Positions 1 to 64,000 are shown, numbered from the stretch's first letter. The stretch: 64,000 nt of DNA from a virus (IMGVR_UViG_3300035666_000005:32001-96000), one strand, 5' to 3'. Notes: generated by a model from the sequence alone, not told the origin. Numbers and translations: made by a program.

Positions 1-482
1 TTTTTAGAAATAAGTGCGTCCATACTGTCTATAAGAAAATAATAGCGTGTATTTTCTGGATTATTTTTTATTAATTCTAAAATAAGAGTGGCAATATTTT
101 CATAAATATTAGACCGTAATACGAAACATGTACCATTTTCCCATTTTTGAGGGTCGTCTACGAAACTAACTCCAGATATTTTTTTTACATTTGAATTGAG
201 ACGCCCTTCAGCTTTAACAAGAAAACCTTTAGAATTAGGGACTGTTTTTAGAAAATTATTCATAATAAGCAAAGCAGAACTTGTTTTTCCACCACCGCTT
301 ACTCCAGTAAAGCGCACAATTGCAGGAACTTCTAATGAACCTCCAAGCTCTGAGTCTAAAAGAAGAGACCCTGTTGATACTTGAAAAACTTGTTCGTCTT
401 CAAAATTATAATGCGAATCTTTATTATCTTTAAGATGTGAAGATAATATACTTTTGCCTGTTACAGTGTTTTCTTTGCCCAT
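1..482 (-). CDS. recA: RecA/UvsX-like recombinase, N-terminal part (runs off window edge)
   Basis: Not in ORF track. Manual translation from ATG at 482: MGKENTVTG...VSTGSLLLDSELGG...RFTGVSGGGKTS (RecA STGS-x-x-LD-xx-LGG motif plus Walker A)...FLVKAEG...YFLIDSMDAL (Walker B). Confidence 0.88.
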   Translation of the reverse strand, partial: MGKENTVTGKSILSSHLKDNKDSHYNFEDEQVFQVSTGSLLLDSELGGSLEVPAIVRFTGVSGGGKTSSALLIMNNFLKTVPNSKGFLVKAEGRLNSNVKKISGVSFVDDPQKWENGTCFVLRSNIYENIATLILELIKNNPENTRYYFLIDSMDALISK

Positions 483-814
483 AGATTTAGAAATTGTCTT
501 AAATTGATGACCTTATCTACATCATATGAGTTTTTGTTTTCTAAAGCAATATTATTATTTTCTATTTCAAATTTTTTTGCTTCTGGTAAATTTAAATTAA
601 ACTTTTTATATTCTTTATTAAGAAATTTCCTTCCATCATCAGATAAAAACCAGCAAAGACTATTTAATTTAAACGATAAGTCAAGATTATTCCAAAAATC
701 TTCGTTTGGAAAAATTTTAAATAAACTTTTGACCATTTTCATTTCTTTTGGCCAAATAATATTATGAGAATCTTTTATAAATTTTTTTATAAAATCTTTT
801 TTATTTAGATTCAT
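461..814 (-). CDS. hypothetical protein
   Basis: ORF track 461..901; ATG at 814 (MNLNKKDF) fits the upstream gene layout better. Confidence 0.6.
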   Translation of the reverse strand: MNLNKKDFIKKFIKDSHNIIWPKEMKMVKSLFKIFPNEDFWNNLDLSFKLNSLCWFLSDDGRKFLNKEYKKFNLNLPEAKKFEIENNNIALENKNSYDVDKVINLRQFLNLWAKKTL

Positions 815-998
815 ATTCTTCACAAGATTCGCAAAAAGTATGATTAATATTAAAGATATTACGCTTAATACAAGAAAAACCTTTTTGTTCATAGTCTCCA
901 CCTTTACATGAACATCTTTTAATAATTTTGGTTATAGGTTCTATTGACCGATGTTTACATGTATCAAATTTAGTTTGAACTTGGATTGCTTCTCCCAT
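801..998 (-). CDS. small Cys-rich hypothetical protein (possible metal binding)
   Basis: 65 aa with CKH, CSC, C, CESC; GTGTAA element 10 nt upstream. Confidence 0.6.
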   Translation of the reverse strand: MGEAIQVQTKFDTCKHRSIEPITKIIKRCSCKGGDYEQKGFSCIKRNIFNINHTFCESCEEYESK

Positions 999-1003
999 AT
1001 ATT

Positions 1004-2062
1004 TTATATTACACTAATATTAATTAAATTTAAATCATTTTTTACCATTAATTCAACTAAGTTTTCAAAATTAATTTCAGCATTCCAATTTAGTTCTTCT
1101 TTGGCTTTTTTAGGATTTCCTAACAATAGATCTACCTCTGCCGGTCTATAAAAATTAGGATTAATTTTAACTAAAACTTGTTGTTTATCAGAAAATAGTT
1201 GTTCATTTATTTCTGAATGATCCTTAGATGAATAGCCCCAATAACTTTTAATTCCAGCAAAATAAAAAGCTTTTTCTATAAATTCTTTTACGGTATATGT
1301 TTTTCCAGAGGCTAATAAATATTCTTTTGGATAGGATTGATTTAACATTAGCCAAACTCCTTTAACAAAATCTTTTGCATGACTCCAATCTCGTTTAGCA
1401 TAAATGTTCCCAAGCTCTAAAGGTTTAAAATCTATATTATCTTCTATAGCTTTTTTTATACGAGCAACTTCTTTTGTAATTTTACGAGTAACAAATTCTT
1501 CACCTCTTCTTTCGCTTTCATGGTTATACAATAAGCCTTGAATAGCGTAAAGGTTATAACTTTCTCTATAAACTTTTACAATATGTCTTGCCGCAGCTTT
1601 TGCTGCTCCATAGGGACTTCTTGGCTTTAATGGGTGGTTTTCATCTTGCGGACTATAGTCTACATTACCAAGTTCTTCTGAAGATCCCGCATTATAAAAT
1701 CTACATTGTGGAGCATGTTTTCGAATTGCTTCTAAACATCTAATAACTCCAATTGCATCAATATCAAAAGTTTGCTCTGGGATTTGCCAAGAAGCTCCAA
1801 CAAAACTTTGGGCTGCTAAATTAATAAAATAATCTGGCTTAATTTGTATTACAATATTGTCTATTGATTGCGAATCTGTTAAATCTCCAATTACTAATTT
1901 AAATCTATTATTATTTAATAAATGTTTTATATTATGATAGTTATTTGTAGAAGTTCTTCTAACCATACCATATATTTCATAATCTGTATTTTCTAAAAGA
2001 TAATCAGCCATGTAACTCCCATCTTGCCCAGTTACACCAGTAATAATTACTTTTTTAAGCAT
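1004..2062 (-). CDS. gmd: GDP-mannose 4,6-dehydratase
   Basis: ITGVTGQDGSY, NLAAQSFV, SSEE, PRSPYGAAK, NHESERRGEEFVTRKIT, RDWSHAKDFV, YRPAEVDLLLG; likely start MLKKV at 2062. Confidence 0.96.
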   Translation of the reverse strand: MLKKVIITGVTGQDGSYMADYLLENTDYEIYGMVRRTSTNNYHNIKHLLNNNRFKLVIGDLTDSQSIDNIVIQIKPDYFINLAAQSFVGASWQIPEQTFDIDAIGVIRCLEAIRKHAPQCRFYNAGSSEELGNVDYSPQDENHPLKPRSPYGAAKAAARHIVKVYRESYNLYAIQGLLYNHESERRGEEFVTRKITKEVARIKKAIEDNIDFKPLELGNIYAKRDWSHAKDFVKGVWLMLNQSYPKEYLLASGKTYTVKEFIEKAFYFAGIKSYWGYSSKDHSEINEQLFSDKQQVLVKINPNFYRPAEVDLLLGNPKKAKEELNWNAEINFENLVELMVKNDLNLINISVI

Positions 2063-2492
2063 ATTCTTCATCATCGTCATCATCGTCTTTATTTGGTGGT
2101 TCGTATTTTTGCTGATTGTCTAAAGTTTTAAGAAAAAAATTTTCTATTTGATTTAATATATTATTATATTTTTCTTGATATATTTCTGTGCTTTCTGTTA
2201 TTTCATTACTATTTTGAAGGGCAGAGTAAAATACATTTTTAGGAGAATTTAATATATCATTAATAATTTTTAAATCTGATCCTGCAATGTTTTGGTGTGC
2301 AAATTTTTTCCATGTTTTAATAAATTCTTTATGAACATGTTGATTTTTAAATTCGTTTTCTTCGTTTATATAATTAGCTATATAGTTAAAACAAAAAAAT
2401 AACATAGACCATTGAAGATTTTGCATAAATTTTGTTTCTAATGTTTGGTCCATTGAATCTCTTAAATCTTTATGCAAATCTTTATTTTTCAT
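2055..2492 (-). CDS. hypothetical protein, acidic C-terminus
   Basis: ORF; TAATG overlap with nrdJ stop at 2492 supports the start MKNKDL. Confidence 0.65.
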   Translation of the reverse strand: MKNKDLHKDLRDSMDQTLETKFMQNLQWSMLFFCFNYIANYINEENEFKNQHVHKEFIKTWKKFAHQNIAGSDLKIINDILNSPKNVFYSALQNSNEITESTEIYQEKYNNILNQIENFFLKTLDNQQKYEPPNKDDDDDDEEYA

Positions 2493-4471
2493 TATTTTAT
2501 TGGGCAAGCGCCGCCTTCACATTCGATACCTTCTAAAGCTTCGTTACCAATATTTTGATTCAAAATAGAAATAGGTTTTACTTTAGATTTTTTAATTTCA
2601 TATTGTTCTTTTGTAATTTCTTCGTAAGGAGCTTGTTTGAAACCATGTTTTTGTCTCAATAGAAAGCTTACAGATTTAATTCCATTTTCATAATTATCTG
2701 ATAGCCATTGTTTTAAAGACGGAAGTTCATCTTCTGAATAATAAGCTGTAACACTAACAGCATTATCAGACCAAACTTCTTGAAGTTTTTTTACCATATC
2801 AAGTTGTTTAATTACCCCCATATCATCAGCGAATAAAGCTCCATCTGGAGTTTCACAAGGAAACTCAACTACTACGGTATCATGATTTTCAGAACCATCA
2901 AAATTAACTACATATTCAGTATAATAACCCAAATCCCTGCAATAAGAAACTAAAGGATCATTACTAGCCATACGAATTCTACGTGTATAATATTTAGAAT
3001 AAGCAGGATGAACACCTGGAGTAGCACCAGCAAGAAGACTCAATGTTCCACTTGGTTTAACAGTTGTTAATTTGATACTACGATTCCATCCACGCTCTTT
3101 ACTCCACTCTTTGTCAAATTTACGAAGTTCTTTATAGCAAGCGTCAAGCCAGTCAATTTTATCCAAAGATTGACAAATACCTGTGACCCCCAAACCAAGG
3201 CGCATATTTTTATGTACAATTTTATTTGTTTCTTCATGAATAAAAGGTAGCGCAGCAATAGCTTTTTGAGTTTTATATAAAAGTCTCGCGCAAAGAATTA
3301 ATTCTTCTTTCGAAGAAATATTATTTAGATATAGTTCTGATAAGTTGCAGCATTCATAAGAAGCTAGACTTATTTCTCCACAAGGGTTTGTTCCAACTAC
3401 ATTATCTTCATCGGTGGGATAAAGATTACTATCTTTCATCGGACCATCTTTTAAACGTCCATACTTTTGAGAAAGAGGAAGATTAAAAAATCCATAAGGC
3501 TCACCTTTAGCAAAACCTGTTTCAGAATCTAGAGCATAACCATTATTCCATATCTCATTTGAGATATGAGAAAAATCATCTGCATAAATTGTATTATTAG
3601 ACATGGCTCTCCAATTTGGAATATTACCAAGCGACCAATTTTTGGCACGAAGAAACAAATAATCATCTGGATCTCCAATAGCAATTTGAGCACTACGACG
3701 AACATTGCCAGAAACAACAATCCCACCAATGATATTACAAATATCAAGAACATCAATAGAACGAAGTTTTTTACCTTCTCTAGTTTGAAAGATTTTGTTA
3801 ATTTTTTCTATACCGTCAATAAGAATTTGAGGTCCACTAGCAATACCTCCAAATCCACCAATACGTTCTCCAGCGCCACGAATTAAAATTGTCGAATAAT
3901 TAAATGATTTTCCTTTAATAAAGAAGGCTTCGAGAACTCTTTCTAAAAGTCTAATCCAGCCTTCACGACTATCTGGTACAATAAAATCGGCATCTTTTGT
4001 ATTTTTATGAACAATATTAACTTCTTTTTTGATGCGTGGTAATTCATGAATATCTTCACGACGAATTGAAAATCCTACGCCCCCACCTAACATCAAGTTT
4101 TCAAAAAGGAAAAGAAAAGACCTAATACTATTCATTGACACATTCCAGCAGTTAAGAAGTGAATTCGCGCCGAAACGATCAACGGTCGGAGTCCCAAGCT
4201 GCCAGAGCATTCTTCCGGCAAAATTACATTTAAGATTAAAAATAAGATCGAAAAGCTGTTCAGCTTCTTCTTGTGTATAATTTGCACCAATTTTTTGCGC
4301 CCCATTAACACAGCGCCGAATAGTTTCATGCCATTCCTCTGTCTTGCCATCTTCTTTAAGACGAGCATAAGTTCTCTTATAAACAATATATCCCAAACCA
4401 TTAAAACCCCAATTTGGCTGCTTATTTGAATATTTGTTTGCGAATTTCTCTGAAATAATTTCTGTGTTCAT
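2492..4471 (-). CDS. nrdJ: class II (adenosylcobalamin-dependent, monomeric RTPR-type) ribonucleotide reductase
   Basis: VYKRTYAR, AGRMLW, LLNC, GGGVGF, VPDSREGW, GNVRRSA, TNPCGEI, VKPSGT, C-terminal CEGGACPIK. Confidence 0.95.
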   Translation of the reverse strand: MNTEIISEKFANKYSNKQPNWGFNGLGYIVYKRTYARLKEDGKTEEWHETIRRCVNGAQKIGANYTQEEAEQLFDLIFNLKCNFAGRMLWQLGTPTVDRFGANSLLNCWNVSMNSIRSFLFLFENLMLGGGVGFSIRREDIHELPRIKKEVNIVHKNTKDADFIVPDSREGWIRLLERVLEAFFIKGKSFNYSTILIRGAGERIGGFGGIASGPQILIDGIEKINKIFQTREGKKLRSIDVLDICNIIGGIVVSGNVRRSAQIAIGDPDDYLFLRAKNWSLGNIPNWRAMSNNTIYADDFSHISNEIWNNGYALDSETGFAKGEPYGFFNLPLSQKYGRLKDGPMKDSNLYPTDEDNVVGTNPCGEISLASYECCNLSELYLNNISSKEELILCARLLYKTQKAIAALPFIHEETNKIVHKNMRLGLGVTGICQSLDKIDWLDACYKELRKFDKEWSKERGWNRSIKLTTVKPSGTLSLLAGATPGVHPAYSKYYTRRIRMASNDPLVSYCRDLGYYTEYVVNFDGSENHDTVVVEFPCETPDGALFADDMGVIKQLDMVKKLQEVWSDNAVSVTAYYSEDELPSLKQWLSDNYENGIKSVSFLLRQKHGFKQAPYEEITKEQYEIKKSKVKPISILNQNIGNEALEGIECEGGACPIK

Positions 4472-4484
4472 TTTAGTATTATAA

Positions 4485-4513
4485 ATTATACATCAATATG
4501 ATTTACGTGGCAA
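4485..4513 (-). promoter_or_regulatory. sigma70-type promoter for nrdJ
   Basis: minus strand TTGCCA-17nt-TATAAT; a second TATAAT lies 6 nt before the ATG. Confidence 0.65.
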
Positions 4514-4544
4514 AAAAATAAAAACTATCAAAATGAAAAATATT

Positions 4545-4883
4545 TCATTGAACAGATTTTGGTGTATAGTTTAAATTTCTTTTTTGTTTCCAATTTCTAA
4601 CGTAATCTTTTTTTACTGGGTCATTTTGACTTCCACCACGTTTTTCGCTTAATTCTTTAGAAAGATCCATCATTTCACCAAATGTTCCGGCTTTATTAGT
4701 TTTATCCATAAAAGCGCGTTTAGAATATGGATCAATATTAGTATCAATACTAGCTTGTGGAATTACAAATTCTCGATTCCATTTAAGACCATCTTCATCA
4801 ATATATATTTTTTCATCGTTCATATGAAAAAATATTTCTTGAATTTCGCCGCTTTCTGGATGACTAAACAAATAATAAGGCAT
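4545..4883 (-). CDS. FmdB-like regulatory protein (Cys-lacking variant)
   Basis: N-terminus MPYYLFSHPESGEIQEIFFHM resembles FmdB MPxYxYxCxxCG. Confidence 0.5.
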   Translation of the reverse strand: MPYYLFSHPESGEIQEIFFHMNDEKIYIDEDGLKWNREFVIPQASIDTNIDPYSKRAFMDKTNKAGTFGEMMDLSKELSEKRGGSQNDPVKKDYVRNWKQKRNLNYTPKSVQ

Positions 4884-4886
4884 ACC

Positions 4887-5039
4887 TTATTTTATTTGTT
4901 TTTTATTCATTTTTCTAATTTGATAAGCTCTTGGAGACATTCTACGTAATTCTCCATTTGGCATTCGCATGTATTCCGTACCATCTTTAAATTGAAGTTT
5001 TTCTCCTAAAAATTTAGTATTAGTATTTTCTATGTTCAT
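4887..5039 (-). CDS. small basic hypothetical protein (50 aa)
   Basis: Below the ORF-track cutoff. MNIENTNTKFLGEKLQFKDGTEYMRMPNGELRR...; ATGA overlap with the upstream stop; fills the gap exactly. Confidence 0.6.
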   Translation of the reverse strand: MNIENTNTKFLGEKLQFKDGTEYMRMPNGELRRMSPRAYQIRKMNKKQIK

Positions 5040-6124
5040 ATATTTTCAAGAATATTTAATATTTTATTTACCATATTTTTATAAGAAAATGCTTCTTGTA
5101 ATTTTAAACCAGAAGTATTAATTGAGTTTTCTAAATAACGTTTTTCAATTTTATCCAAACCATTTAAGAAATCTTCTTCTGACCAATCAAAAATATTACC
5201 CTGATTAAATTCTAAACCCTGTTTAAAGAAAATATTATCATAAACAGGAATTTTTCCAAAAGGATCAATTAAGACAGTATTACTTTCATTCATCCAATCT
5301 TTATATGCATGAGCATTTAAACCTAAACAATGTTTTCCAAGAGCTACAGTTTGAAATTCTGGTAAACCCCAACCTTCTCCGCCACTCATTGCCAGAACAA
5401 TATCAGTATTATTTAACAAATCATTATAAGCTTCATTAGAGGGTATGAAATTTAGAAAATTTATATTCCAAAATTTTTGATTATTTAAAGCCTGATTAAT
5501 AAGCTGCATTTGAGCTTGAGGATCTAAAAAGTTATTAAATATAGCACAGTTCAAACTATATTTAGTATTGTTTCCATATTTTTTAGCCCATAATTGCAGT
5601 GTTTTTAAATGTCTTTTTCTTTGAGGTTCTAATTTCCCAAATAAACCAAAATTAATAGTATCTCTTTTTTTAGGTAAAACTTGTTTAAAGTGAGCATTAT
5701 CGAACCCCAAAGGGATAAAATCTACATTATCTATGCCAAAATTTTTAAATACATTTACAGAATAATTGCTTGAAAATAAAACTAAATGATTATTTTTTAT
5801 AATATTTTTTTCTGAAGTAGTCGGAGAATCAACTTCATAAAAAGTTAATAATACTTGTTTGTTAGAATAACTTTCTAAACTACCATTCAAATGCCATAAT
5901 TTGAAAATAGGATTATTTCTATTGTGTATTTTAGTTGATTTTAAAATAGATTCTTGAATCCAATTAAAAAATTGTACGTCTTGTTGTTGAGTTGATATAT
6001 CAACATTTCCAATTGGAAATAATACTATTTCTTTATTTTGTTTATAAAGTTCTCTTAAAATAGAGAAAGAGACTTGCCCTAAAGAAGTAGAATTTAAAGG
6101 TAAATTAAATGCTAACTTAGACAC
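5036..6124 (-). CDS. glycosyltransferase, GT-B/GT4-like
   Basis: IPLGFD, FGKLEPQRK, SGGEGWGLPEFQTVALGK (GT4 nucleotide-sugar binding motif). Confidence 0.85.
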   Translation of the reverse strand: MSKLAFNLPLNSTSLGQVSFSILRELYKQNKEIVLFPIGNVDISTQQQDVQFFNWIQESILKSTKIHNRNNPIFKLWHLNGSLESYSNKQVLLTFYEVDSPTTSEKNIIKNNHLVLFSSNYSVNVFKNFGIDNVDFIPLGFDNAHFKQVLPKKRDTINFGLFGKLEPQRKRHLKTLQLWAKKYGNNTKYSLNCAIFNNFLDPQAQMQLINQALNNQKFWNINFLNFIPSNEAYNDLLNNTDIVLAMSGGEGWGLPEFQTVALGKHCLGLNAHAYKDWMNESNTVLIDPFGKIPVYDNIFFKQGLEFNQGNIFDWSEEDFLNGLDKIEKRYLENSINTSGLKLQEAFSYKNMVNKILNILENI

Positions 6125-6127
6125 AAC

Positions 6128-6448
6128 TTAAAATGGAATTTCTTCTGTTTTTGTTTCTTTTTTTACTGTTGCCTCTGTTTTTGGACTTTCAATTTTTTTT
6201 GAATCTTCCGTGTTATCAGAATTTGTTGGTAATGAGCCTGTATTTTTTACAGGACCATTATCAAAGTAAATACGATAATCTGGTTGATTTGAACCCTCTG
6301 TTTTATATTTGTTTTTAAAAACCATCACGCTAATTTCTTCCCCAGTTTTAGATTTAATTTTTCCAGTAAGAAATTGTGTTCCAGTTTTTGATGTTTTAAT
6401 CCAAAAAGCTCCAGCTTCTTCGAGTTTAGGTTTTTCGTTTTTATCCAT
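6128..6448 (-). CDS. DUF736-like protein with SSB-like acidic tail
   Basis: GAFWIKTSKTGTQFLTG...VFKN...QPDYRIY; ends in EEIPF. Confidence 0.65.
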   Translation of the reverse strand: MDKNEKPKLEEAGAFWIKTSKTGTQFLTGKIKSKTGEEISVMVFKNKYKTEGSNQPDYRIYFDNGPVKNTGSLPTNSDNTEDSKKIESPKTEATVKKETKTEEIPF

Positions 6449-6453
6449 AGTAT

Positions 6454-7050
6454 TTATATATTAGAATTAATTGTTTTGTTTGTCAATTTTTTTTTAGCAA
6501 GTTTAATAAATTTATTATGCCAATTTAAAACAGTTTGTGGGGTTACTTTTAATATTTCAGCAATTTCTGAATAATTTAATATACGATCATTATTATAAAA
6601 ATAACGATAATATATTGCATTTTTTGTATTTGGATCGGTAATTTTATCAAATAACTCAATAATAGTATTTATAATTTCTTTTTGATTTTTATTGTTATCT
6701 TTTTTATTAAATTCATTTATATAAAATTCTAAAGAAACATCTTCGGTTGGAATTAATTTCTGATTTTTATTTTTGTAATTTAAACAAAAAAATCGAACTT
6801 GATTACCAAGCCAAGTAGAAAATTTACTACCTTTTCTTTTATCAAAAGAATTTACCGCGTTAAATACTATCCAATATCTATTGTCATTTAGTTCTTCTAA
6901 AGTTAGATTACAATTAGCACAATATTTTTTTCCAATATTAAATATCATTCCGCTATGTCTAAAAACTAATTCTTCTAAACTTTTGCTACATTTTAAATTT
7001 TTTATATTTCTAATTAATGTAGCATCTTTTAATTTTTCACAATTTAACAT
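6454..7050 (-). CDS. phage RNA polymerase sigma factor (sigma70 family, regions 2 and 4)
   Basis: region 2 AVNSFDKRKGSKFSTWL; region 4 HTH LNYSEIAEILKVTPQTVLNWHNKFIK. Confidence 0.85.
   Translation of the reverse strand: MLNCEKLKDATLIRNIKNLKCSKSLEELVFRHSGMIFNIGKKYCANCNLTLEELNDNRYWIVFNAVNSFDKRKGSKFSTWLGNQVRFFCLNYKNKNQKLIPTEDVSLEFYINEFNKKDNNKNQKEIINTIIELFDKITDPNTKNAIYYRYFYNNDRILNYSEIAEILKVTPQTVLNWHNKFIKLAKKKLTNKTINSNI
6458..6486 (-). promoter_or_regulatory. sigma70-type promoter for the DUF736-like gene
   Basis: TTGACA-17nt-TAATAT, 9 nt before the ATG, inside the 3' end of the sigma gene. Confidence 0.55.
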
Positions 7051-7057
7051 TGAATTA

Positions 7058-7086
7058 ATAATAAGTTATTTTGAATAACATGTCAA
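7058..7086 (-). promoter_or_regulatory. sigma70-type promoter for the sigma factor gene (probably leaderless)
   Basis: TTGACA-17nt-TATTAT, then 7 nt to the ATG. Confidence 0.7.
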
Positions 7087-7125
7087 TTTCTTTAGATATA
7101 TTAAATATTATAAATATAATTTTGT

Positions 7126-7160
7126 GAGCAAAGCGAACAAATCGAAGACGAGCAAAGCGA
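7126..7160. repeat. two copies of GAGCAAAGCGA in the divergent intergenic region
   Basis: exact 11-mers at 7126-7136 and 7150-7160. Confidence 0.8.
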
Positions 7161-7185
7161 GGATTCGAAATAGAAATGTTCCTTT

Positions 7186-7213
7186 ATCATATCTTTTTTG
7201 ATACTTATGTCAA
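7186..7213 (-). promoter_or_regulatory. second leftward sigma70-type promoter
   Basis: TTGACA-16nt-TATGAT on minus strand, overlapping the start of the divergent gene. Confidence 0.5.
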
Positions 7214-7605
7214 GCTTATTATTTATTTTACTCTGTTGTCTTGGTTCCCTATTTATTCATTTATGGTTTTATTCTGATTTTTTTGCTTTTTATTTAAGAT
7301 TATTTAAAGTTTTAATTCCTTCGAAAATTTATAACTGGTTTTTAATTGAAGAATATTTAAATAATCAAGATCCAAATTTAATAGTAGATAGCTACATAGA
7401 ATATCTTTATATTAAAAGAATATTAGAACCATCTTTTATCATACAATTTTTTTTAAAATTGTTTTCGTGTATTATTTGTTTATCTACATGGGTAGCTATC
7501 ATAATTTCATTAATATACGGTAACTTATTGTATTTTGGTTTAGTATTTATTATATTACGTATATTAGATTTTATTCTTAGATTTGTTTTAAAAAAAGTCA
7601 TATAA
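7207..7605 (+). CDS. membrane protein with CxxC (DUF1360-like)
   Basis: several hydrophobic helices; KLFSCIICLSTW motif; ATG at 7207. Confidence 0.6.
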   Translation: MSSLLFILLCCLGSLFIHLWFYSDFFAFYLRLFKVLIPSKIYNWFLIEEYLNNQDPNLIVDSYIEYLYIKRILEPSFIIQFFLKLFSCIICLSTWVAIIISLIYGNLLYFGLVFIILRILDFILRFVLKKVI

Positions 7606-7611
7606 TCATTT

Positions 7612-8046
7612 ATGAAAAAATTAGACTTTTGTAAACCTACAAAATCTGTAACAGGCTCCTGGGTAACATTTGGTTTAACTCAAGACCAAGAAGATTCAAA
7701 AAAAAATGGATTTTATGTAAATATGATTCGCCAAGCAGGTTGGAACAACGAAACAAAAAATGGAACATTTAAAGAAAATGTTAACAACCCAGAAAAACAC
7801 AAAAGAATTAAACTTAGTGAAAATGATATAGCTGAAGTTCTTTTAGTATTAGGATCTAACGGTGAAAAGAAATGGTCTACAGTTCATGCTGGTAAAACAC
7901 CAATTTTTGTGGAGCCATTTATTAAAGATGAAAAACATGTTGGCTATTTAATTAAACTTGGAGGGATCAGTATTGCATTAAATTTTGCAGAAACTCTTCG
8001 TCTTCAAGAATATTTAAAATTGACTTTACAGCAAATGTATTTATAA
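7612..8046 (+). CDS. putative Whirly/PC4-fold ssDNA-binding protein
   Basis: two beta-alpha halves ending IKLSENDIAEVL and IALNFAETLRL, with H, VEP and GYL features in Whirly-like order. Confidence 0.45.
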   Translation: MKKLDFCKPTKSVTGSWVTFGLTQDQEDSKKNGFYVNMIRQAGWNNETKNGTFKENVNNPEKHKRIKLSENDIAEVLLVLGSNGEKKWSTVHAGKTPIFVEPFIKDEKHVGYLIKLGGISIALNFAETLRLQEYLKLTLQQMYL

Positions 8047-8047
8047 T
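8020..8047 (+). promoter_or_regulatory. sigma70-type promoter (probably leaderless)
   Basis: TTGACT-16nt-TATAAT, 7 nt before ATG 8055. Confidence 0.65.
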
Positions 8048-8054
8048 ACGAAAT

Positions 8055-9983
8055 ATGCGTAAAAAAAAATTGTTGTTCTTAACAGATTACGCTGGAGCTT
8101 TTACCGGTTTTGGTAAACAATGTAAGTTACTTTTAAGTTACTTATATAAAACTGGAAAATATGAAATATTAAATGCTGCCCAAGGTGTACAAACAAATGA
8201 TTTTTTAAATAAAAAATTTCCTTGGCAAACTATTGGTGTATTGCCAAACGATCCTAATAAAATTAATCAAATTAATCAGGATCCAAATTTAGCAAGAAAT
8301 GCTGCTTATGGTGTTCTAGAAATAAACAACATTGTTAAGAATTTTAAACCAGATGTTATTTTTTCTATTAACGATACCTGGGGATCTCAATTCGTTGTCG
8401 ATATGCCATTTTTTAATAAAATTCCCACTGTATGTTGGAATACTTTTGACTCTTTACCGCTGCTTCCAGATACTATACAAAAAGCCTCAAAAATTAAAAA
8501 TTATTGGACATGGAGTGATTTTGCACGAAAAGAATTTCAAAAATTAGGATTTAATCACGTTAAAAACCAATATCCCTTAGTTAATACTAATAATTTCTAT
8601 AAACTTCCGGATACAAAAATAATGGAGATCAAAGCTAAGTTTGGTCTTCCTCAAGATGCTTTTATAATAGGTTTTGTTTTTAGAAATCAGTTACGTAAAT
8701 TAATTAATACTCAAATAGAAGCATATGCGTTATTTAAAAAACATAATCCCGAAATAAAAAATACTTTTTTATATACTCACACTCATTATGGTGAGGGTTG
8801 GGATATCCATAGATTATGCCAACAATATGGAGTAAATCCTTTAGAAGTTTTATGCACATATATTTGTAAAGAAACGGGACAATATTTTATAGCTCCTTTT
8901 CATGGTCAAGATATTGAAAACCCTATCACCAAAAATAAGACTTTAATTACTGCTAATGTTCAATTTGGCGTTACAGATGAGCAATTAAATGAAATCTATA
9001 ATATCTTTTCGTTATATTCTCATCCAGCTACTTCAGGAGCTTGTGAATTACCATGTGTAGAAGCAGCTTTAACAGAAAAAATTATTACTACATGCGCTTA
9101 CTCTTTTGGGGAAGATATTATAGAATATAATAAAGGAAGTCTACCTATAAAATTTACTTTCTATACAGAACACGGTACTCAATTTTTAAAGTCACAACCA
9201 TCTGCTTACGAGTTATCAAAAATCTTTAAAAAAGTTTATGAAATGAAGCCCCAAAATAAATACAAGATGGAGCAAGAATCTAGAAAGTGGGCTATCGAAA
9301 ATTATTCTATAGAAATAAACGGAAGAAAAATTGAAAAATTCATAGATGAAGAAACTACATTATTATCTGAAGAGATATTTAATTTCTCAACCCAAGTAGA
9401 AAATAATGTAAATCCATCTGCTAAAATAGAAAATAATTCTGATAATAAAGTTTGGGTTAAATCATTATATAAACATATACTAGGAAGAGATGTAACAGAT
9501 CAAGATGAAGGATTATTACATTGGTTGCAAAAATTAGAACAAAATGTATCAAAAGAACAAATTGAAAATTATTTTCGACAAGTAGCTACAGAAGAATTAA
9601 CTAAAAATCCTCAACAAATCAATTTTGAAGATTTGTTAGATAAAAATGATAAAGGTAAAAGAATTTTAATGGTGATGCCGCAAAGCGCTGGGGATGTATT
9701 TTGGACAACGTCTTTATTTGAATCTATAAAAAATTTATATCCAGATTATAATTTATATTTTGCAACAAAAAAAGAATATATGGATATATTAGATGGTAAC
9801 AAATATGTTCATAAGGTAATTGAATATAACCCTGTAATGGATAATTTATTATGGTCAGAAGGGGCTGCTCAACATGAGGGATATTTTGAAATTACTTTTC
9901 TTCCATATATAGGAACACAAAAAATATTAAATTATTTACATAATGGTAAAGATAAATTAGATTTTAATATTAAAAATTTTTAG
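8055..9983 (+). CDS. multidomain glycosyltransferase: GT4-like + DUF4214-like + N-terminal half of a GT9-like domain
   Basis: TGFG, FKPDV, GFVFRNQLRK, SGACELPCVEAA; WVKSLYKHILGR...EGLLHW; KRILMVMPQSAGDVFWTTSLFESIKNLYPD...ILDGNKYVHKVI. Confidence 0.82.
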   Translation: MRKKKLLFLTDYAGAFTGFGKQCKLLLSYLYKTGKYEILNAAQGVQTNDFLNKKFPWQTIGVLPNDPNKINQINQDPNLARNAAYGVLEINNIVKNFKPDVIFSINDTWGSQFVVDMPFFNKIPTVCWNTFDSLPLLPDTIQKASKIKNYWTWSDFARKEFQKLGFNHVKNQYPLVNTNNFYKLPDTKIMEIKAKFGLPQDAFIIGFVFRNQLRKLINTQIEAYALFKKHNPEIKNTFLYTHTHYGEGWDIHRLCQQYGVNPLEVLCTYICKETGQYFIAPFHGQDIENPITKNKTLITANVQFGVTDEQLNEIYNIFSLYSHPATSGACELPCVEAALTEKIITTCAYSFGEDIIEYNKGSLPIKFTFYTEHGTQFLKSQPSAYELSKIFKKVYEMKPQNKYKMEQESRKWAIENYSIEINGRKIEKFIDEETTLLSEEIFNFSTQVENNVNPSAKIENNSDNKVWVKSLYKHILGRDVTDQDEGLLHWLQKLEQNVSKEQIENYFRQVATEELTKNPQQINFEDLLDKNDKGKRILMVMPQSAGDVFWTTSLFESIKNLYPDYNLYFATKKEYMDILDGNKYVHKVIEYNPVMDNLLWSEGAAQHEGYFEITFLPYIGTQKILNYLHNGKDKLDFNIKNF

Positions 9984-9984
9984 C

Positions 9985-10368
9985 ATGAAAATAGAAACCC
10001 CAATATCAGTAGGAGAATATATTGATAAATTATCAATTCTTTTGATTAAAAAAGAAAAAATTAATGATCCAACAAAACTAAATAATATAAAAAAAGAAAT
10101 AGATCTTTTACTGTCTAAAGCTAGTAACTTTAAAGCCCCAGAATTAAATTTTTGGACCGATAAAATGAAAGCTATCAATTTAGTTTTATGGGAAATTGAG
10201 GATCAAATTAGATTGAAAGAAAAAAATAAAGAGTTTGATCAAGATTTTATAAAATTAGCAAGAAAAGTTTATTATACTAATGACGAACGGTTTATCATAA
10301 AAAATGAAATTAATAAACTTTTTCAATCAGAAATTTTTGAACAAAAAAGTTACGAGGATTATAAATAA
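9985..10368 (+). CDS. DUF6165-family protein
   Basis: PISVGEYIDKLSIL.IK, LWEIED.IR, FI.LAR.VY.TND.R..IK.EIN, EQKSY. Confidence 0.8.
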   Translation: MKIETPISVGEYIDKLSILLIKKEKINDPTKLNNIKKEIDLLLSKASNFKAPELNFWTDKMKAINLVLWEIEDQIRLKEKNKEFDQDFIKLARKVYYTNDERFIIKNEINKLFQSEIFEQKSYEDYK

Positions 10369-11564
10369 TGCATATATTAGAACAGTACGCAGTTAATTGT
10401 GGTGTTAAAATCGGTAAGCCATATATATTTAAAGAATATGTTCCAATACCATTTGATAAGTATATTGTTCTTCATGCTGGTAGTGGGATGGAATCTAAAA
10501 ATTACGATTATTATGACGACATTGTTTCTTTTATTAAACCTTATTTAGATAAACAAAATATAAAAATAGTACAAATAGGCGGTGAAAAAGAAAGATTAAT
10601 TAAAAATTGTTATCATTTACTTGGCACTACAAAAAAACAACTTGCTTATATTATAGATAATAGTTTGCTTTATTTTGGTAATGATACGATCAGTTTACAT
10701 TTAGCTTCTTATTTTCAAAAAAAGATTGTTTGTGCTTCAAGTGTTCTTTTTGAATCATGTTTTTATCCATACTGGAGTAAAAAAGAAGACTATACGATAA
10801 TTAATTCAGATAGAAATGGTTTAAAACCTTCTTTTTCAAATAATGAAAACCCGAAAACAATTAATTTAATTAAAGCAGAAAAAATTGCAGAAAAAATTTT
10901 AAATTATCTTAGTATAAAACATGACAATTTACCAGTATCTATATATAGAGGAAAAAAGTATATTGAACCTATTATAGAAATATCTCCAAGTCAATTAATT
11001 GATAAAAATACTTTTAACAATTTTATTCTAAACATCCGTTTAGATTATTTTCCAGATTTTGATAATTTAAATCCAATATTGCAAAATTTGCAAATAAGAC
11101 CTTCTACAATAGTAACAGATCGTCCAATTAATTTAGATATTTTAAAGATGTTCAAAAAAAATATATTATCTATTATTTACGATGTGACAAATGATATTAA
11201 TTTAGATTTTTTATCTAAATTAAATAATTATGCAATTAAAACGCTTTTAATTTTTAAAAAGAAAGAAAAAGATACCGAAGAAATTTTAAAACAAAGACAA
11301 TTAAGTATTATTGATTATCCTAATATTATAGAACCTGTTATAATCAATAGTTTTGATTTTGATAAAATTGATATAAATAAATCAATTTATAGAACAAATA
11401 AAATACTTATTCATGATAATAAATTATTTACTAGTAGATTAGCTCAAATAGAAAATCAACCAAGTGAAATTATTGATAGTATTTTTGAATTAAAACTAAA
11501 TAAATTGAAAGATTTACCTTCGTTGAATGAAGATCTTGATTATGGATATATATATAGCTATTGA
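10368..11564 (+). CDS. GT9 (heptosyltransferase-like) C-terminal half plus unknown domain
   Basis: YIVLHAGS...KNY, IVQIGG, QLAYII...LYFGNDTISLHLAS; lacks the GT9 N-terminal domain. Confidence 0.75.
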   Translation: MHILEQYAVNCGVKIGKPYIFKEYVPIPFDKYIVLHAGSGMESKNYDYYDDIVSFIKPYLDKQNIKIVQIGGEKERLIKNCYHLLGTTKKQLAYIIDNSLLYFGNDTISLHLASYFQKKIVCASSVLFESCFYPYWSKKEDYTIINSDRNGLKPSFSNNENPKTINLIKAEKIAEKILNYLSIKHDNLPVSIYRGKKYIEPIIEISPSQLIDKNTFNNFILNIRLDYFPDFDNLNPILQNLQIRPSTIVTDRPINLDILKMFKKNILSIIYDVTNDINLDFLSKLNNYAIKTLLIFKKKEKDTEEILKQRQLSIIDYPNIIEPVIINSFDFDKIDINKSIYRTNKILIHDNKLFTSRLAQIENQPSEIIDSIFELKLNKLKDLPSLNEDLDYGYIYSY

Positions 11565-11589
11565 CATTTTTTTCAAAAACTAAGATAAT
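11561..11589 (+). promoter_or_regulatory. sigma70-type promoter (probably leaderless)
   Basis: TTGACA-17nt-GATAAT, 6 nt before ATG 11596. Confidence 0.7.
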
Positions 11590-11595
11590 CACTAT

Positions 11596-12351
11596 ATGTC
11601 AGAATATCGTTATGAATATCGTTATAAAGATACTGTTAATAAATTTAAAAGAGACGTTAATGGGCTTTTAGAATGTGTAGATTACATATTTAACCCAGAT
11701 AATACAATTAATTGGCGTTCAATGATTAATAAAGAACATCTTGTTCCTAACCGAGATGCGTTTAAAAATCAAAAAGATATTAATTTAAAAGAAATAGATA
11801 TCACATCTTTAGCAGATAATCAACTACTTATTCTTTTGGCTGGAATAAAAGAACTCGCTCAAATTCGGGGCTATACAAATGTTTCTTATGACGTTATTCA
11901 GGCCCAACCAGATTATGTAGCTGTTAAATGTACCATTAACTGGTTGCCAAATTATGAAACATCCATGGAACCTGTTTCGTTTTCAGCTTTAGCAGAAGCA
12001 CATCTTGATAATACTAAAGACTTTGCAAAAAACTTTTTAATGGCGATTGCAGAAAATCGAGCCTTTATTAGAGCAGTTAGAAGTTTTCTTAAAATTAATA
12101 TTGTTGGTAATGACGAAATGGGAAAAACAACACATATTGATTCCGAAATAGAATCAAATACATCTATTACTCAACCTATCGCATTGTTACAGAAAACTAT
12201 GGAAGAACATAATATTTCTTTTGAGCAAATTAAAGAGCGCGCAGTGCAAAAAAAGATGGAAAATGCAGAAAATTGGAAGTCAATAAATGATATTTCCCCA
12301 CTGTCTATGTTCACAATTATTAGCGGTATAAAAAATAAAAATAAAAAATAA
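11596..12351 (+). CDS. putative single-strand annealing protein (Rad52/Sak-like superfamily)
   Basis: LAGIKELA...AVKCTI...AEA...MAIAENRAFIRAVR...DEM resembles the SSAP AETRA..RA.R...EE motif. Confidence 0.5.
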   Translation: MSEYRYEYRYKDTVNKFKRDVNGLLECVDYIFNPDNTINWRSMINKEHLVPNRDAFKNQKDINLKEIDITSLADNQLLILLAGIKELAQIRGYTNVSYDVIQAQPDYVAVKCTINWLPNYETSMEPVSFSALAEAHLDNTKDFAKNFLMAIAENRAFIRAVRSFLKINIVGNDEMGKTTHIDSEIESNTSITQPIALLQKTMEEHNISFEQIKERAVQKKMENAENWKSINDISPLSMFTIISGIKNKNKK

Positions 12352-12367
12352 AATTAATACATTTTAA

Positions 12368-13345
12368 TTATATATTAGGAATTTTACTTACTGTTTTTGA
12401 ATAAACTCCCTTTTCTTCGTCATCTCCGCAAACTTTATTACATGGATTATCATCATTATTAGGGTCATCAGATGATTCTAATCTTTCTTGATCTTTTCCA
12501 TCCCAAAAAAATCTATCACAACATCTTTTTCCAGGTCTAATATCAATAATTACATTAGCAAATTGACTGATAGATTTTTGAGAATTTATTAAAGTAGTAC
12601 CTAAATTTGCTGTAGTTCCAGGGGCATTTAAATTAATAATAGGGATTGGTTGGAATATTGGACCTGGTGGTCCAGGTAATACTTGTGAAGAAATTGTATT
12701 TCCAAAAGCAGCTTTTCCGACGCCTACAAAAACTGTTACGTTAGGCCAATAAAGTCTTGTTTTTCTATAAGCATAATATTTTATATCAGAAAAATCTAAA
12801 ATAATAGATACATTATTTTTGCTAAAAACATGAACTGGTCCAGCAGAACATAATGTTCCTTCGTTTGGTTTATAAGTAAAAGCTTCTAATTTATTTGGAT
12901 CAATATTTTCATCTAAATCTAAAGCTTTGTCCCCACCAACATCTGACTGTGTTTCATTATTTATAATTCCTTCCCGTGCTTTTCTTACTCTTTTTGAATA
13001 TTTAGAATATATTTTTGTATATCCACGAGCTGTAGTAAAACTATCCGCTGGAGTTGAGATAGCCCCAAGACCACCTATTGCTCCTATTATTCCACCAGTT
13101 GTTCCGCCAGCACTAACAAATTCAGAGAAAGGATCTATAGAAGAAATAACGGAGGCAGTAACATTTATTTCAAAACTCTTAACTGTCCAATAAGTTGAAA
13201 ACATTTGATTAAAAGAATATCCTAACATTCTTGTGGAAAATGGTCGTGGAAAAATGTCCGGAGTTCCTTTTTTATCGTTATTCGGAATATGCAAGTTATC
13301 TGGATTGTAGGGAATGTTTCCTAAAAAATTAATATTAAAACTCAT
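12368..13345 (-). CDS. putative virion protein
   Basis: last gene of the structural operon; Gly-rich segment, Cys near the C-terminus. Confidence 0.5.
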   Translation of the reverse strand: MSFNINFLGNIPYNPDNLHIPNNDKKGTPDIFPRPFSTRMLGYSFNQMFSTYWTVKSFEINVTASVISSIDPFSEFVSAGGTTGGIIGAIGGLGAISTPADSFTTARGYTKIYSKYSKRVRKAREGIINNETQSDVGGDKALDLDENIDPNKLEAFTYKPNEGTLCSAGPVHVFSKNNVSIILDFSDIKYYAYRKTRLYWPNVTVFVGVGKAAFGNTISSQVLPGPPGPIFQPIPIINLNAPGTTANLGTTLINSQKSISQFANVIIDIRPGKRCCDRFFWDGKDQERLESSDDPNNDDNPCNKVCGDDEEKGVYSKTVSKIPNI

Positions 13346-13951
13346 TTAATTAAAATTTTCATTAATAGCATTTACATGTAATTGGCCATTAAAATAAGGC
13401 GCGGGAAAGATTACTGGAACACCGCTTACTACAGAAGCTAATAGTATAAAATTAGTATCTAAAATTTGTATAGGAGTTTTTTGATTTGTCTCCGGTTCTT
13501 GTATTTCTCCATTTTTATTGCTAGAATCAGATCTATATCCAATTAGTACATAACATTTTGTTTGAACTTTTCCGTCAATTAACTTTGTTACTTTTCCATC
13601 TTCATCTGTTTCGTCTACGGGTTTAATTTCAATCATATCAGGATAATTTTTCCAAGAATTATCATTACCAACCGTTTCACATTTAATTCTAGCCTCTGAT
13701 ACTTGTAAATTTGGTAATACATCTATTTCAATAAAAAATTTATCTTCTTTTCCTAAAGTATAAATCTGGCCAGTTCCCATTCCTTCTATTGGTACAAAAG
13801 TTCCAGTTCTAAAAGAAAATGTTGAAAAACAAACGCCTGGTTCTATATAATATTTATCTTCAGCGTCTTCATTCTTTGAGGCTGTAATTTTAAAAGGGGG
13901 CGATGTTCTTACAACTGTAACCGGTAAATAATTTGTAATTCCTCCTGCCAT
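13346..13951 (-). CDS. putative virion protein
   Basis: contiguous ORF in the tail operon. Confidence 0.5.
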   Translation of the reverse strand: MAGGITNYLPVTVVRTSPPFKITASKNEDAEDKYYIEPGVCFSTFSFRTGTFVPIEGMGTGQIYTLGKEDKFFIEIDVLPNLQVSEARIKCETVGNDNSWKNYPDMIEIKPVDETDEDGKVTKLIDGKVQTKCYVLIGYRSDSSNKNGEIQEPETNQKTPIQILDTNFILLASVVSGVPVIFPAPYFNGQLHVNAINENFN

Positions 13952-13962
13952 AATAAATTATA

Positions 13963-16900
13963 TTATTTTATTCCACTCAATCTAAAAATAATCCCATTAT
14001 TAGGTAATTCAGGATTATTAATATCATCTATAATTAAATCTACAATATCCGGGCTTTCGCTTGGTAAAGTATTTAAATAATTTAAATAAAAAACTCTTAA
14101 ATTAACATTTGTTGGATTTCTACCAAAATTACTTCGGTTAGCAAAAGATGTTCCACTAATAAAATTATTCTGTAGAAAACTTAAATAATTTCTTCTAAGA
14201 TTTCCACTTGCTATATCCCATACATCAAAAAATGTTCTTACTCCTGTAAAAGTAGGAACGTTTCCAATTATATTTCCTGATCCACTATTACCATAATAAA
14301 AACCGGTTCCTAAAATAATATCAGCAATATTACCAGTCATTAATGGGTCTTTAAGAATTATTTCTGTTGTCCCATTGTTATCTATATATCCAAAATTATA
14401 CAATCTTGGGTAAATATTAACACCAGAATTAAATTGTATAATTTCAATTTTATTACTAAGAGGGGTCAAATTTATATTACCAGACTCTCCTGGTAATATA
14501 CTAGTTAATTTAATATTTGTGTTAACAACTTCACCACTACAAAGAAAAATATTTTGAGAATCATTTATAATTGAAACCAGTGAAGCATTTGAGTCAAAAT
14601 ATGTTGGGGGCGGATATGCTGAAGAATTAGAATGATAAATTAAAGTATTATTATTAAGAGATAATATATCAAAATTATTTAAATTACTATAATTTACATT
14701 AAATATCACATTAGAAGTTATAAAACCAGTAGGTATTGAATAATATGGGTATATATTACCAACTGTAACTCCAGTAACAGCTACATTATTGTTAATTTGT
14801 AACTTTCCACCGCTAGTAAAACCAGTAACTTTTCCAGTAATCGGATAATATCCAATTACATCATAATCAATATATGGAATATTTCCTAAGGTTGTATTTA
14901 AAGTACCGTTTGAAATTCTTTCATCATAAATTGGGGGTAAATTATTTAATCTACCACCAAATAAAAGCTCCCTGTTAATAACATCTTTTTTAATAACTGT
15001 TGTCTGACCGCTAAGACGACCAAATCCAGTTAATATTCCACTTAAAGTTTTAGAAAAAGAAAGTAGTTGAGTTATAGGGTTATAAAAATAATAATCATTA
15101 TTTTGATAAATCATAACCCCCGTTCCGAAACCCGAAGTTGTTAGATATCCAGTCCCACTAATACTCGTGATTTCACCCATTACTTTATTAAATTTTACCG
15201 TTCTTTCGTTATTTTTAATAGATCTTATAAAAGGAGTATTAAAAAATTTATAAATACCACTTTCTTCAGGGATTAATGTATAATTAAAAATTCCACTAAT
15301 TTCAATAGGAACAATTCCCTGTACATCTATTGTATAATCAGCATTAATCGTACATATCGGATCACCACCATGAGCGGTAAAATTTGTAGGTTTTGCGGAA
15401 TATAAATTAATATTTTCAACAAAAAATGATTGTTTTTGAAAAAGATTTTCATTAAATAACCCACTAAAATTATATAGTGATATTTTATATTTACTATATT
15501 CGCTTGAATTATTAAAAAATTCCTTAGACAAATTCCAACCAGTTCTTATTATATGTAAATTACCAATAGATTTGTCATCTTCTCCAAGATTTTCGTCTCC
15601 ACCTCCACCGCCTTCTCCACCTTCTGGAGTTCCAGCTTCACATAATTGTTTTGCAGTAAATTTTGGAATTTGCTCTCCATTTGGTCCAATCTTATACTGT
15701 TGGCAATTTTTATTTGGCGCTGTAATTATAATATCTTTTGTTTTAATTTCTGGCGGACATAATGGATTTTTATTATAAATAACGACTCTTACGGGCTCTG
15801 AAGCTATTTGATCTTTACATAATATTCCAGAAGGAAGTTCTGCTTCGGGCAACTCTTCTTCTTTCTCCTCTTCTATAAATTCTTCTGGCTTAAGTTTTAA
15901 AGGTATTGGTTTTAAAATTTGCTCAACATCTTTAAAAGATTCATATAAATTAGTTTTTTGATCTAAGATGTTCCAACTTTGAGTATTTTTATTAAAGCCT
16001 TCTAATCTAATAATATCTGGGATTAAATAATTAAACCCATTATAAACACGGGCTGGAGGTAAACGTTGAGATAAAGAAAAAGATAAATCATAAGAAAAAT
16101 AAGATTCAAAATTTTCTATTTGAGGGTAGCCTCGAGAAGATATAAAATCTATTCTATTATTAAAATGATCAATAGGAATTTCTCCTGTTGGTTGGGTATT
16201 TTTTTTAAATTCTATTAATTTTCCAGTGATATATATTCCAGATTCAGAGCCAGATAGACATTCATATGGATACCAAATAGGATAAGTATTAAGAATATTA
16301 GCTTTTTCGTTTAACTTGCTAACTAAAGAATCTAATGAATTCCAATCATCTGGATATATTAATGTAAAACCTGTTGTTGGATATATAGGATCATTATTTA
16401 AATGATAATTTTTATATAAACCTGAATAATTATAATTATAAATATTAAACTTAATAGAATCTCCACTTAACCAATTATTATATAGAATATATCCAGATAA
16501 AGTAATTGTTGAATATTTAATACCAGGAGCCTCAACAGAATTTAATAAATTATTGTCCTTTGGTGGAACAATAACTTCTCCAGATCTAGCTCTTGCCGAA
16601 ATTCCAGACAAAAAATTCTGAAAAGAAAAAGTATCTATTAAATCTCCTGTATAACAAATCTCTTCCTCTGTAACACTTTCATATTCACAGGGAAAGAGTT
16701 CTTGGCATAAACTTTTGAAATTATCAAATGATAAAAAACCTAAAACACTATTAACTCCAGTATATAATTCTGGAGATTTTGCAGAATTAGATAAAAAAGC
16801 TCTACCCGTTTCTGTGTTTGCATCGATATTTCCAGTATAATAAAAATAACCAGAAAAAACTCCAGAAGCCACAATATTAATTGCATATGAAAAAATTTTA

Positions 16901-17334
16901 TTTGGAATCATCATTCCAGTACTAACATCGTAAGAAGCCCAAGCTTCATCATTTTTAAAAAAAGAATTATATCCTATATTTTTAGGTTTTTGTGGTCGAA
17001 TTTGTATTAATTGTTTATAGTAATTACCACTAATTAAATTAGTATTATTAATTCCATAATTAATATGAAATTTATTTTGATTGTTAATACGTGTTATTTC
17101 ATTATTATTGATAATAATACCCGCATTATTATTATTATAACCAGTTAAATTATATCCACTAAAATTATTATAATTATTTAACCAACTTTCATTATTTTCT
17201 AACAAATAACGTTTTAAAGTATTTGTTGGTGTAGAAAAAAATAAACCAGAGCCGGTTTCATTATATAATTTAATATAAGTATCATTATTAAAATATAATA
17301 AACCTGTTTTCAAACATTCATTTAAACATGACAT
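13963..17334 (-). CDS. large tail/baseplate structural protein
   Basis: 1123 aa, beta-rich, very many [ST]G dipeptides; GTGTAA element upstream. Confidence 0.6.
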   Translation of the reverse strand: MSCLNECLKTGLLYFNNDTYIKLYNETGSGLFFSTPTNTLKRYLLENNESWLNNYNNFSGYNLTGYNNNNAGIIINNNEITRINNQNKFHINYGINNTNLISGNYYKQLIQIRPQKPKNIGYNSFFKNDEAWASYDVSTGMMIPNKIFSYAINIVASGVFSGYFYYTGNIDANTETGRAFLSNSAKSPELYTGVNSVLGFLSFDNFKSLCQELFPCEYESVTEEEICYTGDLIDTFSFQNFLSGISARARSGEVIVPPKDNNLLNSVEAPGIKYSTITLSGYILYNNWLSGDSIKFNIYNYNYSGLYKNYHLNNDPIYPTTGFTLIYPDDWNSLDSLVSKLNEKANILNTYPIWYPYECLSGSESGIYITGKLIEFKKNTQPTGEIPIDHFNNRIDFISSRGYPQIENFESYFSYDLSFSLSQRLPPARVYNGFNYLIPDIIRLEGFNKNTQSWNILDQKTNLYESFKDVEQILKPIPLKLKPEEFIEEEKEEELPEAELPSGILCKDQIASEPVRVVIYNKNPLCPPEIKTKDIIITAPNKNCQQYKIGPNGEQIPKFTAKQLCEAGTPEGGEGGGGGDENLGEDDKSIGNLHIIRTGWNLSKEFFNNSSEYSKYKISLYNFSGLFNENLFQKQSFFVENINLYSAKPTNFTAHGGDPICTINADYTIDVQGIVPIEISGIFNYTLIPEESGIYKFFNTPFIRSIKNNERTVKFNKVMGEITSISGTGYLTTSGFGTGVMIYQNNDYYFYNPITQLLSFSKTLSGILTGFGRLSGQTTVIKKDVINRELLFGGRLNNLPPIYDERISNGTLNTTLGNIPYIDYDVIGYYPITGKVTGFTSGGKLQINNNVAVTGVTVGNIYPYYSIPTGFITSNVIFNVNYSNLNNFDILSLNNNTLIYHSNSSAYPPPTYFDSNASLVSIINDSQNIFLCSGEVVNTNIKLTSILPGESGNINLTPLSNKIEIIQFNSGVNIYPRLYNFGYIDNNGTTEIILKDPLMTGNIADIILGTGFYYGNSGSGNIIGNVPTFTGVRTFFDVWDIASGNLRRNYLSFLQNNFISGTSFANRSNFGRNPTNVNLRVFYLNYLNTLPSESPDIVDLIIDDINNPELPNNGIIFRLSGIK

Positions 17335-17379
17335 AATATATATAAAAATCCTTAAGCCTATAATAATTACACATTTTTA

Positions 17380-18306
17380 CTATATTTTTAGGTTTGCATC
17401 TCCTGTTTCAAGTAAATCCATCAAATTTACCAAATATTGAATTTGCCCACCCAAACCTAAAAAAGAATCAAGCGGAGACGACGAAGACGACGACGAAGAC
17501 GACGAAGACGACGAAGACGACGAAGACGACGAAGACGACGAAGACGACGAAGACGACGAAGACGACGAAGACGAAGACGACGACGAAGACGACGAAGACG
17601 ACGAAGACGAAGACGACGAAGACGAAGACGACGAAGACGACGAAGACGACGACGAAAAACATTCTTTTACGCAATCAGGTATATCATCATCTTTAATAAT
17701 AAAATCTGCAATATTATTAGTTATGTTAATATACTCAGGAGGAAATCCTCTTAAATCTAATTCAAAACTTAATTTCCCTAGAGAGTCATTTTCCCATTTA
17801 TTATTATTAAAAATTGGTAATTGAAAATTATAATTATTAGTGATTTCACCACTCCAACTGTAAAAATTATTTCTATCAAGCCCAGTAAAATCTAACCCTA
17901 AATAAGGATTTCCATCAGAATTTATTGGAAAATAGCCAGAAACACGAATCCCGAATGGATAATCTGTAAAACCAGTTCTCATTATTTCTGCATTTAAAAA
18001 GCCATCCTTTTCGTAACCGATAAATAAAGAGTTTGTAAATTTTACATCCGTTAATAATCTAGGATTATCAGACTCTTTAAAATAATCAATATATGTTAAT
18101 TTACTAAAATAGTGTCCAGTAGGTAATTCTTTTGTATAAGAAAATAAAACTGGTATAGCATTCTGGTCAAAAGTTAAACCGCCATTAGCAGATGCAATTT
18201 TTTGAAAAAAATTTCCCGTTCCACTTTGGAAAATATCAAAAATTAATTTTATGCCAGTATTTGGTACTTTAAAATTAAAATTAACTGGATATAAAATTTC
18301 GTTCAT
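17380..18306 (-). CDS. putative virion protein with a 60-residue poly-serine tract
   Basis: 308 aa; Ser run encoded at 17476-17655; GTGTAA element upstream. Confidence 0.7.
   Translation of the reverse strand: MNEILYPVNFNFKVPNTGIKLIFDIFQSGTGNFFQKIASANGGLTFDQNAIPVLFSYTKELPTGHYFSKLTYIDYFKESDNPRLLTDVKFTNSLFIGYEKDGFLNAEIMRTGFTDYPFGIRVSGYFPINSDGNPYLGLDFTGLDRNNFYSWSGEITNNYNFQLPIFNNNKWENDSLGKLSFELDLRGFPPEYINITNNIADFIIKDDDIPDCVKECFSSSSSSSSSSSSSSSSSSSSSSSSSSSSSSSSSSSSSSSSSSSSSSSSSSSSSSSSSSSSPLDSFLGLGGQIQYLVNLMDLLETGDANLKI
17476..17655. repeat. imperfect 9-nt microsatellite (GACGACGAA)n encoding Ser60 on the minus strand
   Basis: 180 nt made only of TCG/TCT codons. Confidence 0.95.
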
Positions 18307-18317
18307 AATCTTAATTT

Positions 18318-19547
18318 TTACACATTTAAACCAATAAATATATTTTTTTCATAATTTCCTGTAAAAATATATTGATATTTAACTTCCCCTGGTTGGGTAT
18401 TACTAATATTCCAGCCACTTGTCGGTTGTAATGTTGGAATTAAAAAATCATGGTTAAAAAATTCTATAGAATAAAAAATATTTAAGCCCGAATTTAATTC
18501 ATTAATACAATTTAAAGACGGTAATAAAAACTTTTTAGAGCCCTGGTTTTCATAATATTGTTCTTCATAAATAAACGCATTTGGGTCATTTGGTGTAGAA
18601 TTAATTGGTATTTTTAAAAATTCTTTACCTGCTGGAATATATTCAATATAACTATTATCTGATTTTAATATATTAATTCTTGGTCGATTATTAAAATTTT
18701 TATCATATGGATAAAAATCATATACTAGAACATTATTAAAATTCCATGTTAAATTAATTTCTATTAATTGATCGCTTGGACAGCACAATAATTCTTTTGA
18801 AAAATTCGAAATATTTTTAATAAAAGATTGTGGACTAGTATTAAATATAGGTATGTCATATTCATAACCAATAGTTTTATTTTGAATCGTAATTTGTAAA
18901 TTATTATCATTTGTAGATGGATCTATATTAGAAGTTAAAATATCAATATTTTTTAAAGCGTCATGTTCGAATACAGAATTAAAAGTATTAATGTTAATTA
19001 AAATTGGTTTTTTTTGTATAGCATCGCTAATTTCAATATTAAAATTAGCTACAGAACTTTTAAAAAAATAATTTTCTTGAGTTCTAACTATAATAGTTGC
19101 AGAGCCGATAAATTTAGGAATTAATTCATAATTTTTATTATCAATTTGAATTATTTCTAGAATTTCCGGATTTGAAGATGTTACGTTTTTATCTAAATTT
19201 TCAACAGTATTAATTGTTAAAGTTCTTTGGTTAATTGTAGAAAAAGCTAAATTAAGTATGTTAGGGCCTATAAAGTTAATAGGTGGTAAAGATTTATTTA
19301 CAGTTATTAATCTCTCAATCTGACCAGAATAAAAATTATTAGTTTCTAACTGGGATATAATAATAAAAGCTTTACCAGGACCAGTAATTGTAACGATACC
19401 GTCTTGATCAACTGTAAAAATCGAAGGATCTGAAGATTCATATATAAAAATACCATCACTATTAGATTGAGCATCTAATTTAAATTCTGGAGATAAAAAT
19501 TCTTTTTCTGGTATACAGTCAATATTAATATAAGTAGTATTTTTCAT
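18318..19547 (-). CDS. Ig-like (Big_2) domain structural protein
   Basis: SSDPSIFTVDQDGIVTITGPGKAFI and SSNPEILEI...GSATIIV. Confidence 0.7.
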   Translation of the reverse strand: MKNTTYINIDCIPEKEFLSPEFKLDAQSNSDGIFIYESSDPSIFTVDQDGIVTITGPGKAFIIISQLETNNFYSGQIERLITVNKSLPPINFIGPNILNLAFSTINQRTLTINTVENLDKNVTSSNPEILEIIQIDNKNYELIPKFIGSATIIVRTQENYFFKSSVANFNIEISDAIQKKPILININTFNSVFEHDALKNIDILTSNIDPSTNDNNLQITIQNKTIGYEYDIPIFNTSPQSFIKNISNFSKELLCCPSDQLIEINLTWNFNNVLVYDFYPYDKNFNNRPRINILKSDNSYIEYIPAGKEFLKIPINSTPNDPNAFIYEEQYYENQGSKKFLLPSLNCINELNSGLNIFYSIEFFNHDFLIPTLQPTSGWNISNTQPGEVKYQYIFTGNYEKNIFIGLNV

Positions 19548-19560
19548 TTTTCAAAATTCT

Positions 19561-21942
19561 TTAACATCCGCCATTCCAATACGTATCTATGTATTGTTCG
19601 ACAAGAGCTTTCGAATAATATGTGCTGGATGCATCAAATGCCGCATTATAATCCCAGAAATTCGAGTTGCTACCCATTAATTGGAATTTAAGAGCGGCAG
19701 CATTTGCTCGTAATTGAAACAACGTTTCTGAATTATTTCCGCCGTAACCGTCGTAATTATTCCTAGCGAGAACAAATTTTGTTGCTAAAGCCATTCCAGC
19801 CCCTTTACGATCTGTTTGAGGAACGAACGCTTCCATCATATTATATATCGAAATCTCTTCGGTTATGTTTGTCGTAAACATAAATCTATAAGCTGGAGGC
19901 GTTGGGGTTAATGAACTGTTGTTGTCCATCCACGGAATAAATGCAAGATTAGTAAGCCCGTTAACGCCGGGATGCACAATTTCGAAATTGGGAAGATTTA
20001 TAACTTCTTGCAAACCAAGAGCCAATCCATAAGATGCGCCTTCTACACTAAGGAAATCCGCATAAGTACTAGTATACGGTAATTCTTGAGTATTTGACGA
20101 AAGCTTGTTAAGGAAGGAATTCACAAAGAATAAACTTGGAGTCATCGACAGTCTTGCGTAAGTTTGTAGAGCAATTCCCGCTGTCGATTGATAACCATTG
20201 AGATAAGAAAATTCTCCTTGCGCCGGATCTGACGGAACTGAGTTTGTGTATCCCATGATATTCATTACCATATCTGCCCGATTACTTATTGGCGCAAGCG
20301 TTTGACCAGGAGACGTACTCGCACCGAGTATTGCAGACCATGTAACAAATTCTTGGTTTGTTGGTTGTCGATAAAGTAAGAGCGAGAACATGTCTGCAAT
20401 AAATCTTGCATTGCTGCATGGTACATAATTATTTCCTATAGAAGACGAAGATGAAGACGATCCGACAAAATTTGAAGAAGATGAAGATGATTGGGTTATA
20501 GAAGAAGAACTACTAGAAGAACTACTTGAAAAAGATAAAATCTGAGTTTCGTGTAATAAAAATGCAGCCCCATTTGAATTTGTATTATTATTTAAACTGG
20601 AATAAGCTCCCACAACAACCGCGTTACTATTTTCATCAATAGAAATTGAACTACCCAAACCTGAAAAAGAAGATGGGCATTTTGATTCATTATAACCAAT
20701 TTTACCACTAAATTGAAAATTATTACCAGTATAAATAAATATAGAATTTTCTTTAGGAGATCCAATATATATATTATTATTTTGTCCATTAAAACCAACA
20801 GAAGCCCCAAAATATGAAACCCCGGAAGATCCTGTTTTTGAAAAAATATTGTCCCAGTTATTTAAGTTTTTTCTATATAATTTTACAATACCTGTTTTAT
20901 GGTAAGGATTACCAATTAAAATATTATTTCCAGATGTATCTACATCAATAAATTTATTAAAATTATAATTATAACTATTTTGAAAATTATCATAATTTAA
21001 ATTGAATGTATGCGTTTTATTTAAAATATTATTATTATAAGAATAAACATGAAAATATTCATTCTCTGCGATAACAATCAAATTCCCACTATTTATTTTG
21101 ACACATTTTCCAAAATAACCAAAATTATTTAAACCAGTTAAAGTGTGAGATAATTGCCAATTATTACTTATGTTTCTATATAAATAAACTTTTCCTCCGG
21201 TAATATTATTTATACCTACATCTGTAGGTGCGCCGATTATTAAAATACTTCCATTATTATTTAAGTCCAAAGAATACCCAAACTGAGAAAATGGAGCTCC
21301 ATTACCAGTTAAACTTGTTATTAATTGACCAGTTGGAGAATTCCCAGTTTGAAAAGAAAATATATGAGCAGCACCATGTCCATAGTTGAAAGGTTTCTCT
21401 ATATAAGAATCAATATTAGAGTAAAAAGGTTCCCCAATTGCAATAATATTATTATCATTAATGGCAACACTTTTTCCGAATTCTCCAAAATTAGTTATTT
21501 TAGGACTTATGAATTCATATTTTTTCCAGTAATCTTGATGTTTAAAATAATACCATGCAATACCAACATTTTTTCTAGGATAATCTATAATCTTATCAGT
21601 TTTATGCGCGCCAATTATAATTCCAGATCCAGATTTATTAGTGTCTGTAGACCACCCAAAATTTGCATAAGATAATGTTTTATCGAAATCAGTTATACTA
21701 AAAATATTATCATTCGGAAATAATTTAGCTCCGATAAAAGGCTCTGTTAAACAAACATTTGGTTTCTCACAATCTATCCCAATGAATATATTTTTAAAAT
21801 CATTTTGATATTCAACAGATGTTATATAATATTGACCACTAAAATTATCATTATTATTAATAAGTATTTTTTCCCCAACAGTATATCTAACTGTAGATGG
21901 AATATTTGGATTCAAATAAGATAATTTAATAATTTTGCTCAT
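19561..21942 (-). CDS. tail/adhesin protein: FG-GAP-like propeller, Ser linker, DUF4214-like duplicated domain
   Basis: repeats FGxS...IIGAP...GxVY; poly-Ser about 20440-20530; C-terminal domain paralogous to 22890-23785. Confidence 0.7.
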   Translation of the reverse strand: MSKIIKLSYLNPNIPSTVRYTVGEKILINNNDNFSGQYYITSVEYQNDFKNIFIGIDCEKPNVCLTEPFIGAKLFPNDNIFSITDFDKTLSYANFGWSTDTNKSGSGIIIGAHKTDKIIDYPRKNVGIAWYYFKHQDYWKKYEFISPKITNFGEFGKSVAINDNNIIAIGEPFYSNIDSYIEKPFNYGHGAAHIFSFQTGNSPTGQLITSLTGNGAPFSQFGYSLDLNNNGSILIIGAPTDVGINNITGGKVYLYRNISNNWQLSHTLTGLNNFGYFGKCVKINSGNLIVIAENEYFHVYSYNNNILNKTHTFNLNYDNFQNSYNYNFNKFIDVDTSGNNILIGNPYHKTGIVKLYRKNLNNWDNIFSKTGSSGVSYFGASVGFNGQNNNIYIGSPKENSIFIYTGNNFQFSGKIGYNESKCPSSFSGLGSSISIDENSNAVVVGAYSSLNNNTNSNGAAFLLHETQILSFSSSSSSSSSSITQSSSSSSNFVGSSSSSSSIGNNYVPCSNARFIADMFSLLLYRQPTNQEFVTWSAILGASTSPGQTLAPISNRADMVMNIMGYTNSVPSDPAQGEFSYLNGYQSTAGIALQTYARLSMTPSLFFVNSFLNKLSSNTQELPYTSTYADFLSVEGASYGLALGLQEVINLPNFEIVHPGVNGLTNLAFIPWMDNNSSLTPTPPAYRFMFTTNITEEISIYNMMEAFVPQTDRKGAGMALATKFVLARNNYDGYGGNNSETLFQLRANAAALKFQLMGSNSNFWDYNAAFDASSTYYSKALVEQYIDTYWNGGC
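20252..20313. repeat. 62-nt exact repeat (second copy 23619-23680) within a longer duplicated domain
   Basis: CCCATGATATTCATTACC...GACCAGGAGA is identical in both genes, and similarity continues on both sides. Confidence 0.9.
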
Positions 21943-21946
21943 AATA

Positions 21947-24900
21947 TTATTTTATACTAATATCTTCCCATCCAGCTGAAGAAGTTGCAGTTAAACGCCA
22001 AGTTTCACCAAAATCTTCTGATAATAATACAGATAAACCATTTCTACCGACAGCTATATATTTACCGTCAGAACTAATTGCCACAGTACCATATCTTTCT
22101 AAATCAAAAGTTGGTTGTAATTTTTGAGTCCATGTTTGACCATAATCACTAGAAATATATATACCTCGATCTGAATTTTGATATACGGCTGCCGCTTGAT
22201 ATCTACCATCTCCTCCTACGCTAACATCATACCACGTACGAACAGAGTCTTTATTAAACCATGTAACACCAAAATTATTCGATACTAATAATTGGCTATT
22301 TATACCCGCTACTGTTTGATATTGACCATTATCACTCATCGAAACACGAAACCAAGAACCGGCGCCAATTACTTCAGTCCATGTTTGGCCATAATCATTT
22401 GAAACATATATGCCTTTACAATTATTGCAAGGTCCGCCAGTAAAGGATACAACCGTAATATAACGACCATTATTACTTATAGCCACATCTGTCCAATTAC
22501 CTGCTAATTTAGACACCCATGTTTGGCCAAAATCGGTTGATACAATAAGCTCGGGATTAGGATCTACGAAAGAACTTCCAAAAATGGGGTCCTCCCGACT
22601 ACTAAGTAAAGCTGCTTGATATTTACCATTAGCACTAATAGCAATAGACTGACAACCACGATTTTGACCATTAAAAGAGACCGGAGACCAAGCTACTCCA
22701 GAATTATTTGATATAAATATTTTATTAGGGTAATCTGCAACTACTTGATATCTACCTTTGCTACTAATATCAATACCCCTTAATCCAGAATAAGGATAAT
22801 TATTTGTTCTATCTACCCATGTAGTTCCATAATCATAAGAAGTATAAATAAGATTAGAAGATATTGCAGACATAAATTGACCATCAGAAGGGCAAAAATC
22901 ATCCCAATAAATTTGTAAATATTCCTCAACAAGAGTTTTTGAGTAATACGTATTAGAAATTTCAAAAGCGGCGTTATAATCCCAAGAATTTGAATCACTA
23001 CCATTTAATTGGAATTTTAGTGCCGCAGCATTCGCTCGTAATTGAAATTCCATTTCTGAAGTTCCTCCGATTGGGAATGCTAGAGGGTCTGGGCCATTAA
23101 CAAAATTATTTCTTGCAAGAATATATTTCATTGCGTACGCCATTCCCGCCCCCTGTTTAGATGTTTGCGGGACGAAAGTAGTCATTAATAACTGAATTGG
23201 TTCGGCACCACATAAAGTTGTGGTAAACATGTAACGATAAGTTGGAAGGGTCGGCGCTGGTAAAAGATTAGCATTAGCATCGAGCCCCATCATCCATAAA
23301 ATAAATTGATTATTCGGTAAACTTCTTACCCCAGGATGTCTAGTTTCAAAAATCGGCAGATCTATAATTTCTTGTAGCCCAGAAATTAAACCGTAAGATG
23401 CACCCCATGGAGCGTTATTCACCCCACAAAAAGTTCCTGGCAATGGCAGTATTTCAGTATTAGAACGAAGCTTGTTTAAGAAAGAATTGACAAAAAATGA
23501 GCTTGGCGTTATTGAAAGTCTCGCGTAGGTTTGTAATGCAATCCCCGCAGTTGATTGATAGTCACCAAGATAAGAAAATCTTCCAGAGACTGCATTTCCA
23601 GGGCTTGGGTTTGAATACCCCATGATATTCATTACCATATCTGCCCGATTACTTATTGGCGCAAGCGTTTGACCAGGAGATGTACTGGCACCGAGTATTG
23701 CCGACCACGTAATAAACTCTTCATTTGTCGGTTGTCGATAAAGTAACAGCGAGAACATGTCTGCAATAAATTGTGCGTTATCACATCTTCTTAAAGAAGA
23801 ACTACTTGAAGAAGTGAAAGACGAAGAAGACGAAGAACTAAATATCGTAGATGAAGAGGATGAAGAGGATGAAGATAATATTAAATCTATATCACATATA
23901 TAAAATTCTGAAGATGTATTAAAACCATCACTAGTAAATATAGATTGAGTATCTAATGAAATAATATTTCCAGAACTTTCAATTGAGGATAATTTTCGAG
24001 GCCAATGAGAAAAACATCCAGACCAACAATCTTGAACATCGGTTCCTCTAAAATTATAAAAATTTGGAGGTTCTATTGTAAATCCTATTATGGTAGTATC
24101 ACATGGATATAATATATTACATTCTATGTCTATATCTGTTATTGAAGGCGGAATACCAGAATCAAAAACTCTAAACGTATTTAAAGATAGAAAATTTTCT
24201 TCCCATCCGCCGCCATTATACTGCGCAAAAGCAGAAATACCATTTAAATTCCCTTTTTGTTCATAACCTGATGGTAATTCAAAACCAATACCTTCAAAAA
24301 GATTATAAAATTTTCCACTTCCGGAAGAAGTTTGTCCAAGTCTCGAAATTCTAGTACGCCCACCAGTAGGATGTCCAGGATATAATTGATAACTACCACT
24401 AGCTATTTGAAAAAAACTATTTTCAAAAAATTTCTCTTCTCCAGATAATGGTTGGATAACAAATCCAGAATATTGGAAAAAATAAATGTCGTCGTTACTA
24501 AAACATAAATTTTTACCAACAAACTCTGGGATATCTGTTATTGGTAATTGGCCAGGAATTACAGGATTACAAAAATCTAAACCAGTTACTAAAGAAACTT
24601 TTCCACTAAAATTTCCACTTGTTATTTCATAAATAGGTTCTCCCTTAATTGGGTCAAAACCTTTGCCACTAACATCCCAATTAAGAAAAGATTCTCCAGT
24701 AATTATTCCGACATGAGATTTAGAGATATTCCAAATACCAGGTTCAAAATTAAATTGATAATCTCCAATTAATTTGCCACTAATTCTGGACCCAGTTGCA
24801 AAAGCAGCTCCTGTAATATTAAAAAATCCACTAATCTTACCCGTTACAAAAATTAATGGAGATATTAAATTAATATTTTCATAATCAGAAGGATCAAACT

Positions 24901-26269
24901 CAACAAATATATCTCCCGTATTTATGAAAAATTTCGAAACCAAGCCGGTTTTTAAACCAGTTTTGTATTCATATACAAAAGAATATTGAGAACATATTGA
25001 ATTACTTGGATTCGCATTACAAATTGTATTGTAATTTTCTTCGCTAATCGGTGGTGGAACAAAATTACCATTTGTATCTAAATACCACCCCCTTCTTTCA
25101 TCTGGTACTATACCAGTAACGATTCCAGAAAAAAATCCTGTTAAAAATCCACCGTTAAAATTTAAAAATCCTGTATATAAAATATCAGGTTGAAAACCTT
25201 TTGCACCTATATTTGTTAATGTAAAAATATTGCCTAAACCAGAACCTAATACAGTATAATTTTTTTCAATATATTGGTCCTCAGCAACTTTAAACTCTCT
25301 TACAATACCAGATCCCGTTCCATATTCATAATAATTTCTTAAAAGGTTAAAACCACTTACGAAACCTGACACATTACTAGATAAAAATCCACTTCCCGTA
25401 ATAAATCCAGAAACATTTTGATTAGTAACAAAAGCTGTCCTTTGAACATTCCTATAATAATCCCCAGTTAAGCCACTAATATATTTTAATTGTATTGATA
25501 AATTAGCAGAATCAGCATTTCTAAAAACTATATTATAATCTTTATAATAATTATTTTCTACATACAAAATATTCGGACCAAATGACAAATAATAAGTTTC
25601 ATCTTCAAGTCGTATTCCAGATAAAGTGACACGTAATTCTTGAGTACCAAAATCTGTATCTAAAATAATATTTGTATTAGATAAACTAATTATATTATTT
25701 CTATTTATTAAATAAAAATATCCTGAATTATTTTGCTCTATACTTAAATTATTGAGCCCAGTTACAGTAAAATTATTATTAGTTACTATACCAGAAAAAA
25801 TTGTAAAATTATAATCACTATTATTAATAATATTGATTTTTATTAATTCACCAGATCGATAAGAAACCTTTTCGTCATAGAAATATTCTGGGGTATCACC
25901 TAAAATACTTAAATTTAAAAAATTAACGTTTTGGCTGCCAATTGAATTTAAACTAAAACCAGTAATTTTATCATAATTTTGAATTGGAAGTCCAAGATAT
26001 AAAGGGTTAGCATTATTATATAAATCAATTCTATTATTAGAAATATTCCCAGATAAATTTAAATTTGAGTTAGTTTCATAACTTCCGATAAAATCGCCAC
26101 TAGGAGAATAAATTTTTCTATTTTCAATCGAAAAAATATTAAAAATATTGCCGCTATTCGAATGAAAATTAAAATTAAAAATACCCGTAGATACAGGTCT
26201 TAAATTGAATAACCAATTAACCGTATCTTGTGGGTATATATACCGAAACCTTGTACCAGATATTAACAT
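21947..26269 (-). CDS. large tail/adhesin protein: Ser linker, DUF4214-like duplicated domain, Asp-box (BNR) beta-propeller
   Basis: SxDxGxTW repeats at the C-terminus; poly-Ser about 23795-23875; GTGTAA element upstream. Confidence 0.7.
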   Translation of the reverse strand: MLISGTRFRYIYPQDTVNWLFNLRPVSTGIFNFNFHSNSGNIFNIFSIENRKIYSPSGDFIGSYETNSNLNLSGNISNNRIDLYNNANPLYLGLPIQNYDKITGFSLNSIGSQNVNFLNLSILGDTPEYFYDEKVSYRSGELIKINIINNSDYNFTIFSGIVTNNNFTVTGLNNLSIEQNNSGYFYLINRNNIISLSNTNIILDTDFGTQELRVTLSGIRLEDETYYLSFGPNILYVENNYYKDYNIVFRNADSANLSIQLKYISGLTGDYYRNVQRTAFVTNQNVSGFITGSGFLSSNVSGFVSGFNLLRNYYEYGTGSGIVREFKVAEDQYIEKNYTVLGSGLGNIFTLTNIGAKGFQPDILYTGFLNFNGGFLTGFFSGIVTGIVPDERRGWYLDTNGNFVPPPISEENYNTICNANPSNSICSQYSFVYEYKTGLKTGLVSKFFINTGDIFVEFDPSDYENINLISPLIFVTGKISGFFNITGAAFATGSRISGKLIGDYQFNFEPGIWNISKSHVGIITGESFLNWDVSGKGFDPIKGEPIYEITSGNFSGKVSLVTGLDFCNPVIPGQLPITDIPEFVGKNLCFSNDDIYFFQYSGFVIQPLSGEEKFFENSFFQIASGSYQLYPGHPTGGRTRISRLGQTSSGSGKFYNLFEGIGFELPSGYEQKGNLNGISAFAQYNGGGWEENFLSLNTFRVFDSGIPPSITDIDIECNILYPCDTTIIGFTIEPPNFYNFRGTDVQDCWSGCFSHWPRKLSSIESSGNIISLDTQSIFTSDGFNTSSEFYICDIDLILSSSSSSSSSTIFSSSSSSSFTSSSSSSLRRCDNAQFIADMFSLLLYRQPTNEEFITWSAILGASTSPGQTLAPISNRADMVMNIMGYSNPSPGNAVSGRFSYLGDYQSTAGIALQTYARLSITPSSFFVNSFLNKLRSNTEILPLPGTFCGVNNAPWGASYGLISGLQEIIDLPIFETRHPGVRSLPNNQFILWMMGLDANANLLPAPTLPTYRYMFTTTLCGAEPIQLLMTTFVPQTSKQGAGMAYAMKYILARNNFVNGPDPLAFPIGGTSEMEFQLRANAAALKFQLNGSDSNSWDYNAAFEISNTYYSKTLVEEYLQIYWDDFCPSDGQFMSAISSNLIYTSYDYGTTWVDRTNNYPYSGLRGIDISSKGRYQVVADYPNKIFISNNSGVAWSPVSFNGQNRGCQSIAISANGKYQAALLSSREDPIFGSSFVDPNPELIVSTDFGQTWVSKLAGNWTDVAISNNGRYITVVSFTGGPCNNCKGIYVSNDYGQTWTEVIGAGSWFRVSMSDNGQYQTVAGINSQLLVSNNFGVTWFNKDSVRTWYDVSVGGDGRYQAAAVYQNSDRGIYISSDYGQTWTQKLQPTFDLERYGTVAISSDGKYIAVGRNGLSVLLSEDFGETWRLTATSSAGWEDISIK

Positions 26270-26302
26270 CTTCTAATTATTACACATAATTGTTAATATC
26301 AA

Positions 26303-29095
26303 TTAGACGTTTCTAACGGCTTTTTCATATTTTCTAAGATTAGTTTTATTAATAGGAGATATAGAGCCACTATTTTTTGCCTGTTTAATAGGAATAAAAT
26401 TTCTTAAATTTTGTTTTAATATATCAATACTTGGTGGAGAAATAATTTTATCTTCTAATACATAATCTGTAAAAACTCCATTATCTGTGACACTAATTGA
26501 CACAGTAGACAAACCATCTTCTAATCCATAAGATGAAGAAAAAACGCCTGCTGACCTAAAAGATGCTCTATTTTGCACTTCAGTCATACTATAGCGTGTA
26601 AATTCGTTAGCTTTGGACATGTATTGTTCGATAGATTTTTTATCTACTTGGCAATCTGCTCTTGAAGAATTTCTTGATCCTTTATTATTCCTAAATATAT
26701 TTAAATTATCTTCATCAATTTGTTCATAATGATAAATAACTTTAGATGCTTTTCGAATATTTTCTGCGTCGTACTGTTGAACATATTCAATTTTTGGAAA
26801 ATATATTTTAAAATTACTACTTGCTGTTGCAATTACATCATAACCTGTTGAGGACCCTTCTGGAGCCTCATCACCATAAAGAATTTCTGATGGTGCGCCA
26901 CTTGCAGTAGTTCTAGAAAATGATTCTACGGGAGTATGAATTATTATATCAGAATTTGCGCCAATTGTTAAAACAACATATTTAGCATCTTCTCCTAATC
27001 CATAGTTACATATTTCATTAATTTGAATTTCTCCAAAAATATCATGCTCTATTTCATTTTTTACTGGTTTTCGTTTAGATTCTTTTGGATGTTCTGTAGA
27101 ATTTTTAATATCAAATTGTACTTTATAAGCGTCTAAATTTCCTTTTCTCACTATATATAAACGAATTTGTGGATCATCTACTGCTTCTCTATATATATCA
27201 AAAAGAAGATCAGGCCGACCATCTCCTTGGGTAAATTTTGATGGTATTTGTCCTGCATACCAATCGAATAAGTCTTTATACCATTTTGCAAAGTCTTGTT
27301 CTGGTTCCCATTTTGGTTCCCGTTCGTGTAGTATAAAACCTTTTACTGTGAATTCTTTCTCCTCTGGATCATTAGAATATGTATCTAATTGGGTATCATA
27401 TTCGTCTTCCGCACTACTGATTTCATTATCTAAATTTGAAATAAAAGAACCTTCTTCATGACCAAAATCAAAAATACTTAAATTCTTTAATTGGGAATTT
27501 TTATAGTACCAACTACCATTTCCGTCAGGACCTTCTATTGTAACTTCTGTTCTTGAGTTAGATGCGTTAGGTATCGTCGTTTCATAGTCTTTTATCCAAT
27601 ACTTGCCCAAAAAATTTCGAGCCAATTCTGTTTCTCTATCTCGTTCTTTATTATATAAATCTTCATTAGATTTAGCAATGAAAAAGTAATAATTAGGATT
27701 ATCATCGGAACCTCTTGTTGTAGATCCGTTTAGACCTAAATTTAAAACATCTCTTTGTTCTTTAGATAACAAATCGCTTAGCCTTGCAAAATCAGCTCTA
27801 TCATCACTATTTTCGCTATCAGGACTTAAGACCTTTAGCACTTCCATATTTCCAAAAAAAGATAATGTTTTTGCTGGTAATTTTCCGGAAGAAGCTCCTT
27901 GCCCACTAGAAGCTTTTTGTTGTACAAATTCATCTAATTTAGAAGAGTCGAGAATACCATAATGATAAAACCAAAGTATTGCATCCCTCATTTCTAAAGA
28001 ATAATAACTTAAAGCAACAGCCAATTCTTTAGCTTCGAAATCTTTTAAATTGGAACCCTCTCCGCCAGACTCTCCGCCAGACTCTCCGCCAGACTCTCCG
28101 CCAGACTCTCCGCCAGACTCTCCGCCAGACTCTTCGTCAGACACTTGGCCGTCACCACTATCAAAAGACCCGTCTTCTGCAAGAGCACCAAGGGTCAAAC
28201 AATTTAAATTTTCTAAAGTTGATTGTTGACAAGTATAAGGCTCTACGTTTCCTTGTCTACTAAAATAACCAATAGATCCTTGTGTATAAGTATTCTCTAC
28301 CGTTCCTCCGTACTCTAAATCTATTAAATCATTATCACTTTTTAAAGTACTTTCAGGTGGAATATTTATTCTATTTTTTCTACTAATAAATTTTAGTTCG
28401 TTTTTAAATGGGTCCCAGAAAAACGCCAATCCTAAATCAGAACACCAGCTACTTAATACTTGCCTTAAAGGTCCGATATGATTAGATTTATATGAAGAAT
28501 AATTACTTGCATTAAAAGAACAATTAAAATTATTTGATATCGCTGAAATTAATTCATTAAAAGTATAATAGACTTCAAAAATACTAAATTCTGATAAAAC
28601 AGGGTCACAAGCATTCTCATATTTATTTGGAGGCATTTCGGGGCAAGGGTCGCATGGATCAACTTGACCATCAACTTCTTCATATTCAACCGTTGAGTCC
28701 AAATCTTGATCGCATGGATGATAAGCTTTTCCAAGAATTATTAAACGAGGAGCATTACGATTATTTTTATAACCCCATTTATTCTGTAAACCGACGTAAT
28801 AACGATCTAAATCAACACTTTGATCTGAGTAACTTAATTCTAATATTTTTCTATCAGGACTATTTTTGAGTTGATAAGAAGTTAAATAACCTTGAAATTT
28901 AAATTGTCCAATATCAATAGACTGTGGACGATCATATCCCAAACTAGATTGTGGATTTGCATAAACTCCCCGTTCATTAACAACGCTAATAGTTAATTTT
29001 GAAGGGCTATCGCCACCATTAAAAGACCAATTTACATCAAAAGGCATTCCACCAAAAAAATTTCCACGGATATTATTAACATTAATTACCTTCAT
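26303..29095 (-). CDS. putative baseplate hub / tail tip protein
   Basis: 930 aa downstream of the tape measure; N-terminal hub-like beta pattern; (SGGE)6 insert. Confidence 0.5.
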   Translation of the reverse strand: MKVINVNNIRGNFFGGMPFDVNWSFNGGDSPSKLTISVVNERGVYANPQSSLGYDRPQSIDIGQFKFQGYLTSYQLKNSPDRKILELSYSDQSVDLDRYYVGLQNKWGYKNNRNAPRLIILGKAYHPCDQDLDSTVEYEEVDGQVDPCDPCPEMPPNKYENACDPVLSEFSIFEVYYTFNELISAISNNFNCSFNASNYSSYKSNHIGPLRQVLSSWCSDLGLAFFWDPFKNELKFISRKNRINIPPESTLKSDNDLIDLEYGGTVENTYTQGSIGYFSRQGNVEPYTCQQSTLENLNCLTLGALAEDGSFDSGDGQVSDEESGGESGGESGGESGGESGGESGGEGSNLKDFEAKELAVALSYYSLEMRDAILWFYHYGILDSSKLDEFVQQKASSGQGASSGKLPAKTLSFFGNMEVLKVLSPDSENSDDRADFARLSDLLSKEQRDVLNLGLNGSTTRGSDDNPNYYFFIAKSNEDLYNKERDRETELARNFLGKYWIKDYETTIPNASNSRTEVTIEGPDGNGSWYYKNSQLKNLSIFDFGHEEGSFISNLDNEISSAEDEYDTQLDTYSNDPEEKEFTVKGFILHEREPKWEPEQDFAKWYKDLFDWYAGQIPSKFTQGDGRPDLLFDIYREAVDDPQIRLYIVRKGNLDAYKVQFDIKNSTEHPKESKRKPVKNEIEHDIFGEIQINEICNYGLGEDAKYVVLTIGANSDIIIHTPVESFSRTTASGAPSEILYGDEAPEGSSTGYDVIATASSNFKIYFPKIEYVQQYDAENIRKASKVIYHYEQIDEDNLNIFRNNKGSRNSSRADCQVDKKSIEQYMSKANEFTRYSMTEVQNRASFRSAGVFSSSYGLEDGLSTVSISVTDNGVFTDYVLEDKIISPPSIDILKQNLRNFIPIKQAKNSGSISPINKTNLRKYEKAVRNV
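28058..28129. repeat. perfect 12-nt tandem repeat x6 (CTCTCCGCCAGA) encoding (SGGE)6
   Basis: direct reading. Confidence 0.95.
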
Positions 29096-29100
29096 AATAT

Positions 29101-30963
29101 TTACATAAATAGAGTATTATTATTATATATTAAATTATTTTTTGTATCTAATATTGCAGCGCCATTATTTAAACTAAAATCACCATTTTCAATATAATCA
29201 AAATTTAATCTTTGCCTGATACCATTTTTATAAATTTTAGCAAAATTATTATAAAAAGTTCTATTAATAGAATATAAATGACCTGAACCGGTAATATTTA
29301 TATTAAAGTTTTTTGGAATTAAAGCTAATTTACCGGAAATATCATCTCCTAAAATTTGGAAAAAATTATTAAAATTATTATTAAAATAATGAATACCACT
29401 TGTAAGTTTTTGCCCATTAAAAAATACATCATATTCATTAAGATTATTAATATTTAATACTCCAGAATTGTTTTTTGTAAAACGGGTTTCTACGATAGAA
29501 TTTCCCGTAATAAAATCTGCAAAAACACTATGAGTACTATCATATTCAGATAATAAAAATTCTCCTTTTCTTTGTGTAATATAATCACCACTAGCAATAA
29601 AAATATTTGGAGAATATACTGTGCCAATTTGACGACCAGACCCGCTGGTTAATAATACTCCATTTGCGTATATTGTATGATTAAAATTATTAAAGTCAGA
29701 TTTAATTCTAGAAAAAACATAAGTCTTATTAACTTCATCATAAAATGATCCAAAATTTTTTGTATACCTTAAGTCATAATTGCCAGTAATAAACTGGGCT
29801 TCAATAATATCTTGAACATCTGTTTTAACTAATAAATTAATTTTATCTTTTCCGAACTCAACGACTTTTTTTTCATCAATTTTTATAAATTCTTCAATAG
29901 TTCCGCTTTCAAATAATCTTAAACGCCCACTTAATGGCAAAAATCCCGTAATGAACAAATCGCCTATTAATTCAACTTCTTGATAACCAGGCTCTTCATT
30001 ACCGAACGCATCAATATAAGTACCTGTTATAATATATTCTATACCGGTTACGACATTTGTTTGAATTTCAATTATTCCAGTTTCATATCCAGTTATTCCA
30101 AATAAGTAGCCAGTTAAAAGAATTTCTTCACCCAAAACGCCTGTTGTAACCCCAGTCACTCCGGTTAGATATTCGTCAATAAAAAAATCGGTAGCTGGAA
30201 AATAATTTGATATAAAACTTTTTGTAATATTTTCAATTTCATATTGATATATAGAAGGAGAACAAAAAATTATTTGTTCTAGATATCCTTGGAACTGTTT
30301 ATTATAATTATAAGAGTTTAATGATACTGGATTTTTACCTATAAAAATATTGTTAGGATTAAAAATAAATTGACTATTAATATTAAAATTGTTTGAAACA
30401 ATTCCAGACTCTATGAAATCATAATAACCGAAAGAAATATTACGATTCGCAATATTACAAAAAACAGCTGATTTATCTCCAACGAAAAAATCAGAAGTGA
30501 AAACTTTAGGCCCTTCAGAATCGTAAAACTCGAAATAAAGTTTATCATTTGCTGTGAAACCAAATTCAAATCCTTTATAAACAAGACTATTTAACGGAAC
30601 CCCAAATTCATTAAAATATTCTTCTTCTTCTGCAAAAACTGTGGATAATAAAGTAGAACCTGTTTTTGCTATATTTTCATAAACACATACAAAACTAAAA
30701 TCTTCAAAATCAATTATATTATCTGTATTATATATATTAATATAATTATTTTCAATGTACCCAGCGCCACTTTTAAACCAAAAATTATTAACACTAGGTA
30801 AAATTTGACCACTAAATAAAAAATTATCATTAAAATCAGCTTTTCCTGATATGGGCGTAATAATAGAACTACCAGAATCAAAAGAAAAATAAAATAAAAG
30901 ATTTTCGTCAAGTTTTCCTGGAAATCTTTCGTTATAAAATTGTATTTCTGTAAGTTTATTCAT
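29101..30963 (-). CDS. tail protein with LamG/concanavalin-like N-terminal domain
   Basis: NLLFYFSFD...FSF...IFIG...FQGYLEQI pattern; TG-rich central segment. Confidence 0.55.
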   Translation of the reverse strand: MNKLTEIQFYNERFPGKLDENLLFYFSFDSGSSIITPISGKADFNDNFLFSGQILPSVNNFWFKSGAGYIENNYINIYNTDNIIDFEDFSFVCVYENIAKTGSTLLSTVFAEEEEYFNEFGVPLNSLVYKGFEFGFTANDKLYFEFYDSEGPKVFTSDFFVGDKSAVFCNIANRNISFGYYDFIESGIVSNNFNINSQFIFNPNNIFIGKNPVSLNSYNYNKQFQGYLEQIIFCSPSIYQYEIENITKSFISNYFPATDFFIDEYLTGVTGVTTGVLGEEILLTGYLFGITGYETGIIEIQTNVVTGIEYIITGTYIDAFGNEEPGYQEVELIGDLFITGFLPLSGRLRLFESGTIEEFIKIDEKKVVEFGKDKINLLVKTDVQDIIEAQFITGNYDLRYTKNFGSFYDEVNKTYVFSRIKSDFNNFNHTIYANGVLLTSGSGRQIGTVYSPNIFIASGDYITQRKGEFLLSEYDSTHSVFADFITGNSIVETRFTKNNSGVLNINNLNEYDVFFNGQKLTSGIHYFNNNFNNFFQILGDDISGKLALIPKNFNINITGSGHLYSINRTFYNNFAKIYKNGIRQRLNFDYIENGDFSLNNGAAILDTKNNLIYNNNTLFM

Positions 30964-32579
30964 TATTGATATTTGATTGTTTCACAATTTTCGGATATAT
31001 TAAAACTATAATTAAAACCATTATCAGAATTTATAGGTGTAGTAACATTATCTTCGGTAGTTACTGATCTAATTGAACCAACACTAGATTTTAAACTATT
31101 TAACTTATTAAAAGCTCGGCTCCTAATAGACCCCTTAAGAAGCGAAGAATCTCCCACGGCGGAACCATCAATACCAACCGTACCTCTTTTAAAGAAATTT
31201 AAATTAAAAACCCCATTATCGCCATTTAAAAATTGAATTGGATTGTAAACATCTATAGATGGTGTTGCAGACAATGTATATTCAAATCTTTTTAAACCAG
31301 GAACTTCTTCAAATTGATTACTATATTCAGTAGAAAAAGAAAGCGAAATAATAGTATCCTCATATTGATTATAGGTCACGGTTGAGTTTATTGGATTAGA
31401 ATTTAAATTTAAAGTTTTAGATTCCGCGTTTCTATTAAAAAAATTATTAGCTAAATTAAATAAATTTAAACTATTGTAGGCTGATTCTAATTTTATTTTT
31501 TTATCTTTTTGAGGTCCGCGCGCTGTTAAAGTTCCATTTATAGTAATAGTTGTAATATCTTTAATTCTATCATAATTCATTTGATAACTAATATCTGATT
31601 TAACATCGTAAGGATCATTGGTAAAAGTATAGTTAAAATTTAAAGAATTATTGATCCTATCCTCGGTAATAGAAAAATTTTCTGGATCTGGGTTTAAATA
31701 ATTTAAGCCCGTAAGCTCTTTAAATCTTGTGAGCGCAAGGTTAAATAAGTTAATATTTTGTAAACTAGATTTTAATTGAGTTTGTATCTGATCTGAATTG
31801 TCGTTTATATCAGATATATCAGAAGTAATTAAATTACCTTGTATATTTACTGTGTAAAGACCTGATTTTTCATCGTAATTAATATCAATAGAATTTGATA
31901 ATATAATATTATTATTAGGTGCATTGGAACGATATATAAACTCGACATCTAGAGAAACAGTTCCTTCCATACGGTTAACTGTTTCAATCATCCGTCTTGG
32001 CTTTAAATTCGAGCCTGGATCTGTTAAATTTCCAATTGCAAACAAAATTGGTGGTACGATATTTTTTTGTGGGGTAATTCCATTATTAATAAAATTTCTA
32101 GCATTATTTATTGCATCTGGCCCAAGACCTTGGGCAGAAATTTGTCTTGTGATAACAATTGTTCCGTCTGCATTTTCTGTAATTTGACGATTATCTACTG
32201 GATTTATTATTCTATAATTAATACTAGATAGATTATCTGGATAGCAAATAAAATTTGCCGTGTAATCTGCCCCACCAAAAAAACTAGATTGATTAATATC
32301 TACCGATTCGCATCTTGCAAATTGACCAGAAATATCTCCAGCGGTTATCGATTGAAAATCATTTTTTAAAGCTTCAAATAATGTATTAATTTTACTAGAA
32401 ACATTTTGAGAATTTGAGCAAAAATTTGTAGGAAGAATTTTTCCTTGAATTGTAATTCTTTTTGAAGTTTTAAATTTACCGCCCACAATAACTTGCTCAT
32501 CAGAAACACCTACAAAAGGATCTATTCCTTCAGAAATAGAAGAAAAATCAAAATTACCATAAGTTACTAAATTAGCCAT
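30963..32579 (-). CDS. putative distal tail/baseplate protein
   Basis: position after the tape measure; repeated beta modules similar to the neighbouring 522-aa ORF. Confidence 0.5.
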   Translation of the reverse strand: MANLVTYGNFDFSSISEGIDPFVGVSDEQVIVGGKFKTSKRITIQGKILPTNFCSNSQNVSSKINTLFEALKNDFQSITAGDISGQFARCESVDINQSSFFGGADYTANFICYPDNLSSINYRIINPVDNRQITENADGTIVITRQISAQGLGPDAINNARNFINNGITPQKNIVPPILFAIGNLTDPGSNLKPRRMIETVNRMEGTVSLDVEFIYRSNAPNNNIILSNSIDINYDEKSGLYTVNIQGNLITSDISDINDNSDQIQTQLKSSLQNINLFNLALTRFKELTGLNYLNPDPENFSITEDRINNSLNFNYTFTNDPYDVKSDISYQMNYDRIKDITTITINGTLTARGPQKDKKIKLESAYNSLNLFNLANNFFNRNAESKTLNLNSNPINSTVTYNQYEDTIISLSFSTEYSNQFEEVPGLKRFEYTLSATPSIDVYNPIQFLNGDNGVFNLNFFKRGTVGIDGSAVGDSSLLKGSIRSRAFNKLNSLKSSVGSIRSVTTEDNVTTPINSDNGFNYSFNISENCETIKYQ

Positions 32580-32609
32580 ACCTTTTACCTGTAATAATAT
32601 TACACTAAA

Positions 32610-34178
32610 CTAAGGCATTCTGAAGTAAGTTGCGCTAAAATTAAATTCTCTCTCTGATGGAGAGTATGAATATGAAACATTTGAAATATAACCAATATTA
32701 GGAGCTAAACTTCTGGCTTTTGATAAATATTGTGATAATGAAACATCTGCTTTTCCATTTAAAACAATATTATAAGTTGTATTGTTTTCCAACAAATTCC
32801 TTTGTATTTGGGCAATTTCTTTTTTACCGACAATATTAAAAGTACTAAATAAATTTCTATTATAATCTTCTTGCACATTACTTATAATTTTTGTGAAAGG
32901 TCCGGTTTCTTGTATAGAGCTACTAGAATTATAAGATTTATTATATTTAACAGAACCTTGTATTTCCGAATGAGTTTCTGAAGAAGAAACTTCTTTTAAA
33001 GTAACCCCAGGTACATAATTAGTAATTCTATTTTTAATTTGAGATTTTTTGCTATTGTATAAAGCTAATGCTTTTTGATATTTTGTATTTGTTATATTAA
33101 CTTCACGAACCCCAATAATTGTTCCGTCTTCGCTTCCAGTAATTTCTCCGCTTTCATTTTTTTCGATATTAATGCTATATTCCCAGAATCCTTGTTCGGC
33201 TATTAATTCTCGTGAAGTCGTATATGAAATAGAGTAAGAAACCCTGCCTTCAAAAACTACAGAAGTAAAATTTTTAGTAATTGGTGTTGGTATTAAACTT
33301 CCATACTTAGCGACATTATAAGAATTAGATAAGTTTGATAAAGAACTATTTAATAATTGAAGAGCACGCGTATAAGCCGCATCATATCGCGCATTTACAG
33401 TCCCAGCAATATTAGATACACATTCGACATTTTCAGTCGCAATAATTATTCCATCTTGTTGATATGAGATTGATGTATTTCTTGTTACTAAAACATTATC
33501 AGAGCTTTGACTTTCTCTTGGATATAAATCATAACTGACATTAAAACTATAAGTATTTGTTATTGGGTCATACGCTTGTTCGTAATACTTTTTAACAGAT
33601 TTTTGATACTGGCCGGTAATTAAACTAGTTAAAGAATTATTATTAATAAATTTTTCTATAATGTTTTTTGCAACTAATCTATTATTGGCTTGATTTTTAA
33701 CCGGAGGTATTAATGACAAAGAAATTGTTTGACTATAAGAATCTTTTATGCCCTCTCCTTTTGTAAAAGTACTAGATTCTGAAAAACTTTCTAAAAATTT
33801 AAAATTCGAATCAGATATTGAGCCATTTAAACCTTCTATAGAAGTATTAATACTGCCATCTTGAGGTATAACAATATTTACAGAATATCTTTTATCATTT
33901 ACGTCATCTCCTTCTGGGCCAGAGGTAAAATTTGTTATATACCCACTTCCAAAAGAAACTCCATTAATTGTAATGGGTTGATAAAAATTAGCGCTACTTG
34001 CAAAAATTGTATTTTCTAAATTATTAAGCTGAGCATGAATTGCATTATAAGTAGTTGAAGACAGGTCTAAAAAAATACCTTCGACTGTTATTTCTAGAAC
34101 TGTCTTCCAACGCAAATTCTCTCCGAAAAATTCGGAACGACTATTAGCGTTTAATATTTGAACATTTGGAAAATTCAT
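32610..34178 (-). CDS. putative distal tail/baseplate protein
   Basis: immediately downstream of the tape measure. Confidence 0.5.
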   Translation of the reverse strand: MNFPNVQILNANSRSEFFGENLRWKTVLEITVEGIFLDLSSTTYNAIHAQLNNLENTIFASSANFYQPITINGVSFGSGYITNFTSGPEGDDVNDKRYSVNIVIPQDGSINTSIEGLNGSISDSNFKFLESFSESSTFTKGEGIKDSYSQTISLSLIPPVKNQANNRLVAKNIIEKFINNNSLTSLITGQYQKSVKKYYEQAYDPITNTYSFNVSYDLYPRESQSSDNVLVTRNTSISYQQDGIIIATENVECVSNIAGTVNARYDAAYTRALQLLNSSLSNLSNSYNVAKYGSLIPTPITKNFTSVVFEGRVSYSISYTTSRELIAEQGFWEYSINIEKNESGEITGSEDGTIIGVREVNITNTKYQKALALYNSKKSQIKNRITNYVPGVTLKEVSSSETHSEIQGSVKYNKSYNSSSSIQETGPFTKIISNVQEDYNRNLFSTFNIVGKKEIAQIQRNLLENNTTYNIVLNGKADVSLSQYLSKARSLAPNIGYISNVSYSYSPSEREFNFSATYFRMP

Positions 34179-34188
34179 ATTATGCTAA

Positions 34189-37100
34189 TCATCTAGTTCT
34201 CGGTGCAACGCGTGGCAATATCCCCTGTCTTTCTGCGGAAGCGACCATTTCTGCAGCGCGACCATATTTCTGATCCATTTCGCTTTTGATTTGAGTAATC
34301 AGTGGACCGACTCTTGCTTCAATTTCTGAACCGAGTTCTTTTGCGTAATCTTGGGTTTTTCCTCCGGTCTGGGCTTCGTTTACGGTTAAACCGCCCAAGC
34401 TAACAGAAACCGCAGAAAATTCTGGAACAGAATTGGCAAAGTTGGGAATGTACATACGATTAGCCATTGCCATTCTTTCTTTCGCAATATTATTTTTTTC
34501 TTGTGGTGTATTAAAAGTTGCCATTCCTTCGGGATTATTTAATCCCTGGACTTCTGGTTGACGTTTTTGATAAACTTCGTTTGGAGCAAAGCCAGCATTG
34601 ACTTCGTCCATAAATGAATTTATTTTAGGCAAAAAGCCTTCTGAGTAATTTTTAATTCTAGCGTTTGCGTTATTTTTTTCCATTTCGCGCAATACTTCTT
34701 GTGCTGGCCGTCCATCAATAAGCCCAGCCCCGCCAGGACCATAAGTGGGCTGCTCAGAATTTAAAGGGGATCCCGTTTTTGGGTCAAGACCAGCAGCAAT
34801 CATGGCTCTATCATAGGCGGGATCAGATGGACGATTCGTCCGACCTTCTGCTAAGACTTCTCGCGTTGGGCGACCGTCAATAAAACCTTGACTACGTTGA
34901 TCCTTTGGAATTCCTACGATTTCATCGATTACAGATTCGTTTCTAGCTCTTTGATATAAAGCTTCTTGATCTCTTCCGTAAGCCATCGCTCTATCATAAC
35001 CCTCATTCGGATCTATTCCCTGTTTAGCCCACTCTGCATAAGCTTGTTTTACAGGATCATTCTTTTCATGCTTTTCGTAAATTTCTCTCAGTGACTCATA
35101 TCTGCCTTGTTCATATAAGCGTTTGAATTCTTGTGTTTTCGCCATCAAAGCCCTTTTTTGGTCCATAGATTGGCGGGTTGGCCTATTATAAAAACCTTCT
35201 TGGCCAGAAAGTGCTTGGGTATAAGCTTCTACCAAGCTTTGTAGCATGAATTTGGCATTTGCTTGGGTAGTTCTTTCTGCGCGGCGAATTTCTGTTGTGG
35301 GTTTTATTCCGGCGCGGTCTGTAGATGTAGCGATATTAAATGTTCCGCCAGCCCCAGGTCCGCGCAAACCAAGCCGTTGTGCATCAACAGTAAACGTACC
35401 CGCTCCACCATATTCATCAATTTCATAACGATCACCAGTCATTTCATAACTTCTTGCTAAAGTCTCGCGTCCTCTTTTAATAACTGCTTCTGTTCTTTTA
35501 ATAACTGCTTCTGTTCTTGCTCGTTCTTTAGCCCTTTGAGCGGCTAATTTATCTCTTGCCATCATTTGTTTATCGCTTTGGCGAGATTTGTTCCATTCTT
35601 TTTGTCTATAAAATAAAGTACTTAAATTATATAATTCTCTTGGGTTCAAAAAGTCGCTTGCGTTAGCTCCGGTTTTTCTAAATTCTGAAACTAAAGGTTC
35701 AGCAGCCTTATCATAAGATTTTTCTATTTCATTTATTTTTTCAAGAGTTTTGTCACGTTCTTTTATTAAATTATTTAATTGATCATTATCTTTATATAGT
35801 GATGGATCCCATCCAAAATATTCTTTTAATCTACGATCTCTTTCGGGGGAAGTTAAATCTAATTCTGCCAAATTGTTCCAAGCTTGTTTTGAACGATTTT
35901 CGTCCCAGTTAGCTCTTTTTGCCATGTGATTATAAAAGCTCTTTTTTTTCTCTTCCTGAAAAATGTCAACAAGAGTATTGAGTTCAGTTTTTGACTTCGT
36001 TAAAGGATCTAACTCTTTTTTATATTTTTGATTTATTTCGTTTGCTTGTTTGATAAGACTATAAGGTATTTCTGGCATTGGCACAAAACCTTCTGCGAAA
36101 TTTGGAATATAACCTTCCGCCATGTTTTTGAAAGGATTTTTTATAATTTCCGGCTTTTTCTTTTTCCTGCGGATATATTTTCCGTCTTTATCAAAATAAG
36201 GATTTGGTTTAAATTTCGGATTTTTGAGAAGAAAAAGCTCGTTTCGAAGTGCCTGCTTTTTGCCGTAATCTTTATCTTGATAACCAAAGTCACCAGGTTC
36301 TGGCGTGCGAGGAATCTCATATTCAAGCTCAGAGATTCTTTGGTATAGCTCCCACTCTGGAGTATCCAAAGCACTCATGATGCTTCCCATCCCACTCGTT
36401 ATTCTTTGATTCGATGATGACCCAGAAATGCCCGACTTTGGAACAAAACCTTCCGCCATGTTTTTGAAAGGATTTTTAATTTCCGGCTTTTTCTTTTTCC
36501 TGCGGATATATTTTCCGTCTTTATCAAAATAAGGATTTGGTTTAACGCCATCTTTTGTAAGAATTTCTGCTTTTGGATTTTGAAGAAGAAAAAGCTCTCT
36601 TTCAAGTTGTTCTAATTCGACTCTTTGCAGATATGATACTGGGGGTGTTAATTGTTTAATTTTTGTTTTAACTGATAAAATCCTACTTTCTAATTCGTGA
36701 CGTGGATCGTCAAGATATTTATCAAGTTCTGTCGTATCGAGTTTTGGCAACGATCCTTTTGCCGCGCGTTGCATATCACGAGTTAAAAGAGCATCTTCTC
36801 CGGTCCCCATGTAATTTTTAATTAATTGTTCTCCTATATTCGCAACAACAGGTGCGCCATTAAAATTGGGTATGAATGTGGGACGATCTGATGGGCGTGC
36901 GCCACCAACGCCTCTTTTTACGTCGCGCTTTTCTGCGATCATTGCAGGAATGGCTTCTAAAGGAATCGATCCAGACGAATATGTTTTCGGAAGTTCTGGC
37001 TTTGGTGCAGTTCTATCTATAACGGGTTTTTCAGTTGGCAGGGTTGCGTTAGAAAAAGGATCTTGTAAAAATTTTGCTATTTTTAAGTCAGCACTATTTT

Positions 37101-40100
37101 GCGTATTTTGAATAGCCTTTAAAATTTCTTCAAGAGTTTTATTCGCGGCAGAAAATTGCAAAGATATAATTTTATTAGTATCCCCCGCAAGAAGCGATAG
37201 AGCGCTATCACCACCTTCGCCGAGTAATTTTTGTAATTCTGGCGGGAGTGAAGATTTTGCCTGTTCAATAAGTTTTTGATTTAATTCTCCAACTTTATTT
37301 TCGCCTTCTACTTGTTGTGTCGCAACTGTTTTACTATAACGTTTAATAAGTTCTGCATCAGATAATTGAGCAGCTTCCGGCTCCCCAATTTGTTCGGCGA
37401 TTGATCTCCTAAAGCCTTCTAAGATTTCTCTTCCAGCCTCTCCTTCTACTCCGCCAAGTCCACTGATGACATTCGTTAATTGATTTTCAATATCTAATGC
37501 CCTAGCATCACGAATTGCGCTAATAACCGCGCTATTTTGACCTAACTCGGGGCCAAGGTTACGCCCAGTAATTTTACTTAATTCGCTAACAACTCTTTGC
37601 AAGTTCCTACCAACTTCAATAATGCCTTTTTCTCCAGTTGGTTCCCCTATAATTTTTAAATTTGCAACGGCTTTATCAAGACCTTCTGTGATACTGATAT
37701 CATCATTAATAAAAGCCTGCAAACCACCAAAAGCACTATTAATAGAGGTTATTAGTTCGCGTAAACTTTCTTGAAATTTTTGATTGGCAAGAATTGTTTT
37801 TTGCTCGATTAAAACTGCTTTATTTTTTACGAGTTCTTGATTAGTTTTATTTATGGCCTCACGAATAGCGTCTAAACGTTTTTCACCTTCGGGGTCACCT
37901 TCGGGAATTTGTAGTGCTTGTGCAATTTCAGATAATTTAGCTTCTACGTCAAAACCAGTAAAAGTTGTCGGGTCTCCGATATCCAATAAACTACGAAACT
38001 GCTCTATATCAAAACCTTGTTTAACTGCTTCAGCTAAAACTCCTGCGGTTTCTAAATTTGCTTCGGCATTTTTTTGTGCATTATCGTCTCCGCCGATTGT
38101 ACTCAAAGCTGCAAAAGATTGTCTTTGTTGTTCAAGAAATGCGCTACCAATTAAACTAATTGTTTCCCCAACAGAATCTTTTATCGTATTGGCAAAATCC
38201 CCTTCTATTCTAAGAAGCTCTCCTTGTGTTTTACTGTCTGCCCGTCCAGCAGGGGTAGTTATTCCAAAAAGTTCTTCTTGAACGGCTTTTGTTTCAAATT
38301 GCGATACGCCGATGTTTGTTCCAGATTTTCTAATAGATGATTCACCCAAAAGTTGTAAATCAAGGGCAGACTGGCTTTGTCGCGCTAATTTCGCATAATT
38401 AGATTGTACGGTTTGTAAAGTTTTAGTTATTAATGCTATTACTTTATTGTTTTCACCGCTATTTCTCCCCGTCGCCTCTAAAGACGCTTTTAATTTATTT
38501 GCGGGGTCCGCAAGTTCGGCTATTAATTTTAAACCAACGCTAGGATTAAGTTTAAGAACAGCAACAAGATCATTAATATTACTTTTACTTAAACCACTAA
38601 GAGGGGCTGTTTGAGTTAAAAGGTTTTCAAACTCTTCAAATATTTTATTCGCTTCATCTGTTGCGAAACCGGTAGGGCCGCCATCTGTTATTAAAGACCT
38701 CCGAGATATTTCCGATAATTGATTTATGCTATTTTCATCTAATTGCGTAATATTAATAATATCAGAAAAATTTTCTCCAATTTTGTCAAATTGTTTTTCA
38801 GAAATATTACCAGTAGATCTAGGCAGGGATTCAACTAAACTTGTTACAGCTAAATTTTTTTGCTGCGCTAGTGTATTTTCTAAAACAGCATTTGTATTTT
38901 CTCCGATTACTTTTTGTAGAGATATAAAATCTTGATTTATTACAGCGGCGCTAGCTCCAGAAACTAATTCCGGAGTATCTCTAAATTCTTTTCTAATAAA
39001 TGAAAGTAAATCGGCTTCTAATTGGCCAGCTCTCTCGCCTTGACCAGCTTCTCTTAATTGTTTAATCTGTTCAAAACTAGTTTGAACTTTTTGTCCCGCG
39101 TCATTTATCTTTGTAAGATTTTCAGAAGCCTTTTGTGCGGCGGCAGATAATTCTGGAATATCGGTAGACGCTTGTTTAATAACATCTATTAGCCCAAGCA
39201 AAGCTCCAGCGCTACCACCAATTGCCGCGCCAACAAGTGGATTTGGTGCCAGCATTGCCCCAAGACCAGCAAAAGATCCCACTTGACCCAGAGCGCTAGC
39301 CCCAGCACCTAATGTTCTATCTGCTTTGGTTTCTTTCCCAATGGCATTCGCAATTGTTTCTGCAATAATTGGAGCTGCGATGGTTAAACCAATACCGCCT
39401 GCGCCAATAGCTGCGCCAGCTCTTTGACCACCTGTAGCTCCGTATCTTCCTTCTAACCCTCGAGCTTGGGCCTCTTCACCTGTTATTTTTCCCATTGCGA
39501 CGAGTTGAGTATTAGCTGCTTTTTGAGCCTTTGTTAATTCTCCTGTTACCCGACCAGCTTCTTTATTTTTTTGAGTTAATTCAGTTAAACTTTGTTTATA
39601 AGAATCTCCAAAACCTTGAAGGCCAAAACCTAAAAATCCAATTTGAGTTGCAAGAGCCCCGAGTGAAGATCCTAAATCTGCTGCTTGGGTATCTTCTGGT
39701 GCGAAGTTTGGAACAAAACCGCGAGCGAGACCTTGGGAGGCCGCCGAATTTTGAATCGCGCGCTTTAGACCTTCTGGATGATCTTTTTTAATCATCGCAT
39801 TAAAATTAGACGATTGTCCGGGCTGGCGAACATATTGCATTCCTTTGTATTCGTCAAGCACAGCCCCTTTTCCGGCTTTTTTCTCTGTCTGTATAGCTCT
39901 TTCTCTAGCTTCTGTAATTGTTTTAGCAAAATTTGGAATAAAGCCAGCAGCTTTTCCTACAATACCAAATCTATCCCTTAAAGCTTGTCTTATCGCAACA
40001 CTTCCAGTAACCCCCTCTTTTCTTAATTGGTCTACTGCGGCAGATCTTTCTTTAAGATAAGCGGCTCCAGCTTTACCACTAGTTTTTTGAACAGTTGCTC

Positions 40101-43100
40101 CAGGTTTAGTTTCATTAAGAAGCTTTTGTAAAACTTCATTCGTTAATTCTGGAGATCTTTTTGCATCATATATCCCAGGAGCATTATTAAATATTGATCT
40201 TAGTCTTGGACTGATCTTACGAAAATCAATTCCGGCGTTCTGTTTTCTAACTTGATTCTGTAACAATGTTGTAATACCGCCTTCAAAAGCAACACCTACA
40301 GCGCCTTTTGCGGCACCAGCGTTTGGAAGTTCATCGGCAGATTTTAAGAAATTAAAACCACCCAATGACTGACCAAATTGATTAGCTTGTTTTACTAAGA
40401 AATCATCTATCTCTGTATCTAAATCTGGTAGTTGTGATTTAAGTTTGTCTTTATTTATTCCTGCTACTGGAATATTACCTGTATATTGTTGTTTTAAATA
40501 TGTTGCAGTGGCTGGCGCTAATTCATATGGTCCAGAAAGCCCAGGATAAATAAGAGATAAAACTTTTTTACCAAGTTTATTTGGAATTTTATCTAAATTT
40601 CCTAATTGAATTGGAGGGTTTTTTGTTTGGGCAAAATTTGGGATAAAGCCAGAAGCTAAATTTTTAAATGGAGCATAAGATAAAATAATATTTTTTAATT
40701 TTAATTCATCAATAGTTCTATTTTTATATTTACCTCCAGCAGTTTGACCTTCATATTGTAAAGCTTTTGCGATTAATATATTATCTGAAACTTTTCTTTG
40801 TGTTATTTTAGATTCTACTAAATAACTACCCCCCTGTTTTTTGACTAAAAAGTCCGCCCCAAATAAATCACCTTGCTTTTCTGCTACGCGACCTTTAGAA
40901 CCAAAACGTCGCTGGGAATCTATTTCCCCCATTGCCCCTTTAATATTTGTATTATTAGAACGATCTTTTTTGGGGTCTAATAATGTTTGTGGTTTAATTT
41001 TATCTGTAAATTTAGAAATTGGTATTCCGCGATATTGCGAATTTTGGAAAATTGAGGCAACAGAAGAAGGATTTGAAGAAGCTTGATTTCTTATATTTTT
41101 AATAATATTATCTGCTTCTTTAGTATATTCTTTTACATTTTTAGGTAATGGTAATCTTTTTATGTTTGGCCTAAAATATTCATCTTTTATTCCTTTATCT
41201 TTCGAATCTCCAACATTATATAAGTTTTGCAATAACCCTGCGGATCTTGACGCTTGTTTTTGTAAATTAGCAATTGTATCAACCGCGAAATTTGGAATAA
41301 AACCTTTTGCTTTATTTCTATCACTCTTATCTAAAATACTTCCACTTTCGCCATTAGCGATCATCTTTGTCGCTTCTTTAATTCCGTTTCCATATTTTGG
41401 AATTACTGCTGTTTCGCCTGTATTGGCAAAATTTCTTATTTGTAATTCTTGATTATTTGCTTCAAAAGATTTGCCCCCAATTTTTCCTACACCACGAACA
41501 GCCTTAACATTAGATGTAGCTCCTAATACTTTCGCTTGAAACTCTTCAGCAAAATTAGGAATATACCCACCAGCTTTTCCAGGTTTTGAAGTTTTTGCAA
41601 CGGGAACTCCACCAGCAACTGTAACACTACCAGACCGAATAAATTGTGACGCAATTTTTGCAGAAATAGCTTCTTGTTTTTGTAATTCTAAAGTTTGTGC
41701 TCTTAAACTATTTAATAAAATTTCAGCGCCTTTATTTAAACCAGCGCTTCCTTGCTGCATTAATTTAAATAGTTCTGGATTTTTTTGTAAAATTTGTGCT
41801 ACACTTTGCTGTAATTGCTGTTGTTGTTTAGAAGCTGTATTTAAATTTAAAAGTTCTTTTAAACTTCCAGTCGCAAATTTTGCCAAATCTGAAAAAAGTT
41901 TAATAAAAATTCCGCCAATTAGTGCAAGTCCTGGGCCAGCAATTACTTGACCTAATCCATCTAAAATACCTTTTCCTAATGTGGCTCCCACTCCTTGCCC
42001 ATCAGATTCATTAATACCACCAAGAATCTCATTCGTATTACCTACAACCCTATCAAAAGCTGGGCCAAATAATCTCTCACCAATTCCAGCCCCAGCCTGT
42101 TTAGCATTTTCTCTTAAAGCGTTTAATTGGGCAGCGTAAGTTTTATTTAATTCTTCATTACGACGAATAGCTTGGTCAGTAGTAGAGGCAGCGACCTGTA
42201 AAGCGTTATTGTATATAGAATATTCTTTACCTAAGTCTGCCAATGCAGATTTTAAAATGTTAATTTGGAATACGCCGCCAACTTTTTCTGCGACCTCTGC
42301 TTGTTGTAACGTTCCAAGTTGATCGTAAACTTTAGCAAGATCTGTTAATAAATTAATAGTACTTTTAATTTCTCCAGAAGAATCTCTTGTATTAACTCCC
42401 AAGCCTTCTAGTAAATCAACAACTTTAGTTCTTTGAAGTCTTGTGAAAATAGTTTTAAAGGAGTTACCGATTACCGCGCCACCACGAGCAGTTGTTTGTT
42501 GAGCCGAAGTAACAATGGCTATGAGTTCATTTAACGAAACGCCTGATTGAGCCGCACTACTACCAACACGACTAATTGCTTCTGCAAGATCTGCAGAACT
42601 TACCGCAAAAGCTGCATCAACATTAGCAAACTTATTAACAATTTCTGTCGCCGTTACGGCTTGGCTAGCAAAAGAGTTTACTGACGCGGTAAGAGCTTCA
42701 ACACTTTTAGCGGCATCCAATCCACTCAAACGAGAAAGAATTAAGGCCTCGTTAGTTCTTTTTAATGTTTCTGCGACACCCAAACCTTGACGAGAAAATT
42801 CTGTAGCGGCTTTGGCAACTTCTGCGAAACTTTGCCCAGTATTTTTAGCGATACTAAATAAATTAGAACCAAATTTATTTAATTCAGAAGAAGAGACATT
42901 TAAAATAACATTAATATCTGCTAAAGCTTTTTGGGTTTCTATGACAGAGCTGGCTAAAGCAGTAAAAGCTCTTTGTACTCCAAAAATAATTCCAGCACTA
43001 GCACCGAAAGCGATAACACGCGCATTAGAAGCATCTAACGATTTAGTAAATTCATTTACTTTACCAGTAATCCTTCCAAGAGGCTGGTCGCCCCTTGTCT

Positions 43101-43194
43101 TTAAATTAATGTTGTAAGAACGACTAACAAGCTTTTGAATGTCTTTTTCAGCCTGTCTTGTATTTGCGCCTACATCAATATTAATAGCAGCCAT
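34189..43194 (-). CDS. tail tape measure protein (TP901-like core) with multiple inserted cassettes
   Basis: 3001 aa; N-terminal FSRQG...DAAFAVSSADLAEAISRVGSSA...GNSFKTIFTRL core; follows tail tube and chaperones; recurring G[FY][IV]PNFA motifs. Confidence 0.92.
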   Translation of the reverse strand: MAAINIDVGANTRQAEKDIQKLVSRSYNINLKTRGDQPLGRITGKVNEFTKSLDASNARVIAFGASAGIIFGVQRAFTALASSVIETQKALADINVILNVSSSELNKFGSNLFSIAKNTGQSFAEVAKAATEFSRQGLGVAETLKRTNEALILSRLSGLDAAKSVEALTASVNSFASQAVTATEIVNKFANVDAAFAVSSADLAEAISRVGSSAAQSGVSLNELIAIVTSAQQTTARGGAVIGNSFKTIFTRLQRTKVVDLLEGLGVNTRDSSGEIKSTINLLTDLAKVYDQLGTLQQAEVAEKVGGVFQINILKSALADLGKEYSIYNNALQVAASTTDQAIRRNEELNKTYAAQLNALRENAKQAGAGIGERLFGPAFDRVVGNTNEILGGINESDGQGVGATLGKGILDGLGQVIAGPGLALIGGIFIKLFSDLAKFATGSLKELLNLNTASKQQQQLQQSVAQILQKNPELFKLMQQGSAGLNKGAEILLNSLRAQTLELQKQEAISAKIASQFIRSGSVTVAGGVPVAKTSKPGKAGGYIPNFAEEFQAKVLGATSNVKAVRGVGKIGGKSFEANNQELQIRNFANTGETAVIPKYGNGIKEATKMIANGESGSILDKSDRNKAKGFIPNFAVDTIANLQKQASRSAGLLQNLYNVGDSKDKGIKDEYFRPNIKRLPLPKNVKEYTKEADNIIKNIRNQASSNPSSVASIFQNSQYRGIPISKFTDKIKPQTLLDPKKDRSNNTNIKGAMGEIDSQRRFGSKGRVAEKQGDLFGADFLVKKQGGSYLVESKITQRKVSDNILIAKALQYEGQTAGGKYKNRTIDELKLKNIILSYAPFKNLASGFIPNFAQTKNPPIQLGNLDKIPNKLGKKVLSLIYPGLSGPYELAPATATYLKQQYTGNIPVAGINKDKLKSQLPDLDTEIDDFLVKQANQFGQSLGGFNFLKSADELPNAGAAKGAVGVAFEGGITTLLQNQVRKQNAGIDFRKISPRLRSIFNNAPGIYDAKRSPELTNEVLQKLLNETKPGATVQKTSGKAGAAYLKERSAAVDQLRKEGVTGSVAIRQALRDRFGIVGKAAGFIPNFAKTITEARERAIQTEKKAGKGAVLDEYKGMQYVRQPGQSSNFNAMIKKDHPEGLKRAIQNSAASQGLARGFVPNFAPEDTQAADLGSSLGALATQIGFLGFGLQGFGDSYKQSLTELTQKNKEAGRVTGELTKAQKAANTQLVAMGKITGEEAQARGLEGRYGATGGQRAGAAIGAGGIGLTIAAPIIAETIANAIGKETKADRTLGAGASALGQVGSFAGLGAMLAPNPLVGAAIGGSAGALLGLIDVIKQASTDIPELSAAAQKASENLTKINDAGQKVQTSFEQIKQLREAGQGERAGQLEADLLSFIRKEFRDTPELVSGASAAVINQDFISLQKVIGENTNAVLENTLAQQKNLAVTSLVESLPRSTGNISEKQFDKIGENFSDIINITQLDENSINQLSEISRRSLITDGGPTGFATDEANKIFEEFENLLTQTAPLSGLSKSNINDLVAVLKLNPSVGLKLIAELADPANKLKASLEATGRNSGENNKVIALITKTLQTVQSNYAKLARQSQSALDLQLLGESSIRKSGTNIGVSQFETKAVQEELFGITTPAGRADSKTQGELLRIEGDFANTIKDSVGETISLIGSAFLEQQRQSFAALSTIGGDDNAQKNAEANLETAGVLAEAVKQGFDIEQFRSLLDIGDPTTFTGFDVEAKLSEIAQALQIPEGDPEGEKRLDAIREAINKTNQELVKNKAVLIEQKTILANQKFQESLRELITSINSAFGGLQAFINDDISITEGLDKAVANLKIIGEPTGEKGIIEVGRNLQRVVSELSKITGRNLGPELGQNSAVISAIRDARALDIENQLTNVISGLGGVEGEAGREILEGFRRSIAEQIGEPEAAQLSDAELIKRYSKTVATQQVEGENKVGELNQKLIEQAKSSLPPELQKLLGEGGDSALSLLAGDTNKIISLQFSAANKTLEEILKAIQNTQNSADLKIAKFLQDPFSNATLPTEKPVIDRTAPKPELPKTYSSGSIPLEAIPAMIAEKRDVKRGVGGARPSDRPTFIPNFNGAPVVANIGEQLIKNYMGTGEDALLTRDMQRAAKGSLPKLDTTELDKYLDDPRHELESRILSVKTKIKQLTPPVSYLQRVELEQLERELFLLQNPKAEILTKDGVKPNPYFDKDGKYIRRKKKKPEIKNPFKNMAEGFVPKSGISGSSSNQRITSGMGSIMSALDTPEWELYQRISELEYEIPRTPEPGDFGYQDKDYGKKQALRNELFLLKNPKFKPNPYFDKDGKYIRRKKKKPEIIKNPFKNMAEGYIPNFAEGFVPMPEIPYSLIKQANEINQKYKKELDPLTKSKTELNTLVDIFQEEKKKSFYNHMAKRANWDENRSKQAWNNLAELDLTSPERDRRLKEYFGWDPSLYKDNDQLNNLIKERDKTLEKINEIEKSYDKAAEPLVSEFRKTGANASDFLNPRELYNLSTLFYRQKEWNKSRQSDKQMMARDKLAAQRAKERARTEAVIKRTEAVIKRGRETLARSYEMTGDRYEIDEYGGAGTFTVDAQRLGLRGPGAGGTFNIATSTDRAGIKPTTEIRRAERTTQANAKFMLQSLVEAYTQALSGQEGFYNRPTRQSMDQKRALMAKTQEFKRLYEQGRYESLREIYEKHEKNDPVKQAYAEWAKQGIDPNEGYDRAMAYGRDQEALYQRARNESVIDEIVGIPKDQRSQGFIDGRPTREVLAEGRTNRPSDPAYDRAMIAAGLDPKTGSPLNSEQPTYGPGGAGLIDGRPAQEVLREMEKNNANARIKNYSEGFLPKINSFMDEVNAGFAPNEVYQKRQPEVQGLNNPEGMATFNTPQEKNNIAKERMAMANRMYIPNFANSVPEFSAVSVSLGGLTVNEAQTGGKTQDYAKELGSEIEARVGPLITQIKSEMDQKYGRAAEMVASAERQGILPRVAPRTR
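35473..35518. repeat. 21-nt tandem duplication (RTEAVIK x2) in the tape measure
   Basis: TCTTTTAATAACTGCTTCTGT twice. Confidence 0.9.
36111..36545. repeat. about 100-nt direct repeat in the tape measure (36111-36212 and 36447-36545)
   Basis: identical except for a 3-nt indel; encodes KPNPYFDKDGKYIRRKKKKPEI(I)KNPFKNMAEG. Confidence 0.92.
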
Positions 43195-43232
43195 GGTGTA
43201 AATTCCTTTTTCCTAATATTATTATTTACACT

Positions 43233-44255
43233 TTATCTATTTTCACGCGCCTTTAAATACTGTTCTTTTTCTAAAGTTCCTCCAGCTTCTTGAGCCATTT
43301 GCAATAATGTTTTGCCACCTTTTAATTTATCTATCTGTGTGCCCATCTTTTTTAAATCTTCGGATGTAGCTCCAACCGTGCTACTAACCATATTATTGCC
43401 ACCAGTTTTTTTTCTGCTTTTGATAGGAGATCCCTTTTTATCTGGGGTTTGATTTTCTACCCATAAGACAAATTTTTCGGCGTCAGCCACAACATCATCT
43501 GGAACAGGCTTGCCATTTTCTGCGTAATTTCTAATTAAATTCTTATACATTTTACCATATACTAATAAATCAATTTGATATTTAGTGCATAAAACTGTGG
43601 GTTTACCCCAAAAACTATAAGCGTCTTCATTCAAATAAACTAAATTTTGAAAAAATCCAGAAGCCGCGACATGTTTTAAACTCAAAGCGCCAAAAACATT
43701 CGAATACTTGTTAAAAGCCTCTTTTATTTTATCAGAAAAACCGTCTGATAAATTGTAATATTCTTCTTGAGAGAAAGCTTGTTCTGTTAATTCTCGATTT
43801 TTAAAGGTTAAAGCAATGACTGTTTCATCTAAAAATCGTTTTGATGTATAATCTTCTGCCGTAAAGCTTACAATTTCATTACGTTCTTTGGCAAAAGTCA
43901 TTAAAATACCTTGAGTTCTACGAATTTGTTTATCTATGCCTTCCCGCTGAGAAGGGAGAACTAACTTGGATTTTGTTTTGATTAAATTTGTAACGGTCTT
44001 TTTTAATCCCTGTATCTCCATTTCCTTTTCTTTTGACCACCACCCCTCCTCTATGGCTTCTCTAATTTTTTCTTCTTCTGTCGGAAGCCCTTGACGCTGA
44101 ACATCTTTTAAAATTAAATCATAATTATTATAAATACTAAAGTATTCAGAAAAACTAGGATGTTTAAAATAAAATATTTTTTTACTAATCTTTTCTTCTG
44201 AAAAGCCTTTTGCTATTTCATTATAGATACGACCATACTCAAAATCTTTATCCAC
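43233..44255 (-). CDS. putative tail assembly chaperone
   Basis: directly upstream of the tape measure; GTG start; helical and charged. Confidence 0.55.
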   Translation of the reverse strand: MDKDFEYGRIYNEIAKGFSEEKISKKIFYFKHPSFSEYFSIYNNYDLILKDVQRQGLPTEEEKIREAIEEGWWSKEKEMEIQGLKKTVTNLIKTKSKLVLPSQREGIDKQIRRTQGILMTFAKERNEIVSFTAEDYTSKRFLDETVIALTFKNRELTEQAFSQEEYYNLSDGFSDKIKEAFNKYSNVFGALSLKHVAASGFFQNLVYLNEDAYSFWGKPTVLCTKYQIDLLVYGKMYKNLIRNYAENGKPVPDDVVADAEKFVLWVENQTPDKKGSPIKSRKKTGGNNMVSSTVGATSEDLKKMGTQIDKLKGGKTLLQMAQEAGGTLEKEQYLKARENR

Positions 44256-44256
44256 A

Positions 44257-45108
44257 TTATGCTGGAGTTACTGGAGTTGAAGAAACTTCTTCAGTATTGA
44301 TAGTTTCAATTTTTTCAACAACTACTTTTTCTTCAACTGTTTTTTCAGTAGAAACTATTTCAGTTTTTTCTTCGGCTTGGTCTTCAACAACAACTTCTTC
44401 AGATTCTTTAATTAAATTTTGATAAAAACTATCAAAGTCTTCTTCTGTTTCTACTTTACCTAAGAACCATAGAGTAATTAAATAAGTTAAACGTCTTATA
44501 GCGATAAGATTAATATTGTTTTCACTATTTAAATCTTCAAAAATATCATATGAATTTAATTTTTCATCGAAAGTTTCTCCATCAAAAAATGAAACATATT
44601 CACCATTCTTTTCAGTATAAGAAGTAAATAATACCCACCATAAAATGGTACGATTACGGGCTTTCGCTTCCGCAGTGTTCTCAAAAATTGAAATTTGTGA
44701 AGATTCAAAACTTTGAATTTCTTTTCTAATTTCATCTAATTCAATAATAATTTCGTCTGAGCGTTTTTTTTCTGCTTCGGTTCTTTCGCTTTCAGTTTTT
44801 ATTAAAATTGATTGTAATTCAAATGACGCGTCACGAAATTTTAGAAGAAGTTCTCCGTATACTTCTCTTTCTTTTTCACTAATACTTCCCCCGCCATTAG
44901 ATAAAATAGTTCCCCATGCGGCTTTAGGTAAGACCCCAGCTTTGGCAAAACGTGAAACTTCTTTAGCGTAAAATAATTCACCGTCTTCTTTTAGTTTACG
45001 GTTGGGTTTTAATAGGGCAAGCTTGGCTTTTTCTTCTACGGTTTCGCCATTATTTTTATTAACCTTATTGGTTACTTCAAATTTATACATCCACGTTTTG
45101 TTAGTCAT
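44257..45108 (-). CDS. putative tail assembly chaperone
   Basis: between tail tube and tape measure; coiled coil; acidic tail. Confidence 0.55.
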   Translation of the reverse strand: MTNKTWMYKFEVTNKVNKNNGETVEEKAKLALLKPNRKLKEDGELFYAKEVSRFAKAGVLPKAAWGTILSNGGGSISEKEREVYGELLLKFRDASFELQSILIKTESERTEAEKKRSDEIIIELDEIRKEIQSFESSQISIFENTAEAKARNRTILWWVLFTSYTEKNGEYVSFFDGETFDEKLNSYDIFEDLNSENNINLIAIRRLTYLITLWFLGKVETEEDFDSFYQNLIKESEEVVVEDQAEEKTEIVSTEKTVEEKVVVEKIETINTEEVSSTPVTPA

Positions 45109-45117
45109 ATATTTATA

Positions 45118-45342
45118 TTATTTGTTTTTAAGTTTAAAATCAAAATTATCTAATTCTTCTTCTATATTTCTATAGCAGTTATTTCCATGATCAAGAACGC
45201 GTTTACGCATTCTTTGGAATTCCTCATCAGTAATTTTATCTTGATCTTTAAGGTCTTCTAAAGAATAAAGAAAACTTAAATATAATTTTTTTACGTCTCT
45301 ATAAACGCAACCTTTTACAAAGTCATTTAAATCAATATTCAT
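45118..45342 (-). CDS. hypothetical protein (74 aa)
   Basis: ORF with AAGGA before the ATG and a GTGTAA element upstream. Confidence 0.65.
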   Translation of the reverse strand: MNIDLNDFVKGCVYRDVKKLYLSFLYSLEDLKDQDKITDEEFQRMRKRVLDHGNNCYRNIEEELDNFDFKLKNK

Positions 45343-45381
45343 CCTTTACAAACCTTTTACCTATTATTTCTTACACTATAT

Positions 45382-45414
45382 AAAAAAAACGGGCACTCGA
45401 AAGTGCCCGTTTTT
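45382..45414 (-). terminator. rho-independent terminator after the tail tube gene (potentially bidirectional)
   Basis: AAAAACGGGCACT-TTCG-AGTGCCCGTTTTTTTT. Confidence 0.9.
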
Positions 45415-45435
45415 AGATGAATAATTAATTTCTTA

Positions 45436-46539
45436 TTAAGAATTGAAAGAACCGGAAATAAAGACCCCTTTATTTACATCTTGCGGTCCGCCCAACTGTA
45501 CTTCGTAAGAAGCGGTCATTGTAGCATTATCACCGATTGCGCTCGAGAAACTTTGTGAAACAAGTTTAGCGCCTTTGAAAACATAGGCAAGAGCTGTAGG
45601 TTTATTGGCTTCGCAACCAGGTTCTTTCATCAAGATTGTAAATTCTTTTTCTGTTTCTCCGCAAAGAATATCAGCCAAATTACCATTGGCCAAATCTCCG
45701 ACTTCAGCATTAACTTCAAGAGTTGCTGTTACTGGGAAATCAATCTCACGCGAAAAGGCAAAACGATTTCCAAGTTTTTGAAGTGGAGTACGAGAAAGAT
45801 CAAACGAAAGTGTAAAATCTTGTACTTTTAAATCCGCTCCGTCAAAACCTAAAACTTTATTAGAATCTAAACTGAAAATAATATCGCCAGGTTGAAGGGC
45901 TGTAGGAATATCAGCGCCTGTGATACTTTGAGCAAGAGGCAATTTAAAAAATCTATCCGTTAAGTTGGCTCCGTCAACAGGGTTAATAGCGGGAATCACT
46001 TCTTGACCAGTAGCATTTCCATAAACGCGAACATTTAAACCTTCAATTTCAACATCGGCTGTAGGAATTTCGCCAACAGCGGCGCTAACACTATAAGAAG
46101 TTAAGAAACCATTACCTACGCCGATAACACCACTTTTAGATCCAGCGTATCCAGCAGCATCATTACCTTCTTCAACGATTAAAAGATAGTAATTTTTTTC
46201 ATCAGTAGCTTTCGTTAAAAGACCGGAAATACAAGAGCGTAAAGCGGAAGAATCGGTTCCAGTTCCATAAACATTTAAACCAAGATTTGTTTCATTTTGA
46301 CCGTTTGTTAAATAATATGAAAAACTAGCTGTAACGTCAGGATTTTCAACTTCAATACGGTCAATAGCAGCCAAGTTTCCGAATTGGTTTACATCAGTAA
46401 AATTACGAGTAAAATCTTCGTCAAAACTTTGGACACGAGAAAGTTGCTTGATATCATTTGCGCCAGTTTGCATGCCAGTTGCACCAACTTGGCTTGCATA
46501 AAGGGCTAACACATTGTAAATTGTTCTATTTCTTGCCAT
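45436..46539 (-). CDS. major tail (tube) protein
   Basis: RVQSF...DVNQFG, FSREIDFPVTATL; two-domain beta protein; position; followed by a strong terminator. Confidence 0.75.
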   Translation of the reverse strand: MARNRTIYNVLALYASQVGATGMQTGANDIKQLSRVQSFDEDFTRNFTDVNQFGNLAAIDRIEVENPDVTASFSYYLTNGQNETNLGLNVYGTGTDSSALRSCISGLLTKATDEKNYYLLIVEEGNDAAGYAGSKSGVIGVGNGFLTSYSVSAAVGEIPTADVEIEGLNVRVYGNATGQEVIPAINPVDGANLTDRFFKLPLAQSITGADIPTALQPGDIIFSLDSNKVLGFDGADLKVQDFTLSFDLSRTPLQKLGNRFAFSREIDFPVTATLEVNAEVGDLANGNLADILCGETEKEFTILMKEPGCEANKPTALAYVFKGAKLVSQSFSSAIGDNATMTASYEVQLGGPQDVNKGVFISGSFNS

Positions 46540-46581
46540 ACTTATAATTACATTACATTCTTAAAGAAGACACTGTTTTTT

Positions 46582-47433
46582 TTAATAAATTCTTGGGTTT
46601 CTTATATCTGAAAGTTCAAAATCTATAAGTGCCGCAACACATTTTTTATTAATTTTTGCATTATCAATTTCGTCTAATTTGGACACTGTTACACGGTCGA
46701 TATGTACTAAATTGTAACGTGGTTGATTTTTACATAATTCTACATAATTAAAATTATTACCAGTTTTAAAATCACCAAAATAATTAAAAGGGAAATCATT
46801 GGGGCTTAATACTGGAAATACTTTTCTAGCGCTATCACTTAATACGGAAATAAGCCCGTCAAGAGAAAAACTATTAGAAGCTAATACAATACAACGAACC
46901 ATTGTTTGAGTAGAATCTTCGCCGCCAAAAGCAAAAGGAACGTTTTCCCCCATCCGGTGTTTAATAAAAATACAAGGATATGGTGTATCTAAATAACCTA
47001 AAGCGCCAGTTACTTGTGTGACTTTTGGAGTAATATTATAAGCTTTTTCAAAAAGTAATTTTTCTTCACGCTCGTCTGTATAATAAATGCTGTACTCCTT
47101 AAAACTATAACGAGCAGTTACATTATTAAAATTAATTCCATTATTTAAAATTGCACGACCCTTATTAAAATCAATATTTAAGCCACTAACCCCACGAGCC
47201 ATATAATTTCCATTTACAAAAACTCCTGAAGGAATATTTACACTTGGAACGCTACTATCATAAACCCATTGACGAAATGGCGCCCCATAAACAGAATTAT
47301 TTGGAAAATTTGGATCTGGAGAATTATAAAGTTTTCCACTATAATTTATGAATGCCTCGCCGCGAGTTAAGATTTCATGGTCTAGCCATAAATAAAAACT
47401 AGACATTAAATTTGTAATATAAGCCGCTTTCAT
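46582..47433 (-). CDS. putative tail terminator/completion protein
   Basis: synteny; PYPCIFI...PFAFGG. Confidence 0.55.
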   Translation of the reverse strand: MKAAYITNLMSSFYLWLDHEILTRGEAFINYSGKLYNSPDPNFPNNSVYGAPFRQWVYDSSVPSVNIPSGVFVNGNYMARGVSGLNIDFNKGRAILNNGINFNNVTARYSFKEYSIYYTDEREEKLLFEKAYNITPKVTQVTGALGYLDTPYPCIFIKHRMGENVPFAFGGEDSTQTMVRCIVLASNSFSLDGLISVLSDSARKVFPVLSPNDFPFNYFGDFKTGNNFNYVELCKNQPRYNLVHIDRVTVSKLDEIDNAKINKKCVAALIDFELSDIRNPRIY

Positions 47434-48011
47434 TATTTAGCCCCCAGTCTTGTAAGAAATTTATTATACATATCACTAAAATATCTTACATTTCTAAACC
47501 TACGATTTGAATAATTATATTTACTTTGAATACCACCACCAGAACGCGAATTCGCAAAACGGCCATATAAGTAGGCTCCCAATCCAGAAATTCCACGCTC
47601 AATATCTAATAACCAGCTACGACCACCCTCCCAAGGTAAACGACTGATTACAGCAAATTCTTCTTTTGATGGGATATTTACTTTAAATTGGAATGTAGTC
47701 CCTTTATTTTTAATAAAATTACCCAAATTAATTTTTTGTATTAATAATTTTACTGGACCTGTTGGGTTTGACCCATTATTAAAACCTAGAAAAGAAAATA
47801 AATTACCATAACCACCAAGAGTTCCTGATATATTAGATGCATTCTCTCCTCCGTCAAGTTCTTGTGTTACTGGGTGCGATTCAAACTCGGCTCTAAATAA
47901 AGCTTTTTCTTTTTCTACTTCTTTCTGAACAATATTTCTAACCATTCTTTGTACAGAGCGGCTTTCCAATATTTGTTTTTGAATAAGCTTTTTGTTAATT
48001 TTTCCAGCCAT
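47433..48011 (-). CDS. putative neck protein
   Basis: basic protein, synteny in the head-tail block. Confidence 0.5.
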   Translation of the reverse strand: MAGKINKKLIQKQILESRSVQRMVRNIVQKEVEKEKALFRAEFESHPVTQELDGGENASNISGTLGGYGNLFSFLGFNNGSNPTGPVKLLIQKINLGNFIKNKGTTFQFKVNIPSKEEFAVISRLPWEGGRSWLLDIERGISGLGAYLYGRFANSRSGGGIQSKYNYSNRRFRNVRYFSDMYNKFLTRLGAK

Positions 48012-48442
48012 TACTCGCTCTCCTTAAAAAATAATGTATAAAAATCAATATTAAATAATCCATGAGGACGATTTGTACCAAGGGCTTGAACTGGACGACC
48101 ATCAATTTCAATACGTTCGGCATCACTAATAAAATCTACAAAATCTTTTTTCGCCTTAATGCGGCAAATATTACCACGAACTTCTTCACGAATTTCTGGA
48201 AATCCACCCATTTTAGATGGATCTTGCCACTGAATGCGGCAATCAAATTTTCCGCTTACTGGAATATAAGTAATCTCAATTGATTCTTGTTCATTATATA
48301 GAAAATTGTAATTAGGATCGCTTGAAACAACTATCCGCTCTGGAGTTTTCCATGCCATAACGGGACGTGCAAACGTGTCATGCAAATTATTGAATTCATT
48401 TGCCAATGATAATTTTTCCGCATCTGAAACAAAACTTGGCAT
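48011..48442 (-). CDS. putative head closure protein
   Basis: 143-aa beta protein, synteny. Confidence 0.5.
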   Translation of the reverse strand: MPSFVSDAEKLSLANEFNNLHDTFARPVMAWKTPERIVVSSDPNYNFLYNEQESIEITYIPVSGKFDCRIQWQDPSKMGGFPEIREEVRGNICRIKAKKDFVDFISDAERIEIDGRPVQALGTNRPHGLFNIDFYTLFFKESE

Positions 48443-48443
48443 A

Positions 48444-48977
48444 TTAATTTAGTGTTCTTTGATATTCTTGAATTATATAATGTGAAATGCCTTCGGTATC
48501 ATCTCCAGCAATTTGATCGGGAATTGCATTATATTTTAAGTACATTTTTACAGTTTTATCTAATTCCGCTTTGCAGTCTTGAGCTAAACCCCTAAAGTTT
48601 TTAGATATTTCATTTTTATTAATTTTTGTAATAGTGCTATCGCCCTCTTTTAAAGTAGTCCAATCACTACCAATAGTTGCAGAACTTTTTGCCAAGTTTC
48701 TAGACTGGTTTTTTAAAAAATCGCAATCAAATATTATTTTATAAATAGCTAATTGATCATTGTTTGGTTCTGGGGTAATACCATAACCAGTAATAAGATT
48801 TTGTTCATTTTTATAGGCAACTCCAGAAAAAGATGTACCTATTAAATTATTTAGTTTCCCTAAATTAGAGTTATCTATAAACCAAGAAGTCAACCGTGCT
48901 GGTGTATAATCTATAGGCTCTCCTAAATCATAATAAACGTTAGTAACAAATTGTGTTAAATAATCTTGACAGTTCAC
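48444..48977 (-). CDS. putative head-tail adaptor
   Basis: helical; LKEGDSTIT strand typical of adaptors; GTG start with GTGTAA element 8 nt upstream. Confidence 0.5.
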   Translation of the reverse strand: MNCQDYLTQFVTNVYYDLGEPIDYTPARLTSWFIDNSNLGKLNNLIGTSFSGVAYKNEQNLITGYGITPEPNNDQLAIYKIIFDCDFLKNQSRNLAKSSATIGSDWTTLKEGDSTITKINKNEISKNFRGLAQDCKAELDKTVKMYLKYNAIPDQIAGDDTEGISHYIIQEYQRTLN

Positions 48978-48996
48978 ACATTATTTTACACAAAAA

Positions 48997-49374
48997 TTAG
49001 GCACCTTCTCTTAAGATCTTTTTGGCTTTAGCGTCTAAATCATCAACGGATTTAACTTGGCCAGTAGCGACATTACTACCATAACGTGAATTCCATTTTA
49101 CAAACTCTTGGGCTAAACGATCTGTAAGAACTTTTCTATCTGGCGTGGGAACTAGTCCGATCTTATATGCATGTGCTTGTAAATCAGTCATATTCATTTC
49201 AGCTAATTGTCCACGATATTCTTCTGAGCTATTAGCCGTGTATATAGAAAGAGTTTCTCCCAAAATTTCATCTAAAGAAGAGGGTTGTTTTTGAACTTTT
49301 TCTTCTTTTCCGTGTACTTGTAACATTTCTTTTTTTGAAGGGCGTCCTCTTTTCTTTTTAGGTTGAGTATTCAT
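48997..49374 (-). CDS. small protein with AT-hook and Rho_N-like helix pair
   Basis: KKKRGRPSKK; LAEMNMTDLQAHAYKIGL. Confidence 0.55.
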   Translation of the reverse strand: MNTQPKKKRGRPSKKEMLQVHGKEEKVQKQPSSLDEILGETLSIYTANSSEEYRGQLAEMNMTDLQAHAYKIGLVPTPDRKVLTDRLAQEFVKWNSRYGSNVATGQVKSVDDLDAKAKKILREGA

Positions 49375-49417
49375 CTTAAATATTATATTATTTTATATAA
49401 TAATAATCTAATTTTTA

Positions 49418-49447
49418 TAAAAAAAGAGCCACCCTTTCGGGTGGCCC
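49418..49447 (-). terminator. rho-independent terminator after the major capsid gene
   Basis: GCCACCC-GAAA-GGGTGGC followed by TCTTTTTTT. Confidence 0.88.
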
Positions 49448-49471
49448 TTAATTTTTAAACTACTAGTTTAA

Positions 49472-50596
49472 TTATACAATTAAACCAACAGCGGCACGAG
49501 CGTCAACAGCTACGCGGCCTTCTTCTACATAACTGTAGAAACCAACTTTTTGGCTACGAGCCAAGAATTGATCGTCAGGAAGAACCTTGACTTGACCACG
49601 GCTTTCGCTTTGGATTGCGACTGGGCGCAAGAAAGCGTTACGGCTAGCGTCGATACCGAGGATTAACTCGTCGTCAGCGCTTGTGAATGTTGTTCCACCA
49701 GTTAGGCCATATTCATTGAATTGTGTTGTACCAGCGAAGGTATCGAACAAGTCGTTATATTTGCGGCCCGCACCGAGTTCAAGCAATTCATGAATTGTTA
49801 CGCCGAAGATTTCGTTCGTACCAGCGGCACGATAGATTTCTTCACGAACGCTGTCAGGAAGAGCTACCGAAGTAGCACCACTTGTAGTAACAGCACCAGA
49901 ACGGGTGTTCATTGGCTGATAAGCGAACGCACGAATTTGTTCTTTGACTTCTGGGCTTACGAAGATGTCGGTCAAGCCACGGCTCTGAAGAGCTTGTGGC
50001 GTACCGCCTGTGTAAGCAGCATTAAGTCTACGGACTAAAGTCCAAAGTTTATTCATGTCGTCGAGTTGGAAGGTATCCTGAGTACCGACACGGAAAACGT
50101 GTTTAGTACTGTTTGTGGAAGCTTCGGCCAAGAGTTTGAGAATAACAGCCCAAGCATTACGTTCTTGTTTTACAAGAATTTCATTGGCCATACGTTCTAA
50201 ACCAGCGGCTACAACGTCGAGACGTGCTCTACGAACATAACGCTTGTCCATACTGATTGCACTGTCAAGACGATAGGTATTAACCTTCATTTCTTGCATG
50301 CCTTGGACAAAGTTTGTAGGAAGTCCACCGCCAACAGTTTGTGACCAAACGCTGATGTGTCCTTCATTAAGACCATAGTATAAGTCGAGAGGAATCGATG
50401 GGGAATCGTCTTCGTCAAATTCTACGTCACGATAAATCATTGAAGCAGTACCGGCTTGTAAGAGAACTTGCTGAACAACATCACTGATGAATGCAGCAAA
50501 AGCTTCTTGAGCTTCTACAGCTACAGTTTTGTTGTCTGAAGCAAGAGCCTTGATAAGCTCGATTTGCTCAGGATTTTTGTCGAATTGAATTTTCAT
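49472..50596 (-). CDS. major capsid protein (HK97 fold)
   Basis: 374 aa after protease-scaffold and decoration genes; strongly biased codon use; followed by a terminator. Confidence 0.85.
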   Translation of the reverse strand: MKIQFDKNPEQIELIKALASDNKTVAVEAQEAFAAFISDVVQQVLLQAGTASMIYRDVEFDEDDSPSIPLDLYYGLNEGHISVWSQTVGGGLPTNFVQGMQEMKVNTYRLDSAISMDKRYVRRARLDVVAAGLERMANEILVKQERNAWAVILKLLAEASTNSTKHVFRVGTQDTFQLDDMNKLWTLVRRLNAAYTGGTPQALQSRGLTDIFVSPEVKEQIRAFAYQPMNTRSGAVTTSGATSVALPDSVREEIYRAAGTNEIFGVTIHELLELGAGRKYNDLFDTFAGTTQFNEYGLTGGTTFTSADDELILGIDASRNAFLRPVAIQSESRGQVKVLPDDQFLARSQKVGFYSYVEEGRVAVDARAAVGLIV

Positions 50597-50622
50597 ATTT
50601 TTTATAATTTCTTTCTAATTGA

Positions 50623-51159
50623 TTAGAGTTCTACCTTGAGTAAAGCATATCCTTCGTCGTTTTTAGGTCCGAGGAATTTACCAACTGTTGCGCTGCCATA
50701 GGCAACTACTTTAAGGTCTCCACCGCCAGCGTCGGAAACAGCTGCGCCGCTACCGAATCCTGGGGTGCCAACAATACCGTTAACAAGAACAAGACCCTTC
50801 GTAAGAATAGGACATGCTTGACCACTGATGATGACATCCATCTCAGCTGCCTTGCGTGGGTTGAAAATTAATTGTTCACCGTTCTCATCAACTTTGCGAA
50901 CGTCTTTGAGCAATAATCCAACGATTGCACCTTTAGCTGCGCCAGAAGCGGCTGGGCTAACAGTCCAAGGAACATTGAATTGTGCTGAAAGAGTATTCCC
51001 GTAGGATGAGAGGTTATCTAAAGATGAAGCGTCTTTGAGATTAACACCATTGCTGTCGGCTGTAACTACAGTACCTTTATTGGCACTTACGGCATTGACG
51101 GCGAAAAGGTTAATAACATCATGCTCATCATAATCTCTGAATGGTTTTAAATTTGCCAT
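50623..51159 (-). CDS. capsid decoration/cement protein
   Basis: 178 aa, Gly/Ala/Val-rich, between scaffold and capsid genes; codon bias like the capsid gene. Confidence 0.65.
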   Translation of the reverse strand: MANLKPFRDYDEHDVINLFAVNAVSANKGTVVTADSNGVNLKDASSLDNLSSYGNTLSAQFNVPWTVSPAASGAAKGAIVGLLLKDVRKVDENGEQLIFNPRKAAEMDVIISGQACPILTKGLVLVNGIVGTPGFGSGAAVSDAGGGDLKVVAYGSATVGKFLGPKNDEGYALLKVEL

Positions 51160-51181
51160 AATATTTTTTTCTTTCTTTTAT

Positions 51182-51835
51182 TTATTTGATTTTTACGCTA
51201 TTTTTATTGAAAGCGGCACCGATTTTTTCAACCAGTGACACTTCTTGAGGAGAGGAAGCGTTTGGAAGGACTTCTTCCGTTACCTCTGCACTCGAAATTA
51301 CTTCTTCTACAGTTTTTTCTTCGCTAGCTACAACTTCGGAAGTTTCGGAAGCTTTTTCTTCTTTTACTTCTTCCTTCATTTCTTCTTTTTTGTACTCAGC
51401 TTTAGCGGCTTTCTTTTTAGCGGCTGCGAATGTAGAGAACTTCTTATACCATTTTTCGAACTGTTCGTCGTTTTCAATGGCGTTTAAATCTTCTGCGATG
51501 ATACTACGATCTTCATCAGTAAGATCGAACTCTTCATCAAGCAAGGCCATACGGCGTTGGAAATTGGCTTCAATTTCTTTAGCTTTGAGGTCTTCTTGAA
51601 TCTTCGTGAATTCTTCTTTTACTTTTTCACTATCAGCCTTGATTGCTTCGAGATCTGTTTTCAATGTTGAAATTTGATCTTCGGCAGCTTTAAGTGCTGT
51701 TTCTTTTTCTTCAACTTTTGATTTCCATTCTTGGGCAAGTTCTGCAATACGATTCGAAATAAATTCACGAACAGCACTAGCAGCAACTTCCTTGATGGAA
51801 TCGTCCGTAATATCATCAATATTTTTTAGTTGCAT
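51182..51835 (-). CDS. nested in-frame scaffolding protein (217 aa)
   Basis: internal ATG (MQLKNIDD) 8 nt after ATGTAA, at the start of the coiled-coil domain. Confidence 0.55.
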   Translation of the reverse strand: MQLKNIDDITDDSIKEVAASAVREFISNRIAELAQEWKSKVEEKETALKAAEDQISTLKTDLEAIKADSEKVKEEFTKIQEDLKAKEIEANFQRRMALLDEEFDLTDEDRSIIAEDLNAIENDEQFEKWYKKFSTFAAAKKKAAKAEYKKEEMKEEVKEEKASETSEVVASEEKTVEEVISSAEVTEEVLPNASSPQEVSLVEKIGAAFNKNSVKIK

Positions 51836-53002
51836 ATTATTTTTTACATTATTATTTTCTTCAGGGACACTTTTTTTATTCATTTTAATTTCAGAAGACT
51901 CTACTTCATTTTCTTCTTCATCATCTTCTTCTTCAATTTCTTCATAATCTTCACTACCACATTTGGGGCAAACTTCGGCTTCAGAGCCTTTGTATCCGCA
52001 TTTAGCGCAAACATATTTTTCTTCTTCGGCTTTAACAGTTTCTTCTATTTGCGGCTTATCATAAGAAATAACTACACCACTAACTTCGGCGGCTGGAGTA
52101 TTGGTAAAACCAATTCCTAATGGAAGAACATTTCCTTGAAGATTTAAAAGAACCATCTCACCATCTTCAGTGAATCCGTTTCCACCAAATACTTTAAGGC
52201 GATCTTTTAATTCTACAATATCTTCTTCTTTCTCAATAATAGTTGCATCTGCTAAATTTTTATTACCTTTAGCAACATTAAATTCATTGAACCCGAGTTC
52301 CCAACTTGCACTAACAGAAAGATATTTATTAGAAGATGGGTCGCTACTCTCAACGAGTTCTGAAGCAAAATCAGGATTTACAATTTTCCATACATATCCA
52401 GAAAGAACTACATTAAACGGATCTTTCATCGCTTTAACCTCTTCCAAAGTCAAAGGTTTGCTACTCCCAAATTCGCTGAAGCCGTATCCAGTACAAACAC
52501 CAACAACGACTTTACGGTTATGTTCAATATTAAAAGGCTTATTAATAAAATTTTCAACCATTGCTAGTGCAACGTCTGTACTAATAATGTGTCCATTTTT
52601 ATTTCCGCGATTAACAACGAAAGCATCAAAAGCAACGCCCATCAAATCACGATTCACATCAAGATCAACATTCTTAGGAAGATATTCTTTTAATTGGTCA
52701 ACAGATGCCACTGCTAAATATTTGTCCTCGTCAGATGAAACCATCGCCTGAACTATAATCCCGTCAAAACGAATTGAATATTTAAAATCTTTCATTGTAT
52801 CCATTGGTAAATTTACACTTTGTTCTTCTAATAGGGCAACATTTTTGAGTTTGTTGCTAATAACAATTTTATTGTTTTCAAATTTATCTAGCTCCATAGC
52901 GCACAAAGAGATAGGGCGCGAGAAAGAAAAAAGTAAATCGGACAAGTCAAACCCAGTTAAGGAGTCAACATTTTTTACTGGCTCATCATCGTAAGTCGGC
53001 AT
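51182..53002 (-). CDS. prohead protease-scaffold fusion
   Basis: NKNGH, FINKPFNIEH, VSASWE, GIGFTNTPAA protease motifs; CxxC-CxxC ribbon; C-terminal coiled coil. Confidence 0.82.
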   Translation of the reverse strand: MPTYDDEPVKNVDSLTGFDLSDLLFSFSRPISLCAMELDKFENNKIVISNKLKNVALLEEQSVNLPMDTMKDFKYSIRFDGIIVQAMVSSDEDKYLAVASVDQLKEYLPKNVDLDVNRDLMGVAFDAFVVNRGNKNGHIISTDVALAMVENFINKPFNIEHNRKVVVGVCTGYGFSEFGSSKPLTLEEVKAMKDPFNVVLSGYVWKIVNPDFASELVESSDPSSNKYLSVSASWELGFNEFNVAKGNKNLADATIIEKEEDIVELKDRLKVFGGNGFTEDGEMVLLNLQGNVLPLGIGFTNTPAAEVSGVVISYDKPQIEETVKAEEEKYVCAKCGYKGSEAEVCPKCGSEDYEEIEEEDDEEENEVESSEIKMNKKSVPEENNNVKNNMQLKNIDDITDDSIKEVAASAVREFISNRIAELAQEWKSKVEEKETALKAAEDQISTLKTDLEAIKADSEKVKEEFTKIQEDLKAKEIEANFQRRMALLDEEFDLTDEDRSIIAEDLNAIENDEQFEKWYKKFSTFAAAKKKAAKAEYKKEEMKEEVKEEKASETSEVVASEEKTVEEVISSAEVTEEVLPNASSPQEVSLVEKIGAAFNKNSVKIK

Positions 53003-53020
53003 TTTATTATTATAAATACA

Positions 53021-53026
53021 TTACAC
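53021..53026 (-). promoter_or_regulatory. late-promoter candidate GTGTAA (representative copy; others at 1009, 17367, 18318, 26280, 32600, 43226, 45371, 48986, 52813, 59983)
   Basis: same hexamer plus an AT-rich run upstream of many minus-strand starts. Confidence 0.75.
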
Positions 53027-53045
53027 TAATTTTTATAATTTATAA

Positions 53046-53741
53046 TTATAATCTTGCTGCTTGGATATGCATCGCATCCATATTTCTTTCTTTTAACAAA
53101 CTAACCCAGCCTTCAGATTCTACAATTTTCCAAAAATCATTATAAACCGGTTTTGCAAAAGATGCCTTATCTTTCCCCCATTTTAATTGATTATTATCTG
53201 GATCTAAATCAATTGCCGCTCCCCAGCTATGTATGCTCCAAGCTGATCCCCCGCGCATACGACGAACATTTAAACACCCGCCAAAAATATCTAAACGCAA
53301 TTTAGATATTTCTTTTTCGCCATATATTTTCAATGTATTTTCAAAAATTGTATAAAGTGATTTCGAAACTTTTTCATGACAAGTAATTCGTGTTAATGTT
53401 GTCGATGGTGCCCATGCTAATTTAAGTTTATATGGAAGATCTAGTTTAGTTTGATTTTCACCGACTGGTCCATAAAAATTAACCATACTTGTATAATTTT
53501 GTTTTGGCCATTTTTGAGAAAGTGGCGTATTGTTAGAAATATTAGTTACAAGTTTCCAAGTTTTCGGACCTACAACCCCATCTGGTTTTAAACCATTTTT
53601 AAGTTGAAATTTTATAGTCTCCCGTTCAGTTGCTGGACCAAAAGCCCCGTCAACATAAGGAATTTTATAACCAGCGCTCTGCAAAAACAATTGCCATTGT
53701 TTTACTTCTTCACTCACATCTCCTTTTTGTAAAACTTTCAT
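53046..53741 (-). CDS. endolysin: PG-binding domain + M15 peptidase
   Basis: DGAFGPATERE..KFQ...GLKPDGVVGPKTW; R.MRGG..WSIHSWGAAIDLD...DAMHIQ. Confidence 0.92.
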   Translation of the reverse strand: MKVLQKGDVSEEVKQWQLFLQSAGYKIPYVDGAFGPATERETIKFQLKNGLKPDGVVGPKTWKLVTNISNNTPLSQKWPKQNYTSMVNFYGPVGENQTKLDLPYKLKLAWAPSTTLTRITCHEKVSKSLYTIFENTLKIYGEKEISKLRLDIFGGCLNVRRMRGGSAWSIHSWGAAIDLDPDNNQLKWGKDKASFAKPVYNDFWKIVESEGWVSLLKERNMDAMHIQAARL

Positions 53742-53745
53742 ATTA

Positions 53746-54219
53746 TTACCCTTCTTGATTAAACACCCAATCTATTGGGGCATATGATAGGTCATTTTTA
53801 TATTTTTCAGCATAGACAACCGTTTGTTCTTCAATAATTTTTTCTTCACGTTGCTCAGATGTCAATACAGAATCTAAATTTGTGTTAGAGCTGCTGGCAA
53901 AACGAAAATCAGCAACAGTTTGAACGCCCAAGTAAGCTGCGATAATAATCGCAAAAACTTCTATTGTTTTTGAAAAAATTTGAACATAGCCAGCTATAAG
54001 CTCATTCCCTTTTGGTAAAAAAAACAAAACCGCAACAGAAATTATATAAAATAACATCAAACTAATAAATGATGTGAAGGCTATAAAAAATTTTTTAGAT
54101 GCAAAGTGGTTTTCATTACGCATTGCTTTATACAATTCTATAGAAGTTCCTGGCGGCGCTTTGCTAGAGCTTAAAAACGCTCCAGCTGATTTAAATAAAT
54201 TAGTTATATTAGTCCACAT
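53746..54219 (-). CDS. putative holin
   Basis: SKKF followed by two transmembrane helices, AYLGVQ; directly upstream of the endolysin. Confidence 0.7.
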   Translation of the reverse strand: MWTNITNLFKSAGAFLSSSKAPPGTSIELYKAMRNENHFASKKFFIAFTSFISLMLFYIISVAVLFFLPKGNELIAGYVQIFSKTIEVFAIIIAAYLGVQTVADFRFASSSNTNLDSVLTSEQREEKIIEEQTVVYAEKYKNDLSYAPIDWVFNQEG

Positions 54220-54970
54220 ATAATTGCCACCCTTTATATTCTTTACGTTTTCCCTGTATCATACGACAAAATTGTGTTTTTTCTAAACCTCTTTCTCGGC
54301 AGAAATTTAAACATCCAAAACCAGCTGGAACAATTTCATTTGTTAAAGTATTTATTAGAGCTGGTCTTGGTTTAGATTTGTTTTCAGAAATTTTTCTACA
54401 TGTTTCGGATGATCGTTTACGTCCAGTATGAAAAGCGATTATTTTTGCGATACTTTCGGATGATTTTTGACGACCTATTCCCGCAAGTCCAATTTTTCGT
54501 TTTGATTCTTCAGTATGTTTTTTTCCTAAAAATCTTTTAGCATGTTTGCTATTTGTTCCTATTTTACGCTTATGTTCTTCGGAAAGTTTTTTGCCTTTAT
54601 GTGCTAGAGACATTTTACGTTTAGATTCTTCAGTCCTTTTTCTTCCTTTAAGTTTTAAAATATTTTCTGTAGAAAGTTTACCTTTACTACCGCCACCTTC
54701 TCGTAGATTATAATTATCACGTTGATTTATAAATTCTTCTGTTACTAAACATTTTTCAAAAAAATTAAGAGCTACCTGATTAACAGCAAAAAGCAATATT
54801 TCTTTTTTAAAATTATCTTTACCATATTTTTTTAACGCCTTCAAAAGGCTAGATCCACTGCCCATATATCCATCATTTAAATTTTTTGTGGTGTGTTGCC
54901 CAATATACGTTTTTCTATTTATTAAATTTGTTATTTCATATATATAATAATATGTTTTATCAGATTCCAT
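54209..54970 (-). CDS. free-standing GIY-YIG homing endonuclease with NUMOD3 repeats
   Basis: YIYEITNLINRKTYIGQH, GYMGSG, YNLREGG; repeated [RH]TEESKRK[MI]; start MESDK at 54970. Confidence 0.9.
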   Translation of the reverse strand: MESDKTYYYIYEITNLINRKTYIGQHTTKNLNDGYMGSGSSLLKALKKYGKDNFKKEILLFAVNQVALNFFEKCLVTEEFINQRDNYNLREGGGSKGKLSTENILKLKGRKRTEESKRKMSLAHKGKKLSEEHKRKIGTNSKHAKRFLGKKHTEESKRKIGLAGIGRQKSSESIAKIIAFHTGRKRSSETCRKISENKSKPRPALINTLTNEIVPAGFGCLNFCRERGLEKTQFCRMIQGKRKEYKGWQLYVD

Positions 54971-54974
54971 AAGA

Positions 54975-55496
54975 TTATAAAAATACCCAAACAAGTGTTG
55001 CAAATAATCCAGCTCCGCCGATTGGAACTAACAAATTATATGGTGGTGGAACAAAAGTCATAAATTGTAATCCCAACAAAACACCGCCAGCAGCCGCAAT
55101 AAGCGCAGCAATCAATTTGAGACGATGATAACGTTTAATCGCATTTGTAAATTTTTCAAGCCATTTTTGTGCTTCGGCTTGTTGTACTACACCCCATTCT
55201 TTTAAAGTAGTAATATCTTTATTTAACTTTTCAATTTGTATAAATCCATTTTTAATATTAGTATTAGCTTCATTTAAATTTTGTTTCAACTTCGCGTTTT
55301 CATTTTTTGCAATTTTTAATTCGGATTGCAATTCTTTAACTATTTGTTTTGCGTCCTGTATTGGGTTTTTAGATTTTTCTACAACAACTGGAGTTGGTTT
55401 TGGAACTGGTGTGGGCTTTGGTTTTGGTTTCCAAAATTGTCCGAAACTTGTTCCAGACAAAATTAATAATATAATGAATGGTAATAATTTTTTCAT
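54975..55496 (-). CDS. spanin-like / membrane coiled-coil lysis protein
   Basis: signal peptide, PKPTP linker, coiled coil, two C-terminal transmembrane helices. Confidence 0.5.
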   Translation of the reverse strand: MKKLLPFIILLILSGTSFGQFWKPKPKPTPVPKPTPVVVEKSKNPIQDAKQIVKELQSELKIAKNENAKLKQNLNEANTNIKNGFIQIEKLNKDITTLKEWGVVQQAEAQKWLEKFTNAIKRYHRLKLIAALIAAAGGVLLGLQFMTFVPPPYNLLVPIGGAGLFATLVWVFL

Positions 55497-55765
55497 TTAA
55501 TTGGTTCCTTTACATTCTTAGAATTTTCTTCTTGAATTTGTTCTAATAGTTTTTCTAAACGCTCAGCGAGTGTTAAAGCTTTATCTACTTTTTCGCCAAC
55601 AATTGTATTTGAATCACCGGCTTTTTCTAATTCTGTTTTTGTTTTTTCTAAAGAATTAATAACTTCTCCGGTGTTCGCAATTGGTGGCGCAGATTTTTTA
55701 TGATCTGGATTCAAACATACGCATCCAGTTAAAATAAGTGTTAAAACTAATAAAAAATATTTCAT
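55493..55765 (-). CDS. lipoprotein, o-spanin-like
   Basis: MKYFLLVLTLILTGC lipobox, coiled coil; ATGA-type overlap with the next gene. Confidence 0.6.
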   Translation of the reverse strand: MKYFLLVLTLILTGCVCLNPDHKKSAPPIANTGEVINSLEKTKTELEKAGDSNTIVGEKVDKALTLAERLEKLLEQIQEENSKNVKEPIK

Positions 55766-55803
55766 ATTATATATGTACACGTAAAATAAATTATTAAAAC
55801 AAT

Positions 55804-56712
55804 TTATCCCAAATCTATAACTTCATATGGAATATAATCTAATTCAAAAATTCTAAAAGCAAATTTATAAGTACTACCAGAGATTACGTTTAAAAATATA
55901 GAGTTTCCATTTGCCTCTAACGAGCCATCTAAATTAGAATCCCCATAAAAAAAAGTTCCAGCTTCGCCACTAAATAAAAATCTAAATTGTATTCCAGTAT
56001 TTTGATCGAATGTTAACGTTTTTTCATAACGCCACCCATCATAATAATAATTATAGTCTAATAGGGTTGTACCAATTGGGCTATAATCGCTTACTAAATA
56101 TCCGGTAGTATTGCTAGCCACATTCGGAGACCCGCCAGCAGTAAACTTTAATGTATTGGGATTAAAAGTAATTCTAAAATTTCCTTTAGCATTATCTGTA
56201 ATCGTAATACCGTTATAACCACCCGAAAGTATGGCCGTCCCCTCTAACCCAAAGACTCCTCCCCACGTTTTATTTACTCCGGAGCCACCAGTTCCATCCC
56301 AGAATCTATAAAAAAGATTTTGACTAACAGGTAAAAAAACTGCTCCAAAATATTTTACCCAAGAACCATTGGATGGGTTATATGATAGCATTCTTTGTTC
56401 AACCCCAAGATTGTTAAAATCAAAGGTTTGCCCACTACCTTCTACATAATAAAAATTATCAGACTGGTAATTACCCCATGTATAATTATAGTTTACATTA
56501 GAATTAATTCCGCTAGTATTCCCATCTCCCCAATCGGCAGTAATACTCCCATTAGTATAGGTAACACGAAAGTTACTTAAAGTTTTATTAAGGGGGTTAT
56601 CCGAAAATTGCCACAAGTTTCCGCTTGGTGACGGCCAAACTAGAGTTGTTCCCATGTATAAACGGCTAACAATTCCAGACCCCAAATGAAAATTATTAGC
56701 CTGTTGTAGCAT
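55804..56712 (-). CDS. fibre-tip/receptor-binding protein with tandem SusE/F-like carbohydrate-binding modules
   Basis: N-terminal RLYMGTTLVW motif; PKD-like ADWGDG; two repeats Y...W...F.F...[WY]G...L[ED]G...NxI...GxY[RK]. Confidence 0.55.
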   Translation of the reverse strand: MLQQANNFHLGSGIVSRLYMGTTLVWPSPSGNLWQFSDNPLNKTLSNFRVTYTNGSITADWGDGNTSGINSNVNYNYTWGNYQSDNFYYVEGSGQTFDFNNLGVEQRMLSYNPSNGSWVKYFGAVFLPVSQNLFYRFWDGTGGSGVNKTWGGVFGLEGTAILSGGYNGITITDNAKGNFRITFNPNTLKFTAGGSPNVASNTTGYLVSDYSPIGTTLLDYNYYYDGWRYEKTLTFDQNTGIQFRFLFSGEAGTFFYGDSNLDGSLEANGNSIFLNVISGSTYKFAFRIFELDYIPYEVIDLG

Positions 56713-56713
56713 A

Positions 56714-59700
56714 TTAACCTACAATTACATAAAAAGTTGCGGAATCTTTTGGTGAAAGCGCGTTGTATTCGGCCTGTGTTAATTTTATCATTGTAGTTAT
56801 TGTATTATTACTACGGATTGCCTCTCCACTTAGGAGCACTCCCGTATTATTTACTAATAATCGCTCATTTGTTATCCATGTCCCAGATAAAATTCTATTT
56901 CTATAATCTAAAGAAATTAGTGTTGTAGTCCAATATAACTGACCTAAATTAAGATCAATTTTTCTATTTGCTCCGTCATCACCTGATCCACGTATTTCTG
57001 GAGCTATAATTACCTGATTAAAGTTTTTAACACCACTTATCGTTTGATCCCCAGTTGTATAAACAACATTTTCTACAACACCCGCAGCGGCTTCTCCTTG
57101 AAGAAGAACTCCCGTTCCATTTACTGTTGGGCGTGAGACAAAATTTTTTGTTCCGCTTATTGTTTGATTTCCTGTTGTATAAACAATATTTTCAATAGAA
57201 GCGCTAGCACCAGCAGCTTCTCCCTGTAATAATACCCCTAATCCATTGACTGTTGGTCTTTTATTTAAAGATAAATTACCATCAATTTTTACGTTTCCAG
57301 ATATTGATAAAAATTCTAAATTTTGTGGATGCCCAATTTCGAAATTACTTTTATCAGTGGTATAAATAAGCCCACCACCATAACCCACGCCATTAGATTG
57401 TACTTCGAAATTAGAACCTAATAAAAATATATTTCCACTTTTGTTTATCGCAGCAGCGTTTAAAAATCTTCCGTAAAGAGGTGCAACACTAGCCGCTTTG
57501 TAAGCTGCGTCAAAATCACCCAAAAATGTTTTAGATAAATTCCAACCATTTGTAGGGTTTCCAGTATATGCATATGCAATTCCCGCATTTCTTGCCAATT
57601 GGTCATCACTGCCAGCGCCAATTAATAGAATAGAACCATTACTATTCATTTTTAAAGAAGATCCGAACCCCTGTCCAGAATTAAAACCAGTGATTACTTG
57701 TTTTAAATTCCAAATACTTACAGAATTACCAGTAAATATTAAAACTGCGCCGACAGAATTATCAGAAGAAGAAACTAATGGAGAATTATAACTTGGGCCA
57801 CCTAAAGCTATTATAGAAGCATCTTCACTTGCGGCTAAACTACTTCCAAATCTAGGGCCAACTGTAGACCCAAATTGACTTCCAACCGGGCTTGGAATAC
57901 CTAATATTTTTTCTTTAAAAGCCCAACCATTTATTCGATTGCCTGTAAATACTGCAGCTCCTCCGGCATTATTACCACCGTCATCATCATTTCTAGAAGT
58001 TATAATACATATTGTACCATCATAATTTAAATATGTTTGACTACCATATGCATCTCCACCTATTACTGATAATTTTTGTTTAAAATTCCAACCATTTATT
58101 GAATTACCTGTATATAGCCTAATGGATCCGTCAGCAGGATTTGGTAATAAAGAATCGAATGAACTACTAACTCCAATAACAGAGGCGTCTTTTGAAATAC
58201 CTATTGAAGTAATTCCATTATTCAATGATTCATTTAAAATAGAATCTTTTAATTCCCATTTACTATTAGAATTTCCAGTATAAATAGAAACGACTCCAGT
58301 TCTTGAAAAACTATTATTATTAAGCGTCGAACCAATAATTACAGATCCATCACCATTCATGCCGATCCTAAGTCCCAAATTATCGTCTGGAAAATTACCA
58401 GTTATTTTTTGTTTAATTTCCCAACCATTATTTTTATTTTCTGTATAAATTAGAATGGCTCCACGATTATTTGCACCTGCGGATGGTCCACCAAAAGCAA
58501 GTATATCACCATTATCATTAAAAACTGAAAGATTGTAATTAGCAAATTCACCATCTCCAGTAATTTTTTGTAAAAACCTATAATCTTGCTCAAAAACACC
58601 CGAATTTATTTTAAAATTATCTTTTGTTAATGCTTCGCCGCTTAAGAGAATTCCACTATTATTTACTGTTAATCGATTGTTAAAATTTTTAATACCACTA
58701 ATAGTTTGATTACCGATATTATAAACTAAATTTTGTGCGTAAATATTCCCATCTATCATTTCGTCTGCTTTAGATAAATAAATAGGATTATTAAAAGGGC
58801 ATGCTACAATATATTTTGCATCTGAAGAGATAGAAATTCCCTGCCATTGAATAAGAGCTATACTTGATAATGGAGTTTTTTCTACCCAAGTTTGTCCATA
58901 ATTTTGTGAAAAATGAATATTATTATTATTAGAAATAAAAATTTGATACTTTCCACATGAAGACATTCTAATTTTATTAATTACTCTATTACTTGTTAAT
59001 TTCCAAGTATTACCATAATCACTAGAAATATAAATACCATTAAAAGTTCCAGCTGTTTGAAATTGGCCATCGGAAGACATTGCCAAATCTAAATAAGTTG
59101 TTGTTATGTTTTTTTCTGACCAGGTTTGGCCATAGTCTTGTGAAATAAAGATTTTTCCATTACCACCAGCAACAGTAATATATCTTCCATCAGAAGAAAT
59201 AGCTGCACTTACCCATTGAACCGATAAATTTAAATTTCTACTACTCGTGTTTTGTATCCAAGTATTACCATAATCACTAGAAATATAAATAAAATTACCA
59301 TTACCAGCCCCAGCCGCAATTTGATATTGACCATTTGAAGATATGTCTACATAATTCCAAGATGTAGATGGACCCTTACTTATCCATGTATTTCCATAAT
59401 CATTTGAAACATAAATATTTCCATTTTCAACAGAGGTTATTTGGTATTTTCCGTCAGAGGATATTCTAACGGATTTCCAATCCCTAATCTCTTGTCTCTC
59501 CCCCCAAGTTTCTCCATAATTATTAGAAATATAAATTCTACCATTACCAATGACTGCTGTTATATATTGACCATTTGAAGACATAGACACATCTGTCCAT
59601 AAACGAGCGGTCTCAGTAGAAATCCAATTATCGCCAATATTAATAAGTTTTGTATTATTTTGTGTTAATTTAGTCTTTCCTAAAAAATTACCCCCATCAT

Positions 59701-59971
59701 AATAACCAGTACGATTATTGCCTGTAATTTGTCCACTAGGCTGAGAAACAAAAAATAAATTATCTGATAACACAAAAGAATCAAATATTCCAGATACATT
59801 ACCCGTTAATAAAAAATCTATTTCCGTAAAATCTCCGAAAGTAAGCAGTCCAGTATTTAAATATCTAGGACGATCATAAAAATTTTTAACACCAGAAATA
59901 ATTTGATCACCAACCGTATAAACAATATTTGGTGATCCAAGTGGATAATAATCTGATAATCTAAGACTCAT
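56714..59971 (-). CDS. fibre protein with Asp-box propeller, FG-GAP-like propeller and VYTTGNQTISG repeats
   Basis: SxDYGxTW repeats; GAxxIYTG repeats; C-terminal LTQAEYNAL..KD..TFYVI. Confidence 0.75.
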   Translation of the reverse strand: MSLRLSDYYPLGSPNIVYTVGDQIISGVKNFYDRPRYLNTGLLTFGDFTEIDFLLTGNVSGIFDSFVLSDNLFFVSQPSGQITGNNRTGYYDGGNFLGKTKLTQNNTKLINIGDNWISTETARLWTDVSMSSNGQYITAVIGNGRIYISNNYGETWGERQEIRDWKSVRISSDGKYQITSVENGNIYVSNDYGNTWISKGPSTSWNYVDISSNGQYQIAAGAGNGNFIYISSDYGNTWIQNTSSRNLNLSVQWVSAAISSDGRYITVAGGNGKIFISQDYGQTWSEKNITTTYLDLAMSSDGQFQTAGTFNGIYISSDYGNTWKLTSNRVINKIRMSSCGKYQIFISNNNNIHFSQNYGQTWVEKTPLSSIALIQWQGISISSDAKYIVACPFNNPIYLSKADEMIDGNIYAQNLVYNIGNQTISGIKNFNNRLTVNNSGILLSGEALTKDNFKINSGVFEQDYRFLQKITGDGEFANYNLSVFNDNGDILAFGGPSAGANNRGAILIYTENKNNGWEIKQKITGNFPDDNLGLRIGMNGDGSVIIGSTLNNNSFSRTGVVSIYTGNSNSKWELKDSILNESLNNGITSIGISKDASVIGVSSSFDSLLPNPADGSIRLYTGNSINGWNFKQKLSVIGGDAYGSQTYLNYDGTICIITSRNDDDGGNNAGGAAVFTGNRINGWAFKEKILGIPSPVGSQFGSTVGPRFGSSLAASEDASIIALGGPSYNSPLVSSSDNSVGAVLIFTGNSVSIWNLKQVITGFNSGQGFGSSLKMNSNGSILLIGAGSDDQLARNAGIAYAYTGNPTNGWNLSKTFLGDFDAAYKAASVAPLYGRFLNAAAINKSGNIFLLGSNFEVQSNGVGYGGGLIYTTDKSNFEIGHPQNLEFLSISGNVKIDGNLSLNKRPTVNGLGVLLQGEAAGASASIENIVYTTGNQTISGTKNFVSRPTVNGTGVLLQGEAAAGVVENVVYTTGDQTISGVKNFNQVIIAPEIRGSGDDGANRKIDLNLGQLYWTTTLISLDYRNRILSGTWITNERLLVNNTGVLLSGEAIRSNNTITTMIKLTQAEYNALSPKDSATFYVIVG

Positions 59972-59988
59972 TATTATTTAATTTACAC

Positions 59989-60216
59989 TTATATAAAGGT
60001 ATTTGTTTCTGAATTATATGTTTTATACATATAATCTGGATTATAACCAGTAATAACACAAAGCGGTTTTATATACATAATTCCAGTTGTTTGATTATTT
60101 TCATCAATTAAAAAACTTGGTATTGCTGGGATTGGTTCTCCAGACGTATATATTTTATACGTATAACCATCTATACGATTACTTTTTGGATCAATAAAAT
60201 ATGTTACTTTTCTCAT
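59989..60216 (-). CDS. hypothetical protein (possible fibre chaperone)
   Basis: 75-aa ORF tightly packed after the collagen-like fibre gene. Confidence 0.55.
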   Translation of the reverse strand: MRKVTYFIDPKSNRIDGYTYKIYTSGEPIPAIPSFLIDENNQTTGIMYIKPLCVITGYNPDYMYKTYNSETNTFI

Positions 60217-60217
60217 A

Positions 60218-61894
60218 TTAAATTATTTTACTTATAAACATAAATGGAAGATTTCCATAGGGTGGTAAATATACAGGGTATCCCCATGGCTGGTCAGGTT
60301 GACCCTGTACAATTCTTAAAGCCCCAGCATGTAAAAAATCAGCCACTACATATTGAGGAGTTGTTATTTTAAAAGTGGTAAATCCTGCACACATAGCTTC
60401 TCCATTAAAAGTTGTTGCAATTGGGCCCTGCGCAAAAGATGAAAGCACGCGAGGTCTTTGAGGGCTAAAAGGAAGTAATGGTGGAGGATTTCCGGGGCCA
60501 AACCCCACATCTAGAAGAGGATTATTTATGGTTAACCCTCCAGGGATTTCAGTATCCCAAGATCTTAATCTTGCTCTTAAAAAATCACTTGTATCTCTTA
60601 AATTATAAGAACTGTATCTTAAATCTACATTATAAACCCCAGGTTCTCTAAAATAAATATTTTTTGTAGTAGAATTATAAGTTATAAATTTTGTATTATC
60701 TATTGTAGAAGAAATGGCAGTATAATCGGTGTTAAAATATTCAATATTATTCCAAGGTATTTTATAATTGTTAACATCTAAACTATCAAATAGTTCATTA
60801 TTATTATTTTCTTGAATACTCAAATATAATAATGGAATAACATTGTTATTATTTACAAATTGATTATTTGAATAACTATTATCTAAAATACTTATTCTCC
60901 ACCCATAGGGTTGACCCTCCCAAACTAAAATAAAATGCGCGCCTCTTATATCACAAATTAAACCAGGAAGTCCAGAAAAACCTTCTATATTATGAGTGTT
61001 ACTTTGAACAATTAAATTATTTATATGAAAACTTTTATTAATATCGATAATTTCTATAATATCCCCCAACTCTAAGCCAATAACTGGCAAAGATAATGTT
61101 AAACTATTAACAGAAGTATCAACTGCAATTTTTGAATTTCTTTGTATATTTCCGGAAACATTTTGAGAAGTAAATCTTAAAATAACTGGACCAGTTGAAC
61201 CTGTAGCTCCTGTTGACCCTTGTATTCCAGTTGCGCCTGTTAAACCGGTCGCGCCAGTTGCTCCAGTTGAACCTGTAGCGCCTTGTGCCCCTGGAGGGCC
61301 TTCTAAATTAATTTGCCAAGATGTAAATGTTCCAGAACCTACTACACTTGTAATATTAACAGTAAGAGAATTTGAGGTATAGTTTAAAACTATACCTTTC
61401 ATAAAATTAATTACAGAATTAGCTATTATTACAGGTTGTCCTATAGAATACGCTAACCCAGTAGACACGATAAAAGTTTTTGAACCAAGTGTAATTGAAT
61501 GACTTGTATTAGAAGATGTGAAATACTTATCTCCTGATAAACCAGTTGCACCAGTAGAACCGATTCCCGTTGCTCCAGTTGCGCCTGGCGTACCAGTGCT
61601 TCCAGCTGGTCCAGTAGCGCCAGTACCTCCAATAGTACCAGTAGCGCCAGTGGCACCAGTAGCGCCAGTGGCGCCAGTGGCACCAAGTCCACCACTAGCA
61701 GTACTTAATTCTTGCCAAGACGTTCCATCATAATAATAATACTTGTTCTGATTTGTTACATAAACAATAATACCTTGATAAACACGATTTGATGCAACCA
61801 ACGCATTTCTAGCTGCTTCATTGGCAACAACAATTCTATTATCAAGTGGAACTTGAGAATTTAAGTTAAAATTTAATCCTAAGGGTATAGCCAT
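60218..61894 (-). CDS. collagen-like fibre protein
   Basis: (GAT/GST)n triplets; PLDNR...GIIVYV...W N-terminal module; VDTS..SLTLSLP..GD fibre module. Confidence 0.8.
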   Translation of the reverse strand: MAIPLGLNFNLNSQVPLDNRIVVANEAARNALVASNRVYQGIIVYVTNQNKYYYYDGTSWQELSTASGGLGATGATGATGATGATGTIGGTGATGPAGSTGTPGATGATGIGSTGATGLSGDKYFTSSNTSHSITLGSKTFIVSTGLAYSIGQPVIIANSVINFMKGIVLNYTSNSLTVNITSVVGSGTFTSWQINLEGPPGAQGATGSTGATGATGLTGATGIQGSTGATGSTGPVILRFTSQNVSGNIQRNSKIAVDTSVNSLTLSLPVIGLELGDIIEIIDINKSFHINNLIVQSNTHNIEGFSGLPGLICDIRGAHFILVWEGQPYGWRISILDNSYSNNQFVNNNNVIPLLYLSIQENNNNELFDSLDVNNYKIPWNNIEYFNTDYTAISSTIDNTKFITYNSTTKNIYFREPGVYNVDLRYSSYNLRDTSDFLRARLRSWDTEIPGGLTINNPLLDVGFGPGNPPPLLPFSPQRPRVLSSFAQGPIATTFNGEAMCAGFTTFKITTPQYVVADFLHAGALRIVQGQPDQPWGYPVYLPPYGNLPFMFISKII

Positions 61895-61899
61895 AATTT

Positions 61900-63021
61900 T
61901 TAAAAATCAAATGTGTAACCAAATGGGGATGCAAAAGTAACAGAAAGAGTTTTTTCTCTAACTGTATACACATGAGTTGAGCCATTTGCTAATGTAAAAT
62001 TTAAATTAGATCTTGTTATCCAGTCAGAAGTATTATCGAAACCATTCTGGTCTCTAATTTCTGACAAAGACCCCCAAGATTGCGGATAGGCAAAATATAA
62101 TTTTTGATTATTTGCACCAAAAAATAAAGTTTTATCAGATGGTAATTCAACTCTTTTAACAAGTTGTCCAGTAATTTGTGCCGGTGTTAAATTTGCGACA
62201 CCCGATCCAAAATAAAATGGAGCTTCGAAATTTATAGTTCTTACATTACTAGTAATTTGTACAATTTGATTATTTTTATTTCTAGAATTTGCCCTCATGA
62301 ATACATTATTAGAAGTATTTGTTAAATTTACAGTAACGCCAGTCGTAAAATTTACTGTAGGACTTGGTATCACAGGAACTCTTGGAGTATCATTAATAAA
62401 AGATCCTAAATTCGTAATTTGATTTATGTTTACGCTACCAGTTGTTATAGTTCCTACGAAATTAACAGTATTTAATGTTGTTCCTAATTCATATACAATA
62501 TCAAAACTGTTTAAATTAATTTTTGCTTGTACGAAAGGATAAAATAAATTATCTAAAAAAGTAGCAAGGTTATCGCCACCAGGTTCTAAATTTGTGAATC
62601 CAGGAACTTCTAAACTAATTTTTCTATTTCCATCAAAAACAGTGGAAGCTGCTCCAATCTCACCAGTCGTTGCTAACCCAATACCATTTAAAGAAGGACG
62701 GGTGATGAAATTTTTAGTGCCACTAATAGTTTGATTGCCAATTGTATATACAACATTTTCAATAGAACCTCCTCCACCGCCTTCTCCTTGTAGTAAAACT
62801 CCTATACCTCCAACAGTTGGTCTATTAACAAAATTTTTAGTACCACTTATTGTTTGATTGCCAGTTGTATATACAATACCTTGAATAGGTAATCCGGCTT
62901 GTAGATTAATAAGAGATTGAGTTAATTCTATAGGTGTTATAAAAAAATTATCACCATATCCACTAATTAAATCAGCAATATCTGGATGTAATTGATTTTT
63001 TCTAATTAAACTTCTGCTCAT
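61900..63021 (-). CDS. fibre/structural protein with VYTTGNQTISG repeats
   Basis: two repeats shared with the 1085-aa protein; YFAYPQSWG.LS.I.DQNGF module. Confidence 0.65.
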   Translation of the reverse strand: MSRSLIRKNQLHPDIADLISGYGDNFFITPIELTQSLINLQAGLPIQGIVYTTGNQTISGTKNFVNRPTVGGIGVLLQGEGGGGGSIENVVYTIGNQTISGTKNFITRPSLNGIGLATTGEIGAASTVFDGNRKISLEVPGFTNLEPGGDNLATFLDNLFYPFVQAKINLNSFDIVYELGTTLNTVNFVGTITTGSVNINQITNLGSFINDTPRVPVIPSPTVNFTTGVTVNLTNTSNNVFMRANSRNKNNQIVQITSNVRTINFEAPFYFGSGVANLTPAQITGQLVKRVELPSDKTLFFGANNQKLYFAYPQSWGSLSEIRDQNGFDNTSDWITRSNLNFTLANGSTHVYTVREKTLSVTFASPFGYTFDF

Positions 63022-63022
63022 A

Positions 63023-64000
63023 TTAATCTAGTTTACTATGATATAATAAAATGGCTGTTTTATAATCTAAACCATATTCAGCAGCAATTTCATTTATTTT
63101 TTCCATATTTGCATTTAATTGAACTGGTTTATTAATATAGTCATTGATTTTATTCATCCAGTCTTTTGGAGATTCATTTGTTGCAATTGTTTCTGCAATT
63201 GTTTGAATAATTTCTTTTTGTTCTTTTGTTAATCTTTTACGATCATACTTTTCTTTTAAAGTTGTTTCCACGGCTTCAACTAAACTATCAAATTTTACTA
63301 GATTTTTGGCTACAAGATCTGCGTTAATTTTAGGTTTTACTTCCGATGCTTGAACGGTTGGCGCTGTTCTAGGCGCTTTTGTTGTTTGGGGGGTTCCGGT
63401 TCCAGCGGGGCGGCCAGTTTGTTGTTGTTGAGGTTTATTTAAAAGTGGTTGATATAAACCGTCTTCTTGAAGTTTTCGAAATTCTTGTTGAGATTCAACA
63501 CTTTCTTCGGGTAGGGGTAATCTTCCAGTATCTATAGCCGTAATTCCCTCTTCTGGAGTCAGAACACCTAATTCTATAAGCCTTGAATAAACGCGCGTTA
63601 AATTTGCGTCACTCTTAAAGTCAGCGTCTTTAAAACGTGCGACTGGCAAATTTTTAAAACCAAGATTTTTACCAATTTTTTTCATTTCTGGTAAGATGAA
63701 CTCATTCATAAATGTTTCACGCGCATGCTTTAATCTTGATAAGAATACTTCTATTTTAGTATTAGTATTGGCATATTTTTCTTCGCCAAAAAGAACGTTA
63801 TTTAAACCATAACGAATATCACGATCAACAACTTCATATTTTTTAGGATCAAGAATATTACTGATTTCTGGAATAATAAATTTAATATTAGTTGTATAGT
63901 CAGTTACCAGAATACGGCCCACGCTTTCATTTTCGAAAATTTTTCTTAACGTTCCGATTTGTTCTTTAGTTGGCATACCGACTTCATCATTTCCCATTGT
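63023..64000 (-). CDS. portal protein, C-terminal part (runs off window edge)
   Basis: open to the edge; ILDPKKYEVVDRDIRYGL...LIELGVLTPEE...GRP pattern and position at the head of the morphogenesis block. Confidence 0.65.
   Translation of the reverse strand, partial: TMGNDEVGMPTKEQIGTLRKIFENESVGRILVTDYTTNIKFIIPEISNILDPKKYEVVDRDIRYGLNNVLFGEEKYANTNTKIEVFLSRLKHARETFMNEFILPEMKKIGKNLGFKNLPVARFKDADFKSDANLTRVYSRLIELGVLTPEEGITAIDTGRLPLPEESVESQQEFRKLQEDGLYQPLLNKPQQQQTGRPAGTGTPQTTKAPRTAPTVQASEVKPKINADLVAKNLVKFDSLVEAVETTLKEKYDRKRLTKEQKEIIQTIAETIATNESPKDWMNKINDYINKPVQLNANMEKINEIAAEYGLDYKTAILLYHSKLD

What the first reader, a model, noticed from the sequence alone, without database searches (positions are those of the whole stretch)
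34434..41574. Tape measure built as a cassette polyprotein delimited by a recurring G[FY][IV]PNFA motif
Seen: after the canonical TMP core, the motif recurs as AGGYIPNFA (~41548-41574), AKGFIPNFA (~41284-41310), ASGFIPNFA (~40630-40656), AAGFIPNFA (~39925-39951), ARGFVPNFA (~39700-39726), AEGYIPNFAEGFVP (~36076-36123) and MYIPNFA (~34434-34455). Degenerate copies are SSGSIP, TFIPNF, AKGSLP, AEGFVP and SEGFLP. The segments between motifs are 70-230 aa, mostly unrelated, charged and globular-looking, unlike Ala/Gly helical TMP sequence. Established: TMPs are ejected into the host and are often proteolytically processed. Inference: the motif is a cleavage site and/or a recombination junction, which would make the TMP a delivery vehicle for a variable set of effector domains. 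This is the best candidate here for an undescribed system.
Basis: partly seen in the sequence, partly recalled or inferred. Interest (0 to 1): 0.92.

Follow-up and report, generated by a model that had tools for sequence, protein, structure and literature searches.

The report
Tape measure protein with peptide-fenced modules
The 3001-residue tail "ruler" protein of this uncultured lake phage carries folded protein modules separated by one conserved nine-residue peptide, and related phages swap modules exactly at that peptide, so the tail may carry an exchangeable kit of proteins into the host, though neither cutting nor delivery is shown.

Summary
ORF 34189-43194 (-) is a TP901-type tape measure protein (TMP). 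It has six exact G[FY][IV]PNFA copies, found nowhere else in the window.

- **Family:** 118 of 121 large relatives carry three or more copies.
- **Junctions:** homology between relatives breaks at the motif. 116 of 350 internal BLAST endpoints lie within 12 residues of it, against 6.8% expected.
- **Turnover:** segments fall into 125 clusters, and 84 in a wider sample.
- **Structure:** AlphaFold2 puts all five N-terminal motifs in low-confidence linkers between folded modules.
- **Selection:** modules are under purifying selection, dN/dS 0.10-0.16.
- **Dialects (apparently not in earlier notes):** some lineages change the same motif position in nearly all copies while using different codons. 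This points to one shared reader of the peptide.
- **Wild variant:** one lake metagenome holds an in-frame 333-nt deletion of a motif-terminated unit.

Not shown: cleavage, delivery, or any enzyme activity of this window's own modules. Fold and family searches found nothing.

This scan had already noted the same system on at least seven other genomes. My paper searches found no published description.

The parts
34189..43194 (-). Tape measure protein gene, 3001 codons plus stop
   Evidence: Single ORF. Pfam PF10145 PhageMin_Tail at aa 116-307, 95.8 bits against a cut-off of 33.2. Eleven PHROG tape-measure families match the N-terminal part (best stretches mostly within aa 12-521; two extend to aa 801 and 938).
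41575..43194 (-). N-terminal TMP core, aa 1-540. Conserved in the family, with hydrophobic stretches at aa 60-85 and 413-441.
   Evidence: Cluster 0 holds 114 N-terminal segments from the 120 proteins. Alignment A7 has 79% mean column identity. Hydropathy scan.
41548..41574 (-). Motif copy 1, AGGYIPNFA (aa 541-549)
   Evidence: Lies in AlphaFold2 model residues 1-18, pLDDT below 50.
41311..41547 (-). Small module A (aa 550-628), four beta strands
   Evidence: AF2 strands at model residues 35-69, pLDDT 57-68. Clusters 5, 7 and 16 occupy this slot in most relatives. dN/dS 0.095 against L006.
41284..41310 (-). Motif copy 2, AKGFIPNFA (aa 629-637)
   Evidence: In the pLDDT<50 stretch at model residues 73-148. 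Homology to relatives stops here.
40657..41283 (-). Module B (aa 638-846). This is the variable slot and the function is unknown. There is an unconfirmed lead to restriction-endonuclease-fold toxin domains.
   Evidence: AF2 core pLDDT 86-94. Only 10 hits among 1.84 billion representatives; the seven best are in proteins of 1889-3524 aa. Other relatives carry unrelated clusters here: 8, 14, 17, 20, 10, 9, 25, 27 and more. ESM Atlas lead Tox-REase-7 at score 0.88, a lead only, and not matched by the HMM search. dN/dS 0.12.
40630..40656 (-). Motif copy 3, ASGFIPNFA (aa 847-855)
   Evidence: In the pLDDT<50 stretch at model residues 282-328. Homology to relatives resumes here.
39952..40629 (-). 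Module C (aa 856-1081), the most widespread module. It is alpha/beta with invariant G967, D990, K1012, K1024 and near-invariant F970, E971.
   Evidence: Present in 57 of 120 proteins (cluster 3) and 39 loci. Alignment A3 of 36 sequences at 17% mean identity gives the invariant columns. AF2 alone gives pLDDT 90.1, pTM 0.77. No PDB or BFVD match. No homologue of 124-396 aa.
39925..39951 (-). Motif copy 4, AAGFIPNFA (aa 1082-1090)
   Evidence: pLDDT below 50 at model residues 553-567. Swap boundary of module D.
39727..39924 (-). Small module D (aa 1091-1156). Two types occur in the family, clusters 1 and 4.
   Evidence: Low-confidence model.
39700..39726 (-). Motif copy 5, ARGFVPNFA (aa 1157-1165)
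   Evidence: pLDDT below 50.
36979..39699 (-). Middle TMP-like part (aa 1166-2072) with Gly/Ala-rich hydrophobic stretches at aa 1259-1286 and 1318-1339
   Evidence: Clusters 2 and 6. Hydropathy. Not modelled.
34435..36978 (-). C-terminal array (aa 2073-2920). It starts with a weak A-like module. It holds two tandem units of about 111 aa, a canonical motif at aa 2359-2367, five decayed motifs, and a weak D-like module ending in MYIPNFA.
   Evidence: Shared by only 2-7 of 119 relatives beyond aa 2200.
36140..36545 (-). Tandem duplication. The 73-nt stretches 36140-36212 and 36473-36545 are 99% identical and 333 nt apart. Each unit ends in ...KNPFKNMAEG[FY][VI]P.
   Evidence: the repeat finder families D2, D3 and D7. 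A contig in lake metagenome run X9 joins 36143 to 36477, skipping 333 nt in frame.
34192..34434 (-). C-terminal tail of the TMP (aa 2921-3001)
   Evidence: Shared with P0007.
43233..45108 (-). Two conserved upstream ORFs (283 aa and 340 aa) where tail assembly chaperones usually lie. No family match.
   Evidence: Conserved next to motif-bearing TMPs in 43 and 50 of 131 loci. No Pfam or PHROG match. Frames shown.

Best explanation
**What it is.** This is a TP901-type tape measure protein that has become a modular carrier. Two arrays of independently folding modules are inserted between its TMP-like parts. Every module boundary is a flexible, basic linker bearing the peptide [AS]-x-G-[FY]-[IV]-P-N-F-A.

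**Shown**
- The peptide is conserved across hundreds of copies.
- Modules are gained, lost, duplicated and replaced with breakpoints at the peptide.
- The modules are kept by purifying selection.
- The peptide is selected at the amino-acid level.

**Inferred**
- The peptide is read by one partner common to all copies in a phage. The reason is that whole lineages shift the same motif position in nearly all copies while using different codons.
About 0.4 of my belief sits here. A docking role in tail assembly takes about 0.3.
- As parts of a TMP, which is expelled ahead of the DNA in siphophages (established knowledge), the modules would reach the host envelope or cytoplasm as ready-made proteins.
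- AT-biased codons make the 21-nt motif sequences nearly identical, which offers microhomology for module exchange.
For: **TMP identity.** PF10145 scores 95.8 bits and PHROG TMP families match.

**Motif conservation.**
- All 121 proteins examined carry at least one strict copy, and 118 of 121 carry three or more.
- In the logo from 596 copies, A is 71% and S 17% at position -2, and A is 83% at +6. F/Y and I/V fill the two variable positions. G, P, N and F were fixed by the regex used.
- With a relaxed regex over 218 proteins, position 2 is F or Y in 1039 copies and position 6 is F in 1064 of 1148.
- The 10 residues upstream carry a mean net charge of +1.57, against a background of +0.16.

**Module turnover.**
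- 713 segments from 120 proteins form 125 clusters.
- 204 modules from a wider sample form 84 clusters.
- The alignment shows identity ending and resuming at motifs 2/3 and 4/5.
- 116 of 350 internal BLAST endpoints lie within 12 aa of the six canonical motifs, against 6.8% expected.

**Linker location.** All five N-terminal motifs fall in pLDDT<50 stretches between folded parts.

**Modules are functional.** dN/dS is 0.095, 0.12 and 0.16 for modules A, B and C against L006. Module C models at pLDDT 90.1, with invariant D and K residues and a near-invariant E across a 17%-identity family.

**Selection acts on the peptide.** Motif codon usage is close to background in 45 copies.

**Dialects.** L138 has Y at position 6 in 6 of 7 copies, against 42 of 1148 overall, and no F/Y at position 2. 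L139 has L or M at position 2 in 6 of 8 copies. The synonymous codons differ among copies.

**The motif is specific to TMPs.** Among 28 complete ORFs carrying it, 15 are 1798-3593 aa. The other 13 are shorter than 250 aa and translate to nonsense in a wrong frame.

**Ongoing unit-level change.** The gene holds a tandem 333-nt duplication, and a wild contig lacks one unit.
Against: - **No evidence of cleavage.** No termini, no proteomics, and no RNA or protein data of any kind.
- **No protease found.** MPTase-PolyVal, Peptidase_S78, ClpP and S49 gave no match in the 120.9-kb record. The record is about 80% complete, and Pfam rarely recognises this phage's proteins.
- **The motif occurs in no other protein of the record**. 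It is therefore not a general head-maturation site.
- **This window's modules have no recognised enzyme fold or family**.
- **Enzyme families are rare in the wider sample.** Only 2 of 20 modules reached a Pfam cut-off.
- **Some copies are dispensable.** Five of about eight C-terminal motif copies in this window are decayed.
- **Packing problem.** Folded 200-residue modules are hard to fit in a tail-tube lumen. That estimate is recalled, not computed here.
- **Dialects have another possible cause.** Descent of all copies in a lineage from one ancestral copy, followed by synonymous drift, would give the same pattern without any reader.
- **The endpoint statistic overstates significance.** It counts related proteins as if they were independent.
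Confidence: 0.55

Rival explanations
1. The peptide is a docking site for tail assembly rather than a cleavage site. Each inserted module brings one binding site for an assembly partner, so that tube polymerisation can proceed across non-helical inserts. The partner could be the conserved 283-aa and 340-aa proteins in the chaperone position, or the tube protein. The TMP would stay in one piece.
For: - There is one motif per module, in exposed basic linkers.
- The dialects imply a shared reader.
- The upstream 283-, 340- and 367-aa ORFs accompany motif-bearing TMPs in 43-50 of 131 loci.
- No protease was found.
- The motif occurs in no other protein.
- In the one characterised TMP-enzyme fusion, the authors propose that the enzyme acts while associated with the TMP pore, as seen in passages of PMC10770324.
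Against: - No direct support of any kind.
- Tail assembly chaperones are known to wrap helical TMP segments rather than short peptides (recalled).
- Decayed copies in the C-terminal array are tolerated.
Confidence: 0.3
2. The peptide has no reader. It is a favourable linker kept because recombination between its near-identical 21-nt coding sequences is what creates viable chimeras. On this view it is a recombination scar that hitch-hikes with each module.
For: - AT-biased codons make many copies identical or nearly identical over 21 nt.
- Breakpoints lie at the motif.
- Units are duplicated and deleted in the wild.
Against: - In a relaxed scan of 218 proteins, position 2 is F or Y in 1039 of about 1148 copies and position 6 is F in 1064 of 1148. 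This held while synonymous sites drifted to background usage, so selection acts on the peptide.
- Evolvability alone cannot hold nine residues.
- Dialects differ in codons among copies.
- The one wild deletion recombined in a 73-nt repeat, not in the motif.
Confidence: 0.1
3. The peptide cleaves itself through cyclisation of its Asn residue, cutting the N-F bond. This would resemble the capsid maturation cleavages of nodaviruses and tetraviruses (recalled from memory).
For: P, N and an aromatic residue at position 6 persist in all dialects.
Against: - Known Asn autocleavages need a folded catalytic surround.
- Here all five modelled copies lie in low-confidence linkers.
Confidence: 0.04
4. The motif is kept for its RNA. 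CCA AAT TTT contains the -1 slippery heptamer A_AAT_TTT, so frameshifting at each copy would give a nested set of truncated TMPs.
For: The heptamer is present in the commonest codon form.
Against: - CCT, CCG, CCC and AAC variants that break the heptamer occur at about background frequency.
- Conservation extends to residues outside the heptamer.
Confidence: 0.02

Closest known systems
Polyvalent proteins of phages and conjugative elements (Iyer, Burroughs, Anand, de Souza, Aravind 2017, PMC5512222; I ran a term search and read the returned passages of the main text)
   Same: Giant proteins of mobile elements that string together many unrelated, rapidly shuffled domains. They are thought to be delivered with the DNA, and proteolytic processing into functional units has been proposed.
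   Different: - In the passages read, that class is described as head-packaged or conjugation-delivered and is built around an MPTase peptidase. 'Tape measure' occurs 0 times in the main text.
- Here the carrier is the TMP.
- No MPTase-PolyVal match exists in the record.
- The boundaries carry a fixed 9-residue peptide, which the passages I read do not describe.
- The paper's supplementary architecture files were not seen.
Thermus phage P23-45 gp96, a 5002-aa TMP whose N-terminal part is a virion RNA polymerase (Chaban et al. 2024, PMC10770324; abstract and passages read)
   Same: A giant TMP that carries a folded enzyme into the host. It is the precedent for enzyme delivery by a TMP.
   Different: It has one fixed enzyme at the N-terminus. 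The passages read describe no repeated delimiter peptide and no module turnover. The authors propose that the enzyme acts while still associated with the TMP pore.
Mycobacteriophage TM4 TMP with an embedded peptidoglycan-hydrolase motif (Piuri and Hatfull 2006, PMC1796659; search listing and start of abstract only)
   Same: A functional, non-ruler element embedded inside a TMP.
   Different: It is a short embedded motif aimed at the cell wall. It is not an array of whole swappable modules fenced by a common peptide.
Viral polyproteins cut at conserved 7-9-residue linker sites by a cognate protease (for example potyvirus NIa; recalled from memory)
   Same: A conserved short peptide in flexible linkers between unrelated folded domains, one per junction, with lineage-specific site variants.
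   Different: No protease has been identified and no cleavage shown. The carrier is a structural tail protein of a dsDNA phage.

Membership tests
TP901-1-type phage tape measure protein (Pfam PF10145 PhageMin_Tail) | PF10145 domain above the gathering score | tested here: met
   95.8 bits against a cut-off of 33.2, at aa 116-307. PHROG TMP families reach E 3e-50.
TP901-1-type phage tape measure protein (Pfam PF10145 PhageMin_Tail) | Gene lies in a tail module, after chaperone-position genes and before distal tail genes | tested here: inconclusive
   Neighbours are conserved alongside related TMPs but have no family match. BppL_N-type receptor-binding proteins and an endolysin lie in the window.
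TP901-1-type phage tape measure protein (Pfam PF10145 PhageMin_Tail) | Hydrophobic, Gly-rich membrane-like segments | tested here: met
   Kyte-Doolittle segments at aa 60-85, 413-441, 1259-1286 and 1318-1339.
TP901-1-type phage tape measure protein (Pfam PF10145 PhageMin_Tail) | Protein length sets tail length | not testable with these tools
   Uncultured phage with no virion images.
Polyvalent proteins (Iyer et al. 2017) | Many unrelated, shuffled domains in one giant protein of a mobile element | tested here: met
   125 segment clusters among 120 relatives and 84 clusters among 204 modules.
Polyvalent proteins (Iyer et al. 2017) | MPTase-type zincin peptidase for self-processing | tested here: not met
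   PF18818 gave no match at E<=1 anywhere in the 120.9-kb record. The Pfam scan of the whole TMP shows none.
Polyvalent proteins (Iyer et al. 2017) | Delivered into the recipient cell with the DNA | not testable with these tools
   Inferred only from what is known of TMP ejection.
Protease-processed polyprotein | Conserved short site in flexible inter-domain linkers | tested here: met
   Logo. All five modelled copies lie in pLDDT<50 linkers.
Protease-processed polyprotein | Cognate protease encoded by the same genome | tested here: inconclusive
   Four protease families were searched without a match. The record is about 80% complete and its proteins are rarely recognised by Pfam.
Protease-processed polyprotein | Cleavage products with termini at the site | not testable with these tools
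   No proteomic data.
PD-(D/E)xK (restriction-endonuclease fold) nucleases, for modules B and C | E ... D ... (D/E)xK signature on conserved positions | tested here: met
   Module C has near-invariant E971 and invariant D990 and K1012 (in YDAK) across 36 sequences at 17% identity. For module B the pattern is read from the sequence only.
PD-(D/E)xK (restriction-endonuclease fold) nucleases, for modules B and C | Match to a family profile | tested here: not met
   No Pfam hit at E<=0.1. PF15649 Tox-REase-7 gave no match at E<=10 in the record. A PDB profile search gave only lectin noise at E 0.08.
PD-(D/E)xK (restriction-endonuclease fold) nucleases, for modules B and C | Fold match to a solved nuclease | tested here: inconclusive
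   Best Foldseek E was 0.23. Best VIA score for module C was Z 4.2, on a helical hairpin only. The restriction enzyme PspGI reached Z 2.9 for module B at rank 49.

The most novel reading that the evidence does not exclude
The nine-residue peptide is the address label of a dedicated processing or loading system. Any protein pasted between two copies would be packed into the tail as part of the TMP, expelled into the host ahead of the DNA, and set free there. That would give a natural plug-in protein-injection platform, with a partner that co-evolves with the peptide. The lineage 'dialects' would be the trace of that co-evolution.
Probability: 0.3. Interest if true: 0.9.

Novelty: new variant of a known kind. 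Interest (0 to 1): 0.72.

Why it matters
- **What phages bring at the first moment of infection.** If the modules are delivered, these phages bring an exchangeable set of ready-made proteins. Possible roles are nucleases, acetyltransferases and many unknown activities. That bears on takeover and counter-defence.
- **A natural rule for inserting cargo.** A fixed delimiter peptide suggests how cargo is inserted into a tail protein. The idea could be tested and perhaps reused to load phage tails with chosen proteins in laboratory phage-bacterium systems.
- **A source of unknown folds.** The family is large, uncultured and rich in folds without solved relatives. Module C is one example, with pLDDT 90 and no PDB match.
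- **A route to the partner.** The dialect observation allows a search for the partner by covariation.

Tried and rejected
- **Complex prediction.** The 283-aa and 340-aa upstream proteins were run against TMP aa 531-645. The verdict was 'no answer' (score 0.00, mark 0.32, controls not run). This counts neither for nor against binding.
- **Fold searches.** The 645-residue model gave nothing by Foldseek PDB (best E 0.43) or VIA wide (best Z 3.8). The module C model gave nothing by Foldseek PDB (best E 0.23), VIA wide (best Z 4.2, on the last two helices only) or BFVD (best E 0.22).
- **Sequence searches for the modules.**
  - Pfam on the whole TMP gave only PF10145.
  - Module C had no homologue of 124-396 aa and no ESM Atlas hit.
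  - A PDB profile search returned lectin noise.
  - Module B gave 10 hits in 1.84 billion representatives; the seven best are in proteins of 1889-3524 aa.
  - Its Atlas lead to Tox-REase-7 (0.88) was not borne out by the HMM search of the record.
- **Wider Pfam scans.** Whole relatives P0037, P0015 and P0075 gave nothing above cut-off besides PF10145. Of 20 module representatives, SNase and GNAT passed, one P-loop match was weak, and 17 gave nothing.
- **Protease search.** PF18818, PF04586, PF00574 and PF01343 gave no match in the record.
- **GenBank phages.** tblastn with aa 499-3001 gave no match. The N-terminal core finds only relatives at about 25% identity, such as Bacillus, Flavobacterium and Lactococcus phages. 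No cultured relative is known, and I did not check those distant TMPs for the motif.
- **Split genes.** No locus holds two motif-bearing ORF pieces. Short or N-terminally truncated database proteins start inside modules or lie on short contigs, so they look like calling or assembly artefacts.
- **Host.** Relatives sit in metagenome bins labelled Ca. Staskawiczbacteria, Proteobacteria, Ca. Neomarinimicrobiota and Halobacteriovorax. The labels disagree and binning of phage contigs is unreliable, so the host is unresolved. The first genome-contig scan found nothing.
- **Expression.** No RNA holder was listed among 24 runs. This says nothing about expression.
- **Read laying.** Only short Logan contigs were available. 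Loose ends near motifs 2 and 3 turned out to be ordinary divergence where I translated them. The 333-nt joint could also be an assembly collapse of a 69-nt exact repeat, although the skipped part has lower, non-zero depth in the same run.
- **Frameshift and Asn-autocleavage readings.** See the rivals.
- **Paper searches.** They found no description of the motif or of motif-fenced TMPs. Terms were IPNFA variants, 'tape measure protein' with 'polyvalent protein', with 'polyprotein', with 'nuclease domain' and 'ejected', and 'tape measure' with Patescibacteria. Supplementary files of papers were not opened.

Full report
**The observation.**
The window's largest ORF (34189-43194, minus strand) encodes 3001 residues. 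A regex scan finds G[FY][IV]PNFA at residues 543, 631, 849, 1084, 1159 and 2361. It also finds MYIPNFA at 2914, TFIPNFN at 2106 and five degenerate copies. The strict motif occurs nowhere else in the six frames of the window. In the 120,876-base virus record that holds the window, all five hits of a degenerate DNA pattern lie in this gene.

**What the gene is.**
Pfam finds only PhageMin_Tail (PF10145) at residues 116-307, scoring 95.8 bits against a cut-off of 33.2. Eleven PHROG tape-measure families match the N-terminal part (best stretches mostly within aa 12-521; two extend to aa 801 and 938). The protein is therefore a TP901-type tape measure protein (TMP).

Hydrophobic, Gly-rich stretches lie at residues 60-85, 413-441, 1259-1286 and 1318-1339. 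The first motif array (541-1165) thus sits between the N-terminal core and a second TMP-like part. A second, partly decayed array fills residues 2073-2920.

The neighbours have no PHROG hit, and Pfam gives them only sub-threshold matches. Farther along the window lie an endolysin, a GIY-YIG endonuclease, a weak (sub-threshold) scaffold-like match, and BppL_N-type and collagen-like fibre proteins. The phage is uncultured. The stretch is held in 24 listed lake or freshwater metagenome runs, 13 of them with half or more of its sampled words.

**The family.**
A search with residues 520-1200 returned 129 proteins of 1650-5252 residues, and nearly all listed carry PF10145. All 121 proteins examined carry the strict motif, and 118 of 121 have three or more copies, up to nine.

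The logo from 596 copies reads [AS]-x-G-[FY]-[IV]-P-N-F-A. A is 71% and S 17% at -2, and A is 83% at +6. G, P, N and F were fixed by that regex. A relaxed regex over 218 proteins shows F or Y at position 2 in 1039 copies and F at position 6 in 1064 of 1148. The ten residues before the motif carry a mean net charge of +1.57, against +0.16 for the proteins overall.

Of the 28 complete ORFs that hold the peptide there, 15 are 1798-3593 residues. The other 13 are wrong-frame chance hits shorter than 250 residues. The peptide is therefore specific to giant TMPs.

**Module turnover.**
I cut 120 proteins at the motif and clustered the pieces with BLASTP (1e-5, 60% mutual coverage). P0002, the window's own cluster representative, was dropped. 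This gave 125 clusters from 713 segments.

- Module C of the window is shared by 57 proteins.
- The slot after the first small module is filled by at least a dozen unrelated clusters.
- Extra modules are inserted in some proteins.
- Two kinds of small module (60-85 residues) recur at several positions.

A six-protein alignment shows identity stopping right after motif 2 and resuming at motif 3 (module B swap). The same happens at motifs 4 and 5 (module D swap).

For the window protein against 119 relatives, 116 of 350 internal BLAST endpoints lie within 12 residues of the six canonical motifs, against 6.8% expected by length. The binomial p-value of 4e-48 overstates this, because the relatives are not independent.

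In a wider sample, 204 modules form 84 clusters.

**DNA level.**
In 45 motif copies from nine genes, codon usage is close to the genes' background, with mild excess of GGT, ATT, CCA and GCA. Selection therefore acts on the peptide. The AT-biased code still makes many copies identical or nearly so over 21 nt, which could serve as microhomology.

The window's own gene holds a recent tandem duplication. The 73-nt stretches at 36140-36212 and 36473-36545 are 99% identical and 333 nt apart, and each unit ends in a motif. In a lake metagenome other than the likely source, one 1316-nt contig joins 36143 to 36477 and skips exactly 333 nt in frame. Lower, non-zero depth covers the skipped part. This looks like a copy-number polymorphism of a motif-terminated unit. 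Assembly collapse of the 69-nt exact repeat cannot be excluded. The crossover lay in the 73-nt repeat, not in the motif.

**Structure.**
AlphaFold2 on residues 531-1175, with 28 relatives as alignment, gave a mean pLDDT of 61. All five motifs lie in stretches below 50 (model residues 1-18, 73-148, 282-328, 553-567 and 577-645). They separate a four-strand small module (57-68), a module B core (86-94) and module C (74-90).

Module C alone, with 35 diverse relatives, gave pLDDT 90.1 and pTM 0.77. The segments are therefore folded modules joined by flexible linkers that bear the peptide. They are not TMP helices.

dN/dS against the relative in L006 is 0.095, 0.12 and 0.16 for modules A, B and C, against 0.17 for the core. 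dS is near 1, so these values are approximate. The modules are maintained by selection.

**What the modules are.**
For this window, I could not tell.

- Module C has invariant G967, D990, K1012 and K1024 and near-invariant F970 and E971 across a family of 17% mean identity. This pattern resembles E...D...(D/E)xK nucleases.
- The confident module C model has no match in PDB or BFVD.
- It has no profile match to PDB sequences.
- It has no homologue of 124-396 residues.
- Module B has only ten hits among 1.84 billion representatives; the seven best are in proteins of 1889-3524 aa.
- A language-model lead to restriction-endonuclease-fold toxin domains (0.88, below the tool's trust mark) was not confirmed by an HMM search.

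Among 20 module representatives from other phages, Pfam recognises a staphylococcal-type nuclease (38.4 bits) and a GNAT acetyltransferase (23.5 bits). A P-loop match is weak, and 17 have no match. 'Effector' therefore remains a plausible label, not a finding.

**Dialects.**
Eight of the 218 proteins depart from the consensus in at least half of their copies.

- L138 has Y at position 6 in 6 of 7 copies, against 42 of 1148 overall, and no aromatic residue at position 2.
- L139 and L140 have L or M at position 2 in 6 of 8 copies.

Within each protein the copies use different synonymous codons. Leu, for example, is written CTA, TTA and CTT, and Gly takes three (L138) or two (L139) different codons. 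Recent gene conversion does not explain the shared change. The simplest reading is that all copies in one phage answer to one reader that co-evolves with them. Descent of a lineage's copies from one ancestral copy followed by silent drift is an alternative.

**Mechanism.**
*Shown:* a TMP with two arrays of folded, selected, swappable modules, fenced by a peptide that is selected as a peptide and lies in flexible basic linkers.

*Inferred:* a shared reader. I lean to a site-specific protease that frees the modules, on the logic of a polyprotein (about 0.4). A docking role in tail assembly takes about 0.3, a passive linker or recombination scar about 0.1, Asn self-cleavage about 0.04, and a frameshift site about 0.02.

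*Against cleavage:*
- None of the four protease families searched gave a match in the record.
- The peptide is absent from every other protein of the record.
- Five C-terminal copies have decayed.

Delivery rests only on the established behaviour of TMPs. The one complex prediction I spent, on the chaperone-position proteins, gave no answer.

**Comparison with the known.**
The closest concepts are these:
- Polyvalent proteins (PMC5512222). Its main text never mentions tape measure proteins, and its hallmark MPTase is absent here.
- The TMP-fused virion RNA polymerase of Thermus phage P23-45 (PMC10770324).
- The hydrolase motif inside the TM4 TMP (PMC1796659, listing only).

None of what I read describes a fixed delimiter peptide with module exchange. 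Five paper searches found no description of it. I file it as a new variant of a known kind.

Earlier notes of this scan describe the same system on at least seven other genomes, with the same open questions.
- the linker location of all modelled copies;
- the dialects with differing codons;
- the wild 333-nt variant;
- a confident model of the commonest module that has no solved relative.

**Limits.**
- The searches that collected relatives used words from the motif-rich region, so the sample is biased towards motif bearers.
- The clustering thresholds are arbitrary.
- AlphaFold confidence is not a measure of disorder.

Noticed in passing
window 34001-40000 versus its flanks: The TMP gene has a G+C fraction of 0.38-0.40, while the genes downstream of it (26-34 kb) have 0.27-0.30. 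This may simply reflect its Ala/Gly-rich composition.
   Followed up: no
window 43233-45108 (-): The 283-aa ORF ends at 44257 and the 340-aa ORF opens in the +1 frame only four codons before its GTG. This is the position where chaperone pairs joined by a frameshift usually lie. The homologue of the 283-aa ORF in L033 contains an in-frame stop.
   Followed up: partly
genome G000:C1:13802-15369 (outside the window): Two adjacent ORFs (264 and 254 aa) are distant paralogues of the 260-370-aa ORFs that lie near TMPs in 29 other loci. They may be extra tail-tube-like genes placed far from the tail module.
   Followed up: partly
window 54209-55003 (-): An endonuclease-like ORF (two NUMOD3 motifs above cut-off; a SegE-type GIY-YIG match just below it, 23.7 bits vs cut-off 25) sits among structural and lysis genes.
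   Followed up: no
window 53046-53741 (-): An endolysin with PG_binding_1 and Peptidase_M15_4 domains, so the host has peptidoglycan.
   Followed up: no
window 56714-63021 (-): Three fibre-like proteins lie here: 1085 aa with sub-threshold BNR/Asp-box-type matches, plus BppL_N and Phage_tail_C domains above cut-off; 558 aa with collagen repeats; and 373 aa with BppL_N.
   Followed up: no
motif codons, e.g. window 41551-41559: CCA AAT TTT contains the canonical -1 slippery heptamer A_AAT_TTT. Variants that break it occur at background frequency, so it is probably incidental.
   Followed up: yes
L138:9959-20599 (+): A 3547-aa TMP in a bin labelled Ca. Neomarinimicrobiota uses the dialect x-[IV]-P-N-Y-A in place of G[FY][IV]PNFA.
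   Followed up: yes
P0015 (relative), residues about 640-1358: One relative fills the variable slot with a 719-residue insert that has a Walker-A-like GxxGxGKS/T stretch (read by eye in the sequence). It also has a weak cytidyltransferase-related Pfam match below the cut-off.
   Followed up: partly
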